Below, one piece after another: positions 1 through 64,000 of a stretch of 64,000 bases of DNA (position 1 is its first letter; each line of letters begins with the position of its first letter). The stretch covers positions 6,588-70,587 of IMG/VR virus record IMGVR_UViG_3300042349_000876. The stretch is one strand, 5' to 3'. The DNA comes from a virus. Under the pieces are notes generated by a model. It made no database searches. It saw nothing but the letters and a program-made list of their open reading frames with translations, and was not told the DNA's origin. The position numbers were made by a program, and so were the translations under genes.

Positions 1-1
1 T

Positions 2-481
2 TTGATCCCTGCCACAGACAGTGAGATTGGGGGAGTCAAACCAGACGGGGTCACGATAAAAGTAACCACAGACGGTACACTTTCCGCTGTATCTGCAGGT
101 GCCGAGCGGCAAACTGTTAGTGGAACAACTGCCATATTAAATGATGGACAGCTCGGTAACCTAGATATTACAGGGTTTAAGAGTTACGCTTTAATGAAAA
201 TTGAGTGCACAGATTCAGCCTGGGTCAGAATCTACACAGACCCTGCTTCGCGTGCAGCCGACGCCTCTAGAAACATCGGGAATGACCCTTTGCCTGGGAC
301 TGGAGTAATAGCGGAGGCAAACATTGTCTCCCCTAACAGTTCGGTTTCGTTCGCTCCCTTTACTTTGGGGGGTAATCTAGAAAACCCCGTTGGCACAAAA
401 ATTTATCTGGCGGTTCAAAATTTATCTGGAACCTCTAAATCTTTTTCAATTTCTTTGACTATCCTTCCTCTTGAATTCTGA
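2..481 (+). CDS. Tail fibre/virion protein, C-terminal part (probably truncated by window edge)
   Basis: GGVKPDGVTIKVTTDGTLSA fibre-type repeat; C-terminal beta domain (WVRIYTD...R.AD..R); sits in tail cluster. Confidence 0.6.
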   Translation: MIPATDSEIGGVKPDGVTIKVTTDGTLSAVSAGAERQTVSGTTAILNDGQLGNLDITGFKSYALMKIECTDSAWVRIYTDPASRAADASRNIGNDPLPGTGVIAEANIVSPNSSVSFAPFTLGGNLENPVGTKIYLAVQNLSGTSKSFSISLTILPLEF

Positions 482-1908
482 TGGCTATTTCAATTTCTAC
501 ATACACTCTGCCTGTTGGTTTTTCGAGGGCGGATGTTCTAACAAAATTAGAGACCGTGTTTGCTGACTTAGGTTTTCACGGACCTGGAATTACTGGTTTA
601 GCAACGAGCTTGAAAAGTTTCACTGGCGGAGGCACTGTAGCATCTGCGGCCTACGCGTACTACTCCGGAATGAGTGCTTCGGCAACTTCTGGCAGTGGGA
701 AGGGTGCTTCAGTCGATATTACTCGAAACTCCTTAGGTGCTATATCTCAAGTTACGTTGAATTGCCCGGGTCAAGATTACCGGGATAACGACACTATCAC
801 AATTTCAGCAGCAGATATCGGTGGTGCAGGAGCAGGAGCTCAAGACCTGGTTATAACTTTAAACGCAAGTACAACAACTTACGGTAGCCCAACCACTTAC
901 TTTACAAAAGATTACAACCGCAACGACCCTTGGGCCGTAATGCGCATGGAGATGGACGAAACCAAGAAGTATGGTTTCACCTACAGAGGTTTACGTATAG
1001 ATACCAGTAACAGACTAATTTTATCTGTAGGAAGCAGTTTTAACCCGACAACAACAGATTCATACGGGAACCTTGGCTGGGGTTTAGGGGTTTCCTACAG
1101 GGGAGTTAAATTCCTGGATTGCTTGGCGGACCCTAATGACTCAAGAAACAGAATTTATGACGGCCTTGCACAGGCTTATACCGGGGTTTGTTGGTCAACC
1201 AACTCTTTCCCTTTAGATATTATCGTTTACCGATCTGCTTTAGACCCCAATTTTGCAGTAATTTCGTTCTATCAGCCTAATCTGTCCTCAACAAACCTTA
1301 TTGAAAACACTTTTGCTACTTTTACTCTTAACAAATATTCTTCCAACCTTTGGGACCTGGATTATGTATTCCAGGGGGGCCTGAACGTATTTTTCCCAGT
1401 GGTTAATGGCCCTGGGTACAACGTGGGTATTCGCTCAGATTGGGTGTCCCTGGGGTATGGTACTGCCTCTCAGCCTATGAACAGGCTTGCAGAGTTTGGC
1501 TTTGGAAGGTGTCAAACTGGCTCTTACGGGACTTCCTTTTCCGATTCATACTTTTCAAACACATTTACCAACGACCAAGAAAGTAACGATATTCGTGTTT
1601 ATATTAGAGACACTGCTTACGACAATCCCTCCTCTCTTAACTCAAACCAAGAAATAGACCCAAAAACAGATTACCGAGCAGTTATTAAGGGTATTCCGGT
1701 TTCCTCTAAAGTTGCTCCTATACCCTATTATTTCCCTGACGAGTTCGTCATTATTGATTTTGTCCTGAACCAACCTTCACAAAATATTCAGCCTGGGGAT
1801 ACAGTTACTGTTTCAGCTACTGAGGTGTACACCGTTATTACTGGAGGGTACGTCACAAATAAAACTAGCTCGACTTGGGGAGTACTCTTGGCGGCGAGAA
1901 CAACCTGA
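481..1908 (+). CDS. Virion structural/tail-associated protein
   Basis: 475 aa, G/S/T-rich, translationally coupled to neighbours. Confidence 0.55.
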   Translation: MAISISTYTLPVGFSRADVLTKLETVFADLGFHGPGITGLATSLKSFTGGGTVASAAYAYYSGMSASATSGSGKGASVDITRNSLGAISQVTLNCPGQDYRDNDTITISAADIGGAGAGAQDLVITLNASTTTYGSPTTYFTKDYNRNDPWAVMRMEMDETKKYGFTYRGLRIDTSNRLILSVGSSFNPTTTDSYGNLGWGLGVSYRGVKFLDCLADPNDSRNRIYDGLAQAYTGVCWSTNSFPLDIIVYRSALDPNFAVISFYQPNLSSTNLIENTFATFTLNKYSSNLWDLDYVFQGGLNVFFPVVNGPGYNVGIRSDWVSLGYGTASQPMNRLAEFGFGRCQTGSYGTSFSDSYFSNTFTNDQESNDIRVYIRDTAYDNPSSLNSNQEIDPKTDYRAVIKGIPVSSKVAPIPYYFPDEFVIIDFVLNQPSQNIQPGDTVTVSATEVYTVITGGYVTNKTSSTWGVLLAARTT

Positions 1909-2246
1909 TGGCCAACTGGGACCTTGGAATAATTTCACCAACGACACCGTTTTCGTTGGCCTTGCAGTTTTATTCTGTTGCAACTACAAAAGATTACAAC
2001 ATTCTTCCCTCCAACCCTGTGCCACCGCCTACTGTGAACTGGAACCTTAATATCATATCGCCAACAACTTCGTTGAGCAACTCTGCGAAATGGGTTACGG
2101 TGGCAACAACACAGCCAGCGGTTGTCAAACCTTCCAACCCTGTTCCTCCTCAACAGAACTTCCCGTCAGGAGCCAACCAACCAACTTACCGAGGTTGGCT
2201 CTGGGGTAGAAGACCTGTCACAGGTGTACAATACCCGAGAGGGTAA
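1908..2246 (+). CDS. Small virion-associated protein with internal duplication
   Basis: ATG overlaps upstream TGA; NW.L.IISPTT...VATT...PSNPVPP occurs twice. Confidence 0.55.
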   Translation: MANWDLGIISPTTPFSLALQFYSVATTKDYNILPSNPVPPPTVNWNLNIISPTTSLSNSAKWVTVATTQPAVVKPSNPVPPQQNFPSGANQPTYRGWLWGRRPVTGVQYPRG

Positions 2247-2289
2247 TTTTCTAAGCATTCTCAAGTTTATAACACATTTCTCTAGTACC

Positions 2290-4251
2290 ATGTCTGAGCT
2301 AACTGAAGCAAAAATTCTCGCTTTAGCGACCACCAATGAGACAGGTGCGGTCAAACCTGACGGAAAAACCATTGTTGTTTCAGGAGATGGTACTCTTTCT
2401 GCATTAGGGGTTCCTCCTATTTACGAGGTTCTTAAAGAAACTTCAGAAATAGATAGGTTTGATCCAATTTATTGGACAATCGATGGCCCTTTGTCCATGA
2501 GTTTTTGTATCACAAATTACCCGAACGGTATTGAGTCCAGATTCGTTGCCAGAGCAAAAAACGACTTATGTGGTATCACATGGAAAAGCGAAAACACTCT
2601 TGACCACGAGTTAATTGGATACTCCACAAACCGGGATTATAGGGGGTTGGTTTGGACTTTTGATATAGAACTGGCTCCCACATGCCCTGTGCTAAACCAG
2701 GAAGAGCTAGCCCCCGTCATTACAGTGGAAGCTACGGTAAACGGTCAACCCATTGTTTACTACATTGCATTAAAAAATTATGCGGGGCCTGACACAGATA
2801 AACCTGTCAGGAAAGCAACTATAACAATTGATTGGTCGAATGTTCAAGGCGGTTTCTTCCCTGAAATACCGGTCGATGCCAGCAATATTAATGCAATTTT
2901 CTTCTCAGGAGTTGTTTCAGGATATATAGAAAACGACCCAAGCCCCTTACCTGAGCCAGTAGAAGGTTATATCAGATTAACCAATTTTAGACTGTCGGGC
3001 ACAGGGACAAAGCTTTCCTATAAACGGGCATTTCTACCTCCTCATGAATTCGGAATGTCAACCGGTTATGATGACCAGTACAACCTTAATCCGGAGAGGG
3101 TTGTCAGGAATTGTCAACTTTTGGGTTACAGGGGTTGGATCAACCATTATTGTGGCATGAGCCATTACCCTAACACTTTCTGGAATGCCAACGCCAAACG
3201 TTATGTTAATGCCCCTGCCGGAGACGTACCAGGGGTCAATGCAGCTGCAAGACAATGGCACCTGGAATTTGCGAAGGCTTGTAAAAGAGCAAAATATCTA
3301 CTCATTTTTTCTGTAAGTTACGAGTATTTCAGTCTATTCGCCTTAAATGGAGAATCCGGGTTACCGGACTGGATTCAAAGAGACTGGGATGGTAATCCAA
3401 GCGTAACCGGTTACATTCCTCCTAGCCACTTTTTCAGTTTATGTAATAAAGATGCAATGGACTATTTGCATCAAATTTTTGTAGAATTTGCTGAAATATT
3501 GGCAGAGGCAGAGCTTCCAATTTACATGCAAGTCGGAGAACCTTGGTGGTGGTATAACCCAAAAACCAGCCTACCTTGTGTTTATGATTACCCCACTAAG
3601 TTGGCTTTCAACGCTGCTACTGGCCTATATATGCAAGATATGGGCACAATTACGGAGGCCAAATCTCTAACTCAAACTCCATTTCCTGAGATGTACGCTT
3701 TCTTGCGCAAAACTTTAGGAGAAAGTGTGCAAGACTGTAGGGCAGCCATAAAGAAAGTTTATCCTGATGCTAAAGTTTGCCCTTTGATTTTCTTGCCGAC
3801 CATTTTGGATGAATCTTCAGGCATTATGAACTTTATTAACTACCCCGTAGAGCAATATAAGTACCCTAATTTTGAATTTATTATGACCGAGTGCTATGAT
3901 TGGATCACTTCGAACCAGTTGATCAAATCTTATCTTGCTATAGAAAATGCTATACAAGATTTCGAATACCCACCGGAATTGATACAATACTTGGGAGGTT
4001 TTGTGGACATGTTGTTTAACGATATAGCACTGCGTAAAAAGACCTGGCAAAGAATTATAGGTAACTTAAAGAACAACAAAAGGTATAACATTCAAAAACA
4101 ACATATTTGGGCATACCCTCAGGTCATGAGAGATAGCATCACCATTGTGGACGCTAACGACCTGATTTGCTATTATTTTGGTGACGAGTTGATGGTACCT
4201 ATCAGACAAGACGAACGACTGCTTGAATCGGAAGAGCAACTAAAAATCTAA
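2290..4251 (+). CDS. Tail protein with GTA-type TIM-barrel-like domain
   Basis: RFDPIYWTID...DLCGITW...DH..IGY.T.RDYR, GYDD.YNLNPER and QVGEPWWW recall alphaproteobacterial GTA tail proteins; start taken at ATG 2290. Confidence 0.6.
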   Translation: MSELTEAKILALATTNETGAVKPDGKTIVVSGDGTLSALGVPPIYEVLKETSEIDRFDPIYWTIDGPLSMSFCITNYPNGIESRFVARAKNDLCGITWKSENTLDHELIGYSTNRDYRGLVWTFDIELAPTCPVLNQEELAPVITVEATVNGQPIVYYIALKNYAGPDTDKPVRKATITIDWSNVQGGFFPEIPVDASNINAIFFSGVVSGYIENDPSPLPEPVEGYIRLTNFRLSGTGTKLSYKRAFLPPHEFGMSTGYDDQYNLNPERVVRNCQLLGYRGWINHYCGMSHYPNTFWNANAKRYVNAPAGDVPGVNAAARQWHLEFAKACKRAKYLLIFSVSYEYFSLFALNGESGLPDWIQRDWDGNPSVTGYIPPSHFFSLCNKDAMDYLHQIFVEFAEILAEAELPIYMQVGEPWWWYNPKTSLPCVYDYPTKLAFNAATGLYMQDMGTITEAKSLTQTPFPEMYAFLRKTLGESVQDCRAAIKKVYPDAKVCPLIFLPTILDESSGIMNFINYPVEQYKYPNFEFIMTECYDWITSNQLIKSYLAIENAIQDFEYPPELIQYLGGFVDMLFNDIALRKKTWQRIIGNLKNNKRYNIQKQHIWAYPQVMRDSITIVDANDLICYYFGDELMVPIRQDERLLESEEQLKI

Positions 4252-4992
4252 AGAAAGATCTTCTGGGTTCTCTTTTGAAAAACTGCCATACAGTTCCGAA
4301 GGTGTAGCATATCCCCCAGAACCTTTGCTTCTATTACCAGAGGCACAAACCAGAGCGTATTGAGCGTTTTCTTTATGAAAAAGCATCCAAGACACCCATA
4401 AACTTTGGTCTTTAAATTGCTTCGCGGAAGGAGGACCCTTAAGGGTTATGTCCGTATACTTCAACCCTTTGGACAATAAAAAATTGTCTGCGATTTCTGA
4501 AAACGGGGTGCCAACGTGATCCACGTCTGTTCTCATCCCCGGACGGATCTTTTTATTAGTAATGGAGCAAAGGACGGGGAGATTCACTGAATCGCGAAAC
4601 TCTTTCAACTGAGACTGCACGGCATGGCGCATGGCTGATTTAACAGCATTGTAGTGTTTTTCTTCGAGAGTGGCTGTGGTAGCTATTTTCTTTGCCGGGT
4701 AAAGCTGGTCAATCAGCTTCGCTTTGGAGACAGGTTGTTTAACAGTCCCTCTTTCCAGGGATAACATTTTAACCCTTCGGCCACCGGCAAGTTCAACGTA
4801 GCGTAGGTATACTTTAACCTCTGGATCGTACGCTAATTTTTGCCACTGAGAAGAAAGTCTACAAGATCTTAGAATAAAGTCTGCAGATTCTCCTATAATT
4901 CTTGATGATGCTCTATGATTAGAAATAATTCTTCCGAGTTTTTCTTTGTACTCTGTCTTGTTTAAACCAAAAGTTTCTTTAGCCAGGGACAT
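4240..4992 (-). CDS. Putative HNH-like endonuclease
   Basis: C...DVDH...VC..GN.SKG pattern; acidic C-terminus EDLSLDF. Confidence 0.5.
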   Translation of the reverse strand: MSLAKETFGLNKTEYKEKLGRIISNHRASSRIIGESADFILRSCRLSSQWQKLAYDPEVKVYLRYVELAGGRRVKMLSLERGTVKQPVSKAKLIDQLYPAKKIATTATLEEKHYNAVKSAMRHAVQSQLKEFRDSVNLPVLCSITNKKIRPGMRTDVDHVGTPFSEIADNFLLSKGLKYTDITLKGPPSAKQFKDQSLWVSWMLFHKENAQYALVCASGNRSKGSGGYATPSELYGSFSKENPEDLSLDF

Positions 4993-5077
4993 GTTAGTTT
5001 GTTAACGTTACATATTTCTACCCGATTTACCTTGTGTGTCTGACCCTATACTAGGAGAGAACAGTTAAAACAGTTAT

Positions 5078-5461
5078 GTGAGCACCGTAATCCGTAGGCG
5101 AGATGACTTACGATTACTCGAGGGTACCGAAGTTCGGGTCACCGGGAGAGTAAAAGAATTAAGAAAACATGAGAAAAGAAAAGATTTACATTCTTTCTGT
5201 CTCGTCAACGTGTTTGTTACCCCCTTACCCTTGGGAGAGACAATCTACCTTTCCCACATTTTTATACTAAGCAGACAGTTTAAAAAAATTGGCAGAATAC
5301 CTACCTTGAATGAAAGAATCAACTTCATCGCCTCTATTTACAGTTATCGACGTTTGGGAGGTAAATCTCTAGACCGTGGATTATACAACACAACTGACTA
5401 CGGATTGCTCCCAATCAGGTATGAAAATAACAATCACCCGCCACTTCACGAACCAGGGTAA
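5078..5461 (+). CDS. Hypothetical protein (possibly OB-fold)
   Basis: 127 aa ORF after TTTACC/TATACT-like promoter. Confidence 0.5.
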   Translation: MSTVIRRRDDLRLLEGTEVRVTGRVKELRKHEKRKDLHSFCLVNVFVTPLPLGETIYLSHIFILSRQFKKIGRIPTLNERINFIASIYSYRRLGGKSLDRGLYNTTDYGLLPIRYENNNHPPLHEPG

Positions 5462-5648
5462 TCCTTATTACCGGTGGGAGATGTGGGAAGGACCTGACGG
5501 AATCGAACACGTTCAGGGATTCGCTATTGACCTCATTCAAACATTTAGTAAAATAGTAGAGTGGCAAGAACGCATTGGCCACGAGTACTTTTCTGAAACA
5601 AACGAAAATGAAACCTACGGAAACAGAGCTGAAAACGTTCAAGGATGA
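5421..5648 (+). CDS. Hypothetical protein
   Basis: ORF track; ATG 5421; fills gap between genes. Confidence 0.45.
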   Translation: MKITITRHFTNQGNPYYRWEMWEGPDGIEHVQGFAIDLIQTFSKIVEWQERIGHEYFSETNENETYGNRAENVQG

Positions 5649-6228
5649 GGCCACTGCCTGGGCAAAAGAAAGGCTGGCAGATCAAAAAACGGTTGTCATA
5701 GATGTAGAGACGACCGGACTCCTCAGTCAAGACCCGGACACGGAGATCGTTCAACTTTCGATCGTTAATGTTCAAGGCAGACCCTTGCTCTCGATGCTTG
5801 TTAAACCCGCTCAACCAATTCCTGAAGAGGTTAGCAACATTCATAAAATTACAAACGAGCAGGTTTCTGAGCAACCCACATTCCCTCAGATCGCAAAATT
5901 TATCAATTTTGTTTTAGAGGGGAAACACCTGGTTGCATTCAATGCCGACTTCGACATTAAACTGCTTTGGCATCTCTTTAAAAAATACAAAATTTCTCCC
6001 CCTAACATTTCAGGTTCTTCCTGTTGCATGGACAAGTACTCTGAATGGTGCGGGGAATGGAATACCAAGCGTGATGGATTCAAATGGCAACGCCTGCCTC
6101 AATTGTCAGGTATGCCTTCGCATGACGCTTTTGCTGACTGTGTTTCAACTGTCAGGGTGATGGAAAAAATGGCTCAGGGACGTTCCTCTCAAACCATTGA
6201 GGAAGACGAAATTTCCCTGGACTTTTGA
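5608..6228 (+). CDS. DEDDh 3'-5' exonuclease (DnaQ/Pol III epsilon-like)
   Basis: VIDVETTGL (ExoI), AFNADFD (ExoII), HDAFADC (ExoIII). Confidence 0.9.
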   Translation: MKPTETELKTFKDEATAWAKERLADQKTVVIDVETTGLLSQDPDTEIVQLSIVNVQGRPLLSMLVKPAQPIPEEVSNIHKITNEQVSEQPTFPQIAKFINFVLEGKHLVAFNADFDIKLLWHLFKKYKISPPNISGSSCCMDKYSEWCGEWNTKRDGFKWQRLPQLSGMPSHDAFADCVSTVRVMEKMAQGRSSQTIEEDEISLDF

Positions 6229-6277
6229 CTTACTCGTCGACATCGGACCTATACTAAACCGTACTCCAATTACAATA

Positions 6278-6463
6278 ATGGACTCCACTGGAAGGTACGT
6301 AATCAAGTACCAACCCTCAGAAAATCAACACGAATACCTGCAGACTACGATCGAAATGTCTATTTCAGACGAAGCTACCATTCCAGACATGGTTCTGTTT
6401 TTCGATTCGTTTATGAAAGCTGCTGGTTACATCTACGACGGTTCTCTGGCGGTGGTTGAATGA
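6278..6463 (+). CDS. Small hypothetical protein
   Basis: ORF behind TATACT box, coupled to thyX. Confidence 0.5.
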   Translation: MDSTGRYVIKYQPSENQHEYLQTTIEMSISDEATIPDMVLFFDSFMKAAGYIYDGSLAVVE

Positions 6464-7242
6464 AAAATACCAGCCCATGGTTTATCGAAGGTTCAAGCAG
6501 GGCTCGCATGGTATGGGTTACTCCCAACGCCGAAGAGCATATTGCTTATATCGCCAGGGTTTCTAACCCTAAAAATCAAGAAAACGAAAAATTCGAAGGT
6601 CTTCTGAAATATTGCCTCAAACACGGCCATGTGTCAATTTTTGAACAGGCTGCCATGTGTGTAGAGGTAATTACACCTCTGGCAATCGCTACTCAGATGC
6701 TTCGTCACCGGTCATTTTGCTTTCAGCAGTTTTCTCTGCGGTACGCTAGCAACGAAGAGCTGAAAGGAATGCTCGGGGAATACGGTTCTCTTTATTACTT
6801 GCCTGAAGTGGCACGAGAGCAGGACCCGAAAAACCGTCAAAACAGCATCGTAGCTGATGACGCGCACCTCGACGATGTGATGCAAAACACGATGCTCTCT
6901 GCGTACAACGTCGCGGACCTTTGTTATAACGATCTTCTGCAGCGTGGCATCGCGAAAGAAGTGGCCCGTTTCGTGCTCCCGCAAGGTGGATTCACTCGCA
7001 TGTACGTTACAGGCTCTGTTCGCAGCTGGATGCATTACCTTAAGGTCCGTGATGAAGAAGGCGTTGTTCAATGGGAACACGTCGAGCTCGCTCGAGCTAT
7101 CAAAACCTTGTTCTCTCTGCAGTTCCCAACTGTAAGCAAAGCTGTGTTTACAGATGATTCTCTTTCCCTCGAGGAAGAAAATATCGCCCTCAAGGCAGAA
7201 CTCGAAACCCTAAAATCCCTTTTTCATAATAACCGACTGTGA
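6460..7242 (+). CDS. thyX: FAD-dependent thymidylate synthase
   Basis: H.SIFEQ, QMLRHRSFCFQQFSLRY, KEVARFVLP. Confidence 0.95.
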   Translation: MKNTSPWFIEGSSRARMVWVTPNAEEHIAYIARVSNPKNQENEKFEGLLKYCLKHGHVSIFEQAAMCVEVITPLAIATQMLRHRSFCFQQFSLRYASNEELKGMLGEYGSLYYLPEVAREQDPKNRQNSIVADDAHLDDVMQNTMLSAYNVADLCYNDLLQRGIAKEVARFVLPQGGFTRMYVTGSVRSWMHYLKVRDEEGVVQWEHVELARAIKTLFSLQFPTVSKAVFTDDSLSLEEENIALKAELETLKSLFHNNRL

Positions 7243-7460
7243 GCACCCTGACTAAGCAAATGGTTCATGCCTACTGGCACATTCTGGAAGACTACCCTTC
7301 AGAAGAGGGGGATTACGTTGTATGCTTCTTGACTGATGAAGGCGATTACGGTTGGCCTGAAATTTGGCGGTTCGAAAGTAAAGAAGGCTGGCAACCTGTG
7401 TTCGGTCAAGATTACCAAGACCAACCAACTCACTGGTGCCGGTTGCCGATGCCAAAGTGA
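7239..7460 (+). CDS. DUF551-like small phage protein
   Basis: W....P..EG.Y.V...THW..LP.P. Confidence 0.55.
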   Translation: MSTLTKQMVHAYWHILEDYPSEEGDYVVCFLTDEGDYGWPEIWRFESKEGWQPVFGQDYQDQPTHWCRLPMPK

Positions 7461-8425
7461 TGGAAAGGAAAAAATTTGAACAAACTATCGAGCTGGATCT
7501 GAATCCGGCTCCCCTCTGGGTAATTGACTTTAATGTTATGACCCACGATATTCTTTTCTGGTATGAGAATAAAATCGAGGGTTCTTTTTCTAAAGAAGTA
7601 GAAGCTAAACTCGTAAAAGGTATGTGGGCTTTGTATGTTAACCGAGGGCCTCAGTTTCTACCCAGACACGCTTACCGTACAGTTCTAGTTGCAGATTACC
7701 GTGATCCGAAAACTTCTAACTACTGGCGCGACGACTTTATGCGAGAGTCTGAGCAAGTTCAAACTGCTTGGACAGAATACGCCGAAGAGCAAGGAGTTGC
7801 TGTGGACTCCCTACGGACCAATTATAAAGGTACGCGGGGCACTAAGACAGAGGCTTTCTTCTTTGTTTACAACATCGGCAAAGAGTATTGCCAGCAATAC
7901 TTCCCGTGGTATTGGATCCTTGGCTACGAGGCTGACGACCTTGCGGGATCAATTGCTCGACTCAGTCGATCATCTGAAAAGCAAAAAATAATCAGGAAAC
8001 GTCAAATTTTGTTGCACACATGCGACAGGGATTGGTGTCAACTTGTTGATGATGAGAATAAAATTTATTTCTCAAATTCACGACTATGCCGTCCTAGAGA
8101 GAAAATTCAAGAGCAGCTACAAAAAGAAGAAGGTATTCTTGAATGGGTTGAGCATAAAATGGGAGTCAAAATTAATCACCCGTCTGAATTGGCTCCTCAC
8201 AAAGCGGAGCAAGGAGACATGGGAGATAATGCTGTAAAAGGTAGTCCCATTGAACTGTTCGATTTGATTCACCCTCACCCTAAATGGAACGTGGATGAGT
8301 TGTTATGGACAGAAGGTTTTCTTGAGTGCATGAACAACCCTGAGGCTAACACAAGAAACGACCACTTCGAGCAGACTTTACGTCAATTCTCGAAAATTTA
8401 CTTGGACGTCCCTATCAAGGTATGA
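7460..8425 (+). CDS. 5'-3' exonuclease / flap endonuclease (T4 RNase H-like)
   Basis: VIDFN, YWR, NYKGTR, YEADDL, DRDW.QL, GDMGDN. Confidence 0.85.
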   Translation: MERKKFEQTIELDLNPAPLWVIDFNVMTHDILFWYENKIEGSFSKEVEAKLVKGMWALYVNRGPQFLPRHAYRTVLVADYRDPKTSNYWRDDFMRESEQVQTAWTEYAEEQGVAVDSLRTNYKGTRGTKTEAFFFVYNIGKEYCQQYFPWYWILGYEADDLAGSIARLSRSSEKQKIIRKRQILLHTCDRDWCQLVDDENKIYFSNSRLCRPREKIQEQLQKEEGILEWVEHKMGVKINHPSELAPHKAEQGDMGDNAVKGSPIELFDLIHPHPKWNVDELLWTEGFLECMNNPEANTRNDHFEQTLRQFSKIYLDVPIKV

Positions 8426-8471
8426 ACCACAAAGGCCAGGGTAAAACCTTTTATAGAGCTCTCAAGAATAA

Positions 8472-9137
8472 ATGGACTCGGCTTTCAGTGCCAAATATCT
8501 ATCAATGGCTCGGCTTCTTTGGGAAGCAAGTGAGGGCAACCCTGGTCTTATTCCTCAACATTACGCTGATCACCTTAACTATCAGTATAATGATGGGGAT
8601 ATCTCTATGGGGTCTCTACTCCCTAAATTTGATGATTACGAAGGGTTAGAGCCTGAGGAAATTGAGGAAGCAATAGAATTACTTGGTAAAGTCAGTCCGG
8701 AGGATTGGCCCGAATTAGAATATATAGAATCCGTAAATGTCGAAGAATTTCTCAATTCTTCTGCCAATTCATCTAATCTCAATCTTTTTGACTACGTTGA
8801 AGACAATCTTGGACTAGGAGAAAAAGTAACTAATGTTCTCAAGCACACCATAGAAAGTGTGTTTGGAGAACCAATATCAACTGTTCGCTCAAAGAGCGGA
8901 GAGTTTCCTAATTCAGATAATAACTTTTTGCAAGAGACAGATGGAACTTTTTCAGGGGTTTTTAGGTTTGATGATAAAGAATTTAATTTCGAAATTACTC
9001 CTACAGAGTCAGGATGGGTTTGCACTTACCGTATGTCGGCAAAGTCCTTAGATTCGCTTCCCCCTCTGCCTAAGACAGAAACCGAAAAAGACAAAAAACA
9101 GATTGAGTACCGCAAAACCAGAGCGAGGGGTTGGTAA
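8472..9137 (+). CDS. Acidic hypothetical protein, paralog of 36136-36759
   Basis: Shares LWEA..G....IP..Y...L...Y..G..SM and N..NN.L...DG..FSGVF. Confidence 0.55.
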   Translation: MDSAFSAKYLSMARLLWEASEGNPGLIPQHYADHLNYQYNDGDISMGSLLPKFDDYEGLEPEEIEEAIELLGKVSPEDWPELEYIESVNVEEFLNSSANSSNLNLFDYVEDNLGLGEKVTNVLKHTIESVFGEPISTVRSKSGEFPNSDNNFLQETDGTFSGVFRFDDKEFNFEITPTESGWVCTYRMSAKSLDSLPPLPKTETEKDKKQIEYRKTRARGW

Positions 9138-9138
9138 T

Positions 9139-10599
9139 ATGGCAGTATTTCAAGGAGGCAGGGTCCCAGTCATCGGTGTGCCTTTAAGTAATATACGGGA
9201 CTTCGCGTCTACCTCTAGCTCAGCAGCTTTCGGCAACGTTCTTGGTGCCACAGCTTTATCGGGAGCGGTGTCCACCCTGGGTTCAACTGTTCTAAACGTT
9301 GGACTAAGTCAAGCCCTAGGTGAAACCATTTCATCGAGTTTGGGACTTAATATTGCAAATGGTAACCAAATTCTGTACTCTCAGATTTCTGGTTACCTGT
9401 CAAGTCAAACAAATAACTATATAAACCAACAACTAGCAAGGTCATTACCTCAACTTCCAGGTTTTGGTGCTGCAGTATCCTCCATAGTCAGTCAAGGTGT
9501 TCAAAATATTGCCGGTAGTATTCTTCCTGGGTTCGGCAGCCAAAATACATTCTTTGGGGACACTGGACCCTCAAAAAGTTTTCCGGGTGGAGGCAGTGAA
9601 CCTGTAGCCGATTATGGTGGTGCTGCCTTTACCCTGGGTCCTTCAGGGGGTGATGTAGTTTTCAGTATAGTCCCGGCTGCTTCAGGTCCCTCCCTGTTGT
9701 CAGACCCTTTGTCTTCAGGATTTTCTACCCCTATTAAAGCTGGGTTTAATCAAATTGCAGGTAATTCTGGTTTATCTGGGCTTTATTCAACAAAAATCGA
9801 CCAGCAAAATATAGATAAACTCTATAAGATACAGCCTAACACGAACTTCTCCTTAACAACAGCGGATGTTCAAGCTTCGTATTGGAAACCCACCACTCTA
9901 CAACCAAACTTTTCTATTTCAGGCAAGTCAAACGAATCTCTTTTCAGCGCATTTGGTCAAGCTTCTGGCTGGAGTTTTATTTGTTCTCCCGAGACTATAG
10001 AGTGGACCACGAACGCTGCAAGTGATCGCGTGCCCATCTTTGGGACCAACCGTCCTCCAGTTGTCGTGGGGACCAAAGGAATGCGCGACTTAACCCTGGG
10101 TGGTGCACTTGTTGAAGGTTTCATGAGAAATAAAGCCATCGAACAAAAAATCATAGCACTGGAAGAACTATTTCAGTACACACAAGGAAAAGGTTTCGTC
10201 AACGTTCCTGTCTTTCACGTTCAAGCCAACAGTAAAAAATACGGTGGCTCAGAAGGCGGTTATTTCGTGATTAGCGAACTCAAGGTTAAAGAAACCATGA
10301 GAGACCTGAGAGGTGAAGCAACTAGAGCTTTCGTGGATGTTTCTTTCATGCAGGTGCCTGAGTATCAAGTAGGGTCAGGTAGGGATCAATCTTCTTTAGC
10401 AACTAATTCTGTACTTACAGGTGCTTTGGGTGCCAGTGGTGTAACTAACCAGGCAAATCAAGTTAAGAATAATACAGCAGGGGTCAACGCCCCTTCACCG
10501 CAAGTGGCTCGCACCTCAGCTGGCGTAACCAGGCCGGGTGCCGCTATCAACCCCCTCTCATTACCTGCTCTACCACCTCCTCCTGGCTTCAGTAGATAA
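9139..10599 (+). CDS. Putative tail/baseplate protein
   Basis: G/S-rich N-terminus; C-terminal domain (GYFVISELKVKE.MRDL.G...RAFVDVSF) resembles tail tube-initiator proteins; precedes tape measure. Confidence 0.5.
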   Translation: MAVFQGGRVPVIGVPLSNIRDFASTSSSAAFGNVLGATALSGAVSTLGSTVLNVGLSQALGETISSSLGLNIANGNQILYSQISGYLSSQTNNYINQQLARSLPQLPGFGAAVSSIVSQGVQNIAGSILPGFGSQNTFFGDTGPSKSFPGGGSEPVADYGGAAFTLGPSGGDVVFSIVPAASGPSLLSDPLSSGFSTPIKAGFNQIAGNSGLSGLYSTKIDQQNIDKLYKIQPNTNFSLTTADVQASYWKPTTLQPNFSISGKSNESLFSAFGQASGWSFICSPETIEWTTNAASDRVPIFGTNRPPVVVGTKGMRDLTLGGALVEGFMRNKAIEQKIIALEELFQYTQGKGFVNVPVFHVQANSKKYGGSEGGYFVISELKVKETMRDLRGEATRAFVDVSFMQVPEYQVGSGRDQSSLATNSVLTGALGASGVTNQANQVKNNTAGVNAPSPQVARTSAGVTRPGAAINPLSLPALPPPPGFSR

Positions 10600-10656
10600 C
10601 GTAATAGATCCTAAGGGTAAAAAATTATAACACGGGCTTGAAGCTGAGAACATCCT

Positions 10657-13600
10657 ATGGCATCGCAAAGCAGGGAATTTACTCTCGTAGGAAAGTTTTC
10701 AGATGGAATTACACCTGAGTTAAAGAAGTTAAATACTCAGCTTAATTCCCTGACAAAAAGTTTTGACAAGATGGCAGGCAAACTTCGCCCCATCTCGAAA
10801 GAACTAGGCATCATGGCCGGTGCCACCCGCACTCTTACTGAGAACTTTAAGACTCAGCGGGGAGCCTACGAAAGTAATATGCGGGCCATGAAACAGTACC
10901 GATCTGAAGTCGGTAAAGTCGTGGCTTCTCAGAAACAACTACAAAAGAAAGTCTCTCTACCTGGAATATCAGGGGGAGGTAGAGGGCCAGGAGGAAACGG
11001 GGGAGGTCGCGTCAACCGAGGGGGATCAATAGCTGCCGACGTGGTGTCGGGAGGAGTAATTACAGCCGCTATTGTCAAAGGGTTTGACATTGGCGTTCAA
11101 ATAATGCAGAGAGGATTTGCATATATTTCTCAAACATTTGCTGAACGAATTGGAGACCAGATCGAAGATATTGCGGGAGCGGGTGGTATATTCGCGGGTG
11201 CCAAGTCCGCTGGACTGAAAGAATTCGGGTCAACAATGGACGACGCAATGGACGTCCAAAAAGAGTTGAACCGGAGTATGGCAACCTTGGCTGCTGATTT
11301 GCCAGGGACGACCAACGACTTTGTTAGAAACGCCCGTAGCATCACCGATACCATGATGACGGCGATGGCTAAATCGCCGGGTCAATTCGTAAAAGCCATG
11401 GAAGGTATGACCGGTAAAACCGGTCTTGATCAAAAAGGTGCTCTGATTGCGGCTACTACTTCGGTTGCACAATCAACCACGATGCTAGAAAAACTGGCTC
11501 CTGGCGGTGGCATGCCAATGACCATGCTCTTCGAAGACTTAATGTCTCGGGACACGGTTGATGCAAAAAACATGCAACGTAAATACGCATCTATGCGTAG
11601 AAACCCTACCTTAATTGCTGCCTTAGAAAGAAACCAAAAAGAAATTAATAAATACGCTGCTGGTTCCGGCGAACGCTTAGTTGCAATCTCAAAGGCACTG
11701 AATGAGGCTGTACCGCCAGAAATGGTCAACATGATGAAACGTTCGGTCAGCGGTGTGATCGAAGGTTTTAAATCTAACTTCCTAGACCCGGATACTGGTC
11801 TGTTCGGTCTTTCCAGACAAATGGGTTTCGTCGTTACTCAATTTGATACGACCACTGGTAAAGCTCGTTTAAATAAAGCCGGTAAAGTTGTCAAAGAAGC
11901 GGTAGGTATATTTGAATTGATTTCCGACATCTTCGGTAATCTTGGGGTTGTTCTAAACAGTAGTCTTGTACCTGCTCTCGTCAACCTGATTTACCCATTT
12001 GACCAACTTGGACAATCCCTTGTCAAATTCAGAGAGTGGACGTTCAAGGTGTTCGAGCGTTTTCAACTCCTGACTAAATACTTCACCCAAGTAGGCAAAA
12101 CTTATGGTTTAGACGCTTCAACTTTCCAGGCTACAACTCGTGGAGGCTTGGCTACTGTAGCCAGCATATTCCAAGGTCTTGGTGAATTGAGTTCGGGTCA
12201 ATACGCTGGAATAATAGCTCAATTAAAGTCCAAAGATCCGAAAGCGATCAAGAACGTTGGTAGCCAGCTGCTAGAAATTTTCAAAGAATCTAAATTTTTA
12301 AACACAATCACAGAACTGGTAGGTTCTGTTGTCGGAGGGGCATTAGATGCTTTAGCAGACATGCTAGACATGGTACTCTCTGGCACAGAAAAATTTGCCG
12401 CAAAAGGCTTTGGCAAAGGATTTGCTGAGTCTGGAGGATATCAGGCAATTACTAGAATTTTTGCCAACATATTTAAACTTTTGTGGAAAGGTTTTACCGA
12501 GGCTGTCAAACTATGGTTCGCTTCAATGGGGCAGAACCTATTTTCTGGCAATTTCGGTGCTGTTCTTGGTCAGGTTGGTATTACAGCGTTGTTGGTGCCT
12601 CCATTAAGAAGTTTCTTGATGAGCTTGTTTGAAGGTATTTTTTCAACGGGCACAGCTAAAGGGGTGGCTGGCAGGGCCATGCGAGGAGGGGGCATATTTG
12701 CTACTTTATCCGGTGGCAGAACCAAAAACAGATTAAGAGGAGTTCGTGCTGGCGCTGGTCAGGCACTGGCCCCCTTAGGCCCCGTTGCCATGACAATGGC
12801 AGGTATGAAACCGGGTCGTGCACTAATTCGACAAAGAGGTTTACTCGGAGGTGCCGCAAGAGGAGCAGCAAGAATGGGCAGGTTTATACCTGGCGGAGCT
12901 TTAGCTATGGGTGCCATAGATGCAGCCTCTGGTATGATGCAAGGGGAAAGCCCAGGGGTTGCCATCGGAAAAGCAGCTGTTACGACTATAACTTCTTCCT
13001 TAGGGGCTGCCCTGGGAACAGTTATTGCCCCTGGCATAGGTACGGCCATAGGCGGTGTTGCCGGAGCCATGATAGGTGATGCCGTATCTGGTTCATTAGT
13101 TTCAGTGTTTTCTGGACCAAGCGACGCTCAAATGAAGGCTGCCAAGGCACAAATGTTCGCTGCTGAAGCCATGAAAGCTGCTCTTCCTGTCAGCGGTAAA
13201 CAGGTCGGACCAGCAGCAGACTTCGCGGGAACTGGCATAATCGGCATAAGCCAACTTAATAAGGCATTTAAATATGCCGGTTTGGGGGGAGATAAAGCAG
13301 CACAAGACTATATATCTGCTGCCAGCAATATGGCTTCCATTAGAGCTCAGCTCGACGAACTGAAAGCCAAAGCTGAAAAACAGAAAGCACTATCAGGTGG
13401 TCGTGTAGATACTCAACTACAAGGTAAAATCGAAGCAACTACTAAGACTTTAGTAGTAGCAGAAAAACAAGCTGCAGCAGCCTGGGACAAAATTTCTAAA
13501 ACAAACAAAGACAAGATAAACAATGCCATTGTTCAAATGCAGACAAATTTCACTGCATTTAATTCGGCTCTTATTACCCAGTCGGGTAGAGTTCAAAAAG

Positions 13601-14022
13601 CCCTTGAGGAGGCCACGGCTAAAATTAATGCAGCAAAACTTACCCCGGAGGCAGTCGCACGTTTAAATTCCCTTTTCTCTGGCGCTGGCGTTACGCCTAA
13701 GCCGACACCTAAAGTTAAAGGCTCTAATTGGAAAGGCGGTCTTGGTGATGCTTTAAGAGATGAGATGAAGCACAAACCCTCTGGGTCCAAACTTGTTATT
13801 GCCAACAGCAGCGAGACGATTATTCCAGCTTCCAAGGGACTTAATACCCAAGGAATGGCTAAACTACTTCGGAATGGTTCCGGTGGCGGTAACTATTCGG
13901 TTGTGAATCACATTAGCATTCAACAAACAGCGGGCCAAGACGCTGAAGAACTTGCTTCTATAGTTGCGTTGAAAATTTCCAACGCAGTCAGCGAACTTCG
14001 CTCCGCATCCTACTATGTGTAA
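10657..14022 (+). CDS. Tail tape measure protein
   Basis: 1121 aa, helical A/G-rich, GAALGTVIAPGIGTAIGG segment. Confidence 0.8.
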   Translation: MASQSREFTLVGKFSDGITPELKKLNTQLNSLTKSFDKMAGKLRPISKELGIMAGATRTLTENFKTQRGAYESNMRAMKQYRSEVGKVVASQKQLQKKVSLPGISGGGRGPGGNGGGRVNRGGSIAADVVSGGVITAAIVKGFDIGVQIMQRGFAYISQTFAERIGDQIEDIAGAGGIFAGAKSAGLKEFGSTMDDAMDVQKELNRSMATLAADLPGTTNDFVRNARSITDTMMTAMAKSPGQFVKAMEGMTGKTGLDQKGALIAATTSVAQSTTMLEKLAPGGGMPMTMLFEDLMSRDTVDAKNMQRKYASMRRNPTLIAALERNQKEINKYAAGSGERLVAISKALNEAVPPEMVNMMKRSVSGVIEGFKSNFLDPDTGLFGLSRQMGFVVTQFDTTTGKARLNKAGKVVKEAVGIFELISDIFGNLGVVLNSSLVPALVNLIYPFDQLGQSLVKFREWTFKVFERFQLLTKYFTQVGKTYGLDASTFQATTRGGLATVASIFQGLGELSSGQYAGIIAQLKSKDPKAIKNVGSQLLEIFKESKFLNTITELVGSVVGGALDALADMLDMVLSGTEKFAAKGFGKGFAESGGYQAITRIFANIFKLLWKGFTEAVKLWFASMGQNLFSGNFGAVLGQVGITALLVPPLRSFLMSLFEGIFSTGTAKGVAGRAMRGGGIFATLSGGRTKNRLRGVRAGAGQALAPLGPVAMTMAGMKPGRALIRQRGLLGGAARGAARMGRFIPGGALAMGAIDAASGMMQGESPGVAIGKAAVTTITSSLGAALGTVIAPGIGTAIGGVAGAMIGDAVSGSLVSVFSGPSDAQMKAAKAQMFAAEAMKAALPVSGKQVGPAADFAGTGIIGISQLNKAFKYAGLGGDKAAQDYISAASNMASIRAQLDELKAKAEKQKALSGGRVDTQLQGKIEATTKTLVVAEKQAAAAWDKISKTNKDKINNAIVQMQTNFTAFNSALITQSGRVQKALEEATAKINAAKLTPEAVARLNSLFSGAGVTPKPTPKVKGSNWKGGLGDALRDEMKHKPSGSKLVIANSSETIIPASKGLNTQGMAKLLRNGSGGGNYSVVNHISIQQTAGQDAEELASIVALKISNAVSELRSASYYV

Positions 14023-14025
14023 ACC

Positions 14026-15297
14026 ATGAACAGTAACCTAATCATACCAAGAGTGTCTGTGTATTGGGGTGGCAAGAATGTAACTTCTTACAGCGGGGAA
14101 GGTTTCGAGAATGAGCCTTTGGTTTACGACGTACAGGCCAACCTGCAAATGTCAAGTACCAACCCTACAGGAAGTTTCAAGTGGAACCCTTCCGGGCAAG
14201 CTTTTAAAGTTTATGAGAATTTTGTCAATAATTCGATCAAAGAAGTTATTGGAATTAAATTTTACTACGCTGAAGGCCGAAGTATTGAATTTTCGTTTGT
14301 TTGGGCAGGACATCAAATTGTTTACGGTAACGATATGACCGTCACGGTTAAACTTCGGTCGGAACTTGACGGTCTTGTTAATTCTATTCCTCGTAACGTG
14401 GCCCAAGCCCACGACAAAGGGGTTTCTTACCTGGATGCGGCTAAAAAGACCGAAAAACAATTCGCCGTAGACAGTTACAACATGGTCAGGTACGAAGATA
14501 AAGCCAAGACAGACATGCAAAAAGCTAAATTGAATACAGTGTACCAGGAAGACCAAACTTTCGCCAGTACATTGGCTAATTTAGCTCAGCAAAACGGAAA
14601 TTTCGTCTTTGCTAATAACATTCTACAAGCCAATCTGTCAGTGTTTGCCCCTTATACTTGGAACCCTAAGGAAAGTGATGTGCAAGAACCCTCTGACAAC
14701 CCTAAACCCAACCAACGTTACGGTTACCTGTTAGGACCAGGAATCATAAACTCTGTTGAACGGGTGATGGAATGGTCTCCTCCGCAGCAGAGTAATCAAA
14801 TTAAATCCCGAAAGCAGACAAAAACCACCCCAACCAGCCAGAAAAACAACCGAACTAAAATGGAGGAAAACCAGCAGCAAGTGTCCAGCTCAAGTGGCTC
14901 TGTTATTGGTACCTCACAAGCCAAACCGAACTCGGGAGTATCAAATAAAGAAAACCCGGACGGTCCTACAAAACAGAACCTACTTCAAGACGAAGCCAGA
15001 AGTAAATTATCGGCCAACGTTTTTCTTAGTCCCTGTTTGATGGGAATTAAACCTTGCGATATTCTCTACGTCCCTAGTTTGGAAGGGTCTGTGTCTTCCA
15101 TAGAAGACTGGATTGTTCAATCAGTGGACTATCAGCAGACAGACGGAGGAGTCGAAGTTTCTCTCTCTGCCGGTCGAAAATTCGGCGCTGTTGGTCTGAT
15201 GAACGAGAAAGCGGGAGAAAAATTCAAACAAAAAGCCAAATTGCTGAATCAGGGTGGGCTAGACTCCTGGGCAGAATACGCCTGGAAAACCAAATAA
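14026..15297 (+). CDS. Putative baseplate hub protein
   Basis: Follows tape measure; C-terminal GIKP.DI..V...W.VQSV.Y hub-like pattern. Confidence 0.55.
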   Translation: MNSNLIIPRVSVYWGGKNVTSYSGEGFENEPLVYDVQANLQMSSTNPTGSFKWNPSGQAFKVYENFVNNSIKEVIGIKFYYAEGRSIEFSFVWAGHQIVYGNDMTVTVKLRSELDGLVNSIPRNVAQAHDKGVSYLDAAKKTEKQFAVDSYNMVRYEDKAKTDMQKAKLNTVYQEDQTFASTLANLAQQNGNFVFANNILQANLSVFAPYTWNPKESDVQEPSDNPKPNQRYGYLLGPGIINSVERVMEWSPPQQSNQIKSRKQTKTTPTSQKNNRTKMEENQQQVSSSSGSVIGTSQAKPNSGVSNKENPDGPTKQNLLQDEARSKLSANVFLSPCLMGIKPCDILYVPSLEGSVSSIEDWIVQSVDYQQTDGGVEVSLSAGRKFGAVGLMNEKAGEKFKQKAKLLNQGGLDSWAEYAWKTK

Positions 15298-15391
15298 GTT
15301 TACCGGGGTCAGCCGGGGGGTATAATTGTCTCGAATGTGCCGGACAACGGAGTCCGGGTTTACGCATTCTATTCCTAATGACTTAATTATC

Positions 15392-16369
15392 ATGGCTACT
15401 CCTGCAACTTTCAAGATCTCTCCGGCTCTGGACGACAAAAATCGTGCCCGCCTTGAGAGCAAAACCTACACTCGTGCTTACACGGATATCCCTAATCGAG
15501 CCCTACCTGAAACTTATCAAAAAGGCCTCGGTGCTATCTTTTCTTCACTGACTGGTGAAACGTTTGACGGCGAAAACAGTACTTTCACTGTGCGTGCCGA
15601 TGCAAACGGAATTTTCAAAAAACTTTACTCTCCCACTGTTTTCTCGACTGAAGAAAAAGGTCTGGTAATTCGTTGGGGTGACCGCGACATTCCCCTGGAA
15701 GTCAGCCCCGGTAAAATCACCGTGAATGGCGCTCCGAAAAACACCAAATTTGCTTTTAAAGAAGAGCAAATTGGCAAATACACGGAACCAGTTCTGAGTG
15801 TTTCTTCTACGTTGGATAACGTACTTTACACTCTGCCGATTCCGGTTCGTTCCGCAGATTACGAAGACAAAATTTCTGCAGACCTGCTCGATCTCCTTCT
15901 CGACGAAAACCCCGAAGCAATTGCCGAAAAAGTGCAAGTTGCCTCAGATCTTTCGAAGCGTGGGGAGTCCAGCGGTTCCGGCGAACGGATGCAGGGACCT
16001 TTCGTCAAAGTGGCTCATTTGCCGATTGGCGATTACCAGGTGACCATGTACCGCGTCAAAGAAGGCGGTCAATACGGCACCGATTACTTCCTGCAAGTAA
16101 AGGTTGACGAGCCTTTTACTGCCCCTGTTCGTCAGCAAGTTGACGGCGAGTGGATGGACGTCGAAACCGAGGTCTCTGACTGGGCCATCGTTCGTCCGAA
16201 CAATGCTCTTAAGAAAACTCTCGCCGCTGAACCGGTGATTGATCGCGAGAATCCTGCAACTCTCCGCGTTATTGAGCATGGGGAATACAACGGTTTTCCT
16301 ACTGCCAAAGTCGCTCTGAAGTGCACTGCGTTCGCAGAGGATCCTGAGTCTTTTGCTCTTGATTTCTAA
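15392..16369 (+). CDS. Putative single-stranded DNA-binding/replication protein
   Basis: Strong promoter, beta-rich, acidic aromatic tail EDPESFALDF, directly upstream of helicase. Confidence 0.4.
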   Translation: MATPATFKISPALDDKNRARLESKTYTRAYTDIPNRALPETYQKGLGAIFSSLTGETFDGENSTFTVRADANGIFKKLYSPTVFSTEEKGLVIRWGDRDIPLEVSPGKITVNGAPKNTKFAFKEEQIGKYTEPVLSVSSTLDNVLYTLPIPVRSADYEDKISADLLDLLLDENPEAIAEKVQVASDLSKRGESSGSGERMQGPFVKVAHLPIGDYQVTMYRVKEGGQYGTDYFLQVKVDEPFTAPVRQQVDGEWMDVETEVSDWAIVRPNNALKKTLAAEPVIDRENPATLRVIEHGEYNGFPTAKVALKCTAFAEDPESFALDF

Positions 16370-16453
16370 ACTCAAGTAAATAATTGGGGTCGAAGGAATT
16401 ACCTTTGGCCCTTTATAGTATAATTACTACGTAAACAACTACTCAAACCACAT

Positions 16454-18457
16454 ATGAGCGATCCGTTTAACGTGGCGTTCGGCGAAACCAAACAGGAAAT
16501 TGAGATCCTGGGTAAAGCCAAGGAACGTAAAAAAGCTCGGTCCTTTGGGTCTTCCAAGAAGAAAGAAGAAGAAGAATCTAAAGCACCTCCAACTCGAGTA
16601 AGCGAGCTGTATCAGGCTGGTATCGAACTCCTTAAACTTAGGAATTTCACCGTAGAATTGGATGAAACCGGTGATCATGTCAACCATAGGGTCCTGAAAC
16701 CTACGGTGCTTAAGCACATTGAAGGAATTACTTACCCTGCAGAATTTAAACCTCTTCAAGATATTTCTGAAGACGACGATTGGGAAGTAATTGAAGCAGC
16801 ATTCGACCCTAGCTTGTGTTCACAAGAAGTAAGAACTTTTTGGGAGCCCTTTTTCAGACCGAAAGGGGGAGACAGCGATTTGCTTTCTTTCACTGAACGC
16901 TTGCTCAAAATGAAGCGAGTTAATCAAAATAAAAATATCCACCAAACTCTTGACTATGGACACACATTTGACCCAGCTGGGCGCTGGGGTGGTGAAGTTG
17001 TGCTCAACCCTCGTATCTGGGTTCCTGACCGGGATTGGTTTAACCCTGTCCTTCATCAGGTCAAGTTTTCTGATGTTTTCACAATCTTCCCCGAAGCCGA
17101 ACAAGAAATGCTCCGACTCATTCTTGGCCGAGTTGGAGTTGGGAGGGCAAATCACCTCCCACCTGGTAGATCCGAGCCTGTTGACCATACTGCCCGAATG
17201 GCAGGCGTCATCGTGGGGAAAGACGCTGGTCTCGGGAAATCCACTCTCTTTAACGGCCTCACCGCAGCCCTCCAACGCTGTGGATTCGTCACCCATACAT
17301 TTAAATCAACCGAGGATCGCTTTGGTCTCAAAGCCGCCGCTCTCTCTGACATCGCCTACAAAGACGACACCAGTCTCGCGTCGCTCAAGAAGTTCCTCGC
17401 AGCCGAAGAAACCAAAATCCTGATTACCAACGGGCTATTCCAAGTCGAGGAAAAATTCCAAAATGCTGAACAGATTTGGCCGAAGACTGTTATCTTGGTT
17501 AACTCAAACGACTGGAATAGTAAGTTCGCCTACGATCTTGATCCAGGCATTATCGATCGAATCAAAATCATTTCGACCTATCGCGAGTACGAAGTGGCGA
17601 AGAATCGAGAGAATCTGGAGGGAACCGTATCGGAAGGCTCACCGGATCTCCGCCCACGGGCACATATCCCGTATCTTGCAAACAAACTCGGGGTCAGTCA
17701 AGAGGCGCTTTATCTCTGGTGCTTGCGCTTGGCGACAGACCGGTTCTGGCATATCATCACGGACACTCGTGATCCGTCAATTAACCGACTCCAAGTCGAG
17801 GTCCGGTACTGGACGACTCGGCAGAGGATCCGCTTCAAGGCGGATGTTACTCAAGCACTCGTGAACGGTATGGCTTTCGCCTGGTTGCTTCGCACAGGCA
17901 ATACGGACATACCTGAATTAACTCCCGAAATTCTTCGAGATTGTCTAGATCATTTTTACTTTTTGGGTGTGGATCCTTCGGGTCTTGACCTTATGTCGAA
18001 AATGAAGAGGCAGTGGGAAATTGCTGGTAGACCTTCAACTCACTACTACCAAGGTTTCAGGGAAGTTCGATGGGAGTCGATCAAAAAGGCGATTGCTCAT
18101 TTCGAGTTCAATGGAAGGAACGCCGGTAACATTACCGCTGCGGAAGTCATTAAAGACATTATGGAAAAACTTGTCATGAGAGATGGCTTTAAAATCGGAG
18201 GTTCAGCAAATTACGTAATTGAAAATTGGGAAAATATGCGTCACGCTTGGGAAGAATTGAAGAAAGAAGGAGAGGAATTGTTTCAATCCTTGTGTGAGCA
18301 GGATCAGAAACGCTTGAGTCTCACCGAAACGCACTGCGTAGACGAATGGCTGGAGAATAAGAACTATTCTCCCGACAGGGCGGAGAAATTCAGGCTTGAC
18401 GCCCGAAACCGTTTGTATAACCCAGTAATTTCTTCAGGGGGTAAAAATAATGGTTGA
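16454..18457 (+). CDS. D5-like/SF3-type helicase (P-loop NTPase)
   Basis: Walker A GKDAGLGKST, YKDD Walker B, VEEKFQN, ILVNSN, arginine in IIDRIKII. Confidence 0.7.
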   Translation: MSDPFNVAFGETKQEIEILGKAKERKKARSFGSSKKKEEEESKAPPTRVSELYQAGIELLKLRNFTVELDETGDHVNHRVLKPTVLKHIEGITYPAEFKPLQDISEDDDWEVIEAAFDPSLCSQEVRTFWEPFFRPKGGDSDLLSFTERLLKMKRVNQNKNIHQTLDYGHTFDPAGRWGGEVVLNPRIWVPDRDWFNPVLHQVKFSDVFTIFPEAEQEMLRLILGRVGVGRANHLPPGRSEPVDHTARMAGVIVGKDAGLGKSTLFNGLTAALQRCGFVTHTFKSTEDRFGLKAAALSDIAYKDDTSLASLKKFLAAEETKILITNGLFQVEEKFQNAEQIWPKTVILVNSNDWNSKFAYDLDPGIIDRIKIISTYREYEVAKNRENLEGTVSEGSPDLRPRAHIPYLANKLGVSQEALYLWCLRLATDRFWHIITDTRDPSINRLQVEVRYWTTRQRIRFKADVTQALVNGMAFAWLLRTGNTDIPELTPEILRDCLDHFYFLGVDPSGLDLMSKMKRQWEIAGRPSTHYYQGFREVRWESIKKAIAHFEFNGRNAGNITAAEVIKDIMEKLVMRDGFKIGGSANYVIENWENMRHAWEELKKEGEELFQSLCEQDQKRLSLTETHCVDEWLENKNYSPDRAEKFRLDARNRLYNPVISSGGKNNG

Positions 18458-18833
18458 TTTTCAAACCTCCCCCCAAGAAACTGTGGATTCCTATACATAC
18501 GAATGTACTAAGCAACTTCGCCTAAAAGAACAACTTGAGTCGGAAGGCAACGTTTGCATTGACGATCCTGCCAACTTGTATGACAAAATTGGTACTATTC
18601 AGGAACTCGAGTGTTATTGTGAGCAGTACACTCCCCGTCTACTTCTGAAACTTTATGCCAAAGGCACCGAAAATCAAGAGCACTCGTTCTTTCTAATTCC
18701 GTTGTGGCAAGTTACCCGTTACAACTACGTCGTACCAGAAATAGGTAAGTATTTCACTGCAAAATATGTGATTGGGGTTAGAAGGGTCGGAGAAAACTCA
18801 TTTGTCCCTAGTTTGCGACTACCTTTGACTTGA
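18450..18833 (+). CDS. Hypothetical protein
   Basis: 127 aa ORF overlapping helicase end. Confidence 0.5.
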   Translation: MVDFQTSPQETVDSYTYECTKQLRLKEQLESEGNVCIDDPANLYDKIGTIQELECYCEQYTPRLLLKLYAKGTENQEHSFFLIPLWQVTRYNYVVPEIGKYFTAKYVIGVRRVGENSFVPSLRLPLT

Positions 18834-18842
18834 GTACAAGCT

Positions 18843-19265
18843 ATGTATGAAGACTTCCTCTTTAAGTCACAACGTTCTCTGGAGGAAGACACAAAGACTC
18901 CGGACGCACCTTCTCCGATTAATAGCTCCGGAGGTTATGAAAATGCCACCGGACAATTTCACATTCAAAGAAGCTTAAACAGAAAAGCTAAATCTCGAAA
19001 AGATTTAGGTCAACCTAAATTCGCCGAAGACTCTGATGATGACGCAAACAAGCGTTATTTTGGAAGCTTCAGTCTGGAAGCTAAAAGGAATGTGATGGAC
19101 CTGTTAAAAACACACCCTATGTTTGATGACCAAAAAGGAGTCAGAAAAAATAGGGTCCAAAACAATACCAGAGAAGTAATGAAGAACGATCCGACTAAAA
19201 CCTCTGAAATTGGCGGGTCAATTCATTACCAAAATTTACCACAGGCATCCCAACCCAACTATTGA
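18843..19265 (+). CDS. Hypothetical protein
   Basis: 140 aa ORF in operon. Confidence 0.5.
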   Translation: MYEDFLFKSQRSLEEDTKTPDAPSPINSSGGYENATGQFHIQRSLNRKAKSRKDLGQPKFAEDSDDDANKRYFGSFSLEAKRNVMDLLKTHPMFDDQKGVRKNRVQNNTREVMKNDPTKTSEIGGSIHYQNLPQASQPNY

Positions 19266-19266
19266 C

Positions 19267-19779
19267 ATGTCTCCTAAACTATCGGATCCGCACGTTTTTC
19301 TACAAAACCTGGTTACCAAAAAAGGTAAATCAGATTTATTCGGCGTGTATTTAACTGCAGTTACTGTAGTAGCTTCTGCCAACGAAGAATACGAATACGG
19401 TTTCGATTCAAAACAAGTTTCCCAAACTGTAAACCACCTTCTCCAAAAAGAAACCAACGACTGGAACAGTCTACTGGTTTCCACGCGAATGAGGCAAGAA
19501 GAGCTAATTTTTCCGATATGTTTCAACCGGGGAGGTAACCCTACGAGCTTGTATTTCGTAATGGAGGGTAACGAAATTTCTGCTCATGTGATGATTCCTC
19601 AAATTTCTGTGGAGGAATTTGCGTATGAAGTGCTTGTTTTTCAAGAATTACTGAATAAAGTTGCTAATTTCTCTTCCAAAATTGCGACCACGGTACGGTT
19701 TTTTCTAGGGGTGGCCACTCTTGACTGGGACGAGCTAGTCAACAACGGGGAAGTGGAAGAGATCGAAATAGAGTACTAA
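19267..19779 (+). CDS. Hypothetical protein
   Basis: ATG 19267 just after upstream stop. Confidence 0.5.
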   Translation: MSPKLSDPHVFLQNLVTKKGKSDLFGVYLTAVTVVASANEEYEYGFDSKQVSQTVNHLLQKETNDWNSLLVSTRMRQEELIFPICFNRGGNPTSLYFVMEGNEISAHVMIPQISVEEFAYEVLVFQELLNKVANFSSKIATTVRFFLGVATLDWDELVNNGEVEEIEIEY

Positions 19780-19829
19780 GTTTACCGCCCTCCGGCAACC
19801 AGTATACTGATACGCTTACAGAAAAATCA

Positions 19830-20159
19830 ATGCACGGTAACGAATACCAGACTCGCGCTCTCGAAACGGCTATCTACCCAAACCAGGGAGCGAACTTTGT
19901 TTATCCTGCTCTCGGCCTTGTCGGGGAGGCAGGCGAAGTGGCGGACAAACTAAAGAAGGTGATTCGAGATAACGACGGTGTCCTGACTGACGAAGTCCGT
20001 GATGCTGTTGCTAAAGAGTTGTCAGATGTAGCCTGGTACCTTGCAGTGCTAGCACACGAACTTGATTACTCTCTCGATGAGATCTTTGACTTGAACCTTT
20101 TCAAACTCGCTTCACGCAAGGAGCGGGGTGTTCTTACTGGCTCTGGTGACAACCGATGA
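19830..20159 (+). CDS. mazG: MazG-like nucleotide pyrophosphohydrolase
   Basis: ALGLVGEAGEVADKLKK...KELSDVAWY...GSGDNR. Confidence 0.85.
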   Translation: MHGNEYQTRALETAIYPNQGANFVYPALGLVGEAGEVADKLKKVIRDNDGVLTDEVRDAVAKELSDVAWYLAVLAHELDYSLDEIFDLNLFKLASRKERGVLTGSGDNR

Positions 20160-20413
20160 TTGCTTCTCAGTGTTCATTTTTTCAGATGATGATGGCTGCT
20201 TCCGGTAATTTCACACTGGCAGAAGCTACATCTTTTATTCAAGTTGAGTACGGAATCGCCGAACTTCAAGCATGTTGGGACGGTTTTGTACACAGCTCTG
20301 AATCCTACGGCCAAAAATTTAAATCTCGAAAAGATATTTGCAACCAATTCGCCGATGCCCTCACCGAATACATCGAGTGCCACTGTGAACCCTCACTTGG
20401 ACAAATGGGATGA
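20156..20413 (+). CDS. Hypothetical protein
   Basis: ATGA coupling with mazG. Confidence 0.45.
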   Translation: MIASQCSFFQMMMAASGNFTLAEATSFIQVEYGIAELQACWDGFVHSSESYGQKFKSRKDICNQFADALTEYIECHCEPSLGQMG

Positions 20414-20984
20414 ACGCTTCATGCGGATTGCCAAAGAGGTGCAATCCTGGAGCAAAGATCCCTCTACAAAATGCGGTTGTGTACTGGTTCGCGAACGGCG
20501 TATAATTAGTACAGGGTATAACGGTTTGCCTGCGTCTCTTTCAGATTCTTTAGACCGTTACACAGACCGCGACTTTAAACTTCAAACAATCATTCACGCT
20601 GAAAAGAACGCTCTCTTCAACGCTGCAAAAAACGGCGGTTCAACAGAAGGAGCCACAGCTTACGTTACTTGGCCCCCTTGCACTCAATGTGCCTCAGCAC
20701 TTATTCAAGCAGGGATATCTAAAGTCATCTGCCCAGATCCAAAAACGGGACCTGAACGATGGGCAAAGAACTTTACACTGGCCAACGACTTGCTATTTGA
20801 GGCAGGTGTTTTAGTTCTTTATTTTTGGGATGACAACTCATGCAGTGTCGAGTATGCCCCGTCTGCGGAGCCAGTTGGGTCTCAGACCAGTTGTACTGGA
20901 GCTCTGGAAAAACCGGCAAAGACGCCGATCTCAATGCGCTCGTTTGCCGAAAATTGGCTCCCGAGAAGGTTGACCGATGCATAA
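20355..20984 (+). CDS. dCMP deaminase
   Basis: SKDPSTKCG, STGYNG, HAEKNA, PC..C zinc site; start uncertain. Confidence 0.9.
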   Translation: MPSPNTSSATVNPHLDKWDERFMRIAKEVQSWSKDPSTKCGCVLVRERRIISTGYNGLPASLSDSLDRYTDRDFKLQTIIHAEKNALFNAAKNGGSTEGATAYVTWPPCTQCASALIQAGISKVICPDPKTGPERWAKNFTLANDLLFEAGVLVLYFWDDNSCSVEYAPSAEPVGSQTSCTGALEKPAKTPISMRSFAENWLPRRLTDA

Positions 20985-21070
20985 ACCCTGCTCAGGGTAA
21001 CGAAGGAGGCATAGGTTGGGAAGAAAGGGCATTTCAAATGGAGATGGCTCTCAGAAAAGCAGGAATCTAA
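20840..21070 (+). CDS. Small Cys-rich hypothetical protein
   Basis: C..C...W...QLYWS.G......DL..LVC...CINP. Confidence 0.55.
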   Translation: MQCRVCPVCGASWVSDQLYWSSGKTGKDADLNALVCRKLAPEKVDRCINPAQGNEGGIGWEERAFQMEMALRKAGI

Positions 21071-21073
21071 CTC

Positions 21074-21119
21074 GGTTCGGTTATCCGCCCTTTACCGGGG
21101 CTGTAAACAGCTGTATACT
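21074..21119 (+). promoter_or_regulatory. GGTTCGG-class promoter driving sigma factor gene
   Basis: GGTTCGGTTATCCGCCC, -35 TTTACC, 17 nt spacer, -10 TATACT. Confidence 0.7.
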
Positions 21120-21139
21120 AACTCTAGTTACATCACCCC

Positions 21140-21733
21140 ATGGCTGATCTCGACCTTCTGAAAACCGCAATCAAGGGCGACGCCCGCTCTATCACTAAAA
21201 TTGTAGTTCAATACACCCCCCTTGTTAATAAACTCGTCAACAAGTACGCTTGGATGGCACCTTCTCATAGCAGGGAAGATCTCGTGCAAGAGGGACTGTT
21301 GGGTGTAGTCAAAGCGATTGAAACTTTTGACGTCGAGCGTGGATGCAAATTCATGACTTGGGTTTACCCCCAAGTAAGAGGTGCTGTTCAGGGAGTGGCA
21401 AGAAAGCACAATAAAACTCCCAAATATATGCTCTCTCTGGAACAAAGCGACTGGGCTAAAAATTTGGAAGATACGGCAACTTACGAAGTCGAAGACGACT
21501 TTATCTCAGAAAAAATTCACGACCTGGTGGTTAGCGGTTGTGGCTCAGTTAGCAGTAAAAGAGCAAAAATTGTTTGTGACAGGTTCGGGCTTCTCGGTCA
21601 AAAACCTCTCAGGCAGGGGGAGGTGGCCAAAAAATATGGCATGACCAAGCAAGCAGTGCAATCTCATATTTCTAGGTTCTCTAAAATCATTCGTGAAAAA
21701 CACCCTGAACTGGCTCAATTTGTAAAAAACTGA
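21140..21733 (+). CDS. Phage RNA polymerase sigma factor (regions 2 and 4)
   Basis: EDLVQEGLLGVVKAIETFDVERGCKFMTW; RFGL...EVAKKYGMTKQAV helix-turn-helix. Confidence 0.9.
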   Translation: MADLDLLKTAIKGDARSITKIVVQYTPLVNKLVNKYAWMAPSHSREDLVQEGLLGVVKAIETFDVERGCKFMTWVYPQVRGAVQGVARKHNKTPKYMLSLEQSDWAKNLEDTATYEVEDDFISEKIHDLVVSGCGSVSSKRAKIVCDRFGLLGQKPLRQGEVAKKYGMTKQAVQSHISRFSKIIREKHPELAQFVKN

Positions 21734-21734
21734 A

Positions 21735-22079
21735 ATGAAAGTCTACAAAATTTACGACGATGATTGCGACATTTGCAAACACATGTCTAAACATGACCGA
21801 TCCACTTTTGAAGGGTTTCCAGGTTTAAAGTTCGAAGAAGTAGACTTGAATGAGGTTGTTCAACCAAATACAAGTAGTAGACCCATCACAATGACTCAAC
21901 TTTACCGGTGTGTGGAGACACATGCTCTGAACCCAGACTATACTATTGACCTGCCAGTGTATGTTTTTCTAAGTAATACAGGGTCTTTTGAGGGTCATCT
22001 TCAAGGTGCATTAACTGTTCAAGAACTGAAGGAAAGGGTAAAAAATATATTCAGTAAAACAACCCCGGAGGGTTCGTGA
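21735..22079 (+). CDS. Thioredoxin-like protein
   Basis: CDIC near N-terminus, LPVYVF. Confidence 0.65.
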   Translation: MKVYKIYDDDCDICKHMSKHDRSTFEGFPGLKFEEVDLNEVVQPNTSSRPITMTQLYRCVETHALNPDYTIDLPVYVFLSNTGSFEGHLQGALTVQELKERVKNIFSKTTPEGS

Positions 22080-22080
22080 G

Positions 22081-22407
22081 TTGGGTAATCACATTCTGCT
22101 TTCCTTGTATGGAGTCCCCTTTTCAGACCTAAACAATCTGCAAAAAATTCTAGAAATTTTTGAGAAATCTGTTTCAGTCTTGAATTGCACCGTATTGAAT
22201 AGATTTTCTCATCAATTTGAACCGCAAGGAGTAACAGTAGTGTATGCCTTGGCTGAGTCTCATATCAGTATTCACACCTTTCCTGAATCCCAGTCCTGCG
22301 CTTTAGATATCTATACGTGCGGGGACATGGATTGTCGCAAGGGGATGGAGATTTTCATAGAAAATCTTAAACCGATAGAATATGACTTTAAAGAGGTTAA
22401 AAGATGA
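22081..22407 (+). CDS. speD: S-adenosylmethionine decarboxylase
   Basis: HQFEPQGVT...LAESHISIHTFPE...DIYTCG. Confidence 0.9.
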   Translation: MGNHILLSLYGVPFSDLNNLQKILEIFEKSVSVLNCTVLNRFSHQFEPQGVTVVYALAESHISIHTFPESQSCALDIYTCGDMDCRKGMEIFIENLKPIEYDFKEVKR

Positions 22408-22532
22408 AGAAAAAGAAGCTGGTTAAGCAGGCTATTCAAGAGCCACAGAAATACTCATCTGCAGAAATTGCGTTTTTCGAACGCTGGTTGCAAGAAAAGA
22501 AATCCAAGAAAGAGCAAAACCTAAAGAAATAG
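22404..22532 (+). CDS. Small basic hypothetical protein
   Basis: MKKKKLVKQAIQEPQKYSSAEIAFF..., ATGA coupling; below ORF-track cutoff. Confidence 0.45.
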   Translation: MKKKKLVKQAIQEPQKYSSAEIAFFERWLQEKKSKKEQNLKK

Positions 22533-22582
22533 TTTACGAAAAGTTACAACAACTATACTAGCAGTGACTATGCACTATACTA

Positions 22583-22783
22583 ATGACAGTCACTACGAAT
22601 GAGCGCGGACAACAAAATATGTTCGCTAAAGAGCCCAAGATGTATGTAGACCCTAACAAGGATTTCTCTGTGACTCACAACGAAAAAGCTGAAAAACTGA
22701 ACGGACGCCTGGCAATGCTTGGCGTTATGGCTGCTCTTGGTGCTTATGCTGTGACGGGTCAAATCATTCCTGGCATCTGGTGA
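22583..22783 (+). CDS. hli: High-light inducible protein
   Basis: AEKLNGRLAMLG...TGQIIPGIW. Confidence 0.95.
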   Translation: MTVTTNERGQQNMFAKEPKMYVDPNKDFSVTHNEKAEKLNGRLAMLGVMAALGAYAVTGQIIPGIW

Positions 22784-22837
22784 TGGTAGCCACCATCTTC
22801 ACGGTGACCGCTATCACCTTCTTTGTGCTTCTTGCAC

Positions 22838-23083
22838 ATGCAACCCATGAACTCGGACGAACCTACATTAAATGAAATGTGGTGGCCTTCTCCCGAAACC
22901 CTCCAAGACCTACAGGTTGAAGATTGGGATGAAGGTTTCACTCTTTTGGCTCCTGAGGGCACTGCCTGTGCAGAGTGGCTGAACTTCTGGAGTCAGTCCG
23001 AAGAGCACAAACAAATCTTCAGCAAGGCATTTGAAGAAATGCTTCGTATTTACCTTAAAACCTTAGATAACCAACATGGCTAA
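22838..23083 (+). CDS. Hypothetical protein
   Basis: Acidic ORF; start uncertain. Confidence 0.45.
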   Translation: MQPMNSDEPTLNEMWWPSPETLQDLQVEDWDEGFTLLAPEGTACAEWLNFWSQSEEHKQIFSKAFEEMLRIYLKTLDNQHG

Positions 23084-23222
23084 AGTAAAGTCCAGTTTGA
23101 CAGGCAAAACAATTATCGAGTCAAAACCAAAGAAAAGTGCTCAAGGGTGTTCTCGCAATACCAATTTGGCAGCCACCCCCACTCGTGCTCGTCAAAAAAG
23201 GTACCGGGGTCAAGGAAGGTGA
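23076..23222 (+). CDS. Small basic protein ending RYRGQGR
   Basis: 48 aa read manually; YRGQG ending recalled from small phage proteins. Confidence 0.6.
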   Translation: MAKVKSSLTGKTIIESKPKKSAQGCSRNTNLAATPTRARQKRYRGQGR

Positions 23223-23422
23223 TTACTTTTCTAACATTTCTGGGGGCTTCGGCCCTCGGAACTTTTTTCGGAAATTGGGCCATCTTTTGGATGATCGGTC
23301 GAATGGCCAAAAGAGCAGAAATGCTCCAGATTCGTGAGATGGAAAGAGTACGTGCAGAGTATGCTGCCCGCATGAAGCGCGAAACAGAGCGCATGGAAAA
23401 ATACGCCAAATTAGAAAGTTAA
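23219..23422 (+). CDS. Small membrane-anchored coiled-coil protein
   Basis: GTGA coupling; hydrophobic N-terminus then charged helix. Confidence 0.45.
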   Translation: MITFLTFLGASALGTFFGNWAIFWMIGRMAKRAEMLQIREMERVRAEYAARMKRETERMEKYAKLES

Positions 23423-23476
23423 ACAGTTTACCTACTGTTTTCGAAAGTATATTAAACTCACCTGTTCCAAACCACC

Positions 23477-24079
23477 GTGAACATTTTCGCTGTAAACGAC
23501 GACCCCAGGCTTGCCGCCCGCGACTTGCCTGATAAACTCATCGTAAAAATGCCTACAGAGTCACTTCAATTGTTGACTCCGTGGGCCTTTAACATCCATG
23601 GCGTTTACATTCAAAAACCAGACGGAACTAACTACGGTACTAAAGGATTTGCCCATCACCCTTGCGCTAAGTGGTTGTACGAAAGTCCTTGTAATGTTTT
23701 CTGGTTGTTAGACCATGCCTACGAAATGGTAGATGAATACGCTAGGCGGTATGAAAAAACCCATGGTGTAAGTTACGGGCTAGAACAGATTAACAACCTT
23801 CTTGAGGCAAATTACGAGTACGGTTGGGCTAAATGGTTCGACCACACTGAGTTCGTTCAAGCAATGCCTGAAGAGTTTAAGATTCCCGGTGACCCTGTCA
23901 CTGCTTACCGTAACTACATCAACGGCTATAAAGGGTACGCCGAATGGCGTTACAGCGAAAAACCCGACTGGTGGGACGAAGCAAAACACGAACCCATCCG
24001 CAAACAATATCTCGCTCAGCGAGAAGAAAAACGTATGAACAAACGGAATGTCAATTCGAGAGTACCGGCAACCCTATAA
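23477..24079 (+). CDS. Pyrimidine-dimer DNA glycosylase/endonuclease V-like protein
   Basis: MNIF...DK.IVKM..E..QLL...HPC.KW...QAMP...DPVTAYRNY. Confidence 0.75.
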   Translation: MNIFAVNDDPRLAARDLPDKLIVKMPTESLQLLTPWAFNIHGVYIQKPDGTNYGTKGFAHHPCAKWLYESPCNVFWLLDHAYEMVDEYARRYEKTHGVSYGLEQINNLLEANYEYGWAKWFDHTEFVQAMPEEFKIPGDPVTAYRNYINGYKGYAEWRYSEKPDWWDEAKHEPIRKQYLAQREEKRMNKRNVNSRVPATL

Positions 24080-25022
24080 AATTAACGGGGAGTTTGAATT
24101 CCCAGAATTTTTTGATTATTACCAGAAAGCGCTGTCTTCTGTATGGAGACCCCAAGAAGTTTCTTTTGAAAGCGACATTCGTGATTGGCAAAACTCAACC
24201 CAAGACGAACGTGAAATTATTGGGGGAATTCTCCGTGGGTTTACCCAGTTTGAATGCCACGTTAGTGATTACTGGGCTTCAATTCCGAATTGGTTTCCTA
24301 AGCATGAAATTGCAGCCGTGGCTCGAGCTTTTAGCCTGAATGAGATTGTTCACGCTGAGGCTTACAATCTTTTGTCCGACACCTTAGGGTTGGATGAATT
24401 TGAGGCGTTCCTTGGAGACCCCGTTGCTCAAACTAAGATTAACCATTTTTTGAACGAACGGGGAGTTAAAGAGTCACTTGCGGTGTTTAGCGGGGCCGGA
24501 GAGGGTGTTTCTCTTTTTAGTTCTTTCGCTGTTTTGCTTTCGTTAAACCTTACTGGCCGTTTCAAGGGCATCGCTCAAATCATCAGTTGGAGCGCACTGG
24601 ATGAACAACAACATTCAGACACAGGCATCAAATTGTTTAGGAACCTGATCGCTGAAGACCCTCTAACTATGGAGGAAACTCGCGGCATTGTTCAAGGTTT
24701 CGATACGGTGCTGGAAAATGAGTTTGCCTTTTTGGACAAAATTTTCGAAGGTCGGACACTGAGCACGATCAACAAGGACGATGTTCATGAATATATACTT
24801 TACAGAGCGAACGAACGTCTGAAGCGCCTAGGCATTCAGAAAACGTTCCTTTACGATGAATCTGCTGCTGGGCGTATTAAAGAATGGTTCCACCCTCTTA
24901 TGAAGGGAGCCACAAGTACAGACTTTTTTGCCCAAAAAGCTGACGGAGCTAACTATATCAGTCGACCGACCCAAGACTTTATGGGTGTTAACCTTCAGAC
25001 TCTAGACCTTGTCCTTGTATGA
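24048..25022 (+). CDS. nrdB: Ribonucleotide reductase class Ia beta subunit
   Basis: W.PQEV, EIVHAEAY, EGVSLFSSF, DEQQH, DFF. Confidence 0.95.
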   Translation: MSIREYRQPYKINGEFEFPEFFDYYQKALSSVWRPQEVSFESDIRDWQNSTQDEREIIGGILRGFTQFECHVSDYWASIPNWFPKHEIAAVARAFSLNEIVHAEAYNLLSDTLGLDEFEAFLGDPVAQTKINHFLNERGVKESLAVFSGAGEGVSLFSSFAVLLSLNLTGRFKGIAQIISWSALDEQQHSDTGIKLFRNLIAEDPLTMEETRGIVQGFDTVLENEFAFLDKIFEGRTLSTINKDDVHEYILYRANERLKRLGIQKTFLYDESAAGRIKEWFHPLMKGATSTDFFAQKADGANYISRPTQDFMGVNLQTLDLVLV

Positions 25023-26923
25023 AAATTGCTCCCGAATGGCTCTCTGAGGAGGGCATGCACACACTATCGGCAGGTTACCTGCTACCGGGCGAAACTCCAC
25101 GAGCAATGTTCGAAAGGGTTGCAAAAGCAGCTACAACAATTAATGAAGACCCTACACTCTTTGACGATCTCTTTACTTGCCTTTGGAACGGGTGGATTGG
25201 TCTCGCTAGTCCCGTTGCTGCTAACTTCGGGACTTCACGGGCCCTCCCGATCTCTTGCTATAGCGTTCATCTCAGCGATAGTGTTAGCAGTATTTATTCG
25301 CATCTTAAAGAAGTCGCACAACTAAGTAAAAATGGAGGAGGAGTCGGGGTATACATGGGAGACGTTCGTCCCGCTGGCGCTCCTATCTCTGGGGGAGGAA
25401 AATCAACAGGCATCGTACCGTGGGCACAGCAGTACGACCTCGCCGCCAGGGTTGTCTCACAGGGGGGAGTCCGCAGGGGGTCCTTCGCCGTTTATCTACC
25501 CATCGATCATCCCGACGTTCCTGAGCTCTTACGTGCAAAAGACCATAGCAAGGGAGACCCGAGAAAATTTATTGACTCGAATGTGGCGCTCACTATTACA
25601 GATGAGTGGATTGAGTCGATGATTGCTGGAGATTCACACAAACAAGAACTTTTTGGCGAGGTCCTGAAAACTCGGATGGTTTCTGGTTCCCCTTACTTGG
25701 TGTTTATTGACAACGCTAACCGTCAAAATCCGGAGTGCTATAAAGAACGAGGTCTTTCAGTCAAGACATCAAATCTTTGCTCAGAAATTTTTCTTCACAC
25801 TGACGAGCACCACTCGTTCGTTTGCGTCTTGAGTAGCCTCAATCTTAGCAAATACGATGAATTTAGTAATTGGAAATCATCGGTTACAGGTCGCACAGTG
25901 CCTGAAATTGCCGTCCATTTACTAGACGCTGTTGTTAGTGAATTCATCCGCAAAGGTGAGCACAAAGTTGGCCTCGGCCGCTCGGTGCGTTTTGCAGAAA
26001 AAAGTCGGGCATTGGGGCTCGGCACCATGGGTTTACATACTCTCTATCAGAAACGTGGATTACCTTTTGCTTCGTCAGGCGCTCGCAAACTCAACATCGA
26101 AACACATCGGTGGGTTCGAGAAAGAGCAGAAATTGCCTCACGAGAATTGGCCATCAAGTTTGGGGAACCCGAATGGTGCATGGGCAGTGGGATGCGTCAT
26201 ACTCATCTTCTCGCTATTGCTCCTACTCGGACTAATTCAGTCATTAGTGGCGCGTTTAGTCAAGGTATTGAACCTATTGACAGCAACTATTTTGTCGCTA
26301 AACAAGCCAAAGGGTCTTACGTTAGAAAAAACCCTGTTTTAGAGAAATTGCTGTGTGATCGTGGAATCAACAACGAGATTTGGGAACACATTCTTGAAGC
26401 AAAAGGTAGCGTCCAAGATCTTGAGTGCCTAACCTCGCAGGAAAAAGAAATCTTTAAAACAGCCCGTGAAGTTGATCAATTTGAATTAATTAAACAAGCT
26501 GCTGACCGACAACCGTTTATATGTCAAGGGCAATCGCTAAACTTATTTGTAGACCCCGAGTCTGACCCTGCCTACATTATGAGGCTTCACTTATCTGCGT
26601 GGAAGATGGGCCTTAAATCTCTTTACTATTTAAAGTCTTCGTCACTTTTAACTAAAAAGCGTAACAATGGAGCGCAGGTTGTAACAAAAACTGACTGCCC
26701 TTGGTGCGTAAAACTAAAAGAACTTCTCCGAACAGAAGGGGTTTCTTTTACCGAGTTGACCAAAGAGGAAGCGGTTCAACGCAACCTGTGGCAAGAAGAG
26801 TTTAAGACCGTACCTCAGTTGTGGATAGATGGAAGACATATTGGCGGGTACAGTGATTATGTCAAACTAAAAAATCAATCAACAGAGTTCACTTATGCCG
26901 ATTGCTTGTCCTGCGAAGCCTAA
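25019..26923 (+). CDS. nrdA: Ribonucleotide reductase class Ia alpha subunit with embedded glutaredoxin domain
   Basis: PISC, SNLCSEI, AIAPT, KSLYY, then CPWC...TVPQLW..G.HIGGY, then CLSCEA. Confidence 0.95.
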   Translation: MKIAPEWLSEEGMHTLSAGYLLPGETPRAMFERVAKAATTINEDPTLFDDLFTCLWNGWIGLASPVAANFGTSRALPISCYSVHLSDSVSSIYSHLKEVAQLSKNGGGVGVYMGDVRPAGAPISGGGKSTGIVPWAQQYDLAARVVSQGGVRRGSFAVYLPIDHPDVPELLRAKDHSKGDPRKFIDSNVALTITDEWIESMIAGDSHKQELFGEVLKTRMVSGSPYLVFIDNANRQNPECYKERGLSVKTSNLCSEIFLHTDEHHSFVCVLSSLNLSKYDEFSNWKSSVTGRTVPEIAVHLLDAVVSEFIRKGEHKVGLGRSVRFAEKSRALGLGTMGLHTLYQKRGLPFASSGARKLNIETHRWVRERAEIASRELAIKFGEPEWCMGSGMRHTHLLAIAPTRTNSVISGAFSQGIEPIDSNYFVAKQAKGSYVRKNPVLEKLLCDRGINNEIWEHILEAKGSVQDLECLTSQEKEIFKTAREVDQFELIKQAADRQPFICQGQSLNLFVDPESDPAYIMRLHLSAWKMGLKSLYYLKSSSLLTKKRNNGAQVVTKTDCPWCVKLKELLRTEGVSFTELTKEEAVQRNLWQEEFKTVPQLWIDGRHIGGYSDYVKLKNQSTEFTYADCLSCEA

Positions 26924-26927
26924 AACC

Positions 26928-27599
26928 ATGGCCAAAACTCGCTTAAAACGCTACCCCCAATTAACTAAAGAGCAGCAAGAGTTAGTTGCCGAACATAAAT
27001 GGATTGCAGGTAGATTAGCCTACGGGGCTAAGTGTTTGACCGGGGGGCAAACAGGTTCTTTGACTCGCGAGGACTTGGAATCCATAGCCAATTTTGCATT
27101 GTGTGTAGCAGCAACCCGCTATAACACAACCATGAATGTAAAGTACAGCACTTATGCTTGGAATACAGCCAGGGGGTACATTCAACACGCTTTGAGAGAT
27201 TACTCGAGAATGGTTCGTGCCCCTCGCTGGACAACTAACTATAAAAATGAGGTACTAGAGTTACTTAACCAGGGTCGAACTTATAAAGAAATTGCGGAAA
27301 TTCTGAACATAACAGACACAAAAGCACTCTTATGTGAGATGTCGGTAAATAACTACCATGTGTCTTACGATTCCCGCCCTGAGGATTGGTCTACCCCTGA
27401 ATTTGTCTACGAGGTGGATGAAGCAAAAGCTACTTTACTTTCAAGCGAATTAAAAGAAACCATCAAAAATTTGTCCGACGTAGAAATTTCTATGCTAATG
27501 AAACATGTAGACGAAGTTGAAATGTCTGAGGAAGAAAAAGAATGGGCCAGTGAAAAATTTCTCGAACTGCAGAATATAGCTCATGGAAATTCCTTTTGA
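26928..27599 (+). CDS. Second, divergent phage sigma factor
   Basis: EDLESIA..ALC.AA.RY......YSTYA....RGYI.HALRD...MVR.PR (regions 2-3); region 4 looks degenerate. Confidence 0.8.
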   Translation: MAKTRLKRYPQLTKEQQELVAEHKWIAGRLAYGAKCLTGGQTGSLTREDLESIANFALCVAATRYNTTMNVKYSTYAWNTARGYIQHALRDYSRMVRAPRWTTNYKNEVLELLNQGRTYKEIAEILNITDTKALLCEMSVNNYHVSYDSRPEDWSTPEFVYEVDEAKATLLSSELKETIKNLSDVEISMLMKHVDEVEMSEEEKEWASEKFLELQNIAHGNSF

Positions 27600-27771
27600 A
27601 ATGCCACCCCTTCCCTTAGAGAAGGAGTTTCAAGTCACTAGCGTTCGGCAACGCCTAAAAGAACTAAGCCGCGAGGAGCTTGAAATGCTCCTCGGAGAAT
27701 CTTTGGATTTGGTGACCCGGTTAGCACACCAGCTAAGGGAGCTGAGAGACTACATTGAGGGTAAAAAATAA
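27583..27771 (+). CDS. nblA: NblA-like phycobilisome degradation adaptor
   Basis: LPLEKEFQV...LKELSREELEMLL matches NblA L.LEQ.F...MSRE pattern; 62 aa. Confidence 0.6.
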   Translation: MEIPFEMPPLPLEKEFQVTSVRQRLKELSREELEMLLGESLDLVTRLAHQLRELRDYIEGKK

Positions 27772-27791
27772 TAACTCAATATAGTAATAAT

Positions 27792-28295
27792 ATGCCTGTA
27801 GACAAGTCCAGCAAAGACTGCGTGGGTCAAGAAATGCGGAGATTTAAGTCGGGAGACTTACACTCCGGAACAGGCAAAAAAGGCAAAAAAGGTGGCTTAG
27901 TCAAAGACCGTAAACAAGCTATTGCGATAGCCTTAAGCGTATGTGGCAAAAGCAAAAAAGAATACTCAGAAAGAATTCAATCTTTGGGTTACACTGAAGA
28001 AACAGCTGAGACAATTACAAATTTATTGTACGGAGAGACAAACTGGAACGACCAATTTAAAACCGGGAAGACAGGACCCACAGAAAAAGGTAATTTCTCC
28101 CCTCCAAACGAATTAGATGTCGAAGCTACATTAACAGGGGCAGGCGGTAAACGCTCTTCTAAAATCCCTAGTTACATGAAGACTTCAGGAGAAGAAGGAC
28201 AAAGGTCAATCTCAGGACCAGCCTTAGAAAGAGGACCTGGAAACCCACAAGGCGGATCCAGCAAAGAGGTGCAAGGTTTACGCATGTTAGGGTGA
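27792..28295 (+). CDS. DUF6496-like basic protein
   Basis: M..FK.G.LHSG...V..RKQAIAIALS. Confidence 0.6.
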   Translation: MPVDKSSKDCVGQEMRRFKSGDLHSGTGKKGKKGGLVKDRKQAIAIALSVCGKSKKEYSERIQSLGYTEETAETITNLLYGETNWNDQFKTGKTGPTEKGNFSPPNELDVEATLTGAGGKRSSKIPSYMKTSGEEGQRSISGPALERGPGNPQGGSSKEVQGLRMLG

Positions 28296-28360
28296 GGGTA
28301 AAATAGCGTTGAGGTTAATCCCTCATTCTCACATTTTGCTATTTAGCCCTGAGAACTACC

Positions 28361-28720
28361 ATGACTAACATTGTTCGTAGCCCCATTTTCAGCGAGTTTG
28401 CACAACTGGTGAACGCTCTTGAAATGCCTCTTGCTCAATCGAACTCTCGGAACAACCTAAACTACCGTATTCGTACGGAAGAAGACGCGGCAATCGCCGA
28501 AGTGGAAGTCCCTGGAGTAGCTCCTGCGGACCTAAAAGTTCGAAGCGAAGGCAGAAGCCTCACAGTTGAGACTCCTCGCGGTTCCGCATATTTCACAATC
28601 GGGCAGAGAATTGATGCTGATAACATCAACGCCGATCTGAAACTCGGTTTGCTTACCATTCGCATTCCGAAACGCGACGCTAAAGTCGTCGAAGTAAATG
28701 TACATGTTGAGGAATCATGA
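28361..28720 (+). CDS. Small heat-shock protein (Hsp20)
   Basis: EVPGV...L.V...I.A.L..GLLTIRIPK alpha-crystallin pattern. Confidence 0.85.
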   Translation: MTNIVRSPIFSEFAQLVNALEMPLAQSNSRNNLNYRIRTEEDAAIAEVEVPGVAPADLKVRSEGRSLTVETPRGSAYFTIGQRIDADNINADLKLGLLTIRIPKRDAKVVEVNVHVEES

Positions 28721-28950
28721 ATCCTGACGAAATCAAACAGAAGTATGCCACTCTTGGCGGATCAGGTACCGACTTTGTCAAGTTTATCGAGGAAGTCATT
28801 GAGCCCCTTGGTAAAGACATTGACGTTGTCGAGCAAGACCTCAAAGAGACTGCAGCTTTGCTGCAACGTCTGCTGAACGACCTTAAGCCTATCCTGGGTT
28901 TTCTCTCGTTCTTTGGTCGCCTTTGGCCCTTTAAGAAAAAGGCCAGTTGA
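28717..28950 (+). CDS. Small coiled-coil protein with amphipathic C-terminus
   Basis: Paralog of next ORF; precedes endolysin. Confidence 0.5.
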   Translation: MNPDEIKQKYATLGGSGTDFVKFIEEVIEPLGKDIDVVEQDLKETAALLQRLLNDLKPILGFLSFFGRLWPFKKKAS

Positions 28951-29166
28951 ATGACAACCGAGGATTTAATGAGAGCTCTTGGGTTAACCCCAGGTGAATA
29001 TCTGGCTCAAGAGCTCGAGAAAGCAATCTCCCCGGTTACAACCCGTGTGGATGCAGTAGAGAAAGACTTGAAAAGCCTAATTATTGCGGTTCAACGTGTG
29101 GAATCTCTGCTTATTCAACTTCAGCCTTTGGTTCGGTTAATTAACAAAATCCCGTTCCTTAAATAG
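28951..29166 (+). CDS. Small coiled-coil protein with amphipathic C-terminus
   Basis: D.VE.DLK...QR....L.P shared with previous ORF. Confidence 0.5.
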   Translation: MTTEDLMRALGLTPGEYLAQELEKAISPVTTRVDAVEKDLKSLIIAVQRVESLLIQLQPLVRLINKIPFLK

Positions 29167-29172
29167 TTTCGT

Positions 29173-29198
29173 GGGGGACCTTCGGGTCCCTCTTTTTA
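29173..29198 (+). terminator. Rho-independent terminator
   Basis: GGGGGACC-TTCG-GGTCCCTC then T run. Confidence 0.75.
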
Positions 29199-29200
29199 TT

Positions 29201-30400
29201 ATGGTAACAAACTGGGATAACGTATTCACAGCGGCCAAAAACGCTGGAGCAAAATTTCCGGAGCTAGTTGCTGCTCAGTGGGCATTAGAATCTGCCTACG
29301 GTAAGTCGACGAGCGGCAAGAACAATTTTTTCGGAATCAAGGGCAAAGGAACGAAATGCCCGACTCAGGAAGTCTATAACGGGAAGACCGTAAATATAGT
29401 AGCAGAATTTCAAGATTTTGCGACGCCAGAGGAATGCATAAAGTGGCTGGTTGACCGCTGGTACAAAGACTACAAAGGGTACAAAGGTGTAAATAATAAC
29501 GCAACGGTGGAGTTAGCAGCAAAAGACCTTGTCAAGCAAGGGTATGCCACCGATCCTAATTATGCCGAAAAACTTCTCAAAATCACTAAAGAGCATAATA
29601 CACCTGTTCCAGCTCCTCAACCTGTTGCCCCGGTAGAGCCACAACCGCACGACCAACCAATCAGCAATTCACCAATAACTGCAGAAAAGTTTGTAGATTT
29701 CTTCAAATTTTTTGATCCAAATAATTCGAACCACGTGAAAGCAGTTAAACTGCTGCACTCTCGCCTGCCGGAGGACTGTAAGCTAGCGGAGTCAGAATGG
29801 GTGGTTCAATTTAGGTCTAAAATTCCTCAACCTGACAAACCTTCGGGCATCTTGGAGGTGCCTTATTTCTCTCAGCGGAAAAATTTCCGTGACCAGGAGA
29901 GAACTTGTTTCGCCACTTGTTGTGCCATGTTGGTTGAGTATTTCCGCCCCGGAACACTCAAGGCAACCCACGGAAAGCAAGGCGATGATTCCTACCTCGA
30001 TTACTTATTCTCAATCGGCGACACTACAGATTCCGTTGTTGAAGTTCGCACACTGGCACACTTCGGAGTAAAGAGCCGATTTGTAACAAACGGTACTTTC
30101 GCAATGATTGACGCCCAACTCGCGAAACGTATACCCGTGCCAGTGGGAATACTTCACCATGGAACACCCTCCAAACCTTCCGGCGGGCACTGGATTGTGG
30201 TGATTGGAAAAATCATGGACTCAAAAGCTCCCGGAGGTTGTTGGTACGTTGTTAATGACCCTTACGGTGAAATCAACCACGCCAACGGTACCTACACCAA
30301 TGTCGACGGCAAAGGTAAAAACTATAGTAAAAACGTTCTCGTCTCTCGGTGGGCAATTGAAGGCGACGGGAGCGGCTGGGCCATAGTAGCAGAGAGGTGA
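29201..30400 (+). CDS. Endolysin: GH73 glucosaminidase plus C39-like peptidase
   Basis: AQWALES, NNFFGIK, YATDPNY; VPYFSQ...C...GHWIV...DPYG. Confidence 0.85.
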   Translation: MVTNWDNVFTAAKNAGAKFPELVAAQWALESAYGKSTSGKNNFFGIKGKGTKCPTQEVYNGKTVNIVAEFQDFATPEECIKWLVDRWYKDYKGYKGVNNNATVELAAKDLVKQGYATDPNYAEKLLKITKEHNTPVPAPQPVAPVEPQPHDQPISNSPITAEKFVDFFKFFDPNNSNHVKAVKLLHSRLPEDCKLAESEWVVQFRSKIPQPDKPSGILEVPYFSQRKNFRDQERTCFATCCAMLVEYFRPGTLKATHGKQGDDSYLDYLFSIGDTTDSVVEVRTLAHFGVKSRFVTNGTFAMIDAQLAKRIPVPVGILHHGTPSKPSGGHWIVVIGKIMDSKAPGGCWYVVNDPYGEINHANGTYTNVDGKGKNYSKNVLVSRWAIEGDGSGWAIVAER

Positions 30401-30403
30401 CCC

Positions 30404-31147
30404 TTGAAGAATTGCAAAAAAGGAAAAAGTTGCTCAGCAACCTGTATCGCACAGATGAAAGATTGCCGAGTTGAGTTGTCAGGTCAACTTAGTGAGAATT
30501 TATCTAAAGTTGCCAAAACGATTCAACAGGCAAACCCTTATTCAGACTGGAAACCCATAGCTGAGGGTAACTATGGCAAAGTCTCTATGAGCCCTGACGG
30601 CAAGAAAGCAGTAAAAGAATTGCTCGAGCACAATGGCGTCAAGGGTGAGTTCGGGCCACATGAAGTTGACCTTGCCACAAAAATGGGTGAACTCGGTCAC
30701 TCTCCTAAAGTTTTCTCTCACAGCGAAAATCATATTGAAATGGAAAGAGCTTTAGGACGCCCTTTGTGGAAAGGGTATTCAAGAGCTGAAGACGAACCCT
30801 CAATGAATGCTGAGCAAGCTACAAAGGCAGCAGCAGCGATTCGAGACTTGCACAAAATGGGTTTCAGTCACCACGATATGCACAGTCAGCAGTTTCTCGT
30901 GGATGGCAACAACGTCAAACTGGTGGATTTTGGATTAAGCAAGCCAGCCAAAGACGAACCCCGTGCGGTGGTTCAAGACTTAAACAAAATCTCGAAACTT
31001 GTTGATTGGGATAATCCGAAACTTGATAACGACCCTTACGTGGAGTTGGTTCGACGCACTCGGAAAAAGTACGCGGAGGCCAATAAAAAGAAACAAGAAG
31101 AAGAAAAAGTAGCTATTCAATACTTAAGGGAGCTTGAAGAGTATTGA
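30404..31147 (+). CDS. Protein kinase-like protein with Cys-rich N-terminus
   Basis: IAEGNYGKV, AVK, HHDMH, LVDFG; leader KNCKKGKSCSATCI. Confidence 0.75.
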   Translation: MKNCKKGKSCSATCIAQMKDCRVELSGQLSENLSKVAKTIQQANPYSDWKPIAEGNYGKVSMSPDGKKAVKELLEHNGVKGEFGPHEVDLATKMGELGHSPKVFSHSENHIEMERALGRPLWKGYSRAEDEPSMNAEQATKAAAAIRDLHKMGFSHHDMHSQQFLVDGNNVKLVDFGLSKPAKDEPRAVVQDLNKISKLVDWDNPKLDNDPYVELVRRTRKKYAEANKKKQEEEKVAIQYLRELEEY

Positions 31148-31150
31148 CCT

Positions 31151-31345
31151 ATGCCAAGAGAGTGGGATACGCCGTTACGTGAACCTTGGAACCCTGTTAT
31201 AAAATCTTGTTTAAAAGCTGTTGATCAACATACTCAACTTTACATTGAAACGGGAGAAAACTGGCATTCGGAACAAGCACAACACTTGAGAGACTATGTT
31301 CACGGTTTGAAACAGTGGATACACAAACAAGAGGGTAAAATATAA
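31151..31345 (+). CDS. Small cyanophage-type hypothetical protein
   Basis: MPREW.TP.REPWN..I...LKAVD.H. Confidence 0.6.
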   Translation: MPREWDTPLREPWNPVIKSCLKAVDQHTQLYIETGENWHSEQAQHLRDYVHGLKQWIHKQEGKI

Positions 31346-31369
31346 GTCAGAACGGAATCTGATGCTCCA

Positions 31370-32155
31370 ATGAAAGGCTATTTCTCCGAAGAAGCTCTCG
31401 AACTTTATGCTAACCTAGCTGCCGAAAAAGCCGGCATAGACTTCGCGGAAGGCGAAGTGTACGACTTCACACGTTGTATGCGCTCTGACGGAACTTTCTA
31501 CGGCACTGCTGGGAAATGCCGCCAAGGGAGTGAAACCGGAGCCAAAGAGAAAGAAGCACCTAAGAGAACGGGTAGGTTAAATAAAGAGAAGCAGTGGAGT
31601 CCCCCAGTAGGAGGCAAGCGGCCCCCGGAGAACCCCACGGCTGAGCAAATCACGAAGATGAGCAAGGACGAACTGTGGAACGGAAAGGCAGCCTACAAAC
31701 CTGGCACCGCTGGGCACCAGGCGTACAAGAACGAAATCGAACGCCGACGGGACCTGGAAGAAAAGCTGAAGGCCAGGGGGGTAGAGCCGCAGTCGGCGCC
31801 TAAAGCTACCTCACAAAAAGCAAGCAAAGAAGCGAAGGAAGAGTATAAAGCGGCGTGGGATGAAGCGAAAGCTGCACGCAAGGCGGCAAACGAGGCTGTG
31901 AAAAATTACAAACAACACACGGAAATGCTGAAAGAGGCGACTGGAATGTCACCGGCGCAGAAAAGGAAGGTGTTGCAAAAATTAATCACTGAGGCCAACA
32001 AGGCGGATCGTGCGGCGGCGAAAGCGGAGCGCAAGCGTGATGCTGCAGCAAAGCGGTGGGCGACCGCGGATAAGCGTGAACAGCGGGCGAAAATGAGTCC
32101 TGACCAGTTGAAGGAAGCTCGGAGAATTGACAAAATTATTAAAGAACAAGGATGA
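31370..32155 (+). CDS. Shared-leader protein with K/A/E-rich helical C-terminus
   Basis: Leader DFTRCMRSDGTFYGTAGKCRQG. Confidence 0.6.
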   Translation: MKGYFSEEALELYANLAAEKAGIDFAEGEVYDFTRCMRSDGTFYGTAGKCRQGSETGAKEKEAPKRTGRLNKEKQWSPPVGGKRPPENPTAEQITKMSKDELWNGKAAYKPGTAGHQAYKNEIERRRDLEEKLKARGVEPQSAPKATSQKASKEAKEEYKAAWDEAKAARKAANEAVKNYKQHTEMLKEATGMSPAQKRKVLQKLITEANKADRAAAKAERKRDAAAKRWATADKREQRAKMSPDQLKEARRIDKIIKEQG

Positions 32156-33153
32156 TAGGAAACTTCTCTCCCGACGCACTTTCTGCGTTTCAAAATTTGG
32201 TTGCCGAGGGTCTCTCTGAAGAGCAAATCTTCGATTTCACTCGCTGTGTTCGCCCTGACGGGACTGCCTACGGAACCAGCGGTAAATGCCGCAAAGGTAC
32301 AGAAGAAGCTAAAACCGTAGAAGCAGCTAAACCAAAAATCGCTGCTGCACCAAAAGCTTCAAAGCCTGCCAAACCTTCTAAACCCGCTAAACCTGTTAAA
32401 GGCGACGCCAAAGAGATATACGCCGCTTTAATGAGAAAGCAGCAGGAGCTTGTGAAAAAGGGTGACATTAACGGTGCCATGAGCTTAAACGAAAAGCTCA
32501 AAGCCGTTGCGGAAAAAATTAAAAATTCTCCAGAAACAAAAGCTGCGGAGGAGAAAATGAAGAAAGAGGCAGCGGCAAGGACGAAAGAAGAAAAAGATTT
32601 CAGTAAGGCACAAGCTAAACGGGAGGCAGGGCAAATGGCCGCTAACCTAACCGCAAAAGACAAAAAAGTAATAGCAGACTATACCAAAGAAACCGGGGGT
32701 CAAAGTGCTAGGTCTTACGACAACATGAACGGTTGCCTTAGAAACCCACCAACCTGCCGTGACCCTAAAGTCTCAAAAACTTTCGTAAAAGAGTTTGATG
32801 CGGCATTAAACAAGCTTCCAAAAAATGAGACCGGAGAACGGTTTTACAGAGGCATACAAGTTTATCCCGGGCAGACCGAACAACTTTATAAAGCCCTGGA
32901 AAACGCAAAACCTGGTGCTAGGATGAAAGACCCGGGCTATGGCTCGTACTCAGCGGAAAGGAAGCAAGCGGAGCACTTTACTAACAGACTTGGCAGGAAT
33001 ATAATATTTGTGACCCGAAGTAAGAGTATTACACCCATTAACATGTTCTCAGAAGTTAAAAGCGAGAACGAGGCTATCCTCCCCAGAGGAACCGAACAAA
33101 CCATTCGCAAAGTGACCAAAGAAGGCAAAAATTTAATCGTGGAGCTAGATTGA
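32152..33153 (+). CDS. Shared-leader protein with C-terminal VIP2/Alt-like ADP-ribosyltransferase
   Basis: MNGCLR, FYRG, YGSYS, ENEAILPRG form the R-S-E catalytic signature. Confidence 0.8.
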   Translation: MIGNFSPDALSAFQNLVAEGLSEEQIFDFTRCVRPDGTAYGTSGKCRKGTEEAKTVEAAKPKIAAAPKASKPAKPSKPAKPVKGDAKEIYAALMRKQQELVKKGDINGAMSLNEKLKAVAEKIKNSPETKAAEEKMKKEAAARTKEEKDFSKAQAKREAGQMAANLTAKDKKVIADYTKETGGQSARSYDNMNGCLRNPPTCRDPKVSKTFVKEFDAALNKLPKNETGERFYRGIQVYPGQTEQLYKALENAKPGARMKDPGYGSYSAERKQAEHFTNRLGRNIIFVTRSKSITPINMFSEVKSENEAILPRGTEQTIRKVTKEGKNLIVELD

Positions 33154-33154
33154 G

Positions 33155-33292
33155 ATGAAAAAACCTGAGCCTGAACAGCAAAAAAGCAGCGGTATTACTA
33201 ACCGCATGAACGATTTTTATTTCGAGTTGAAGCACCCGGACGGTAAGACGGAGGTTTTTGGAGGAGAAGAAGAAACCCAAGAAGAGGACTAA
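33155..33292 (+). CDS. Small acidic protein downstream of ART
   Basis: 45 aa read manually, ends GGEEETQEED. Confidence 0.4.
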   Translation: MKKPEPEQQKSSGITNRMNDFYFELKHPDGKTEVFGGEEETQEED

Positions 33293-33294
33293 AG

Positions 33295-33322
33295 TTTACA
33301 TTTCGAAACGTAAGGGTATAAT
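33295..33322 (+). promoter_or_regulatory. Sigma70-type promoter of psbA
   Basis: TTTACA, 16 nt spacer, TATAAT. Confidence 0.65.
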
Positions 33323-33388
33323 TGAGATGTAGGCGGTCAGTTCGTGACTCCGCTGAGTATTCTCTGCAAATATGTACTCTTATGATCA

Positions 33389-34471
33389 ATGACTGTTTCT
33401 ACTCTTTCTCGCCGCTCAACTAATTCCGGCTGGGAATCTTTCTGTGAATGGGTGACCTCCACCAACAATCGTCTTTATGTTGGCTGGTTTGGCGTCCTGA
33501 TGATTCCAACGTTGCTTGCCGCAACTACTTGCTTCATTGTTGCTTTCATCGCCGCTCCTCCCGTCGACATCGACGGCATTCGTGAACCTGTTGCTGGTTC
33601 TCTTATGTATGGAAACAATATCATCTCCGGTGCTGTTGTTCCCTCTAGCAACGCTATCGGTCTTCACTTCTACCCGATCTGGGAAGCCGCCAGCCTCGAC
33701 GAGTGGCTGTACAACGGCGGTCCTTTCCAGTTGGTGATTTTCCACTTCCTCATCGGCATCTACGCCTACATGGGACGTGAGTGGGAACTCTCCTACCGCC
33801 TGGGCATGCGCCCCTGGATCTGTGTCGCTTACTCTGCCCCGGTTGCCGCAGCCTCAGCTGTATTCCTTGTCTATCCGTTTGGCCAAGGGTCTTTCAGTGA
33901 CGCAATGCCTCTGGGTATCAGCGGAACCTTCAACTACATGTTGGTTTTCCAAGCCGAACATAATATCCTCATGCACCCGTTCCACATGCTCGGGGTTGCT
34001 GGGGTCTTCGGTGGTTCGCTGTTTAGCGCCATGCATGGCTCTCTGGTTACGTCTTCTCTTGTTCGCGAGACCACTGAGAACGAGTCTCAGAACTACGGTT
34101 ACAAGTTTGGTCAAGAAGAAGAGACCTACAACATCGTGGCTGCCCACGGTTACTTTGGACGACTGATTTTCCAATACGCCTCGTTCAACAACAGCCGCAG
34201 CCTGCACTTCTTCCTGGCTGCCTGGCCTGTCGTCGGCATCTGGTTCACCGCCCTGGGCGTGAGCACGATGGCCTTCAACCTGAACGGTTTTAACTTTAAT
34301 CAATCCGTTATGGATAGTCAGGGCCATGTCCTGAATACTTGGGCCGACGTGCTGAACCGCGCTGGTCTCGGCATGGAAGTGATGCACGAGAGAAACGCAC
34401 ACAATTTCCCCCTTGACCTGGCTGCTGCTGGTGTCAGTGAGGTCGCTCTGACTGCCCCAGCCATCGGCTGA
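33389..34471 (+). CDS. psbA: Photosystem II D1 protein
   Basis: Full-length D1 (RLYVGWFG...HNFPLDLA), no intron. Confidence 0.99.
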
Positions 34472-34493
34472 CCCTAGGTAGTTAAAGTTCCTT

Positions 34494-34523
34494 GCCCCTG
34501 GCTTAAACGGTCGGGGGCTTTTT
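34494..34523 (+). terminator. Rho-independent terminator after psbA
   Basis: GCCCCTGGC...GTCGGGGGC then T run. Confidence 0.65.
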
Positions 34524-34553
34524 ATTCGGTGTGTATCTGATCGTAACCTTACT

Positions 34554-35609
34554 ATGACTGCTTCAACCCTTTCTCTTCCTCAACGGGGATGGTTCGATGT
34601 CCTGGATGACTGGCTTAAACGCGATCGCTTTGTCTTTGTGGGCTGGTCTGGACTACTTCTTTTTCCCACTGCTTATTTGGCCCTTGGTGGCTGGCTTACT
34701 GGCACAACGTTTGCTACTAGCTGGTACACCCACGGGCTGGCGTCTAGTTACCTTGAGGGTGCTAATTTCCTCACGGCAGCTGTGTCAACGCCTGCTGACG
34801 CTATGGGTCATTCTCTTCTTCTACTTTGGGGTCCTGAGTCTCAGGGGGATTTCGTCCGCTGGGTCCAACTTGGGGGACTCTGGCCTTTCGTGGCCCTCCA
34901 CGGGGCTTTCGCTCTAATCGGTTTCATGCTCCGTCAGTTTGAGATTGCGCGTTTGGTCGGTATCAGACCTTATAACGCAATCGCGTTCTCTGGCCCTATC
35001 GCAGTATTCGTCTCCGTATTCTTAATGTATCCACTGGGTCAATCCAGTTGGTTCTTCGCCCCTTCTTTCGGTGTCGCGGCAATCTTCCGCTTCCTGCTGT
35101 TCCTGCAGGGCTTCCACAACTGGACCCTGAACCCGTTCCACATGATGGGGGTTGCGGGTATTCTCGGTGGCGCCCTCCTTTGTGCTATTCACGGAGCAAC
35201 CGTAGAAAACACTCTCTACGAGGATGGTGAAAAAGCAAATACCTTCAAGGCATTTGAGCCGACTCAAGAGGAAGAAACCTATTCGATGGTTACCGCCAAC
35301 CGCTTCTGGAGTCAAATTTTCGGTATTGCTTTTAGTAACAAAAGGTGGCTACACTTTTTTATGTTGTTCGTTCCGGTGATGGGTCTGTGGGTGTCATCGA
35401 TTGGAATTATTGGTCTTGCCCTTAATCTTCGTGCCTATGACTTTGTAAGTCAGGAGATTCGTGCAGCGGAAGACCCAGAATTCGAGACTTTTTATACTAA
35501 AAACATTCTTCTAAACGAAGGTCTTCGCGCTTGGATGGCTCCTGTAGACCAACCGCACGAAAACTTCATCTTCCCGGAAGAAGCACTTCCACGAGGCAAC
35601 GCGCTGTGA
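34554..35609 (+). CDS. psbD: Photosystem II D2 protein
   Basis: Full-length D2 ([14 protein letters not shown]...LPRGNAL). Confidence 0.99.
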
Positions 35610-35740
35610 ACCCGTTTTATGCAGCAGCTTTTATTATCTCTGTTCTACTTGTGATCGCCTTGTTGCAAGATAGCATAGATGACGATAACGATGGGCCTGG
35701 CGGCGGTACCTTACAGCCTGCCTACTCTACCAGAGGGTAA
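35606..35740 (+). CDS. Small membrane protein
   Basis: GTGA coupling; TM helix then [14 protein letters not shown]. Confidence 0.55.
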
Positions 35741-35747
35741 GATCAAA

Positions 35748-35806
35748 TACGTTCATTTGCTATTTGCAAATAGCAAACGGAAGTAGGCACATGCTGAAGG
35801 AACGCG
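35748..35806 (+). promoter_or_regulatory. Glutamine riboswitch (glnA RNA motif)
   Basis: CGTTCA-hairpin-ACGGAAGTAGGC-loop-GCTGAAGGAACGC matches glnA motif architecture. Confidence 0.85.
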
Positions 35807-35833
35807 AAATGTTCATACATTTCGGAGAATCCA

Positions 35834-35965
35834 ATGTCAATCGCTACGTATCGTGGTGTCCCTTATGACACCGACGCTCGCAAAAACCTTCCCCCTGAGA
35901 AACATATTGTCACGGAAACCTATCGTGGTACCAAGCACAATGAAGTCGTGGAGGTGCGGAAATGA
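35834..35965 (+). CDS. DUF4278-like protein
   Basis: MSIATYRGVPYDT...TYRGTKH, two YRG motifs, downstream of riboswitch. Confidence 0.8.
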   Translation: MSIATYRGVPYDTDARKNLPPEKHIVTETYRGTKHNEVVEVRK

Positions 35966-36067
35966 AACCTGCATTCCTCACCTGGCTATTTGCTAAGATC
36001 AAGGCAACTGCCCGCATCGAGAAGCAATACACCTCAAACAAACCGTCTGGAATAATTTAAAATAACG

Positions 36068-36090
36068 GAGAGGGCAACCTCTCCTTTATT
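36068..36090 (+). terminator. Rho-independent terminator
   Basis: GGAGAGG-GCAA-CCTCTCC-TTTAT. Confidence 0.7.
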
Positions 36091-36135
36091 GTAAGTAGTT
36101 TACCTACCCAAATTAAGGGTATATTAACTGTAGCA

Positions 36136-36759
36136 GTGTATAGATTCATGACGTACGATCGTAATCCGAAATTCGGAGCGGACGCTGGTTTTCAGGCGAC
36201 TGCTAGAAAAGTAGGGGATATGCTTTGGGAGGCAACTCGCGGAGATGTAAGTGCCATTCCCCCTAGCTATCTGGAGAATCTTCGTCATGAGTACGCCGAA
36301 GGCAAGGTATCCATGCTTGAGCTTATGGACCGTGTCGATCTAGGTAGCAATGCTACTTACGAAGACTACTGCGAAGTTTTTGACGAATTGCTTCAAGTAG
36401 ACGGAAGTCAATGGCCGGACCCGAAGTCAGTACTTTACGTAGATCCCGCCCGAATTGCCACCAACAGAAACGTTGACTTCTCGGAATTTGGCGACTTCGA
36501 GTTTGCAGAAACTGGAGATTTGAGCGACAAGATTGAAAAATTCCTTCAAAAGGTTATTGCCTCTGTGTACCTTGACGGCGTAAGCTCTGTTACAGACGCA
36601 GAAGGTAATCCTCCCAACGAAAATAACAACTATTTGCTATCCGAAGACGGTTCTGAATTCAGTGGAGTTTTTTACGACAATTCGGACCCTTCTAACCCGA
36701 AACAATTTCCGTTTCAAATTCAAGAAACCGCTCCCAATAAATGGTCCATTAAATACTAA
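36136..36759 (+). CDS. Acidic hypothetical protein, paralog of 8472-9137
   Basis: Shared N- and C-terminal blocks; start may be ATG 36148. Confidence 0.55.
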   Translation: MYRFMTYDRNPKFGADAGFQATARKVGDMLWEATRGDVSAIPPSYLENLRHEYAEGKVSMLELMDRVDLGSNATYEDYCEVFDELLQVDGSQWPDPKSVLYVDPARIATNRNVDFSEFGDFEFAETGDLSDKIEKFLQKVIASVYLDGVSSVTDAEGNPPNENNNYLLSEDGSEFSGVFYDNSDPSNPKQFPFQIQETAPNKWSIKY

Positions 36760-36928
36760 CCGTGAGCACTCAAAAAGGACAAAACGACAAAGACACTGCA
36801 AAGGCATGTGAAGGAAGCGAGCTGAACGGGAAAAACGCATCTTTTCGGCATTCCCCGATGATTAGCGAGCCTGCTCTTGTCATTAAACAAAAGCTTCCAG
36901 GTGCTCTTGTACCCCGAGGTAATTCCGT

Positions 36929-37210
36929 ATGAAGCACCTTGTAAAGTCTTTCCAGGAACACTTAGGACAGAGAGGAGTTCATTTTTACGACGAGACAGGT
37001 TGTAACTTTTTGAACTGGACTCAAGTTTTCGAGTTTATGAAAACTTTTCCAAATGGGGGAGAAGCAGACGCTTTTTCAGAAAAATTGACCGATGCCATGG
37101 CAAATTATGACCCACAAACAGAGTACTTAGCGGTTCAACAGCGCGGTAAGTCAATTTCTGTGGAAATTTATACGGACTCTCGAACCCAACAAATTAAGGG
37201 TAAAATGTAA
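36929..37210 (+). CDS. Hypothetical protein
   Basis: 93 aa ORF. Confidence 0.5.
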   Translation: MKHLVKSFQEHLGQRGVHFYDETGCNFLNWTQVFEFMKTFPNGGEADAFSEKLTDAMANYDPQTEYLAVQQRGKSISVEIYTDSRTQQIKGKM

Positions 37211-37227
37211 TGTCAATCTAAAAGGCT

Positions 37228-37560
37228 ATGGCAAATAGTGGATTCTCACAAGATGCTGTTCTGTCTGCCTATTCTATGGCAGCAGAAGCTGCTAACTCGA
37301 ATATAAACGAGTTTGCTAAAGAAAGTAGCTTTTTAGACTTTGCAGTTTCATCTTTAGGTCCTGGTATGACCATGGATGTTCAGTGCGATACTGGTTTACC
37401 TGTTTCAACACCTGAAGAAAAAAGAGAACAACTGTTTAGGAAGAAAGTTTTGCAATCTCAACGCAAAGCTAACGCCATTGCCGAGAAAAATAGCCGTGCA
37501 CAACAAAAGGCTATGAAAAAATCCGAACTGCTTGCTCGTAGAGAAAGAAAAAGAAAATGA
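37228..37560 (+). CDS. Hypothetical protein with weak shared leader and basic tail
   Basis: SGFSQDAVLSAY...LDFA; GGGTAAAA upstream. Confidence 0.5.
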   Translation: MANSGFSQDAVLSAYSMAAEAANSNINEFAKESSFLDFAVSSLGPGMTMDVQCDTGLPVSTPEEKREQLFRKKVLQSQRKANAIAEKNSRAQQKAMKKSELLARRERKRK

Positions 37561-37997
37561 ATAACACTAATTTCGAACTTTTAGCCAACAGAGCAATATT
37601 GTATTTAAATAATGCTATTATTGTTTCTAAACTAAGCCATTGGAATGTTCGTGGGCCGAATTTCTATGAGGCTCATCTTTTGTTTGATCGAGTTCATGGC
37701 GATATAGAAGGTTTGATGGACCCTCTAATCGAGCAACTGCGGGCATTCGGGTTTAATCCCGATTTCGAACTGTTTAAAGGTCCAGGCATTTCGATGACTA
37801 CCGGCAACGCTTCTGAATTAGTTGAGTTGAACCTTGACTATATTATGACTTTGTTGGGCATCATCAACGAATTTTTCAACTATTCTTCGGATCAAGAGAA
37901 CGACCCGAGGCATGTAGGTTTAGCAGATCACTTGGGTGGTATGGCGAGCACCGTCTTAGTAGACCAGTACTTGCTTCAAGCATGGCTGGGGCACTGA
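37557..37997 (+). CDS. dps: Dps/ferritin-like protein
   Basis: HWNVRGPNFYEAHLLFD...D.LIEQLR. Confidence 0.8.
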   Translation: MNNTNFELLANRAILYLNNAIIVSKLSHWNVRGPNFYEAHLLFDRVHGDIEGLMDPLIEQLRAFGFNPDFELFKGPGISMTTGNASELVELNLDYIMTLLGIINEFFNYSSDQENDPRHVGLADHLGGMASTVLVDQYLLQAWLGH

Positions 37998-38048
37998 GTT
38001 TACCGAGAGATTTAGAGGCTATATTGCTTTCGAACCGTTTTTAAGGGG

Positions 38049-38246
38049 ATGTACCTGGTAGTCAATGCAACCGGTAAACTTTGGACTGGAGATGGTTGGA
38101 GTGTCCAAGGTCGGGAATTTTTCACTTTGGGTTTAGCCAAACGCTCTTTGCACGAAGAGGGTGAAGATATTGACTCTGTTACTTTCATCCTCGCAGACCT
38201 GTACAAACACATTGCTTCAAGTGATACCTCCCAGGAAGTTCCCTGA
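38049..38246 (+). CDS. Small hypothetical protein
   Basis: Behind TTTACC/TATATT promoter. Confidence 0.45.
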   Translation: MYLVVNATGKLWTGDGWSVQGREFFTLGLAKRSLHEEGEDIDSVTFILADLYKHIASSDTSQEVP

Positions 38247-38415
38247 AGGAACTATAAAATTGCTGCAAATTAATCCGGACGGTACAAAAACCGTTTTAGA
38301 AGAGCGTACAGCTACTCAAAAAGCAAGGATAACACTTCAGCAAAAAATAAACGAGAGCCTCATGCTAAACCCTACACTCCAGTTTATTCTGGTGGAAAAC
38401 AATGCCATTGTCTGA
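38221..38415 (+). CDS. Small hypothetical protein
   Basis: ORF track, GTG start chosen. Confidence 0.4.
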   Translation: MIPPRKFPEGTIKLLQINPDGTKTVLEERTATQKARITLQQKINESLMLNPTLQFILVENNAIV

Positions 38416-38584
38416 AAACACTCACTATATTACTTCTTGTAGTACCGATGAGGAGGGGAACCTTATTCTAACTTTTCCTGATGATCTCCTTGACGCAATG
38501 GGTTGGGGAGAAGACACGGAGCTAGAGATTGAAGCCATGCCGGGAACTATTATCATGCGAGAATGCCTCAAGTCTGACCGATGA
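38402..38584 (+). CDS. AbrB/MazE-like DNA-binding protein
   Basis: LILTFPDDLL..MGW.E...LEI. Confidence 0.7.
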   Translation: MPLSENTHYITSCSTDEEGNLILTFPDDLLDAMGWGEDTELEIEAMPGTIIMRECLKSDR

Positions 38585-38850
38585 AGTTTAGTTTACTGTC
38601 TGGTTCAGGAAACAGTTACATGACCACCGTTCGCATTGACGAACGCAACTCTAGTGCTCAAGTTTGGTGGTGTGACTCGAAAAAAGAGTGGCACTGGATG
38701 CTGGTGTGGGAGGATGGTACGAGCTGGGGCACACACATGCATAACGGTATCGCCCCAAGCAAAATGAAAGCCAGGGCAGACATTGTTAAGACCATCCTTT
38801 GGGTGGAAGACAAATGGCCCTCTCTGGAATACTTTGAGAACAACTGGTGA
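38581..38850 (+). CDS. Trp-rich hypothetical protein
   Basis: ATGA coupling. Confidence 0.45.
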   Translation: MKFSLLSGSGNSYMTTVRIDERNSSAQVWWCDSKKEWHWMLVWEDGTSWGTHMHNGIAPSKMKARADIVKTILWVEDKWPSLEYFENNW

Positions 38851-38875
38851 GGGTAAAACCTAGAAAAAGGTAGTC

Positions 38876-39526
38876 ATGAACGGAACTTTTTCGGAAAATT
38901 CTCTTCAACAATACTCAAACTTAGTTAAAGAGAAAGTAGAATTAAACTACTCTGAGGAAGCAGGTTCGTACGACTTCACCCTCTGCGTCAGGCCTGATGG
39001 CTCTCTCTACGGGACCGGGGGACAATGTAGGAAAGGAACGGAGACTTCTTCGAGAGTTCCTATTCATCAACACAAAAGTCTGAAAGAGGGTGGTTCTTCT
39101 TTCACACCTCTAGAAAAAGCGTTGAGTAAACTTAAAAAACTTGAAAGGAGAATTAAAGACCCTGACTATTCTCCCTCTGATGAGGAACTTGCACGGTACG
39201 GCAGATTAAAAGGAGCGGTTGAGGAAGCACAAAGAAGCTCTGAAAAGAAAGACCGTGAAATAAATCTGCCCCGAAAAGCCCCTATGGACTTAAAAGCCAA
39301 AGTAGATGAAGTCGTTAATAAAAAATCCACACCAAAAAGGGATTTCAAGGACGCATTAGAAAATATGAAAGATGAAATAGATAAAAGGGAGAAAGAAGTT
39401 AATGGGAACTTTGGACTTAACAAGATGTTTCCGGGGCCCTGGCAGACCGCCCAATCCAAGGTTTTAGAAAGTCTAAAAGAAAATTATGACAAAGCAGTCA
39501 AAATCTATAACAATAGATACGTATAA
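38876..39526 (+). CDS. Shared-leader protein with charged helical C-terminus
   Basis: Leader YDFTLCVRPDGSLYGTGGQCRKG. Confidence 0.6.
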   Translation: MNGTFSENSLQQYSNLVKEKVELNYSEEAGSYDFTLCVRPDGSLYGTGGQCRKGTETSSRVPIHQHKSLKEGGSSFTPLEKALSKLKKLERRIKDPDYSPSDEELARYGRLKGAVEEAQRSSEKKDREINLPRKAPMDLKAKVDEVVNKKSTPKRDFKDALENMKDEIDKREKEVNGNFGLNKMFPGPWQTAQSKVLESLKENYDKAVKIYNNRYV

Positions 39527-39593
39527 AGAAGTAACTGAAGAACCGATTGAAATGCTATTCACAGCGCGGTGGAACGTGCCTCAAGTAGCATAA
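39522..39593 (+). pseudogene. Truncated copy of the 42331-42507 small protein family
   Basis: MLFTARWNVPQVA* versus MLFTAKWNIPQAS. Confidence 0.45.
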
Positions 39594-39615
39594 GTGGACG
39601 GTTTCCCGCCTGATT

Positions 39616-39660
39616 GGTTCGGTTTCCACGGTTTACGGGGTCCCTTAAAAACGCTATAGT
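39616..39660 (+). promoter_or_regulatory. GGTTCGG-class promoter of the tRNA/ncRNA array
   Basis: GGTTCGGTTTCC, TTTACG, 17 nt, TATAGT. Confidence 0.7.
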
Positions 39661-39713
39661 TAAAAGGTGGTTGAGAGAGCTCAACCCCGAACCTTGAAAA
39701 TTCAAAATTTATC

Positions 39714-39785
39714 GGGTCTGTAACTCAACGGTAGAGTAACGGGCTTTTAACCTGGAAGTTGTGGGTTCAAATCCCACCAGACCCA
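39714..39785 (+). tRNA. tRNA-Lys(UUU)
   Basis: Cloverleaf GGGTCTG/CAGACCC, loop CTTTTAA. Confidence 0.9.
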
Positions 39786-39865
39786 TCGTCCCGACACCCC
39801 TGGAGTTGTAGGCTTCGTTTTTCGTCGCGGACAAACGTGATGGGCATCACGAAAAACTGCCCCCT

Positions 39866-39948
39866 GCTTGAGTGGCGGAATTGGTAGACGCCCTGGTTTT
39901 AGGTACCAGTGTCCTTGTGACGTGGAGGTTCAAGTCCTCTCTCAAGCA
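39866..39948 (+). tRNA. tRNA-Leu(UAG)
   Basis: GCTTGAG/CTCAAGC, loop TTTAGGT, long variable arm. Confidence 0.92.
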
Positions 39949-39965
39949 TTGCCTTCGGGCAAATT

Positions 39966-40050
39966 GCAGGAAGTGCGGTGCCTCTCTCAGGTCATTGACT
40001 TGGTGAAGCAAAAGAGGATTCCAGGTGCACTTGATCCGGGTCCCTCCTGC
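39966..40050 (+). ncRNA. Unidentified structured RNA between tRNA-Leu and tRNA-Asn
   Basis: Nested stems GCAGG/CCTGC, AAGTGC/GCACTT, CCTCT/AGAGG, CAGGTC/GACTTG. Confidence 0.45.
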
Positions 40051-40056
40051 TATCAA

Positions 40057-40128
40057 TGGCGTGTAGCTCAACGGCAGAGCTGACGGCTGTTAACCGTCCG
40101 GTTGCAGGTTCGAATCCTGCCACGCCAG
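40057..40128 (+). tRNA. tRNA-Asn(GUU)
   Basis: TGGCGTG/CACGCCA, loop CTGTTAA. Confidence 0.92.
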
Positions 40129-40130
40129 TT

Positions 40131-40570
40131 GGGTGCTTGATTCTGAAGCGAATAAGCATTAAACAACGGACGCTCTAATCCGTGCCCATGATCCCCAGAT
40201 GCCATTTGGCCGTTTCCTTAGTCTGGGGTGATAAAAAGGGTCAAACGGCCATTGGGGTTGAGTAGCAAGTAAGGAGCGGTGCTTAGAAAGGAAGCTATTT
40301 GATACTCCCGCTCACCCCACAACCACCCACACTGCTCTGTCGGTGTGGTGCGGCCAGTAGAGATCCAGGATCATTCTCTCTGGTTCGCGTACAAGTCCTG
40401 GGTTCTCTCAGGCCGGGGAAGTGATCCTCCCCGCGCAAGTTCCCGCTCTGCGAAAGCATCGGGCTGACCCACTGCCGGGTCGCGATGGCGGGCAGTTGCC
40501 ATCGTTCCATTTTGCGGTTTGCCTCACCGTCCCGCGTTCTTCGGATCGCCCGAGGGAGAACGGGGCACCT
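40131..40570 (+). ncRNA. Large unidentified structured RNA(s)
   Basis: GC-rich, no credible ORF, dense helices, potential pseudoknots and a loop-loop pair. Confidence 0.6.
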
Positions 40571-40660
40571 GGGAGTGCACCTTGGATGGTGGGCGCGACG
40601 GCGTCAGAGGCGGTTCGATTCCGTCCCTGGGATATGGTGGTTCGATTCCACCCACTCCCT
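40571..40660 (+). ncRNA. tRNA-like RNA with two T-arms and no anticodon loop
   Basis: GGGAGTG/CACTCCC acceptor; two GGTTCGATTCC hairpins. Confidence 0.65.
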
Positions 40661-40686
40661 ATTGCCACTGCATTGCAGCGGCATTT

Positions 40687-40820
40687 GCGAGATTTATCTC
40701 GCCCCTAAGTCCCAGTTCTGGGGTCCTGCATTGGTCAGGGTTACCCTTCCTGGGCCGGAGGAGTTGATCGCCCTTCGCACACCCCCTATGCCTCTCAACG
40801 ATGCACAAATCTGGGGGTCA
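40687..40820 (+). ncRNA. Unidentified structured RNA upstream of tRNA-Thr
   Basis: GCGAGA/TCTCGC, CCCAG/CTGGG, TGCATTG/CGATGCA. Confidence 0.45.
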
Positions 40821-40822
40821 CT

Positions 40823-40894
40823 GCCGGTGTAGTATAAAGGTTATTACAGAACTTTGGTAAAGTTCAAACGACGGTTCAATTCCGCCCACTGGCT
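40823..40894 (+). tRNA. tRNA-Thr(GGU)
   Basis: GCCGGTG/CACTGGC, GAACT-TTGGTAA-AGTTC. Confidence 0.85.
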
Positions 40895-40928
40895 TGGGCT
40901 GACTCGTTCGCTGTATGGTTTAATCAAC

Positions 40929-41438
40929 ATGTTAGAAATTACTGACAATTTTTTAGAGGAAACAGAATTAGAGAACATCAAAAACACTCTCTTAAATACG
41001 AACTTTCCTTGGTTGTATAGCGAATCAAAAGTCTCCCAAAATGACTCTACTCCTCAATTTTTTCACACACTCTGGCACCCTCCTCACGGCAACAATAGCT
41101 CCCACGCAGGGTTGCTAGGTTTTTTCGAGAAAAAGCTAAAAGTAGGGTTGTGGGCCCGTGCTAAATTTAATTTAACTTTGCCCGGTCAGTGTTTGAAACA
41201 AACCGAGTTTCACGTAGATCAGACTCTAAAAGGAGCCAAAACAGCCATTTATTACTTGACGACTACAAATGGTCCGACAGTTTTTAAAGGTTTTGATTCC
41301 GTGGAGTGTGTGAGAAACCGCTTGGTATGTTTTGACTCAAAAATACACCATGCGGCAACTTTACACACAGAGGGTGATGTTGCTCGAATCGTTTTAAACT
41401 TAAATTTCATTCAAAACGAAAATCACGAGACCCTATAG
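40929..41438 (+). CDS. 2OG-Fe(II) oxygenase
   Basis: FHVD, TAIYY..T.NG.T.F, NRLV.FD...H...R..LN.N. Confidence 0.8.
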   Translation: MLEITDNFLEETELENIKNTLLNTNFPWLYSESKVSQNDSTPQFFHTLWHPPHGNNSSHAGLLGFFEKKLKVGLWARAKFNLTLPGQCLKQTEFHVDQTLKGAKTAIYYLTTTNGPTVFKGFDSVECVRNRLVCFDSKIHHAATLHTEGDVARIVLNLNFIQNENHETL

Positions 41439-41500
41439 TGAAGTGGTTATCACGCTACCCTGTCACGGTAGTATCACGAGTTCAAATCTCGTTAGGGTCG
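41429..41500 (+). tRNA. tRNA-Asp(GUC)
   Basis: GACCCTA/TAGGGTC, loop CTGTCAC; overlaps upstream stop codon. Confidence 0.9.
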
Positions 41501-41501
41501 T

Positions 41502-41645
41502 CGGTACTCGTTAGGCAGATAGCCTAGAAGGAGGCCGAAGAGGGTGCAACAAGGAACGTTGCATTAAATGAAGGATCCCCTAAGCTGCATCGTAGATTCA
41601 ACTTTGACGGCCTCGGTCGTTATCGTAGGCAGACATCCTCGCCCT
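41502..41645 (+). ncRNA. Unidentified structured RNA between tRNA-Asp and tRNA-Ile
   Basis: TAGGC/GCCTA, TGCAAC/GTTGCA, TGACGGC/GTCGTTA. Confidence 0.45.
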
Positions 41646-41649
41646 GCTT

Positions 41650-41723
41650 GGAAATATAGCTCAGTTGGTTAGAGCATTCGACTGATAATCGAAAGGTCGC
41701 AAGTTCGAGTCTTGCTATTTCCA
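41650..41723 (+). tRNA. tRNA-Ile(GAU)
   Basis: GGAAATA/TATTTCC, loop CTGATAA. Confidence 0.92.
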
Positions 41724-41741
41724 TTGCCTTCGGGCATTTAT

Positions 41742-41813
41742 GGTCCATTCGTCTAGCGGTTAGGACACCACCCTTTCACGGTGTAGACACGAGTTCGATT
41801 CTCGTATGGACTA
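41742..41813 (+). tRNA. tRNA-Glu(UUC)
   Basis: GGTCCAT/ATGGACT, loop CTTTCAC. Confidence 0.9.
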
Positions 41814-41816
41814 CCT

Positions 41817-41893
41817 ACTCTCTTAGCTCAGCGGATTAGAGCGTCTGACTACGGATCAGAAGGTCGCAAGTTCGAATCTTGCAGAGGGTGCCA
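41817..41893 (+). tRNA. tRNA-Arg(ACG)
   Basis: ACTCTCT/AGAGGGT, loop CTACGGA, encoded CCA. Confidence 0.9.
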
Positions 41894-41984
41894 GGCGGGT
41901 TGGCTGAGTGGCTGAAAGCAGGAGTTTGCTAAACTCCCAGGAGGGTTTACCTCCTCGAAGGTTCGAATCCTTCACCCGCCGCCA
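41894..41984 (+). tRNA. tRNA-Ser(GCU)
   Basis: GGCGGGT/ACCCGCC, loop TTGCTAA, long variable arm, CCA. Confidence 0.92.
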
Positions 41985-42055
41985 CGGGATGTAGTAAAAT
42001 GGTATCACGCTGCGTTTGGGACGCAGAAACGTAGGTTCGATTCCTACCATCCCGA
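41985..42055 (+). tRNA. tRNA-Pro(UGG)
   Basis: CGGGATG/CATCCCG, loop TTTGGGA. Confidence 0.92.
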
Positions 42056-42058
42056 CTC

Positions 42059-42130
42059 GGGGTGCTGGCGCAATGGTAGCGCAGATCCTTTGCAAGGATA
42101 AGGTTATCGGTTCGAGTCCGATGCATTCCA
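42059..42130 (+). tRNA. tRNA-Ala(UGC)
   Basis: GGGGTGC/GCATTCC with G3:U70, loop TTTGCAA. Confidence 0.9.
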
Positions 42131-42149
42131 TTGCCCTTTTGGGCAACAA

Positions 42150-42325
42150 TCTGTCCGACACAGGCGTTCAATTCGCCTTACCTCCACTTTACGGGGGTAA
42201 ACTGGTTATCGACCGGGCAGAGGGTTTGAGAATAAATCTCAACAACATTCGCAAATTCGAGCGCATTGCTGTTGCCGTCTAGGCACTCAATTCGTGACGA
42301 CATACGGGGAGCTTAGCCTCCCCTT
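42150..42325 (+). ncRNA. ssrA: Two-piece (circularly permuted) tmRNA
   Basis: Acceptor piece GAC..GGCGTTCAATTCGCC-TTACCTCCA precedes 5' end GGGGGTAAACTGGTTATCGAC; G3:U70; tag LNNIRKFERIAVAV*. Confidence 0.85.
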
Positions 42326-42330
42326 TATTT

Positions 42331-42507
42331 ATGGATCACCCAATGATGATGCTTTTTACAGCCAAGTGGAATATTCCACAAGCTTCTGAAGCATTAGGCA
42401 AACCTGCTTGTGAAACGAGTTGGGAAGAAACGAAAGAACTTTTTCGCAAGTTCTGTCAAGAACACCCTCCCATTCACGTTTACGAACCTTTAGAAAACCT
42501 AAACTAA
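42331..42507 (+). CDS. Small cyanophage-type protein (MLF.AKWN.P.A family)
   Basis: 58 aa read manually. Confidence 0.55.
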   Translation: MDHPMMMLFTAKWNIPQASEALGKPACETSWEETKELFRKFCQEHPPIHVYEPLENLN

Positions 42508-42672
42508 AACGTTGCTTTTTACTTTACCGATTTATGAGATCGGCCCTGCCAGACACTGCGGGGAGCAGCTCGGACGCTGATATTGCGTCTTAAATTACCT
42601 GAGCCACCCACAAGTGCCGTTGAAATGCGGAACCACACTTTGCGAGGTGGATGTTGAGTTCTATCCGTATTA

Positions 42673-43041
42673 ATGCTTTTTTCTAAACTGAAGGTTCTTT
42701 TTGGGACCGCTGCGATTGCCGGATTGTCTATTCTTTCACCGTTGCCTTCGCAAGCCGCATCTTGCGGTTATGCGAGTCACTACGGGATGGGAGATGGCTA
42801 CCATGGTCAAACCACAGCAAGCGGAGAGCGATTTAACACTTACGCTCACACAGCAGCTCACCCGTCTCTCCCAATGGGAACCCGCCTACGAGTAACCCGT
42901 GGTTCTCGGTCCGTTGTCGTTCGAATCAATGACAGAGGCCCTTACTACGGTGGTCGTCAACTTGACCTCTCCTACGCTGCTTTTAGCCAACTGGCGCCAC
43001 CGAGTAGGGGGGAAATCCACGTCTGTTACTCGCGAGTGTAA
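42673..43041 (+). CDS. rlpA: RlpA-like lytic transglycosylase (DPBB) with signal peptide
   Basis: ASHYG...TASGERF...AAH.SLP.GT...VRINDRGP...DLS.AAF. Confidence 0.9.
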   Translation: MLFSKLKVLFGTAAIAGLSILSPLPSQAASCGYASHYGMGDGYHGQTTASGERFNTYAHTAAHPSLPMGTRLRVTRGSRSVVVRINDRGPYYGGRQLDLSYAAFSQLAPPSRGEIHVCYSRV

Positions 43042-43094
43042 GTTTACGAACTTTGCTTGTGACTATACTGGGTGTGTTACACACCCTTTCTTTC

Positions 43095-43167
43095 GCCACC
43101 ATAGCTCAGGGGTAGAGCGCCATACTTGTAATATGGATGTCCGGGGTTCAAATCCTCCGTGGTGGCT
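43095..43167 (+). tRNA. tRNA-Thr(UGU)
   Basis: GCCACCA/TGGTGGC, loop CTTGTAA. Confidence 0.92.
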
Positions 43168-43170
43168 CTC

Positions 43171-43242
43171 GCGGATATAGTTCAGTGGTAGAACACCATC
43201 CTTCCAAGTTGGGTGTCGCAGGTTCGAATCCTGTTATCCGCT
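43171..43242 (+). tRNA. tRNA-Gly(UCC)
   Basis: GCGGATA/TATCCGC, loop CTTCCAA. Confidence 0.9.
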
Positions 43243-43293
43243 TCCCCACTTCTCTGAGTGGGATGTTTATCCTTTTCTCTATCCCTTTAGAGT

Positions 43294-44172
43294 ATGTTTA
43301 AGTCTATTCTTGCCAGTAGCGTTGCCGCCGTCTCTATTGCAGCGCCCGCTATGGCACAAGTAACCAACGTTAGCCAATTGAAAGACGTTCAACCGACTGA
43401 TTGGGCTTACCAAGCAATTGCCAATCTGATTGAGCGTTACGGGTGCATCGCTGGTTACCCTGACGGAACCTTCAAGCCTGAGCAAGTTGCGACTCGTTCG
43501 GAAGGTGCCGCTCTGGTGAATGCTTGCCTGGACAATATTACAACGTTTTATACCGAAGCCGATGCCCAACTGGCTGCCGCTCTGCGTGCCCAGTTCTCGA
43601 AAGAGCTGGCTGCTACCAACTCGCGCGTCAGTGCTCTTGAACTTGCCGCTGCTCAAAAGGCCCAAGGCGTTGGTAACTACGTTGGTGTCGGCGTTCTGCT
43701 GAACCAGCAAGGTACCGCCGGTAACGGTAAGAGCAATGTTGCTACCGTTGCAGGAGCTACCTTGCAAGCCCGCTATATTGTTAAGGATTTTAATAACGAC
43801 AATTCGGTGTCGGTTCGTCCTTACTTCAACGCTGCTGCTGGCCCGAATAGCTTCATCGGTACTGCCGGTGGCGCTCTGGTGTCTTACGACTGGTCGATTG
43901 CCCGTGCTAAGTCTGGCGTAAGCAAGGCCAACGTGTATGCTGGTGCCGGTTTCCAGGTTCCTTTCACTCAGTATCAGCAAGTGAACTACCAATCGGCCAT
44001 CGGCAACCGTGGTCAGTTCGTTCTGGCTCTGGGTATCGAAGGTCGTGTGACCAACTCGCTGGTTGGTTTTGCTGACCTCAAATTTCCGACGACCAATGCT
44101 GCTAACAGCTATGGTACCGGTGGTGGTACTTACAGCCCCGTGTTCACAACGGGCCTGGGCATTAAATTCTGA
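43294..44172 (+). CDS. SLH-domain outer-membrane beta-barrel protein (Som porin-like N-terminus)
   Basis: Signal peptide; DVQPTDWAYQA...LIERYGCIAGYPDGTF; terminal Phe. Confidence 0.85.
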   Translation: MFKSILASSVAAVSIAAPAMAQVTNVSQLKDVQPTDWAYQAIANLIERYGCIAGYPDGTFKPEQVATRSEGAALVNACLDNITTFYTEADAQLAAALRAQFSKELAATNSRVSALELAAAQKAQGVGNYVGVGVLLNQQGTAGNGKSNVATVAGATLQARYIVKDFNNDNSVSVRPYFNAAAGPNSFIGTAGGALVSYDWSIARAKSGVSKANVYAGAGFQVPFTQYQQVNYQSAIGNRGQFVLALGIEGRVTNSLVGFADLKFPTTNAANSYGTGGGTYSPVFTTGLGIKF

Positions 44173-44227
44173 AGCTAATCGCAAAGACCCAAAAAGTGTG
44201 ACGACTGGCCGCCGTAAGCGGCCTTAC

Positions 44228-44297
44228 CCGTCAGAAGCCAAAGGGAAAGGCACGCAGACAATGCATTCAGTAGTTGGTTCGAGTCCAACCTGACGGA
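44228..44297 (+). ncRNA. tRNA-like RNA with aberrant anticodon arm
   Basis: CCGTCAG/CTGACGG, T-arm GTTGG-TTCGAGT-CCAAC, anticodon arm only GCA-GACAA-TGC. Confidence 0.6.
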
Positions 44298-44314
44298 ATT
44301 TTTATTACACTCGT

Positions 44315-44890
44315 ATGAGCGAATTTTTCTACCGTTTTCCTAGTCCGTTTGTGTATATAACCGAAATTGAAAATCATTCAGAATGGAAAAAACACGTAAA
44401 AAAGTCTGTTAAACGTTGGCAAAATTCTCAAACAAAACCTTTTTCAGAGAAAGGTTCTAATTTGTTGACAAGTTATCATGTTAAAGAACCATTAAACGAA
44501 TTTCTTGACCCTGTTTTCTTAAAAGCTATAGTATGGGACCCGTTGGACAAAGCTTTAGAAGAAGCTGATCTTGCTGCTCAACCTTCTCAATCCTATCTTC
44601 ATAACATTTGGTTTAATAAGTACCCTGAAGGGGGAAGTTTGGGTGCCCATGTTCACCCGAACTCGGAATGGTCTGGAGTGTATATAGTGGAAATGTCTCA
44701 ACCCAACCCAACATTTTTCATGTATAACAGCACATCTAACAGTCCCGCTTTTTGCACTTCTCTAGACACCGAGAAAAGTGCCAAAGAGGGCAACGTTATA
44801 ATCTTCCCTTCTCATTTAATACACTGGGTTCATACAACCTGCGAAAAAAGACTGACAGTATCCTTCAACGTAGGATCGACGTATTCCTGA
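44315..44890 (+). CDS. 2OG-Fe(II) oxygenase (TIGR02466-like)
   Basis: WFN.Y..G....H.HPNS.WSGVY...IFPS.L.H.V...R..VSFN. Confidence 0.8.
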   Translation: MSEFFYRFPSPFVYITEIENHSEWKKHVKKSVKRWQNSQTKPFSEKGSNLLTSYHVKEPLNEFLDPVFLKAIVWDPLDKALEEADLAAQPSQSYLHNIWFNKYPEGGSLGAHVHPNSEWSGVYIVEMSQPNPTFFMYNSTSNSPAFCTSLDTEKSAKEGNVIIFPSHLIHWVHTTCEKRLTVSFNVGSTYS

Positions 44891-44942
44891 TAAATTTCGT
44901 CTAGTTTACCTGTTTCTTATTCACCTATAATATAGGTGTTAA

Positions 44943-45014
44943 GCCCCTATAGCTCAGCGGTAGAGCACCTCGTTTACACCGAGATTGTCGGCGGTTCGAT
45001 CCCGTCTGGGGGCA
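44943..45014 (+). tRNA. tRNA-Val(UAC)
   Basis: GCCCCTA/TGGGGGC, loop TTTACAC. Confidence 0.92.
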
Positions 45015-45029
45015 TGTTTTACGAAACAT

Positions 45030-45188
45030 ATGACTGAAACTGATCTTGAAAAAGTCCAGCGTATGATTGACGCTGCGATTGATAAACACAACAAAACAGC
45101 AACTTTGATCAGTGCTTGCATTGGCAGCGTCTTGCTCGGTTTCTACGCTCATGGCGTGATTACAATGGTAAAAGGTTTGACCCCTTGA
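45030..45188 (+). CDS. Small membrane protein
   Basis: VQRMIDAAIDKHN..A..IS..IG...LGFYA.G. Confidence 0.55.
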   Translation: MTETDLEKVQRMIDAAIDKHNKTATLISACIGSVLLGFYAHGVITMVKGLTP

Positions 45189-45200
45189 AGTTCAACTATT

Positions 45201-45755
45201 ATGTCTTACTTTTCCGCTGATGTTCGATTTACGAGCCAAGTAAAAAATGTACTTCCTGGGTTAGGTTACGTTGACGTTATTGATAATTCAGACGAAAACG
45301 TTTGCCACCACTTCAGTATAGATGCTCTAGAATCCTCAGATTACACGTTTAGTTATGAGGGCGAAAAAGGTTTTACCATAGTTTGCGGTTTTAAAAAAGA
45401 TCTGGACCTTATGGCTAAAAAGTTTGTGTTTGAGATTCAGGGTCGTAGACTTCCCGCCGAGTGGTGGAAGGGTGACGAGTCTATAGAAAAATCCTGGTTC
45501 GCGGTTATACCTAAACAAAATTGCTCTGGATGTACATACCTGTTTGACTTGGCAAACCAAAACGATAATTTCGAAGGTTCTAAAGGTTTTTTTGACCTTA
45601 AGTGTGAACCCAACCCAAGCTATGAGAATATTTTCAAACCTGGTACGGTTCAAGTTAATAAGACAGTTTCGTACGATGTCAATATAAACGTGTTCAAAAA
45701 AATCTTTTTCTACAGGCCGCCAACCAGCCGAAATTTTATTGTTACATTCACTTAA
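45201..45755 (+). CDS. Hypothetical protein
   Basis: 184 aa ORF. Confidence 0.5.
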   Translation: MSYFSADVRFTSQVKNVLPGLGYVDVIDNSDENVCHHFSIDALESSDYTFSYEGEKGFTIVCGFKKDLDLMAKKFVFEIQGRRLPAEWWKGDESIEKSWFAVIPKQNCSGCTYLFDLANQNDNFEGSKGFFDLKCEPNPSYENIFKPGTVQVNKTVSYDVNINVFKKIFFYRPPTSRNFIVTFT

Positions 45756-45758
45756 CGT

Positions 45759-46025
45759 ATGCTATTCGTTTTAATGTATGTTATCGCTTCTGCTGTATTC
45801 TTTGTATGGGTACTCGGTGGCTGGAAAAACCAACGTTTGCATTCCAAAACCACAAACAACCATCCAGAGATGGCAGAGGTAAGAAAAGGTGATGGCCTTC
45901 TTGTTATTCATTTCCATGAACATACCGACTCTAGTGCACCTGGCACTCAACAATCTAGTGATCTTGGGTTCTCTCAGTTTCTTGCTGATCACCCTCCCAG
46001 CGATCGGGATAATGATAATTCATGA
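45759..46025 (+). CDS. DUF2973-like small membrane protein
   Basis: TM helix then HPEM.....D.LLV..F. Confidence 0.5.
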   Translation: MLFVLMYVIASAVFFVWVLGGWKNQRLHSKTTNNHPEMAEVRKGDGLLVIHFHEHTDSSAPGTQQSSDLGFSQFLADHPPSDRDNDNS

Positions 46026-46247
46026 AAAATGACTTTCTTGTAAAACAAGGGTAAAATTATTTGTGCTTAATTGCACAGAAGAAATCCTTTAGCCCAGGGC
46101 AACCTGGTTTACATGATTTCCTCTTCAATTTAACGCTCCTTGAGGGAGCTAGGTCCCTTTGTATTCGAGAAAGAGAGAAGATATATAGTGTTAGACCCTA
46201 ATCAATATAACGTGGGGCAAGTGGCTCCATACAATATTCCTACCGCT

Positions 46248-47036
46248 ATGGAACAGGAGGTCCCTCAAGATCGTCCTGCTCCTGCTGTTAACAAAGAAAT
46301 CAAATATAAACCCATGGCTGCTGAAGAACCTGTACCTACACCTACTCCTATGGACGTCAATTGTAGTGATATCCTGAACCTATATCGGGATAACAACGAT
46401 CTGCGCCGCGATATCCAAGCCACTGCTGCGGATATTCGTTACGACGGTGCCTCTGCCGTTGCTGGCATCAATACCAATATTGCCGCCTCGGCTGGTAATA
46501 CCAGGTATGACATTGCCGACAAAGCCTGCGAAATCAATGGTCACACCAGCGCAGTCGGTTGGACCGTTGGCGCTCGTCTCGAAGACGCTTCGACTCGTAT
46601 TGCTGACCAAGGCACGCAGTATTTCATTGCTGCCCAGCAACAGCGTTATGCTGAAGCTATCGAACTGGCTGCTTTCCGTGCGGAGACTGAAAAGTCTTTT
46701 GACATGGTCAATGACAACATTGCCAGCGCCACTAAGATCGCTGCCCTTGAGACCCAAAAGGTCGTCATGGATGACGGTCAAGCCACTCGTGCTCTGATCA
46801 ATCAGCTAAAGACGGATGAGCTCAATCGCCTTCTGATTGAGCGTAACACCGATCTCACCTGCTGCCGCAACGACTACCATCGTGCTAACGACGGTATTGC
46901 CAACGCACAGTACGCTGCGATTGTTTCTCAGCTGAACGCTTTCCAGAGCTCCCTTTCAGAGACTCGCCAAGGAATGATCAACTTCGGCACGATGTCCGGT
47001 AACTCCCAAGCCGCGACAACAAGCCAAGTTCGTTGA
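46248..47036 (+). CDS. Coiled-coil protein, possibly structural (start 46248 or 46314)
   Basis: Heptad-rich, DGQATRALIN...CC. Confidence 0.55.
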   Translation: MEQEVPQDRPAPAVNKEIKYKPMAAEEPVPTPTPMDVNCSDILNLYRDNNDLRRDIQATAADIRYDGASAVAGINTNIAASAGNTRYDIADKACEINGHTSAVGWTVGARLEDASTRIADQGTQYFIAAQQQRYAEAIELAAFRAETEKSFDMVNDNIASATKIAALETQKVVMDDGQATRALINQLKTDELNRLLIERNTDLTCCRNDYHRANDGIANAQYAAIVSQLNAFQSSLSETRQGMINFGTMSGNSQAATTSQVR

Positions 47037-47052
47037 GTGTTGCATAACATCA

Positions 47053-47078
47053 GGGTTACGGGCAACCGTAGCCCTTTT
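47053..47078 (+). terminator. Rho-independent terminator
   Basis: GGGTTACGG-GCAA-CCGTAGCCC-TTTT. Confidence 0.7.
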
Positions 47079-47093
47079 CCCAGAGGCTCTAGA

Positions 47094-47792
47094 ATGGACA
47101 CGGCTGAACGAAAGCTCGTAGAGTTGTACAAACTACTTTCTCTCTCTCGCCTTCAAAGGAACGAAGGTCGTTCAGATGAGGAAGTTCAGACCCAGATACA
47201 TAGTTTGCAAACCGAGATATCCGACTTACTGAATAGCACCGGCGACGATATCGTCAACATTAACATAGATCCTCAAGACTGTTCCCCTGGCCCACCCGGA
47301 CCTCCTGGCCCTCCTGGCCCCCAGGGGGAGCCGGGACCCGCTGGCCCTCAAGGTGAGCCCGGACCGGAAGGTCCTCAGGGTGAACCTGGAGAAGCCGGAC
47401 CCGCTGGCCCCCAGGGCGAACCTGGACCAGCAGGACCGCAAGGTGAGCCTGGCCCAGAAGGACCCCAGGGTCCCGAGGGACCACCAGGACCCTCCGGAGG
47501 ATCTCCATATGAGTGTGTTTTAATTGATTCAGACTACAATTTCGTTGAGACCGACGAATACATCGGCGTGCAATCCAAAAAACCGGTAACGGTTACATTA
47601 TTAGATAATCCACCGGAAGGTTCCCATGTCACAATTAAGCTTGAAATGGGACCCCCCATCGGAAACCGTAAAGTAACCGTCAAGACCCAGGGAGGCTCGT
47701 TTATCGACGGAGCACCTACCAAGGTTCTAGAAGAACCGTATGAGTACGTTACCGTCCTGTTTAGGGGCGGAAATTGGCACATTATCGGTTAA
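47094..47792 (+). CDS. Collagen triple-helix protein
   Basis: More than 20 uninterrupted Gly-X-Y triplets (GPP/GPQ/GEP); C-terminal beta domain. Confidence 0.85.
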
Positions 47793-47797
47793 AAATT

Positions 47798-47953
47798 ATG
47801 GGTTATTATTGTAATTATCCTAACTACAATTACTGGAATTACAACTGTAATTGCTATTGCCCACCTTACTATTCGCGTCGCAGAAGAAACTGTCGACCTC
47901 CCTATTACCCTCCGATTGTTAATCCTTACTTTTACAACCCTTGGTGTTGCTAA
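47798..47953 (+). CDS. Tyr/Cys/Pro/Asn-rich 51-aa peptide
   Basis: MGYYCNYPNYNYWNYNCNCYCPPYYSRRRRNCRPPYYPPIVNPYFYNPWCC*, 5 nt after collagen stop. Confidence 0.55.
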   Translation: MGYYCNYPNYNYWNYNCNCYCPPYYSRRRRNCRPPYYPPIVNPYFYNPWCC

Positions 47954-48027
47954 AGTGATGCGAATCTGTTTTTTGTTTTTCTTTTGTTTTTAACAAGCTA
48001 AAATAAACCGCCTGAAGGTTATTGGGG

Positions 48028-48426
48028 ATGAAACCTTTTTCTTATTATAATTCGACAATTACTTGGCCAAATAAAACCGATTACACGGTTTATTATTACT
48101 ACCGTCAAGGAAAGATGATTTGTATGAGAAGGCCATTCTCCGAAGATTTATCCAAACCTGAGGATGCTACGGAGGAAGCGGTATTTGACGAGAAAAGTTT
48201 CGAAATGCATAAACAAAAGTATTTCGAAGAAATGGACCGGGTCAAAGAAGAATTTAAACAAGATTTACTAGATTATTACGGTCTCAAGAACCATAAAGCG
48301 GCAAACGAATGCTTTTCGTTAGCCACCAAGTACGGGGGGGTTGCAGGGCACGAAGGGGTGTTTCAGATATTTGGGGAATTAACAGAGTTATTACTACAAA
48401 GTGAAGAACAATTATGCCAAGAGTAA
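48028..48426 (+). CDS. Hypothetical protein
   Basis: ORF track. Confidence 0.5.
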   Translation: MKPFSYYNSTITWPNKTDYTVYYYYRQGKMICMRRPFSEDLSKPEDATEEAVFDEKSFEMHKQKYFEEMDRVKEEFKQDLLDYYGLKNHKAANECFSLATKYGGVAGHEGVFQIFGELTELLLQSEEQLCQE

Positions 48427-48707
48427 ATCAACCCAGAACAATTGACCAAGCTACAATGGCTAAACTCGTGGAACAACCGCCTGAGCCACCGGAATCAGTC
48501 TCTGAGGAAATGGAAGAAAGCAACGAAGAAAAAATTGTCGTCGTGAAGATCCCTTCTCGATACACCGAAGACAAAGTTAAAACTCTCATGGAGAGTATGG
48601 TTAACCAATTCAGCGATTCCGGTTACCGCCCGATTTTTGCTCCCAATGAAGTGGATGTTTACCTGCTCGGTCAAACTCCGCCTCCGAACGACCCCCGCCG
48701 TTGGTGA
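48414..48707 (+). CDS. Hypothetical protein
   Basis: ORF track. Confidence 0.45.
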   Translation: MPRVNQPRTIDQATMAKLVEQPPEPPESVSEEMEESNEEKIVVVKIPSRYTEDKVKTLMESMVNQFSDSGYRPIFAPNEVDVYLLGQTPPPNDPRRW

Positions 48708-48755
48708 CTTACTCGTTTAAAATTCTGCTAAATTGAGTTTAATTCTCGCACTATC

Positions 48756-48923
48756 ATGACCACGACAGAAAACTACTATTACACGAAAGGTGCGCTCGAT
48801 TACCGAGACCAACTTCTCGAAGCATTAAGCCAAATGCGTTCTGTTCCCGAAACGGAATTTGCCCTTAGATTTGTTCGCTCCACTTTCCCAAAAGAGGTCG
48901 AGCCCAGAGTCGTCCTTAACTGA
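48756..48923 (+). CDS. Small hypothetical protein
   Basis: 55 aa read manually. Confidence 0.4.
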   Translation: MTTTENYYYTKGALDYRDQLLEALSQMRSVPETEFALRFVRSTFPKEVEPRVVLN

Positions 48924-48942
48924 TTCGGTATCCCGAATTTTT

Positions 48943-48988
48943 GGTTCGGTTATCCCCCCTTTACTTTTGGGGGGATTTTTTGTATGCT
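48943..48988 (+). promoter_or_regulatory. GGTTCGG-class promoter (other copies at 50072, 50841, 51149/51171, 52177, 56466, 57362, 58291, 61795)
   Basis: GGTTCGGTWAYCC, -35 TTTACN, 17 nt, TANNNT, usually 6 nt then ATG. Confidence 0.8.
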
Positions 48989-48994
48989 AATACT

Positions 48995-50071
48995 ATGGAA
49001 AACTACCTGCGTCACAACCTGCTAAACTACCTGAACTACTTCGGGCTGGAGCCGCTGGCGGACAAAGACATCCGGGTGTCGAAGGACGAACGGTACCCGA
49101 ACCTGTACAACCTGAAGTACGGTTCGATCCTGGCCGACAAAAACGACCCGGTCGTATGCGCTTGCCGTGGAGCCGTGGTGGAAGACCTTGGTGGCCGCTT
49201 TGAACTGGTGGCTTACGCTTTTGACCGGTTCTTTAACCTGGGTGAATCTCAGGCGGCAGAAATCCATTGGCCTTCGGCCAAAGTGTACGAAAAGTATGAC
49301 GGTTCGTTAATCAAGCTGTTCTATTGGAACGGACAATGGGTTGTTTCCACGTCTGGGTCCGTTGGCGGTGCCGGAAACGTTGGTGAATCAAATAAAACGT
49401 TCGAAGAGCTGTTCTGGGAAACGTTTGATTACCTCGAGTACAAACAGTCGGACTTGGATACGGATAATTGCTACATCTTCGAGTTGTGCTCGCAGTACAA
49501 CCGCATCGTGGTTGATTACCAAGAGCCGGAACTTCGGTTGCTGGCAGTGCGTGACCGTCGCGAGGATTTTAACGAGCTTCCTTTGGAAGATTTCTCAAAA
49601 TCTTTTGACATTGCCCGGTCATATGACATACAATCGTCTAAGATTCTGCAGAAAGTTAATGAGCGGGGAGCCCAGCATGAAGGGTTCATCGTGGTTGACA
49701 AAGACGGAAACCGGATTAAAGTTAAGTCAGATGTTTACGTGCAACTGCACCGTGTTCGCGGTAATGGTGAGCCGGATTTCTCCGAGCTTTATTTGAATGA
49801 TGACCTTGAGGAGTTTTTGCTTCACTTCCCAGATTACCGTCAAAAATTCCAACCGTATCTAGATAAACTAGATGAGTTGAAGGAACAAGTCAACTTTGTA
49901 GTGAAAAATCTGCAGAATCTTTCTCAAAAAGAATTTGCGGCCGAAGTGCTGGCTAAATATCCTAATGTGTCTGGGGCTATGTTTGCAGTACGTGCAGAAA
50001 AGTCTAGAGATTTTTCTCATTATTTGGAGAACATGTTACCAAAACAATTGGATAGAATCCTTGGGATCTGA
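48995..50071 (+). CDS. RNA ligase, T4 Rnl1-like
   Basis: CRG, FDRFFN.GE, EKYDGS (motif I), IFEL, EGFIV, RIKVK. Confidence 0.88.
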   Translation: MENYLRHNLLNYLNYFGLEPLADKDIRVSKDERYPNLYNLKYGSILADKNDPVVCACRGAVVEDLGGRFELVAYAFDRFFNLGESQAAEIHWPSAKVYEKYDGSLIKLFYWNGQWVVSTSGSVGGAGNVGESNKTFEELFWETFDYLEYKQSDLDTDNCYIFELCSQYNRIVVDYQEPELRLLAVRDRREDFNELPLEDFSKSFDIARSYDIQSSKILQKVNERGAQHEGFIVVDKDGNRIKVKSDVYVQLHRVRGNGEPDFSELYLNDDLEEFLLHFPDYRQKFQPYLDKLDELKEQVNFVVKNLQNLSQKEFAAEVLAKYPNVSGAMFAVRAEKSRDFSHYLENMLPKQLDRILGI

Positions 50072-50123
50072 GGTTCGGTTATCCGAACTTTACGGACAGC
50101 CGTTTAGGTTCTATAGTTAGAGT

Positions 50124-50840
50124 ATGAACAACTACGCACTAATTGGAGACCTGCATAGCCAGGTTGCGCCTCTCATTGAATCTTTGCTTTACTGTCGTGA
50201 AAACGATCTGACACCTGTTTTCTTGGGTGACGTTTTCGATTCGCGTTGCGATAGTTCTAATTCTGTCAGGGTTTATCGCATCCTAAGAAAAGCGCAGAAA
50301 GATTTTCCAGGGATGCAAATTCTACGGTCTAATCACCAAGATAAACTCGAGCGCTGGTTAAAAGGCAATTCTGTTAAAGTCATGTCGGAACTTCAGCGTA
50401 CGATCGACGAGTTCGCCCTGAGCGATGTTCCCTCTGCCGAACTTCTTGAGTGGTTGGAGTCTCTTCCTTACGGGTTCTGTTTTCGTAATGAAAACGGTAA
50501 GGAGTACCGTTGCTCTCACGCTTTCTTTCCTGGTTGGGTCGATGTTCCCCCTTACGAGAACACGGTCACGATCTACGACGTGCCAAAGAAAGCCAAGCAG
50601 CTTATGATGTACGGTCCCTCCCATACCGACCACCGAGGTCGAGTTTTCTGGTGGAACAACCCTGGTGAACGCGACTGGGTCCGGGTCGCCGGTCATTACC
50701 ACGTGGTTCATACTGACGAAAAGTCTCTGGTTCTGGACGCTGGTTGCGGCGGTAAAGAACGGTCTTGGTTCTGCTCTGAACCCCCTGCCTTGGTTCTGTG
50801 GGACACCGCTCGCAACGGTCTCGTTGAGTTTAGTGTGTAA
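50124..50840 (+). CDS. Calcineurin-like metallophosphoesterase
   Basis: IGDLH, LGDVFD, SNH, HA, GHYH, LDAGC. Confidence 0.85.
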   Translation: MNNYALIGDLHSQVAPLIESLLYCRENDLTPVFLGDVFDSRCDSSNSVRVYRILRKAQKDFPGMQILRSNHQDKLERWLKGNSVKVMSELQRTIDEFALSDVPSAELLEWLESLPYGFCFRNENGKEYRCSHAFFPGWVDVPPYENTVTIYDVPKKAKQLMMYGPSHTDHRGRVFWWNNPGERDWVRVAGHYHVVHTDEKSLVLDAGCGGKERSWFCSEPPALVLWDTARNGLVEFSV

Positions 50841-50892
50841 GGTTCGGTAACCCGACCTTTACGGACCGGTCGAGAGCGTGTATGATTATAGT

Positions 50893-51144
50893 ATGAAAGT
50901 TCAAAACCGCCCGTCCATCGACTTCGGCACCAACCCGGTGCTTCTAGCCCAACTAACTGATATGCAGCTAGAGGATCTGTGGGATCGAGCCAACATCTCG
51001 GGCAACTATGATTGCACTGATGCTGTCATCGCCGAACTGCTTCATCGCCCTACCTTTTGCCCTGTTTCCTACGACCTGCTCTGGGAACTGCAGGACAACG
51101 GTTGGAACGGGGGAGTCACTCAGGAGGAACGGGACGCCCGCTGA
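50893..51144 (+). CDS. Early hypothetical protein
   Basis: ATG 6 nt after -10 box. Confidence 0.55.
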   Translation: MKVQNRPSIDFGTNPVLLAQLTDMQLEDLWDRANISGNYDCTDAVIAELLHRPTFCPVSYDLLWELQDNGWNGGVTQEERDAR

Positions 51145-51221
51145 GCAAGGTTCGGTTATCCGAACCAAATGGTTCGGTTTACCCCCTTTACTTTTGACCT
51201 TGCACAAGGTATCATATTAGT

Positions 51222-51485
51222 ATGGAAAACGATCTGACTACCTTCATCTCACCCCAAACGGGCACCGTGTACGAAATCCAGCCAGAAACCTTGTGGCGTA
51301 TGGCAGGCGGTATTCTTGAAGGTTGTCCCATGTACCGTGAAGAATATACACAGTACAATGTTTTGCTTAACGGTAAGCAAGTTCAATTCTGCTTCAACCT
51401 AAGCTCCATCCCTGAAGCAGTTTCTCGTTACGAGAACCCTGTCACTAAATCTCAGTACGAGATTCTTCACTCCCGGTACGATTGA
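51222..51485 (+). CDS. Early hypothetical protein
   Basis: ATG 6 nt after -10 box. Confidence 0.55.
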   Translation: MENDLTTFISPQTGTVYEIQPETLWRMAGGILEGCPMYREEYTQYNVLLNGKQVQFCFNLSSIPEAVSRYENPVTKSQYEILHSRYD

Positions 51486-51492
51486 TTCAAAC

Positions 51493-51735
51493 ATGAACGA
51501 AACTTCTTCCAACGACTTTGATTTCTCTGATATGACAGGAATTGATATTCACGGGCTTGTGGCCTCTCGACTCGAGGATATGGCCGATCAAGTTGAATAC
51601 TTGGTATCTGTGGGTAGGCACAAAGATGCCGAGGTGCTGCGAAAAGAAGGTCTGGAGCTTGCCGATTTTTGCGACGGTGATAACGTGTTCCTTTATGTCA
51701 ACCAAAGCGGATTCCCGCTGAGCTCATTCGACTAA
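51493..51735 (+). CDS. Acidic hypothetical protein
   Basis: ORF track. Confidence 0.5.
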   Translation: MNETSSNDFDFSDMTGIDIHGLVASRLEDMADQVEYLVSVGRHKDAEVLRKEGLELADFCDGDNVFLYVNQSGFPLSSFD

Positions 51736-51746
51736 GATTTCGACAA

Positions 51747-51971
51747 ATGCGCACTTACAACAAGAGTTATAAATCTTTTATCGGATCCTCGATCGAAGGT
51801 AAATCACCCGCCTATGTTGTCGGGTTTACAATTGCATTTCTGGTTTTTGCTGCCTCTGTTCTGCTGATTAAAGCCTGGCTGTTTCAATTGATTCTGTCCT
51901 GGTTTGCAGTTAAATTGCTGCTGTGGCAGTGTGCTTTGCTCATTATTTTTATTGAGTCTTTCCTCCCGTGA
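51747..51971 (+). CDS. Small membrane protein
   Basis: Two hydrophobic segments. Confidence 0.5.
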   Translation: MRTYNKSYKSFIGSSIEGKSPAYVVGFTIAFLVFAASVLLIKAWLFQLILSWFAVKLLLWQCALLIIFIESFLP

Positions 51972-52186
51972 AATTTGTTATTTTTTCTGCAGTTTGCCTC
52001 GGTGTAGGCCAAGTTGCCTTAGCCCAGTCTCTCCCGGTCCTTCGGCAAGGTCAGTGCCCTACAGGCACTTACACCTCTGGCTCCTCCTGCGTTCCGGTTA
52101 ACGGCGCTCAGGTGTACTACAACGGTGGTGGCCCCTGTCCTGTCGGCTGGACCTCGAGCAAGAACTACTGCGTACGGGTTCGGTAA
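51968..52186 (+). CDS. Small secreted Cys-repeat protein
   Basis: Signal peptide; G.CP.G...S...CV twice. Confidence 0.55.
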   Translation: MKFVIFSAVCLGVGQVALAQSLPVLRQGQCPTGTYTSGSSCVPVNGAQVYYNGGGPCPVGWTSSKNYCVRVR

Positions 52187-52256
52187 ACCCTACTTTACTT
52201 CTCCCGGGGAACCCTCTATAGTATATACAGATAAGAAACCACTGAAAGAAACAACC

Positions 52257-53090
52257 ATGCCTGCTTTTGCCGTCGCCGATAACCTTGATTGGACCGTTAG
52301 CCATCGCCCTTTGTACTTCACGGGTAACGACGGTCAACCTGTTGCCTGGGATAACCAAGTGGCTGTGGTCAGGGATGACACTGGCCGCTGCCTGGGTTCA
52401 GTCTCGTCCGATTACGAAACCCTGCAAAACTCTGATTTGCTGAAACTGGTGCAGCCTCTCGTAGACGAAGGTCTGCTGACACTGGAAAACATGGGTCACC
52501 TTAATCATGGTGCTCGGGTTTTCGCTCAGGCCAAAGTCAACCAGGAGTACACCGTAATCGGTGAGTCCTATAAAGGTTACATTTCTCTGCTAAACGGTCA
52601 CGTTGGCAACTGCGCGGTGGCCATCGGTTCGACCATGACTCGCGTTATTTGCGGAAACACTTTTGCTGCTGCCTATTCTGACATTAGCGAGCGTTACCGC
52701 CATTCTCAAGGTGTAACCGAACGGGTGCTGGATAGCAAATTCGTCCTCGATTACGTCAATGGGGCAATGAGCCAGTACGCCGAGTACATGGAGAAAATCG
52801 CGGGTGCCCGCTGTACCGCCGGTCAGTTTACCGAGTTTGTTGAAAAAGTCTACAACAAAAAACCACAGTCGATGCGCGATTCATTCATCTCTCAGCTGAA
52901 TAACCTGTTCTATAACGGAAAAGGTAACGAGGGTCGCACGTACCACGACGCCTTTAATGCGATTACGGAGTACGCTTCAAACTACTCACGCAAAACTGCC
53001 TCCGGTCGTTTCCTGTACGCCCAATTCGGCCAAGGTGCTCGGGTGAACAATCGTGCCCTGCGTGCCGCCCTCGAGCTGGCTACCGTCTAA
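52257..53090 (+). CDS. DUF932 / TIGR03299-like protein
   Basis: LDWTV...VVR.D....LG.V...Y..LQN, RVIC.NT, RH, AFNAITEY. Confidence 0.8.
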   Translation: MPAFAVADNLDWTVSHRPLYFTGNDGQPVAWDNQVAVVRDDTGRCLGSVSSDYETLQNSDLLKLVQPLVDEGLLTLENMGHLNHGARVFAQAKVNQEYTVIGESYKGYISLLNGHVGNCAVAIGSTMTRVICGNTFAAAYSDISERYRHSQGVTERVLDSKFVLDYVNGAMSQYAEYMEKIAGARCTAGQFTEFVEKVYNKKPQSMRDSFISQLNNLFYNGKGNEGRTYHDAFNAITEYASNYSRKTASGRFLYAQFGQGARVNNRALRAALELATV

Positions 53091-53143
53091 GGTAAAATAA
53101 GGGTGGTCAACCCACCCTCTTAAGACAACAACCTGAACTAGCT

Positions 53144-53398
53144 ATGGAAATATGTTTCACCTCGCTCGCCCCAACCGAGCAAAAAATTAAAGTTACGGAA
53201 GCAGAGCTAAAACACGCTCAAAACGTCGTGAACCGTTACTTCCTGCACATGCTGCCCCATATCGATTGGGACATGCGAACTTTTCAGTACCAGCCGGATA
53301 AACAAGCATTGAAGGAGCTCGCTGAACAGTACGGTGCTACACCCGACCACAAACCCAGCATTGAATCTTTTTACAGGGCAATTCTTCAAGCGGAGTAG
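53144..53398 (+). CDS. Hypothetical protein
   Basis: ORF track. Confidence 0.5.
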   Translation: MEICFTSLAPTEQKIKVTEAELKHAQNVVNRYFLHMLPHIDWDMRTFQYQPDKQALKELAEQYGATPDHKPSIESFYRAILQAE

Positions 53399-53402
53399 TT
53401 AA

Positions 53403-53879
53403 ATGACCCTAGATTCTCAACTTATCGTCCGTTTAGCAGACGGTGCCTTGGAAGAGGGACCGTATCGAACTTTGTTTCGTGTTGCCAACGATCAGTTTGC
53501 AATGAACAATAGAAATTATACGGAGTTTGATAGCTACAACAAAATTTGGTCTCGAACCAGTGACGATAGAGTCTTTGGGTACGTCCGTGTCGGAGATTAC
53601 GGAGACACAGATATTATTGCAAAAAACCCTTGGATGGGTTGGCCATGGTTCAAGATCGGGTGGTCTGAATACCAAAGTTTCAATATGGGGTCTATGCAGA
53701 CCGTAGGTGGAGAAAACATTGCTTCTTATGGATACTCGTTCCTATGGAGGTGCACCCGTTTCCCTGACGATTGGGACTACACTATTGATGGAAAAGCACT
53801 ACCCGACGAAGTCCCTCGAGTTTACGCTAAACACTTTTTATTTGAATTCGTCAAAAGAACAGAATGGCACTCACGATAA
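53403..53879 (+). CDS. Hypothetical protein
   Basis: ORF track. Confidence 0.5.
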   Translation: MTLDSQLIVRLADGALEEGPYRTLFRVANDQFAMNNRNYTEFDSYNKIWSRTSDDRVFGYVRVGDYGDTDIIAKNPWMGWPWFKIGWSEYQSFNMGSMQTVGGENIASYGYSFLWRCTRFPDDWDYTIDGKALPDEVPRVYAKHFLFEFVKRTEWHSR

Positions 53880-54358
53880 CCCACCTCAGCACCCGCTACT
53901 GCAACACCGAAGGGTGGTTTAACGACGGAACATCAATCGAGAACTGCCCTTACATCGTGGTAAATTGCACGTTCAAATGCTCTCGGGATGGTGCTGACGG
54001 ATCCTACAACTACGCCTGGGGCATTGCCAAAGGGGAGACAGAAGAGTATAAAAAAGTTCTTACTATCGATGACCCGAAACGTTATGAGGCATGGATCTCA
54101 GACTGGGACTTGAATGGCAAATCTAAGTATCCGGGATATGGCCGAGCATGGATTCATCACGATCAACCTTGGTACTACTTGGAAAAGTTTGACACGTTCT
54201 GGTTAAGGGAGTGGATTGCTGATTGCGGTCCTACCCGCGCCATCCTTCACGAGTTGGAATACTACAAGAAACACGGAAAGTTACCTTCAGTTTACCGTGC
54301 AGCAGACGAAGGTATAATACTCTCGCACTTGGAAACGTTGCAGCGCTATTGGGACTGA
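53864..54358 (+). CDS. Hypothetical protein
   Basis: ORF track. Confidence 0.5.
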   Translation: MALTITHLSTRYCNTEGWFNDGTSIENCPYIVVNCTFKCSRDGADGSYNYAWGIAKGETEEYKKVLTIDDPKRYEAWISDWDLNGKSKYPGYGRAWIHHDQPWYYLEKFDTFWLREWIADCGPTRAILHELEYYKKHGKLPSVYRAADEGIILSHLETLQRYWD

Positions 54359-54543
54359 TGTCATTCTGGAAATGGTTTACCACTCGATTTCACCGTCACG
54401 AGTGGGAAGTTTACAGGGAGATGCCGCTTAACGTCTATGAGAATGGGTTTGTCGGGGATGAGTCTCGCATTAGGAGAACCGGAGTGCGGTACATTCTTCG
54501 CTGTAAAATCTGCGGTGAGATGAAGTGGAAGGACATGCTATGA
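54358..54543 (+). CDS. Small hypothetical protein
   Basis: H.HEW...RCKICG; TGATG coupling. Confidence 0.45.
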   Translation: MSFWKWFTTRFHRHEWEVYREMPLNVYENGFVGDESRIRRTGVRYILRCKICGEMKWKDML

Positions 54544-54809
54544 GTACGCCAGAATCAGACGCTCCTGATTGTTGCCGACGGTCCTTTGCTGCTTCAATCA
54601 AAGATACTGCAAAGAGACTACTTGAGGATCCTACGGTTGCCCCTCGATCGGTTCACAATGAGCGCATGGTTATTTGCCAGTCTTGTGAACGGTATCTGGC
54701 AGACAGTCAAACTTGTGAAATCTGCCGATGCTACATGCCACTCAAGACAACAATGGCAAATATGAAATGCCCCATCGATAAATGGTCGGAGTGGAAACGT
54801 GGTGATTGA
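54540..54809 (+). CDS. DUF6171-like zinc-binding protein
   Basis: R..IC.SC...C.IC.C....K......CP..KW. Confidence 0.65.
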   Translation: MSTPESDAPDCCRRSFAASIKDTAKRLLEDPTVAPRSVHNERMVICQSCERYLADSQTCEICRCYMPLKTTMANMKCPIDKWSEWKRGD

Positions 54810-55071
54810 AAAACTTTCGATTCTGGTTAATCCTGCCAGTAAAATGGAAGATTTCTTGAAATTGGAAGAAAAACTGTGGACCCCTTGGCTTCGTCAACAA
54901 GAAGGTTTCATTCAGAAAACTCTCGATAAACTACCAAATGGTAGAGTTGATGTGAGAATTTTTTGGCGATCTCAGCAAGATTGGGACAACGCAGCCAAGA
55001 AAAAAGCAGAAATTTCGGTTATTGAAACCCGAGCCAAAAACGAGTTGGGGGCAGTTTACCAGATTCTCTGA
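54799..55071 (+). CDS. TIGR03792-like (ABM-fold) protein
   Basis: VIE.L...F...E...WT.WL..Q.GF..K...I.W.S...W. Confidence 0.6.
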   Translation: MVIEKLSILVNPASKMEDFLKLEEKLWTPWLRQQEGFIQKTLDKLPNGRVDVRIFWRSQQDWDNAAKKKAEISVIETRAKNELGAVYQIL

Positions 55072-55082
55072 TACAGTATAAT

Positions 55083-55156
55083 GGGGGTGTAGCTCAGTGG
55101 AACAGAGCAATGCTCTTCTAAAGCATTGGTCGAAGGTTCGAATCCTTCCGCCCTCG
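55083..55156 (+). tRNA. tRNA-Arg(UCU)
   Basis: ATGCT-CTTCTAA-AGCAT, canonical D and T arms. Confidence 0.9.
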
Positions 55157-55159
55157 TAT

Positions 55160-55249
55160 GCGCCGTTAGCTCAATGGTAGAGCGGTGAGCTTATACCTCA
55201 TGATCCCCAGATTAGGGAACGGTTGGGGGTTCGAGTCCCTCACGGCGCA
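55160..55249 (+). tRNA. tRNA-Ile(UAU) with long variable arm
   Basis: GCGCCGT/ACGGCGC, loop CTTATAC, extra arm TCCC..GGGA. Confidence 0.8.
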
Positions 55250-55253
55250 CCTA

Positions 55254-55326
55254 GCCCGTGTAGTCCAGCGGAAGAGACAGAGGACTTAAAATCCTTCCAG
55301 GGTCGGTTCGAATCCGACCACGGGCA
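55254..55326 (+). tRNA. tRNA-Leu(UAA) with short variable loop
   Basis: GCCCGTG/CACGGGC, loop CTTAAAA. Confidence 0.85.
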
Positions 55327-55329
55327 TAA

Positions 55330-55416
55330 GGAGGAACAAACCGATTGGCGACGGTACCTGTCTTGAAAACAGTTGAGGTGTTAAAGCCCTTGGGCGTTCG
55401 ACTCGCCCTTCCTCCG
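55330..55416 (+). tRNA. tRNA-Ser(UGA)
   Basis: GGAGGAA/TTCCTCC, loop CTTGAAA, long variable arm, C at position 8. Confidence 0.85.
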
Positions 55417-55502
55417 CTAAAGTTTACTATTTAAAAGTAAGCTATATTGATTTTAGCGAGGAAACTCGCAAAAGTTTTTGTTCAAAATTTAACCTCTATA
55501 AC

Positions 55503-55721
55503 ATGGCTATTGACAACCGTAAAGACCTCACCGATGTTTTGATTGCTCGAGTGATTGAAAATGCTCCCATCCGGGAAGTGTTGCGTGTTTACAGCGAAGC
55601 TGTAACCTCGGCTGTTGCAAACCTTTCTGACGAAGACCTAGTTCGCTCAATTGCACAATCCGGGTATAACGACCTGATTGAAACTTTTGGTCTTACCTTG
55701 CCCGAAGTAATTGCTGAGTAA
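55503..55721 (+). CDS. Hypothetical protein
   Basis: ORF track. Confidence 0.5.
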   Translation: MAIDNRKDLTDVLIARVIENAPIREVLRVYSEAVTSAVANLSDEDLVRSIAQSGYNDLIETFGLTLPEVIAE

Positions 55722-55912
55722 TGGAAATCCTTACTGTTTACGTTATAATGGCGTATAAATCGCTGGACGAGGCTAAAAAGCCAGTGTATGACACTGATAC
55801 CTTAGGCGTTTTTAGATACGAGCAAGCAGCGATTGAAGGGTACGAAGACATGTTCAATGAAGACGGATCCGAATATATCGGTTACACTGTATTCGAGACA
55901 ACCGTATCCTAA
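55721..55912 (+). CDS. Hypothetical protein
   Basis: TAATG coupling. Confidence 0.5.
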   Translation: MEILTVYVIMAYKSLDEAKKPVYDTDTLGVFRYEQAAIEGYEDMFNEDGSEYIGYTVFETTVS

Positions 55913-55983
55913 TTAAAAACACAGTTAAACTCACTCTTAGGGCGGATTCTCGATCTTCGGGAACCGCCTTTTATTGTGCTAGT

Positions 55984-56466
55984 ATGAACCAAATTCGCAA
56001 TTTACTGTCAGTTTTATCGTTTAGTTTACTCAGTTTAACCGGGTGTTCATCCCCCCCTGCAACCACAAGTTTTGAGATCTTTAGCTCGGATCCACTCAAT
56101 CTAGGTAATTCTGTAAAAACAAGCTCAAGCAAAGATCTGACACCTTTGGTAGACCACTGTGAATACTCTAAAGAGTACACGGAAGTACTCCTACCTTTCA
56201 AAAGCCAGTGCGACCTAGTTATAGGTAAAGTTAGTGTATCACTAGATGATTATTACTTGGACTCTTCTGGGAGAGTTGTTCTGCTAAGCGCCATGGTGGT
56301 TAACCCAGAAAAACGTCAGAAAATCATCGAAAAACTTGGAGGAAGCAATGCGAGTGTTGTGCAAGAATATACAGATGTTTGCATACAATACGGACGCAAC
56401 ACTTTGCCTCAGCTGCTAATTTCTTCGAAAGACAAATGTGATCATTTGTTGTACAGGTTAGTGTAG
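55984..56466 (+). CDS. Putative lipoprotein
   Basis: Signal peptide with lipobox LTGC. Confidence 0.6.
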   Translation: MNQIRNLLSVLSFSLLSLTGCSSPPATTSFEIFSSDPLNLGNSVKTSSSKDLTPLVDHCEYSKEYTEVLLPFKSQCDLVIGKVSVSLDDYYLDSSGRVVLLSAMVVNPEKRQKIIEKLGGSNASVVQEYTDVCIQYGRNTLPQLLISSKDKCDHLLYRLV

Positions 56467-56517
56467 GTTCGGTTACCCCTACTTTACTAAAAGCGGCTGG
56501 CAGTGTATCATAAAGGC

Positions 56518-56637
56518 ATGAGAAAACCAAACTGGCAACATAACTCTGGCAAAGAGAAGAAAGGAAAAGGTCGCTGCAAGGGGCGGGTGCGGGCAAGCAA
56601 GCAGGTTCTTCGCGCCCTGCTGGTTCGGTTCGGTTAA
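56518..56637 (+). CDS. Small basic early protein
   Basis: MRKPNWQHNSGK..., 39 aa, ATG 6 nt after -10 box. Confidence 0.5.
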   Translation: MRKPNWQHNSGKEKKGKGRCKGRVRASKQVLRALLVRFG

Positions 56638-56653
56638 CCGAACATTACTTTCG

Positions 56654-56680
56654 GTTACGAACGCTTGCCTTCCGCCCCGA
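56654..56680 (+). repeat. 27-nt promoter repeat (identical copy 57088-57114, partial 58041)
   Basis: GTTACGAACGCTTGCCTTCCGCCCCGA containing -35 TTGCCT. Confidence 0.8.
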
Positions 56681-56699
56681 AACGCTCTAGGCTTAGAAC

Positions 56700-57059
56700 A
56701 TGAAAGTTACGAAACAAGCCCTCGCCCGTCTGACCGCCTCACCCGTTGAGGTTCGGCTTTACAACGGTTGCTTCAACAAGGCGACGGTTAAAGCGGTGTT
56801 CTCGCGTTATACGCTTGAGTTGCGTGTCGAAGTTACTCACCCTGCGCTCCAGTGGCAATGCGGTAACAAAAATGCCGTCGAACTTGTATACTGGAAAGGT
56901 TGCGAAGGTTATCAACTTCCGCTCCCTCAAGAATTACTTCCTCTGGTTGAAAAGCTACAAGAAGCAGCAACTATGACGGAAGAAGAAGCGCAAAAGCTTA
57001 GCAACGAAAATGCTAACGCATTCAGACAAACAATGACTGCTCTCGGCCTAGCCGCCTGA
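56700..57059 (+). CDS. Early hypothetical protein
   Basis: ATG 6 nt after -10 box. Confidence 0.55.
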   Translation: MKVTKQALARLTASPVEVRLYNGCFNKATVKAVFSRYTLELRVEVTHPALQWQCGNKNAVELVYWKGCEGYQLPLPQELLPLVEKLQEAATMTEEEAQKLSNENANAFRQTMTALGLAA

Positions 57060-57133
57060 GCGCCGCCAGCCCTTTTCATTACGATACGTTACGAACGCTT
57101 GCCTTCCGCCCCGATCTAGTCTATAGTAGAAGT

Positions 57134-57361
57134 ATGAAAGAAAACGAGATGAACCTGTATATCCTGAACAACGTCCTGTCCGACTACACGGACGGCATGG
57201 CGGTGATCGCGGCTCCGTCGCTGGAGCGGTGCCGGGAGTTGTTTGTTGCCGAGTTCGGTAAGTACCAAGCCGAGGACTTCGACAATTTCGGTAAAGTCAA
57301 AATTATCGAAAACGTGCCGCACGTTGAAGGTGTCGTGTCCTACGTGTACGGGGGAGGGTAA
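57134..57361 (+). CDS. Early hypothetical protein
   Basis: VL.DYT.GM.VIAA...YVYGGG. Confidence 0.55.
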   Translation: MKENEMNLYILNNVLSDYTDGMAVIAAPSLERCRELFVAEFGKYQAEDFDNFGKVKIIENVPHVEGVVSYVYGGG

Positions 57362-57413
57362 GGTTCGGTTACCCGCCCTTTCGCAAACGACGAAGACACG
57401 CTATCATATAAAT

Positions 57414-57617
57414 ATGAAAACCGAAACCGAAAACCTGAAAACTTATCTGAACGAGCTGACCGCTGAGGAGCGTCAGCAGCTGCGGGACCTTACCGCTCGT
57501 GACTGGGCCGATGCCATCAAGGAGACCGTTACCGATCCTGGCTTCTGGCAGCACATGGGTGAGGCTTTCCTGCAAGGCTTTGAGCGTGGCCTTGAGAAAA
57601 ACCTGAACCGCTACTGA
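57414..57617 (+). CDS. Early hypothetical protein
   Basis: ATG 6 nt after -10 box. Confidence 0.55.
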   Translation: MKTETENLKTYLNELTAEERQQLRDLTARDWADAIKETVTDPGFWQHMGEAFLQGFERGLEKNLNRY

Positions 57618-57662
57618 GCGCCGCCTGACCCTGTAAGTTACGATTTGTGCAATAATAAAATC

Positions 57663-57863
57663 ATGCAAGAAACCACTCAAAAGTTTCAACTCCTTCTCGA
57701 AGAGATTCAGAAAACTGCAAGCTTCACTCACTGCGACCCTGAAAATAGTGACTACTCTCCAACCGACGGTGGTAACTATGACGACGCCTTCGAGGACGGC
57801 GAAGAATACGGTCGAGTAGAATACGCTCGTTACCTTCTTCGCTTGCTCGAGAAGCAAGCCTGA
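57663..57863 (+). CDS. Early hypothetical protein
   Basis: GGNYDDAFEDG. Confidence 0.5.
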   Translation: MQETTQKFQLLLEEIQKTASFTHCDPENSDYSPTDGGNYDDAFEDGEEYGRVEYARYLLRLLEKQA

Positions 57864-58085
57864 CTGCGGGCTACCCCCACGCTAATACAAAGGTATGAAA
57901 ATCGCAATCGCAATCGCTCTCCTCATCTTCGGTCTCGCACTCCCCTTTCTGTGTGTCTATCTGGGCATTCCCGTCAACACTCGCAACCCCTGGGGTTTCT
58001 GGTGGTGGTGACGGCCGCCAGCTTGGTTTGTTACGTTTGATTACGAACGCTTGGCTACGGGCTGCAGCTGCGCTAGGATAAAAGT

Positions 58086-58286
58086 ATGAAAACGAAGAAA
58101 CCCCTCCCCCCGCTTGGCACCGTTGAAACTGACACCCGCTACTTCAACGGTGTTTATAAAGTTACCGTCCGCGAAGTTCGCATCAATCAAGCGACGGGCA
58201 ATCGCTGGTGGTTTGTTACTCAACGGAAAAACTTTATGATGGCCGAAGCGGCTCAAAGCTTTGTTGATGACGTTGTGTGCTACTGA
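58086..58286 (+). CDS. Early hypothetical protein
   Basis: ATG 6 nt after -10 box. Confidence 0.5.
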   Translation: MKTKKPLPPLGTVETDTRYFNGVYKVTVREVRINQATGNRWWFVTQRKNFMMAEAAQSFVDDVVCY

Positions 58287-58342
58287 TTAAGGTACGGTTA
58301 CCCGCCCTTTACTTCTGTCTCGAAACACGCTATATTTAATTC

Positions 58343-58906
58343 ATGGAAAAAGTCCTCTGTCACCTTGGCGACCCCCGCCAATCCAAGCCAGCTTCGCTGG
58401 CGGAGTATGGAAAACTTCGTGAGAAGATCATTCAAGCACCCTGGACTGCCTTGAGTGAGGTTGACTTCGTGCGTGCTGTAACTGAGCAGGGTTGCCCTTT
58501 CTATGGTTCCCTCCTCAACGGACGCGACCTCATGGACCTGCAGTTCGAGAAACTCTGCTGGCGCACGCAGTCCCTGGTTGGTTTGGACTTCGACGTCTGT
58601 GACGTTTCCGGAGAAGACATGCGAAAGCACTTTCAATACCTCGGTCTGCAACCTTGGCTGGGTTACTTCACTTTCAGTTGCAACGGTCCGAAGCAGTCAT
58701 ACCGTCTGCTGTGGCGTGTTGAGTGCGACCTCAACCTTTCGTACGACGAGTGTGCTCGGGCACTCAAGAAAATGCGTGCTCTGACGAACAACCTCGCCGA
58801 TAAGCATGCTGCGAATCCGACAAGATTATGGCAAGGAACTCGTTCCGGTTTCTTTCACTACGACACCAACGGTGTTCGTCTCAACCTGAAGGAGTTGGCA
58901 CAATGA
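58343..58906 (+). CDS. Stand-alone AEP/prim-pol-like primase domain
   Basis: LVGLDFD, YFTFS, YRLLW, D......RLW.G. Confidence 0.55.
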   Translation: MEKVLCHLGDPRQSKPASLAEYGKLREKIIQAPWTALSEVDFVRAVTEQGCPFYGSLLNGRDLMDLQFEKLCWRTQSLVGLDFDVCDVSGEDMRKHFQYLGLQPWLGYFTFSCNGPKQSYRLLWRVECDLNLSYDECARALKKMRALTNNLADKHAANPTRLWQGTRSGFFHYDTNGVRLNLKELAQ

Positions 58907-59127
58907 CTGACTTCCCCCGTTTCGATCGCGACACCCTTTACAACTACATCTGGGAGGTTGTGGGAAAACGAGTTGGATACGGCATTGAATGCGATGTTTT
59001 CACAGACCAAATCTGCGATGCCGTCATGGAGTGGGTACCAAAGCACGGTGACTTCTGGTTGGATGATAACGGTATGTTGCGGGTGAACAAAGGTTGGGAG
59101 GCTGTGTGCGTGGAGGCACTTGAATGA
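58903..59127 (+). CDS. Hypothetical protein
   Basis: ATGA coupling. Confidence 0.5.
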   Translation: MTDFPRFDRDTLYNYIWEVVGKRVGYGIECDVFTDQICDAVMEWVPKHGDFWLDDNGMLRVNKGWEAVCVEALE

Positions 59128-59327
59128 CTGAACTCCTTAAAACTCCAATAAAATATGTGGTAGATATTCAAAATAAAAAGATTTCTCTTCATCGAAAGGA
59201 AGACTTCGAAGCATTATCTTTCAATACCATTGATGAGTTTATGTATGCTCTATCATCTATTCGCAAAACAAACAACATTATTTGGTATGTAGTTCCACCA
59301 GGATTGATAGAGGGTCCTCACCAATGA
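59124..59327 (+). CDS. Hypothetical protein
   Basis: ATGA coupling. Confidence 0.45.
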   Translation: MTELLKTPIKYVVDIQNKKISLHRKEDFEALSFNTIDEFMYALSSIRKTNNIIWYVVPPGLIEGPHQ

Positions 59328-59364
59328 AAGACAATCTATTCCAATTCAACACGGAGGCATTGGA

Positions 59365-59544
59365 ATGATTTTAGATGAAGAAACCATCAAACTTGCTAAC
59401 ACCTATGGGTTTGATAGGCACATATGTAAAACAACAAACGACATTTACTGGGAATGTGATGAAGAAGACCTCTTGAAGTTTGCCGAAGAAATCTTTCGAA
59501 TGGGTTATAATGAAGGTGGTTATGACATGTCTTACTATGAGTGA
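59365..59544 (+). CDS. Small acidic protein (MILDEE paralog 1)
   Basis: 59 aa read manually; KFA.EI...Y.EG. Confidence 0.5.
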   Translation: MILDEETIKLANTYGFDRHICKTTNDIYWECDEEDLLKFAEEIFRMGYNEGGYDMSYYE

Positions 59545-59812
59545 AATGAAACTCTTTCAACACGATAAAAAAGTCTGGGATGATGGTCAAATCTCTCACA
59601 CTTGGCAGTTTGTTATTCTCAAAAATCGTTCATTCCTGTGGATGAATTATGAGAACCCTACGAATCACTTCTTTTCCCCCGGTGGATTTCATATCACGCT
59701 TTCTTTTCTTGCCAGTTCTCTTTTTGGTGTAGAACTTAATAACAACAATCAATCTCTTGCTTTTGAATTTTTTACTGAATACTTTGAGGGGTGGGGCAAT
59801 GATTTTAGATGA
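59537..59812 (+). CDS. Hypothetical protein
   Basis: ORF track; start uncertain. Confidence 0.45.
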   Translation: MSEMKLFQHDKKVWDDGQISHTWQFVILKNRSFLWMNYENPTNHFFSPGGFHITLSFLASSLFGVELNNNNQSLAFEFFTEYFEGWGNDFR

Positions 59813-59963
59813 AGAAATTCTCAAACTTGTAAAAAAACATTTTGAAGAAGATTGGGATGAGAATGATGGTTGGGAGTATTCTGGAAACTTTGATGCCTTT
59901 GTGAAGTTTGCCCAAGAAATCTATGATAAGGCTTATGATGAGGGTTGCTTCGACAATTATTGA
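59799..59963 (+). CDS. Small acidic protein (MILDEE paralog 2)
   Basis: KFAQEIY..AYDEG. Confidence 0.5.
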   Translation: MILDEEILKLVKKHFEEDWDENDGWEYSGNFDAFVKFAQEIYDKAYDEGCFDNY

Positions 59964-59974
59964 GGACACTTGAA

Positions 59975-60160
59975 ATGACTACCCTTCTTCAAAACTACAC
60001 TCTTGAAGATTTCGTCAAATGTCGTAATCAAGCAGAGTGGGTTTGTGATAATTGTATGAAATGTGGTGATAGAGATTGTTGCTCTGGAAATCACATTATG
60101 TTTAGAGTTCCTAAAACTGATGATTGTCTTTGTTCTATTTGTGTGAGTGGATTGAAATGA
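59975..60160 (+). CDS. Small Cys-rich protein
   Basis: Multiple CxxC pairs. Confidence 0.5.
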   Translation: MTTLLQNYTLEDFVKCRNQAEWVCDNCMKCGDRDCCSGNHIMFRVPKTDDCLCSICVSGLK

Positions 60161-60399
60161 CTAACCGCACTGTAAGAGTCAAACCAAAGAGTAGCAAAGC
60201 GAAGAACCGTTTTGCGAACATGATGGATAACAATCCGGTTTGTGTTGTAGAGCAAGACACTGGCGGTGAGTTGTTTCTTGCCGCCGAAAATCGCAGATAC
60301 TTTTTCTGGGTAAGCGTTCGAAACGGCACTAACCGTTTCGGGGACAAAGCAGATGCACACTGGGAAATCATTTCTGAAATCAAGGATGTAATACTATGA
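60157..60399 (+). CDS. Cyanophage-type hypothetical protein
   Basis: V.VKPKSSKAKNRFAN.M...C.VEQ...FL...N..YFFWV. Confidence 0.6.
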   Translation: MTNRTVRVKPKSSKAKNRFANMMDNNPVCVVEQDTGGELFLAAENRRYFFWVSVRNGTNRFGDKADAHWEIISEIKDVIL

Positions 60400-60535
60400 A
60401 AAGTTTTTTTGAGGAATATGTTGCCATTCCACTTGGCATTCTGTTGTTGATTTTTATTGCCCCAACTGCGGTGCTTGGTGGATTGAAACTTGCCGCAACC
60501 TTAGTTGATATGACTCCTGCTTGTGAGGTGAGGAA

Positions 60536-60718
60536 ATGAAACCTAAATTCCGCGTTATTTTAGAACAAGCAATCGAAGAAGGTGTGCGTCGTGGTTGGCA
60601 CCTTGCACACAAACACGTAGAAAATCCTTTGCCAAGTGCCGTTATGGAGCACATTGACGAAGCTGTGATGTCTTCAATTTACGAATACTTCACCTTTGAA
60701 GAGGAAGATTACCAATGA
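60536..60718 (+). CDS. Hypothetical protein
   Basis: ILEQAIEEGVRRG...AHKH. Confidence 0.55.
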   Translation: MKPKFRVILEQAIEEGVRRGWHLAHKHVENPLPSAVMEHIDEAVMSSIYEYFTFEEEDYQ

Positions 60719-60996
60719 GTTTCACTAAAACCGTGTCCGTATTTGCTGCTCTCGCAAGTATCTTCGCTGCGGGTGCAACTGGCTGGAAACTTGCTCAAAA
60801 CGGTCAACCCACCTCTCCGCAACTTGAGGAGAAAGTTCAAGAATTAGAGAAACAGCTGGCTGAGACAAAGCAGCCTCTGGTAGTGCCTGAGCCTGCCAGT
60901 CTACCTGCTCCGCCAAACCAAGTGGCTCCAGATCCATCTACATTACCTCCAGTTAGTCCTCCCCCACCGATTACCCCCACCGAGCAAACACCATGA
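60715..60996 (+). CDS. Membrane-anchored Pro-rich protein
   Basis: TM, coiled coil, Pro-rich tail. Confidence 0.5.
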   Translation: MSFTKTVSVFAALASIFAAGATGWKLAQNGQPTSPQLEEKVQELEKQLAETKQPLVVPEPASLPAPPNQVAPDPSTLPPVSPPPPITPTEQTP

Positions 60997-61208
60997 AAAA
61001 TTTTGACCCTGTAAATGTTGGCATCACCATTGCCGCCATTTTGCTTTTTGGCGGCATTATAGGCGTTAATCTGCTCGGATTTCGCATCACACAGCAGGCA
61101 CTGAATGAGCAGTGTGGTACGAATTACTCCCTGATGCAAGTTGCGCTGTCCGGTGATAACCTGTCAAGGTTATGTCAGATTAAGAATCAAGTGGTGACGG
61201 TAAAATGA
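60993..61208 (+). CDS. Small membrane protein
   Basis: TM then ALN..CGTNY. Confidence 0.5.
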   Translation: MKNFDPVNVGITIAAILLFGGIIGVNLLGFRITQQALNEQCGTNYSLMQVALSGDNLSRLCQIKNQVVTVK

Positions 61209-61480
61209 TTGAAATTCACCTATTTGTACAAGAAGGGTGCCGACCCTGCATGTATGCCGAAACCCAACTGAAGAAGGTTGAGGGATGGGAGGATGTGGTT
61301 ACAATTACAAATGCTAAGGAAAACGGAGCATGGTCTCAATTTGCCAAAGATTGCGGAGTTGAGGTGACGCCGACTTTGATCGCTCTCGTTGAGGGGGTTG
61401 TTGTGGCAAAAGTTACAGGATCGCAAGACATGACGTCTGAATTTTGGCAATGCACCGTGGAGAAACACAAGAAAAAATGA
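61205..61480 (+). CDS. Thioredoxin/glutaredoxin-like protein
   Basis: GCRPC, VTPTL. Confidence 0.75.
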   Translation: MIEIHLFVQEGCRPCMYAETQLKKVEGWEDVVTITNAKENGAWSQFAKDCGVEVTPTLIALVEGVVVAKVTGSQDMTSEFWQCTVEKHKKK

Positions 61481-61547
61481 CATCTATTCTAGTCGCTTTC
61501 ATCCTTGTCTTTTTTGCTATAATTTTCATCTGTTGGGATATATCAAG

Positions 61548-61790
61548 GTGAAGCAATCAAACAAAGAGGCATTCTGGGGAATCACTCAAGGTGCTGCTGC
61601 CATTCTTTTATTCCTGGGGCTTTTTGCTCTATTTGTGCATTTCCTGGGCGGCGGGCTGGGGAACAAGGACGACTGGGCGAAGTTTAAAGTTGTTGACAAG
61701 TACAGGTACTGTGACGTGGTAAGGTATATGCCCGAAGGAGGTGCGAAGTATTATTACTTCCTGGATTGCAACGGAACAGGTGCACCTTGA
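61548..61790 (+). CDS. Small membrane protein
   Basis: TM then F.VVD.Y..CDVVRY...YFLDC. Confidence 0.5.
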   Translation: MKQSNKEAFWGITQGAAAILLFLGLFALFVHFLGGGLGNKDDWAKFKVVDKYRYCDVVRYMPEGGAKYYYFLDCNGTGAP

Positions 61791-61846
61791 ACCAGGTTCG
61801 GTAACCCGCCCTTTACAAGAGCGCATAGAAAAGGTATGATATAGGT

Positions 61847-62383
61847 ATGAAAAAAGCCGAACCGATCCTCTACAAATCTGCCGTCACTTTTGGGAGGATG
61901 GCGCTGCCACATTTTGGTCACGTAGAGCTGATTCAGCAGATGCTACGTTACGGTGAGTACGCTGATGTCCACCTTTCGGGACACGAGAAGAACAACGATT
62001 GGGAACTTCGTGTGTTGTTGCTGAAGCACCTATGCCGCCTGAAGAACGTCGATCTGAAGAGGGTAAGGTTCTACAACTCGCCGACCGTCACGGAGGCGAT
62101 GCACTTCTCGGTTGACCTGACCCCCTTTAACGAGTGCGTGCTTGTTCTCGGGTCTGACCAAATAACCATGGGTCGTAAAATTTCCGAAGCATACGACACT
62201 GGTTTTATTATCAATTCGCGTTCCACCTCGTCTACGGAAATTCGTTTCTTTCTGGATGCCGAGTGCTTTCTTCAAGACCTGCGTCACCTTTATGGGGGAG
62301 ATGAGTATTCAATTGTATTGGCAATGGTTCTCCGAAAAGAAGAAATATTCAGAGAGAAGGGGGTTTCCACTTCCTGCCCCTAA
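61847..62383 (+). CDS. HIGH-family nucleotidyltransferase (cytidylyltransferase-like)
   Basis: TFGR...PH.GH, LGSD, SSTEIR. Confidence 0.75.
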   Translation: MKKAEPILYKSAVTFGRMALPHFGHVELIQQMLRYGEYADVHLSGHEKNNDWELRVLLLKHLCRLKNVDLKRVRFYNSPTVTEAMHFSVDLTPFNECVLVLGSDQITMGRKISEAYDTGFIINSRSTSSTEIRFFLDAECFLQDLRHLYGGDEYSIVLAMVLRKEEIFREKGVSTSCP

Positions 62384-63005
62384 CCCAACCCTCCCCGGGA
62401 CTGTTTACACTTCTTTTTGTTTCTCCTTTCTTATTAACCCACCACGGAAGAACTCCAAGACGTCGAGCATTTAATTCTAAAATGCCCGAGGACTTAAATT
62501 CTTCACTGTGTATACCTGTTTTATTTAACAACGCCAACTTACCGTTTTTCCTTTGGACCTCGGGATTACAAAATCCCGTTTTATTTTTCGCATTTCTGCG
62601 ACCTTGAGTCGTACCGCCTTTTATCCCATCCAGAGTCATTTGTTCTTTTGATCTCCCTAAAGCGCCTCTCTTCAGTCTAACATTCTGTTGCCCTGAGATT
62701 GATCCTCCTTTCGCTGATGCTTTTAAAGAGGTGTTACAACCGCACCCCTCATTTAGACAAAAAGGGTTATTTAAGTCAGGCAAAATAAGTCTTTTCTCTA
62801 CACTTATTGCTTCGTTCCACCCCTTCTGGTTGTTTTCAAACACCTCTAGTATTTGAACTTTAGGGGTATAAAACTCCCAAACCCATTTGTTTGTAGAAGG
62901 ACTTCCAAAATACTGCTCTCCAAACTTTCTTTCTTTGTGAACTCCCCAGTACCAGTAAGGGACTTCATCAAACGTTATTTTGTATATGTAGATTCGCGGT
63001 TGCAT
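62349..63005 (-). mobile_element. Free-standing GIY-YIG-like homing endonuclease
   Basis: YIYKITF...YWGVH...YFGS...E..LI...CLN; WWVN..G...R...PGEGWVRGR tail; opposite strand to neighbours. Confidence 0.75.
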
Positions 63006-63061
63006 GCATTCGTCGCCGTCGTATTAAATTTTACCCTCAGTTCGCAAGGAGGAAAAACAGC

Positions 63062-63283
63062 GTGAAAAGCTCCAGTAAACTGCAAGAGAAACTCGCACAA
63101 ATCTTGCGAAACTCCCGGTTACATATTCAATTTCCTTATAATCGCCCCTGGAATGACCTAGAACTAAAAGAAGTGGCCTGGATTGTGGAAGATCATGTCA
63201 ATAGAGACCCTGAAGTCATCAATACAGACCCTTTAAAAGATTGGGTGGAAGAGTACAAATTCTTCTGTGCCGACCGTAAATGA
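63062..63283 (+). CDS. Hypothetical protein
   Basis: ORF track. Confidence 0.45.
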   Translation: MKSSSKLQEKLAQILRNSRLHIQFPYNRPWNDLELKEVAWIVEDHVNRDPEVINTDPLKDWVEEYKFFCADRK

Positions 63284-63353
63284 TTAGCGACACTAATGTA
63301 AAGTTTGGTTACTTTCGCTTGCCTTTCAGCTCAAGGTAGGCTATGATGATAGT

Positions 63354-63455
63354 ATGGAAATGGAAAACAACCTCCCTTGCGTGCCCGTGTTTGAGAGCCT
63401 CGAAGAGCTCCTAGCGGCGTTCGCTCCCGAAACCACCGAAGTCGAAGAAAATTAA
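63354..63455 (+). CDS. Small acidic early peptide
   Basis: 33 aa, ATG 6 nt after TATGAT. Confidence 0.4.
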   Translation: MEMENNLPCVPVFESLEELLAAFAPETTEVEEN

Positions 63456-63456
63456 T

Positions 63457-63912
63457 ATGGAAGCTTATGTGATGGTTGGAGCTCCTGGCTCCGGAAAATC
63501 CACGGAAGCGAAAAAGATCGCTGACCGCGAAAAAGCTGTTGTTGTATCTGGCGATGATATTCGTGCCGAGCTATATGGTTCTGCCCAAATCCAAGGAAAT
63601 TGGACGGAGATTCACGATCGTATTGAAGAAGAAGTGGAGAAAGCTGCTGCCTTGGGCCGCACGGTAATCCTCGACGGAACCCACTATCGTTCAACTTACC
63701 GTCGCGAAGCTATAGCTATGCTCAAGTCTTACGGGTATAGCCGTGTCGAAGCGGTTGTTGTAAATCCTACGCTGGCTACGTGCTTGAAGCGTAATTTTAC
63801 TCGCTCGCGCAACGTACCTGAATATGTGGTAAAAAACATGCACCAAAAGCTGCAAGGTTCTTTGAAACATATTTACAACGAAGAGTTCGACCACATTCGA
63901 TTTTTATTCTGA
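63457..63912 (+). CDS. P-loop kinase, polynucleotide kinase-like (AAA_33)
   Basis: MVGAPGSGKST, SGDDIR, ILDGT....R, RN..R.R.VP. Confidence 0.85.
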   Translation: MEAYVMVGAPGSGKSTEAKKIADREKAVVVSGDDIRAELYGSAQIQGNWTEIHDRIEEEVEKAAALGRTVILDGTHYRSTYRREAIAMLKSYGYSRVEAVVVNPTLATCLKRNFTRSRNVPEYVVKNMHQKLQGSLKHIYNEEFDHIRFLF

Positions 63913-64000
63913 TGTTTCACTACAACGACGTAATTGAAGAAGGCGATGTGATTGCTGTTGGGGATATTCACGGTCGATCGGACCTGTTTATTGAGGTCCT
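63912..64000 (+). CDS. Metallophosphoesterase, N-terminus (truncated by window end)
   Basis: VIAVGDIHGR.DL. Confidence 0.7.
   Translation, partial: MFHYNDVIEEGDVIAVGDIHGRSDLFIEV

Follow-up and report, generated by a model that had tools for sequence, protein, structure and literature searches.

The window, the whole 64,000-nucleotide stretch of DNA analyzed here, is a fragment of a large uncultured cyanophage related to Synechococcus phage S-CBWM1, the nearest cultured phage. Three of its genes, named by their start positions (31370, 32152, and 38876), encode proteins that begin with a common module of ~55 amino acids and lie near a kinase-like gene, a peptidoglycan hydrolase gene, a small gene (37228), and copies of the motif GGGTAAAA (Table 1). 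The gene coordinates of 31370 and 32152 overlap by 4 nt, bearing out the operon suggested for them. A blastn search with positions 31370-33153 against 50,697 phage records returned no match, and a homology search for the portal and protease did not find homologs in the window's own record.

Table 1. Coordinates of the module genes, neighboring genes, and promoter-like motifs in the window.
Feature	Position	Strand	Description
Glucosaminidase + Peptidase_C39-like peptidoglycan hydrolase	29171..30400	+	Context gene, directly upstream of kinase 30404
Kinase-like protein	30404..31147	+	247 aa, TTG start, N-terminal 4-Cys module
GGGTAAAA promoter-like motif	31333..31340	+	37 nt 5' of 31370 ATG
Module protein 1	31370..32155	+	261 aa; module = residues 1-55 (31370-31534)
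Module protein 1, Cys-hairpin core	31463-31534	+	
Module protein 2	32152..33153	+	333 aa; module = residues 1-51 (32152-32304)
GGGTAAAA promoter-like motif	37198..37205	+	30 nt 5' of 37228 ATG
37228 protein	37228..37560	+	110 aa, basic tail; relationship to module weak
GGGTAAAA promoter-like motif	38851..38858	+	25 nt 5' of 38876 ATG
Module protein 3	38876..39526	+	216 aa; module = residues 1-56 (38876-39043)

The original observation that the three proteins share an N-terminus and then diverge completely was upheld, as 24 of ~57 alignment columns were invariant while no BLASTP match was found among the tails at E<=1e-5. The module comprises a helix and a Cys hairpin with the core DFTRCVRPDG..YGT.G.CRKGTE, including two invariant cysteines 14 residues apart, a basic second half, and a nearly invariant terminal G-x-E in which the glutamate is conserved at 90% or more. 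When the phage's own record was searched by tblastn with the 31370 leader, the other two genes were recovered (E 9e-17 and 2.9e-15) and nothing else, and the leader HMM scored 31370 and 38876 at E 5.4e-24 and 6.6e-23, respectively. Selection acts on the tag at the protein level: where the window copies share a residue, the codons mostly differ (3/15, 5/19, and 10/18 codons identical). The predicted structure, of moderate confidence (pLDDT 75, pTM 0.38), was an amphipathic helix followed by a small beta-hairpin, with three predicted strands. No Pfam, PHROG, or PDB counterpart was identified. Foldseek with the module model gave no PDB match at E<=0.001 (best 1.3) and a sole match in BFVD, the S-CBWM1 homolog. 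Whatever its mechanism, the module constitutes a so far undescribed domain family suitable for inclusion by database curators.

Behind this common start, the window proteins carry different cargo. The two charged helical tails noted earlier proved basic, with pI 10.0 for 31370 (residues 58-261) and 9.6 for 38876, and ESM Atlas searches with both returned nothing beyond generic coiled-coil look-alikes (TM below about 0.5). In 32152, a disordered Lys/Pro/Ala linker (54-83) and then a helical region separate the module from an R-S-ExE ADP-ribosyltransferase (ART), and the AF2 model assigned pLDDT below 50 to residues 54-83 and above 90 to the cargo domain. Pfam confirmed the R-S-E ART assignment through PF03496 (3.4e-12; 46.6 bits against a gathering score of 23.4) and PF01129 (5.6e-8; 32.8 against 22.3). 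The catalytic residues R233, S265 (SYS), and E305-N-E307 were present, with R233, S265, and E307 invariant in 19 homologs. The predicted cargo fold resembled the Vis toxin (Foldseek E 8e-11) and C3bot (7e-9), while phmmer found no PDB sequence match for the protein at E<=0.01. The protein thus has the same R, S-x-S, and E-x-E residues and fold as the C3, Vis, and Tre1-type mono-ADP-ribosyltransferases but differs from them in its identity of only 18-24%, its phage-specific N-terminal tag, and its long helical spacer.

The metagenome search with a leader HMM that had been proposed as a check yielded 929 cluster representatives, extending the tag-plus-variable-cargo architecture from the window to hundreds of metagenomic proteins. 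A back-translated DNA pattern of the core matched only two viral contigs. In a pattern scan covering 185,579 species genomes, only two marginal matches appeared; judged by sequence, the module family is large and virus-restricted. Of 227 examined proteins, 200 had the module starting at one of the first five residues and 202 carried a single module, the other 25 carrying two or three modules, some of them internal; this is more than a simple N-terminal signal needs. Related phage contigs contained arrays of module genes, with up to nine ORFs in 11 kb in L014, five in L007, and six in L010/L012. Single-linkage clustering of 249 tail segments produced 78 clusters. The suggested catalog of C-terminal domains indeed included diverse Pfam families, namely ARTs, kinases (Pkinase, APH, and ABC1), CTP_transf_like (NMNAT type), DUF3626, DUF6496, and DUF1090, and most tails in the 79 and 146 family members scanned had no Pfam match. 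The cargo was mostly basic (median tail pI 9.7; 83% above pI 9). Many cargos were short, non-enzymatic helical tails.

The kinase-like gene 30404 encodes a different N-terminal module with four cysteines (C-x5-C-x3-C-x6-C). Its Pfam scores exceeded the cutoffs for Kdo (23.5 vs 21.3) and PK_Tyr_Ser-Thr (23.2 vs 23.1) and fell just short for Pkinase (30.6 vs 31.7). Three homologs of this kinase (P0028, P0051, and P0052) had the 55-aa module at the position of the 4-Cys one, which at the sequence level is tag swapping between homologous kinases. Gene 30404 was also 47% identical to S-TIM5 gp208, in which neither Cys module was present; according to the virion data summarized in PMC10665884, a kinase, not necessarily gp208, has been reported in S-TIM5 virions. 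The APH-like, ChoK-like, and RIO-like kinases of S-CBWM1 all bear the 4-Cys module if in-frame upstream ATGs are used, the starts of two of the three being annotated downstream of the motif in its record. The same module was found on a 528-aa protein annotated in GenBank as "virion structural protein" encoded just 5' of the S-CBWM1 major head protein. Querying with the 4-Cys N-terminus in a word-based search returned only two proteins. Common descent of the two tags was not supported, as hhalign aligned only eight columns (K-C-x-K-G) at a probability of 2.3%.

An indirect link between the modules and virions was provided by S-CBWM1, in which gp165 is a second protein bearing the 55-aa module. 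Its NMNAT begins with the 55-aa module and was detected in the virion proteome according to PMC10665884 and PMC9602691, both citing Xu et al. 2018, and the APH-like, ChoK-like, and RIO-like kinases are likewise reported in S-CBWM1 virions (PMC10665884). All four non-structural enzymes reported in these accounts of S-CBWM1 virions therefore bear one of the two N-terminal Cys modules. Two cyanophage virion-proteome papers, including PMC9602691, state that highly expressed proteins may co-purify in CsCl. The S-CBWM1 portal is Mu-type (PF06074 at 1e-74), and its protease belongs to phrog_976, has no Pfam match, and gave nothing against PDB sequences with phmmer.

Two further features in the vicinity of the module genes fared less well. 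Gene 37228 had been described as carrying a weaker version of the module's first half: two leader HMMs did not match it and single-sequence comparisons gave only hhalign E 0.063 and BLASTP E 0.25, while a profile of its family (three sequences) aligned to the module at hhalign E 8e-4 (probability 24%) over 33 collinear N-terminal columns. The profile match is suggestive of kinship, and the 37228 N-terminus may be a version of the module reduced to its helical first half. An HMM of this first half missed 37228, and helix resemblance was dropped as evidence; the C-terminus of the S-CBWM1 RIO-like kinase, module-like by eye, and the FSE-rich repeats of the protease homologs (794-861 aa) were discarded on the same grounds, neither giving a helix-HMM match.

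The motif GGGTAAAA does lie before 31370, 37228, and 38876 as noted, but specificity to module genes was not retained, as its 11 occurrences in the window (3.3 expected) also included sites 5' of other genes such as the tape-measure-like gene 10657. GGGTAAA was found within 70 nt in 15 of 24 distinct module-gene upstream regions (background 0.023 per 70 nt), mostly 29-37 nt from the ATG. According to the S-CBWM1 annotation tables, GGGTAAA precedes the genes for the major head protein, portal, protease, sheath, tape measure, tail fibers, and endolysin. It also precedes topoisomerase II, RNR beta, PhoH, and tRNAs and is therefore no proof of late timing. By its distribution, GGGTAAAA is a promoter-like motif that occurs across the genome and that the module genes have in common with structural genes.

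Overall, the module probably serves as a tag that marks proteins for loading and for injection by the phage. The favored reading, to which we assign a probability of roughly 55%, is that the tag directs its protein into the virion, likely the head, and that the basic cargo is delivered at infection. The proteins follow a plan of N-terminal tag, disordered linker, and cargo. The tag would itself cause incorporation into the virion as it assembles, with the head interior as the likeliest destination, by binding a putative partner (scaffold/protease, portal, or DNA). Inside the head, the mostly basic cargo would lie alongside the DNA, the tag might be cleaved after G-x-E, and the cargo would be injected into the Synechococcus cell at infection, acting ahead of any phage gene expression; candidate actions include ADP-ribosylation of a host target, phosphorylation, and NAD+ supply. 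On kinases, the 4-Cys N-terminal module appears to fill this role. A bolder proposal, somewhat short of even odds, is that the 2-Cys hairpin and the 4-Cys knuckle are interchangeable virion-loading tags of a widespread large-cyanophage clade, in which case multi-module proteins would be polyproteins that the prohead protease cuts after every G-x-E.

Alternatively, the module could be an intracellular targeting or binding domain that docks effectors on a host or phage component, such as nucleic acid, RNA polymerase, the ribosome, or the thylakoid, with virion association being incidental. Such a role would suit the basic second half of the module and its predicted small beta-hairpin fold, the basic tails, and the internal and duplicated modules, and it would also accommodate the promoter-like motif before non-structural genes and the co-purification conceded in the proteome authors' own remarks. 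However, the strict N-terminal position is not needed for binding, Foldseek against PDB and BFVD matched no known nucleic-acid- or protein-binding fold, and the occurrence of a Cys module on every non-structural enzyme in the cited S-CBWM1 virion reports speaks against incidental association; this explanation is considered rather unlikely. A regulatory or oligomerization domain, for instance a metal- or redox-dependent Cys switch holding potentially toxic enzymes inactive or clustered, is improbable. It would make sense of the paired invariant cysteines, of the alternative 4-Cys module on homologous cargo, and of ART and kinase cargo that could harm the producing cell, but it gives no role to the many short, non-enzymatic helical cargos, leaves the virion reports unexplained, and fits poorly with an AF2 model that parts module from cargo by a low-confidence (pLDDT below 50) stretch.

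Prochlorosins combine a shared leader with hypervariable cargo, and this logic, along with the position of a Peptidase_C39_2 domain gene just ahead of the module genes both in the window and in L014, raised the idea of a bacteriocin (double-glycine) type export leader processed by the neighboring C39-like peptidase. The idea was rejected as highly improbable: no Nif11, NHLP, or other leader family was matched at E<=1, the module ends in G-x-E without Gly-Gly, and the cargo consists of cytosolic-type enzymes of 150-500 aa. In addition, the C39-like domain in the window is fused to a glucosaminidase and the protein matches phage endolysin PHROGs at 7e-119.

The loading-tag interpretation would have several consequences. 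Proteins carried in the particle act within the first seconds after infection begins, ahead of transcription, and are hard to recognize from sequence; few such loading signals are known outside T4, P1, N4, and phiKZ-type phages. A conserved tag that is easy to search for, present on 929 or more protein clusters, would make injected effectors recognizable by sequence. If the two-tag proposal were true, the whole injected host-takeover repertoire, comprising ARTs, kinases, and NAD+ enzymes along with hundreds of basic proteins of unknown kind, could be read straight from metagenomic sequence. Marine and estuarine cyanophages kill major primary producers, and the tag would point to candidate counter-defense enzymes in the form of an NAD+-using ART and an NAD+-making NMNAT. 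It could also serve to load foreign proteins into the particles of cyanophages.

The closest functional comparison is with phage T4, whose internal proteins had been invoked as a parallel. According to PMC9026906, these proteins become part of the prohead core and are ejected into the host, those of T-even phages related to T4 are basic, and the capsid-targeting sequence (CTS) has been proposed as an evolutionary route to load varied cargo. As in the T4 CTS with IPI-III and Alt, a shared N-terminal element is found on unrelated, mostly basic proteins, and one module cargo is an ART like T4 Alt. In contrast, the T4 CTS has ~10 residues and is removed by gp21, while the ~55-residue module has predicted secondary structure and contains two invariant Cys, and no sequence relationship was apparent when the two were compared by eye. 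T4-like head genes (gp20 portal and gp21 protease) were not encountered, the S-CBWM1 portal being Mu-type and its protease without Pfam match. The T4 parallel therefore stands as a functional analogy at most and falls as a claim of descent.

MuF polymorphic toxins of temperate phages and polyvalent proteins of phages and conjugative elements combine a conserved N-terminal virion- or DNA-associated domain with variable toxin or enzyme C-termini, including ARTs. The module proteins are similar in this conserved N-terminal domain and variable, ART-containing C-termini, but Pfam did not find Phage_Mu_F in the three window proteins or the 79 or 146 family members, the module is far smaller than the MuF and polyvalent N-terminal domains, and most module proteins carry a single cargo. 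In phiKZ-like jumbo phages, head-protein propeptides are cut at S/A/G-x-E, and both these phages and phage P1 (Dar proteins) load many non-structural proteins into the head; the terminal G-x-E of the module would fit a Glu-P1 protease site. Finally, the cyanophage virion-enzyme papers, in their passages on these proteins, treat the cases as isolated and mention no common N-terminal module. The virion-associated kinases and NMNAT-like proteins reported there for S-CBWM1, S-CRM01, S-TIM5, S-CREM2, and S-SCSM1 belong to the same enzyme classes as the module cargo, and for S-CBWM1 the enzymes so reported are the very proteins that bear the two N-terminal Cys modules.

The proteins encoded at 31370, 32152, and 38876 (window genes are named by start coordinate) shared an N-terminal Cys-hairpin module and diverged fully beyond it, as the original prediction had held. 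Their leader alignment contained 24 invariant columns, the first leader, searched against the phage's own record, hit exactly the other two (E 9e-17 and 2.9e-15), and no tail-to-tail similarity was detected beyond the module (BLASTP, E<=1e-5). Between window copies, identical codons encoded 3/15, 5/19, and 10/18 of the identical core residues, and as these residues mostly used different codons the module is conserved at the protein level and not via recent gene conversion. The two tails described as charged and helical (31370 and 38876) were indeed basic (pI 10.0 and 9.6), with only generic coiled coils as structural look-alikes. The proposal of 37228 as a weaker member is tentative: neither leader HMM matched it, while its small-family profile aligned with the module over 33 collinear N-terminal columns (hhalign E 8e-4, though at a probability of 24%), and the protein may have lost the hairpin while retaining the module's helical first half. 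The AF2 model of the module (140-sequence alignment; mean pLDDT 75, pTM 0.38) comprised a helix (7-21), a loop, and three short strands (33-37, 43-47, and 54-56), without a PDB fold match at E<=0.001 and with the S-CBWM1 homolog as its only BFVD match. Full-text searches with three core peptide strings of the module returned no relevant paper, and a search for 'capsid targeting sequence' plus 'cyanophage' found a T4 review alone.

Coordinates of the features discussed, in the window and in related records
Feature	Record	Coordinates	Strand	Details
Module protein	window	31370-32155		alignable over first ~55 residues
Module protein	window	32152-33153		alignable over first ~55 residues
Module protein	window	38876-39526		alignable over first ~55 residues
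4-Cys module	window	30404-30520		on window kinase
4-Cys module	L004	5923-6039
4-Cys module	L004	6835-6951
4-Cys module	L020	20398-20514
4-Cys module	L020	16779-16895
4-Cys module	L022	2483-2602
Glucosaminidase + C39-like hydrolase	window	29171-30400		heads the cluster
167-aa protein	window	27792-28295		N-terminal DUF6496 (E 7e-11); GGGTAAAA upstream
psbA	window	33389-34471
psbD	window	34554-35609
Ferritin-like protein	window	37557-37997		PF00210, E 2e-6; gene overlaps 37228 3' end by 4 nt
GGGTAAA(A) sites (examples)	window	8439, 10615, 27759, 28296, 46049
gp165	S-CBWM1			157-aa hypothetical protein just upstream of tail sheath, portal, protease genes
Prohead protease homolog	L027	82-2577	(-)	831 aa; homologs in L026, L028, L029

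The predicted R-S-E ADP-ribosyltransferase (ART) was confirmed at the end of the 32152 protein by Pfam (PF03496, 3.4e-12; PF01129, 5.6e-8), by R233, S265, and E307 being invariant among 19 homologs, and by an AF2 model of the cargo domain (pLDDT >90) that matched Vis and C3-type ARTs in Foldseek (E 8e-11); PHROG matches to 'Alt-like' ARTs were weak. E307 lies in E-N-E, and an ExE motif is typical of Arg-specific ART enzymes. The full-length AF2 model placed 30 residues of pLDDT <50 after the module and before the cargo, and because this stretch separates the two, a layout of tag, linker, and cargo is predicted.

Neither Pfam nor PHROG contained a family for the module. A word-based search, queried with the 57-aa leader, yielded 56 proteins from 92 candidates, and profile A3, built from 28 leaders of the window and IMG/VR loci, matched 929 of 1.84 billion cluster representatives at E<=1e-3 (499 at E<=1e-10); the diverse cargo expected among viral metagenome proteins was recovered, including ARTs and kinases. 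Among the 227 proteins examined (202 from the word-based and profile searches and 25 from loci, a sample skewed to the best scores and, in its word-search part, to ART-type relatives), the module started within residues 1-5 in 200 and occurred once in 202, twice in 24, and three times in one. Removal of the modules left 249 tail segments (>=50 aa) that formed 78 single-linkage clusters, of which the biggest (120 members) may be chained through Lys/Ala/Glu-rich linkers. Cargo Pfam matches were ADPrib_exo_Tox (17), ART (11), Pkinase (4), CTP_transf_like (3), and DUF3626 (2) in a set of 79 and ADPrib_exo_Tox (4), ART (4), Pkinase (3), DUF6496 (3), and one each of CTP_transf_like, APH, ABC1, DUF3626, and DUF1090 in a set of 146, with most tails of both sets having none. 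Tail pI had a median of 9.7, exceeding 9 in 83% and falling below 6 in 7%. Contigs carried arrays of up to nine module ORFs per 11 kb (L014, one with two modules), six (L010/L012), or five (L007). Two or three modules were observed in P0001, P0003, P0004, and L014:8149-9717, which could be gene fusions or polyproteins; P0001 had unrelated cargo-like segments between and after its modules, one with a CTP_transf_like (NMNAT-type) Pfam match. A single pattern scan over 185,579 prokaryotic species genomes yielded no more than two matches, both marginal, and among 50,697 phage records the module was found in S-CBWM1 only.

The source record (70.6 kb, of which the window is 64 kb; 32% complete by CheckV) encodes in the window a ribonucleotide reductase (RNR), a primase, a tape-measure-like gene, two sigma-70-like factors, and 19 tRNA genes in two arrays (39714-45014 and 55082-55417). 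An ARAGORN 'tmRNA*' call at 42096-42407 overlaps tRNA-Ala and may be spurious. The primase shared 56% identity with its counterpart in the Synechococcus phage S-CBWM1 (139 kb; a non-T4 cyanomyovirus, genus Aokuangvirus), with more remote matches to S-TIM5, A-HIS1, and Mic1, and both phages have the gene order exonuclease/ThyX region, then RNR, sigma factor, and HSP20, then psbA. These matches and the common gene order point to a host that is very probably a picocyanobacterium. In the window, psbA lies right beside psbD and neither is interrupted (33389-35609), unlike the S-CBWM1 psbA with its homing endonuclease and two group I introns, and the kinase gene and two module genes lie between HSP20 and psbA. 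DUF6496, seen in the 27792 protein, recurs as cargo in 3/146 module proteins. The enzyme heading the cluster may also be virion-borne, since non-structural proteins found in S-SCSM1 virions include a glucosaminidase (PMC9602691, accessible part).

The motif GGGTAAAA occurred at 11 window sites compared to 3.3 +/- 1.9 expected (at least 11 in 0/100 shuffles), with 10/11 on the coding strand. It was located 25-37 nt before the ATGs of 31370, 37228, and 38876, as had been noted, and also upstream of 8472, tape-measure-like 10657, 27792, and the HSP20 gene 28361. In relatives, GGGTAAA was present <=70 nt upstream in 15/24 distinct module-gene upstream regions, mostly at 29-37 nt (background 0.023 per 70 nt). 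S-CBWM1 had 43 sites on the coding/plus strand and six on the minus strand. As read from the annotation tables, genes that follow a site at a distance of 30-98 nt include those of the major head protein, the portal, the protease, the sheath, the tape measure, two tail fibres, and the endolysin; further sites precede NMNAT, gp165, gp106, the 4-Cys virion protein, topoisomerase II, RNR beta, PhoH, and some tRNAs. With sites before structural and non-structural genes alike, the motif is a promoter-like element of general use in the phage, plausibly read using the phage sigma factors; it puts the module genes in the expression class of the structural genes but does not prove late timing. Across the clade, GGGTAAA(A) was strand-biased and genome-wide, ~30 nt before many start codons, and often overlapped the preceding stop codon.

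The two module proteins of S-CBWM1 were gp165 and its only annotated NMNAT, the latter detected in the virion proteome according to the accessible parts of two reports citing Xu et al., 2018 (PMC10665884; PMC9602691). APH-like, ChoK-like, and RIO-like kinases are also reported in these virions (PMC10665884, accessible part), and all three carried a second N-terminal module, C-x5-C-x3-C-x6-C (consensus K.C.KGKSCGA.CI....DC; alignment A7), such that 4/4 non-structural enzymes reported there bore one of the two tags. The 4-Cys motif was present in the annotated APH-like kinase and required an in-frame upstream ATG in the other two, whose deposited starts are probably ~20 codons too short. Their annotated starts (L004:5980 and L020:20464, S-CBWM1 record) fall downstream of in-frame ATGs. 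The motif was also found on gp106 and on a 'virion structural protein' whose gene immediately precedes that of the major head protein. Pfam offered nothing credible for the 4-Cys module (best E 0.014, 1/11 members). It was observed in open frames of 560-654 residues adjoining module genes on L005, L006, L013, L015, and L018. The window-kinase homologs P0028, P0051, and P0052 of metagenomic phages had the 55-aa module in place of the 4-Cys one, so on one cargo either tag can replace the other; the S-TIM5 homolog was without a Cys tag. In the accessible text, the S-CREM2 and S-SCSM1 proteome papers caution that abundant proteins may co-purify with virions.

The best reading, with a probability of about 0.55, is that tagged proteins are loaded into the particle via the tag and delivered at infection. 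They would be made together with the structural proteins, the tag would bind some component inside the assembling particle, and the basic cargo would be enclosed alongside the DNA and set free in the cell upon infection, where ART, kinases, and NMNAT would act in the host ahead of phage transcription. The phage phiKZ has a Glu-P1 prohead protease. Such a protease is also described for T4 (PMC9026906, accessible part) and the near-invariant G-x-E at the tag end, with its final Glu conserved at >=90%, would suit one; the multi-module proteins would then be polyproteins. Prohead protease homologs are an obvious candidate for the tag partner. They have 794-861 aa in related records compared to 480 aa in S-CBWM1, and in the L027 homolog the protease domain is followed by a long Asp/Glu-rich insert and then by a conserved C-terminal domain. 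The FSE-containing repeats of this homolog looked like the module's first half by eye but were not matched by HMM.

Other roles for the module were considered less probable. Binding of a host target or of nucleic acids is unlikely, albeit deserving some weight. Two Cys, three Gly, and one Tyr are invariant in the module, and a Cys-based regulatory or oligomerization domain is a doubtful explanation. As in the window, RNR and a C39-like peptidoglycan hydrolase lie upstream of the arrays in relatives, and an export leader processed by this neighboring enzyme is very improbable.

Virion-associated cyanophage kinases and NMNATs are already published, and no description of their sharing an N-terminal module was found in the accessible text of the literature searched. 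Two things give the finding real interest: the tag idea can be tested directly in S-CBWM1, a cultured relative, and in uncultured cyanophages the tag would mark out hundreds of proteins as candidate injected effectors. Pfam scans of the window proteins and the sets of 79 and 146 did not place the family among the MuF toxins. The comparison with the T4 CTS/internal-protein/Alt system held for the logic, which tag plus cargo would share by analogy, whereas membership failed as tag size, tag sequence, and head-gene lineage differ, this clade having a Mu-type portal unlike T4.

Follow-up and report, generated by a model that had tools for sequence, protein, structure and literature searches.

The window, by which we mean the whole 64,000-nt stretch of DNA analysed here, comes from a lake cyanophage and carries 20 tRNA genes predicted by ARAGORN, all 20 of them on the + strand. 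Among these genes lies the spacer between tRNA-Asn(GTT) and tRNA-Thr(GGT), of which an earlier note, made from the letters of the DNA alone, had singled out positions 40131-40570 as a large structured non-coding RNA. The features of the region are as follows.

39632-39660, + strand: promoter-like site TTTACG-17 nt-TATAGT, found by consensus scan; it precedes the first tRNA of the array
40057-40128, + strand: tRNA-Asn(GTT), ARAGORN, Rfam tRNA 67.7 bits; 5' boundary of the spacer
40129-40822, + strand: spacer of 692 nt, the interval from tRNA-Asn to tRNA-Thr
40129-40192, + strand: module A, a linker and one hairpin (ACGGA...TCCGT, 40166-40183), read from the sequence
40193-40250, + strand: module B, an H-type pseudoknot, from 7 distinct sequences at 11 loci
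40252-40320, + strand: module C, a long irregular hairpin, predicted single-sequence fold (-20.3 kcal/mol)
40319-40438, + strand: module D, four hairpins, alignment A2 of 14 distinct sequences
40439-40570, + strand: module group E', four lineage-specific hairpins, from sequence and predicted fold
40571-40660, + strand: T2, a tRNA-shaped RNA, called tRNA-Leu(CAG) by ARAGORN; Rfam tRNA-Sec 22.1 bits (cut-off 47)
40655-40782, + strand: D2, a weak match to a diverged second D copy, model R1, 15.7 bits, E ~0.008 (filters off, full length)
40782-40818, + strand: abiF RNA motif RF03085, 53.7 bits (gathering score 37), model positions 1-37; it ends 4 nt before tRNA-Thr
40823-40894, + strand: tRNA-Thr(GGT), ARAGORN, Rfam tRNA 57 bits; 3' boundary of the spacer

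The description of the stretch as GC-rich and non-coding agrees with our results: the GC content is 0.58-0.63 in the spacer region against ~0.42 in the genes on either side, the longest of the ORFs that overlap the spacer measure 71-115 aa, and five overlapping ORFs gave no Pfam match at E <= 1. All the sequence features that the earlier note listed are present in the letters of the window at the positions it gave. By itself, the folding energy (MFE z-score of -1.8 for the + strand and -2.1 for the - strand) indicates structure no better than chance and does not separate the strands. The consensus scan for promoters found 5 sites where 2.6 were expected, which lends weak support to the site at 39632-39660; judged from its sequence, this site is likely to be the start of a multi-tRNA transcript, and a TATAGT/TATAAT-like hexamer was also seen by eye ahead of the RNA cassette in related loci.

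Positions 39500-43200 were scanned with cmscan against 4227 Rfam families at E <= 10. No match was obtained within 40180-40570, and over 40131-40570 there was neither a match to the tRNA clan nor an ARAGORN tRNA. The models of GOLLD, ROOL, manA and wcaG all fail at this threshold, in keeping with the first reading of the sequence, in which no known large phage or cyanophage RNA could be matched. The scan supports the novelty proposed in that reading for 40180-40570 but not for the 3' end of an RNA extended to 40820; this end is the abiF motif, which lies outside 40131-40570 and had not been recognised.

The first of the two pseudoknots that had been proposed is borne out by comparison. In module B, stem 1 pairs 40193-40199 with 40222-40228 (CCCCAGA/TCTGGGG) and stem 2 pairs 40208-40215 with 40243-40250, the letters being (T)GGCCGTTT at 40207-40215 and AAACGGCC(A) at 40243-40251. 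All 105 of the 105 stem cells are paired in the seven distinct sequences, against 33-56% in a slid-partner control, and two-sided changes occur in 3/7 pairs of stem 1 and 3/8 pairs of stem 2, where the variants GGCCG/CGGCC, GGUAG/CUACC, GCUGG/CCAGC and GUUGG/CCAAC were found. The loops UGCCAUUU, UUUCC-UAG and UGAUAAAAAGGG are kept across the relatives. As the search pattern fixed the loop letters alone, the pairing of the stems was not selected for; this pattern took the place of an earlier one with partly fixed stems, which had given no matches in viral contigs. On this comparative evidence B is an H-type pseudoknot, with two interleaved stems each backed by covariation. In most loci B is located behind a tRNA, after a linker of 30-45 nt.

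Module D consists of hairpins H1 (40327-40348), H2 (40350-40388), H3 (40395-40413, preceded by an invariant AAGUCC) and H4 (40414-40433). The loop of H1, UGCUCUGUCG when two invariant closing pairs are counted, is identical in 14/14 D copies. Over the 29 pairs of alignment A2, 98.8% of the cells are paired (36-52% in slid controls) and 14 of the 29 pairs show two-sided changes, a number equalled by none of 500 shuffles of the 14 distinct sequences. Model R1 gives the copy in the window 108.9 bits, and four additional members that were absent from its training set, having been located by the abiF pattern alone, score 72-102 bits. G-U pairs, such as that of column 35-79 in 8/14 sequences, make the structure fit the + strand only. 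Judged from these alignments, B and D are real conserved structures of the + strand. The second proposed pseudoknot, a contact between CCAGGA (40365-40370) and TCCTGG (40396-40401), is contradicted, because TCCTGG forms the 5' side of a covarying local hairpin and the CCAGGA loop is conserved in none of 13 relatives.

The remaining parts of the 440 nt are described from the window itself. At the position of A, between the tRNA and B, other phages have a distinct linker of 30-45 nt that starts with TTGG. The predicted stem of C pairs TGGGGTTGAG (UGGGGUUGAG) at 40253-40262 with CTCACCCCA (CUCACCCCA) at 40311-40319 and encloses GCAAGUAAGGAG; where the window has C, a three-way junction of another kind follows B in other phages, and homology of C with this junction in the L255-type loci is not claimed, as the folds differ. 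In E', UGC/GCA closes the GAAA loop (40452-40455) of hairpin a (40442-40463); next come two adjacent hairpins, b (40466-40481) and c (40482-40505), whose loops are complementary (ACTGCC at 40471-40476 and GGCAGT at 40491-40496), and the terminal hairpin d (~40529-40566) abuts T2. Hairpin c resembles a terminator; however, its T-run is weak, and it is missing from an RNA contig of a relative. Searches by nhmmer with A, C, E', F and the spacers sp1 and sp4 gave no match at E <= 0.05 in ~130 viral and metagenome loci, such that the covariation anticipated for the whole stretch was obtained for B and D but not for A, C and E', for which no assembled homologs were found. Since A, C, E' and D2 are without assembled homologs, the structure given for roughly half of the 440 nt comes from the folding of a single sequence.

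T2, which follows E', has a predicted fold with an acceptor stem of 7 bp, a D-like stem of 4 bp and, at the position of the anticodon arm, a stem of 5 bp that closes a loop of 4 nt; two further hairpins resemble T arms (GGCGG-UUCGAUU-CCGUC and GGUGG-UUCGAUU-CCACC). The element is kept in S-CREM1, L092 and phage B3, and of its 26 predicted pairs 8 show compensating two-sided changes in the four sequences. With no 7-nt anticodon loop in the four-sequence consensus fold and a tRNA-model score under the cut-off, T2 is, as modelled, a non-decoding element, and it is likely to be a processing site that divides the spacer. Beyond T2, D2 adjoins the abiF motif on its 5' side, and its 3' part (GGCCGGAGGAGUUGAUCGCCCUUC) bears a weak similarity to hairpin 4 of the D copy in L028. 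The loop of the abiF motif in the window, GCCUCUCAACGAUGC, does not differ from the family consensus.

In other phages, freshwater contigs among them, the same modules appear in different combinations. B is joined by a tRNA-like element, motif X and abiF in S-SZBM1 and by D and abiF in L028; the loci of the type of L082, L122, L123 and L124 have X, D, E and abiF; and those of the L255 type have a tRNA and B with a different junction. In S-CREM1 and contig G002:C38 the backbone tRNA-Leu(TAG)...tRNA-Asn(GTT)...abiF-tRNA is kept, with ~30 nt in place of the 653 nt found in the window. The best cover of the spacer by any phage record was 15%. S-CBWM1, which by its primase (56% identity) is the nearest of the isolates, lacks both D and abiF, D was found in none of four isolate phage genomes, and a search for related loci with the neighbouring phrog_274 protein gave nine pattern matches, none of them confirmed. 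In L028, L082, L122, L123 and L124 the D-abiF cassette lies outside a tRNA array: a gene and a hexamer resembling a promoter precede it, and it is followed by no more than a tRNA-like element or a single odd tRNA call.

Contigs from four lake RNA runs (94-490 nt) point in the same direction: they carry B, D with E', 40465-40510 and 40513-40569 joined to other flanks. The pieces recovered were 40318-40509, 40465-40510 and 40513-40569, those of E' at 96-100% identity in 3 to 4 independent runs, and the contigs break at the module borders 40318, 40465, 40510-40513 and 40569. In one contig UUCG replaces GAAA at 40452-40455 and the hairpin is kept. These data are contigs that give no transcript ends, they may include carried-over DNA, and the runs were chosen for the spacer. 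No contig of the four runs covered the bins from 40816 to 41500, which include the gene at 40929-41438; this is neutral with regard to expression because of this choice of runs and because only contigs are available.

Taken together, the 440 nt make up most of a 692-nt spacer that occupies one slot of a cyanophage tRNA operon, from tRNA-Asn(GTT) to the abiF-motif RNA, and this spacer is a chain of small, separately folding and evolutionarily exchangeable modules (A, B, C, D, E', T2, D2 and abiF). Of the two options left by the earlier note, one RNA of ~700 nt or a string of novel RNAs, the second is the one supported. According to the mechanism that we propose, the whole chain would be co-transcribed with the tRNAs from the site at 39632-39660, and RNase P and RNase Z would cut at tRNA-Asn, T2 and tRNA-Thr, cleavage at T2 being assumed from its acceptor and T-arm shape only. 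The cuts would release an RNA of ~440 nt (A to E') and another of ~160 nt (D2-abiF), the 3' end of which would lie just past the abiF hairpin.

The abiF motif may provide a link to a function. It was found downstream of D in 18/18 distinct D copies. In 16 of these the distance is 17-147 nt, in L124 it is larger (located by eye), and in the window it is 362 nt, with E', T2 and D2 in between and D2 adjacent to abiF. The D-abiF unit of other loci is therefore broken or duplicated in the window. Among 106 viral abiF hairpins, an ARAGORN tRNA comes directly after 17, a T-loop-like element after 8 and a U-run after 44; the figures for 88 bacterial hairpins are 1, 4 and 69. In the window a tRNA, not an abiF (Abi_2) gene, lies downstream of the motif. 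No Abi_2 domain (PF07751) was found in five phage records, three deposited as complete and one more 100% complete by CheckV; as the record of this phage, G000, is 32% complete, the absence of AbiF from this phage is not proven.

AbiF belongs to the HEPN RNases and is the presumed ancestor of Cas13. In three reports (bioRxiv 10.1101/2025.04.15.648962; PMC12737573; PMC13064643), AbiF is described as being neutralised by the abiF RNA, and according to the last of them a phage hairpin is able to inhibit AbiF (PMC13064643). Of the scaffold, decoy and ribozyme roles suggested at first, the link to abiF favours the decoy. The D-abiF RNA would bind an AbiF-type HEPN RNase of the host as a surrogate antitoxin, such that abortive infection would be blocked, while the remaining modules would stabilise the RNA or act as further protein-binding decoys. 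To the joint reading, that is, a chain of exchangeable modules co-transcribed with the tRNAs, released by the tRNA enzymes and containing a D-abiF decoy antitoxin against host AbiF, we assign a probability of about 0.6. More tentatively, one could imagine the tRNA operons of freshwater cyanophages as launch pads for anti-defence RNAs, in which the spacer would be an 'anti-defence RNA island', the excised D-abiF a universal surrogate antitoxin against AbiF, and B, motif X, pseudoknot E and T2 further decoys for RNA-binding defence proteins.

The decoy could be dispensed with if the modules were cis-acting punctuation of the tRNA precursor, providing spacing, guiding or blocking of RNases, or end protection, with no function in trans and with abiF as no more than a stable 3' stem. 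Every module is indeed on the tRNA strand and flanked by tRNAs or elements resembling them, B is mostly found behind a tRNA and a linker, and the content of the slot is free in length and kind. We nevertheless consider this unlikely: the loop letters are strongly kept, both in the H1 loop of D and in the abiF loop with its bacterial consensus, which argues against mere spacers, as these need shape and not sequence; the D-abiF cassette occurs outside tRNA arrays in the five loci named above; and the bacterial abiF motif has a known protein partner. A single globally folded RNA with long-range tertiary contacts, of ~440 nt or of ~700 nt up to 40820 and comparable to GOLLD or ROOL, appears improbable. 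It would account for a contiguous GC-rich stretch between two tRNAs, for the 5'-to-3' order B, D, abiF that L028 shares with the window, for ACUGCC and GGCAGU loops that could kiss, and for the one RNA-library contig that covers 40318-40509. Against this, the stretch as a whole is conserved in no relative, its modules are found singly and in other orders, the slot shrinks to ~30 nt in S-CREM1 and G002:C38, and a conserved tRNA-shaped element, T2, sits within the proposed 700 nt; moreover, the RNA contigs end exactly at module borders and then continue into other sequence, the CCAGGA/TCCTGG contact is contradicted, and neither GOLLD nor ROOL matches.

We give very little credence to the modules being ligand-sensing or regulatory elements, similar to riboswitches, that control read-through or the stability of downstream tRNAs or genes. 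In favour of such elements are the invariant loops and A-rich third loop of the pseudoknot B and, in S-CREM1, the annotated manA in the adjoining slot of the shared backbone, from tRNA-Leu to tRNA-Asn; however, no riboswitch family matched at E <= 10, the downstream gene is inconsistent between loci, and no terminator or ribosome-site alternative was seen, the sole terminator-like hairpin being that at 40482-40505 with its weak T-run. Equally hard to credit is non-functional filler, made of decayed tRNA genes or recombination scars that fold through their GC-richness, for although the folding energy is no better than that of shuffles, A, C and E' lack assembled homologs and the slot is almost empty in relatives, the compensating changes contradict it for B, D and T2, no tRNA model matches 40131-40570 at E <= 10, and the E' pieces recur nearly unchanged in the lake RNA runs, where the swap of GAAA to UUCG keeps the hairpin.

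Returning to the decoy antitoxin, a target for it may exist. Abi_2 was over the cut-off in 31/401 sampled Cyanobacteriota genomes, which may not be picocyanobacteria. A simple regular expression for the abiF loop found nothing in ten cyanobacterial AbiF loci; the Rfam abiF model detected diverged hairpins upstream in 6 of the 10 best cyanobacterial Abi_2 loci, one of them over the gathering score. These abiF-like hairpins score 27-43 bits and the phage copy 54; from a tailored decoy one might expect a closer likeness to the RNA of the host itself, and the scores count against the decoy reading in this respect. The cyanophage-type abiF pattern was found at nine loci in 185,579 species genomes, none of them titled as a cyanobacterium. 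G002, titled Acidimicrobiaceae, has a phage-like tRNA array and is likely to be a misbinned phage contig, and the MAGs titled Aquiluna and Methylacidiphilales in which the D-abiF cassette is present may likewise hold misbinned phage loci.

It is long established that phage tRNA clusters hold extra RNAs, such as RNAC and RNAD of T4 and the manA and wcaG RNAs, the last two of which have been proposed to be riboswitch-like in cyanophages. By description, T4 RNAC and RNAD are similar to the modules in being small non-tRNA RNAs within a tRNA cluster, on the tRNA strand, and they are the model for the release of extra RNAs by tRNA-processing enzymes; they are two, whereas at least seven modules are found here, shuffled between phages and one of them a known antitoxin motif. 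The manA (RF01745) and wcaG (RF01761) RNAs are also orphan structured RNAs of cyanophage tRNA arrays, but their models miss the window at E <= 10, and the folds and conserved letters of B and D are unlike theirs. GOLLD and ROOL lie near tRNAs and in phages (PMC5737381); unlike the spacer, they are conserved as single large units.

With the bacterial abiF RNA (AbiFr, RCd22), the antitoxin of the type III AbiF system, the copy in the window shares the full model and the consensus loop, and its hairpin would likewise be at the 3' end of the RNA. The bacterial RNA has a terminator-like U-run on the 3' side of the hairpin and the window has a tRNA there, an arrangement that suggests that RNase P would set the 3' end; in addition, the phage copy carries on its 5' side a phage-specific domain, module D, which had no match in 100 bacterial abiF loci, and no Abi_2 gene was found in the five records. 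The closest parallel to the proposed way of working is by analogy the pseudo-ToxI of phage PhiTE, presented in PMC3475682 as a phage-borne type III antitoxin RNA without toxin that allows escape from abortive infection. Pseudo-ToxI is directed at ToxN and not at a HEPN AbiF, it is made of 36-nt unit repeats, and its function was established by genetics, whereas that of D-abiF is deduced here.

Searches of the full-text literature yielded no account of B, of D or of the arrangement of abiF with a tRNA, although either module may be among the 8,495 IMG/VR RNA candidates of PMC10690425. B and D are two well-supported folds new to Rfam 15, and the window shows that tRNA-cluster spacers of this type are built from exchangeable modules and are not single large RNAs. 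D is tied, without exception so far, to an AbiF antitoxin RNA, in phages without AbiF in the records tested, and this link turns the problem of an orphan RNA into a testable hypothesis of RNA counter-defence. Partial systems exist in the isolates S-SZBM1 and S-CREM1 on Synechococcus CB0101, which makes such a test feasible; for S-CREM1, the abiF motif had already been reported by an Rfam scan, without the context of the tRNA or of module D (PMC9964418).

The virus is a cyanophage, represented by a 70.6-kb IMG/VR record rated 32% complete; it carries photosystem II genes, a glutamine riboswitch and a primase 56% identical to the counterpart in Synechococcus phage S-CBWM1, and lake-water metagenomes hold DNA near-identical to the window. 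ARAGORN called 19 tRNA genes and one tmRNA-like element, on the + strand throughout and mostly in an array at 39714-45014. The space between tRNA-Asn and tRNA-Thr in this array measures 692 nt, and the 440-nt stretch within it (40131-40570) is a non-coding, + strand chain of modules.

Features of the window discussed in the text
33389-35609, two photosystem II genes of the D1 family
35748-35808, glutamine riboswitch
40057-40128, + strand, tRNA-Asn(GTT), 5' neighbour of the 440-nt stretch
40193-40250, + strand, module B, H-type pseudoknot
40319-40438, + strand, module D, four hairpins with 29 pairs (RNAalifold)
40571-40660, + strand, 3' neighbour of the stretch, the odd ARAGORN call 'tRNA-Leu(CAG)'; here module T2, tRNA-shaped, conserved in S-CREM1, contig L092 and phage B3
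40655-40782, + strand, D2, weak match (15.7 bits, E about 0.008) to R1, the covariance model of module D

The sequence elements named in the earlier note were all found at their positions, and the stretch is GC-rich as described there (0.58-0.63 vs about 0.42 for the adjacent genes). The ORFs overlapping this area measure 71-115 aa, nothing unusual for GC-rich DNA, and none of the five tested had a Pfam match at E <= 1, in agreement with the view that the stretch holds no credible ORF. An Rfam search (Rfam 15, 4227 families, permissive filters, E <= 10) returned nothing inside 40180-40570. Since the folding energy was unremarkable (z = -1.8 on the + strand and -2.1 on the - strand), the case for structure must rest on comparison. 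BLAST against 50,697 phage records recovered short pieces of the spacer only: S-SZBM1 matched at the first pseudoknot and over the final 45 nt, S-SRM01 over the final 41 nt, and S-CREM1, B3 and B23 at 40567-40652 of the window. Relatives were collected with patterns of conserved loop letters over public collections, which gave at least 117 viral loci for the abiF loop, six viral and nine metagenome loci for module D, and nine viral loci for pseudoknot B.

Modules B and D show strong covariation. The set for B comprised 11 loci including the window, reduced to seven distinct sequences by removing four duplicates of L255, and its search pattern fixed the loop letters alone, with one strand of each stem lying outside it (5' for stem 1, 3' for stem 2). 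All 105 stem cells held standard pairs, against 33-56% when partners were slid by 1-3 nt, although the register of stem 2 was picked sequence by sequence with a 0-2-nt bulge, which slightly favours pairing. Both stems occur in paired variants (CCCCAGA/UCUGGGG, CUCCAGA, CCUCAGA and CUCAAGG/CCUUGAG in stem 1; GGCCG/CGGCC, GGUAG/CUACC, GCUGG/CCAGC and GUUGG/CCAAC in stem 2). The H-type pseudoknot proposed from the sequence is real. For D, 16 loci gave 14 distinct sequences after removal of L250 (= L248) and L251 (= L028); 98.8% of 405 cells were paired, against 36-52% in slid controls, with changes on both sides in 14 of the 29 pairs, and on four of five measures none of 500 shuffles reached the observed values. 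The first loop, UGCUCUGUCG when its two closing pairs are included, is invariant, as is AAGUCC. R1 recognized four extra members that had been gathered solely through the abiF pattern (L085, 73.8 bits; L270, 101.9; L265, 96.2; L267, 72.5). A second pseudoknot had been proposed between CCAGGA (40365) and TCCTGG (40396), and the D alignment contradicts it: TCCTGG is the 5' strand of the covarying hairpin 3 (CCUGG/CCAGG, CCUGU/GCAGG, CCUGCC/GGCAGG), and the loop holding CCAGGA is unrelated in all 13 other D sequences.

The chain is divided by T2. Its consensus fold combines an acceptor stem with a D-like stem and two T-arm-like hairpins, and in place of the anticodon arm there is a 5-bp stem capped by a 4-nt loop. 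Eight of its 26 pairs are kept through changes on both sides (four sequences), and copies lie in unannotated gaps of S-CREM1 (L003 2505-2594) and phage B3 (L263 about 1497-1590), as well as on contig L092. The ARAGORN reading as tRNA-Leu(CAG) was rejected, as Rfam did not accept T2 as a tRNA and it has no anticodon loop. D2, judged by its match to R1, looks like a diverged second copy of D directly 5' of abiF.

For module A (40129-40192), module C (40252-40320) and module group E' (40439-40570), nhmmer gave no homolog among some 130 loci of viral and metagenome origin. Contigs of 94-490 nt from four lake metatranscriptome runs of four studies, which as contigs alone can demonstrate neither ends nor transcription, cover 40189-40240, 40318-40433/40451/40509, 40465-40510 and 40513-40569, differing from the window at 0-7 positions each, and each piece passes into window-unlike sequence precisely at module borders. 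One replaces GAAA at 40452-40455 by UUCG, an exchange between stable tetraloops that supports the hairpin proposed there, and another lacks 40452-40512.

The reading of the stretch as one large RNA was not borne out. The backbone tRNA-Leu(TAG)...tRNA-Asn(GTT)...abiF-tRNA is common to the window, S-CREM1 and contig G002:C38, and the distance from tRNA-Asn to abiF is about 30 nt in the latter two vs 653 nt in the window. Elsewhere the modules recur in other combinations: S-SZBM1 has the order tRNA-B-tRNA-like-X-abiF-tRNA, L255-type contigs have tRNA-B and then a different junction, and L028, L082, L122-L124 and L245-L254 carry, 3' of a gene, the cassette [motif X or B]-D-[pseudoknot E]-abiF-[tRNA-like], preceded in most printed loci by a TATAGT- or TATAAT-like hexamer. 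Given these differing module sets and the 30-nt slot, the 440 nt are a slot expanded by exchangeable modules and not one conserved RNA. B and D are absent from Rfam 15; the list of 8,495 unnamed IMG/VR candidates in PMC10690425 may include them.

Two further motifs come from other loci. Motif X (AGAGG-stem-CYCUG-[variable hairpin]-CAC-stem'-CCAUC), which the window lacks, has no Rfam match and usually stands immediately 5' of module D or abiF; inspection by eye shows covariation in its closing stem (GCAAG/CUUGC, UCAGG/CCUGA, UUAAG/CUUAA). Module E, between D and abiF, has two hairpins and is likely a pseudoknot, covarying by eye, in which the first loop (GGUCC, GAUUC, GAUCC) complements a stretch 3' of the second hairpin (GGACC, GGAUC); E' of the window has no clear kinship to it.

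Loci carrying motif X and module E
Motif X: L002 2640-2700; L004 2640-2700; L082 2535-2600 (- strand)
Motif X, further loci: L122, L123, L124, L245-L249, L253, L254, L257
Module E: L082 about 2350-2410 (- strand); L122, L123, L124, L246, L247, L249, L252, L253

Immediately ahead of tRNA-Thr and flush with it, the final 37 nt form a bona fide abiF hairpin with a full-length Rfam match (53.7 bits vs a gathering score of 37) and a loop, GCCUCUCAACGAUGC, exactly that of the family consensus. D is strictly coupled to it: all 18 distinct D copies have an abiF motif downstream, at 17-147 nt in 16 of them, at 362 nt in the window, where D2 adjoins, and farther downstream, placed by eye, in L124. An inserted hairpin in the abiF loop accompanies six of the 18. 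Such variants (L122, L124, L246, L247, L249, L253, L254), in which a 15-45-nt hairpin replaces the loop letters CUCAAC, keep CU...GAUGC-CAAAC and the outer stem and are missed by the Rfam model. D was not found in 100 bacterial loci with the abiF loop, nor in four isolate cyanophage genomes. Among the matches listed, the element directly 3' of 106 viral abiF hairpins was an ARAGORN tRNA in 17 (13 of them tRNA-Arg), a T-loop-like element in eight and a U-run in 44; for 88 bacterial hairpins the counts were 1, 4 and 69, and bacterial copies mostly continue from the U-run into the abiF gene. In many phage contigs (L009, L012, L024, L037, L042, L060, L075, L076, L092, L106, L114, L118, L120) the hairpin lies 4-6 nt 5' of a tRNA, as at 40782-40822 of the window.

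The abiF RNA is described as the antitoxin of AbiF, a HEPN RNase that it blocks and that a phage cos-site hairpin is also able to inhibit (10.1101/2025.04.15.648962; PMC12737573; PMC13064643), and ToxIN offers a precedent for a phage RNA mimicking a type III antitoxin (PMC3475682). The motif in S-CREM1 was already known from an Rfam scan, published without tRNA or module context and without an antitoxin reading (PMC9964418). The Abi_2 protein domain (PF07751) was not found in five phage records; it scored above cut-off in 31 of 401 sampled Cyanobacteriota genomes, and diverged abiF hairpins lie upstream of it in six of the 10 best loci. We propose that the modules would be co-transcribed with the tRNAs and cut out by RNases P and Z, and that the D-abiF RNA could act as a decoy against a host AbiF. 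T4 RNA ligase mends tRNAs cleaved by host nucleases, and an RNA ligase gene at 48941-50071, between both tRNA clusters (phrog_562, 'RNA ligase and tail fiber attachment catalyst', E 1e-47), may be tied to the same arms race.

A further structured spacer of the array, at 41501-41648 from tRNA-Asp to tRNA-Ile, has conserved counterparts in L253 (E 1e-12) and L123. It opens with the hairpin CGUUAGGCAGAUAGCCUAGAAGG; this hairpin is found immediately 5' of pseudoknot B in S-SZBM1 and within motif X in L122 and L123. The neighbouring tRNA-Leu(TAG) to tRNA-Asn slot (39950-40056), occupied in S-CREM1 by a manA RNA, has nhmmer matches in L106, L108 and L094 and contains a GCAGGAAGUG box, also present in spacers of S-SRM01 and S-SZBM1 and in RNA-library contigs, there fused to the module 40465-40510. 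At 42096-42407, ARAGORN called a permuted tmRNA including the tag peptide, with a partial Rfam match to cyano_tmRNA at 42151-42221 (41.2 bits vs 70), and this may be a tmRNA-like fragment within the array. Cyanophage-type tRNA arrays or D-abiF cassettes also occur on contigs filed under MAG titles of Acidimicrobiaceae, Aquiluna, Methylacidiphilales and Bacteroidetes (L271/L352, which is G002:C38, L272, L265, L267 and L270); misbinning of phage DNA may account for them, with G002:C38 as the clearest case.
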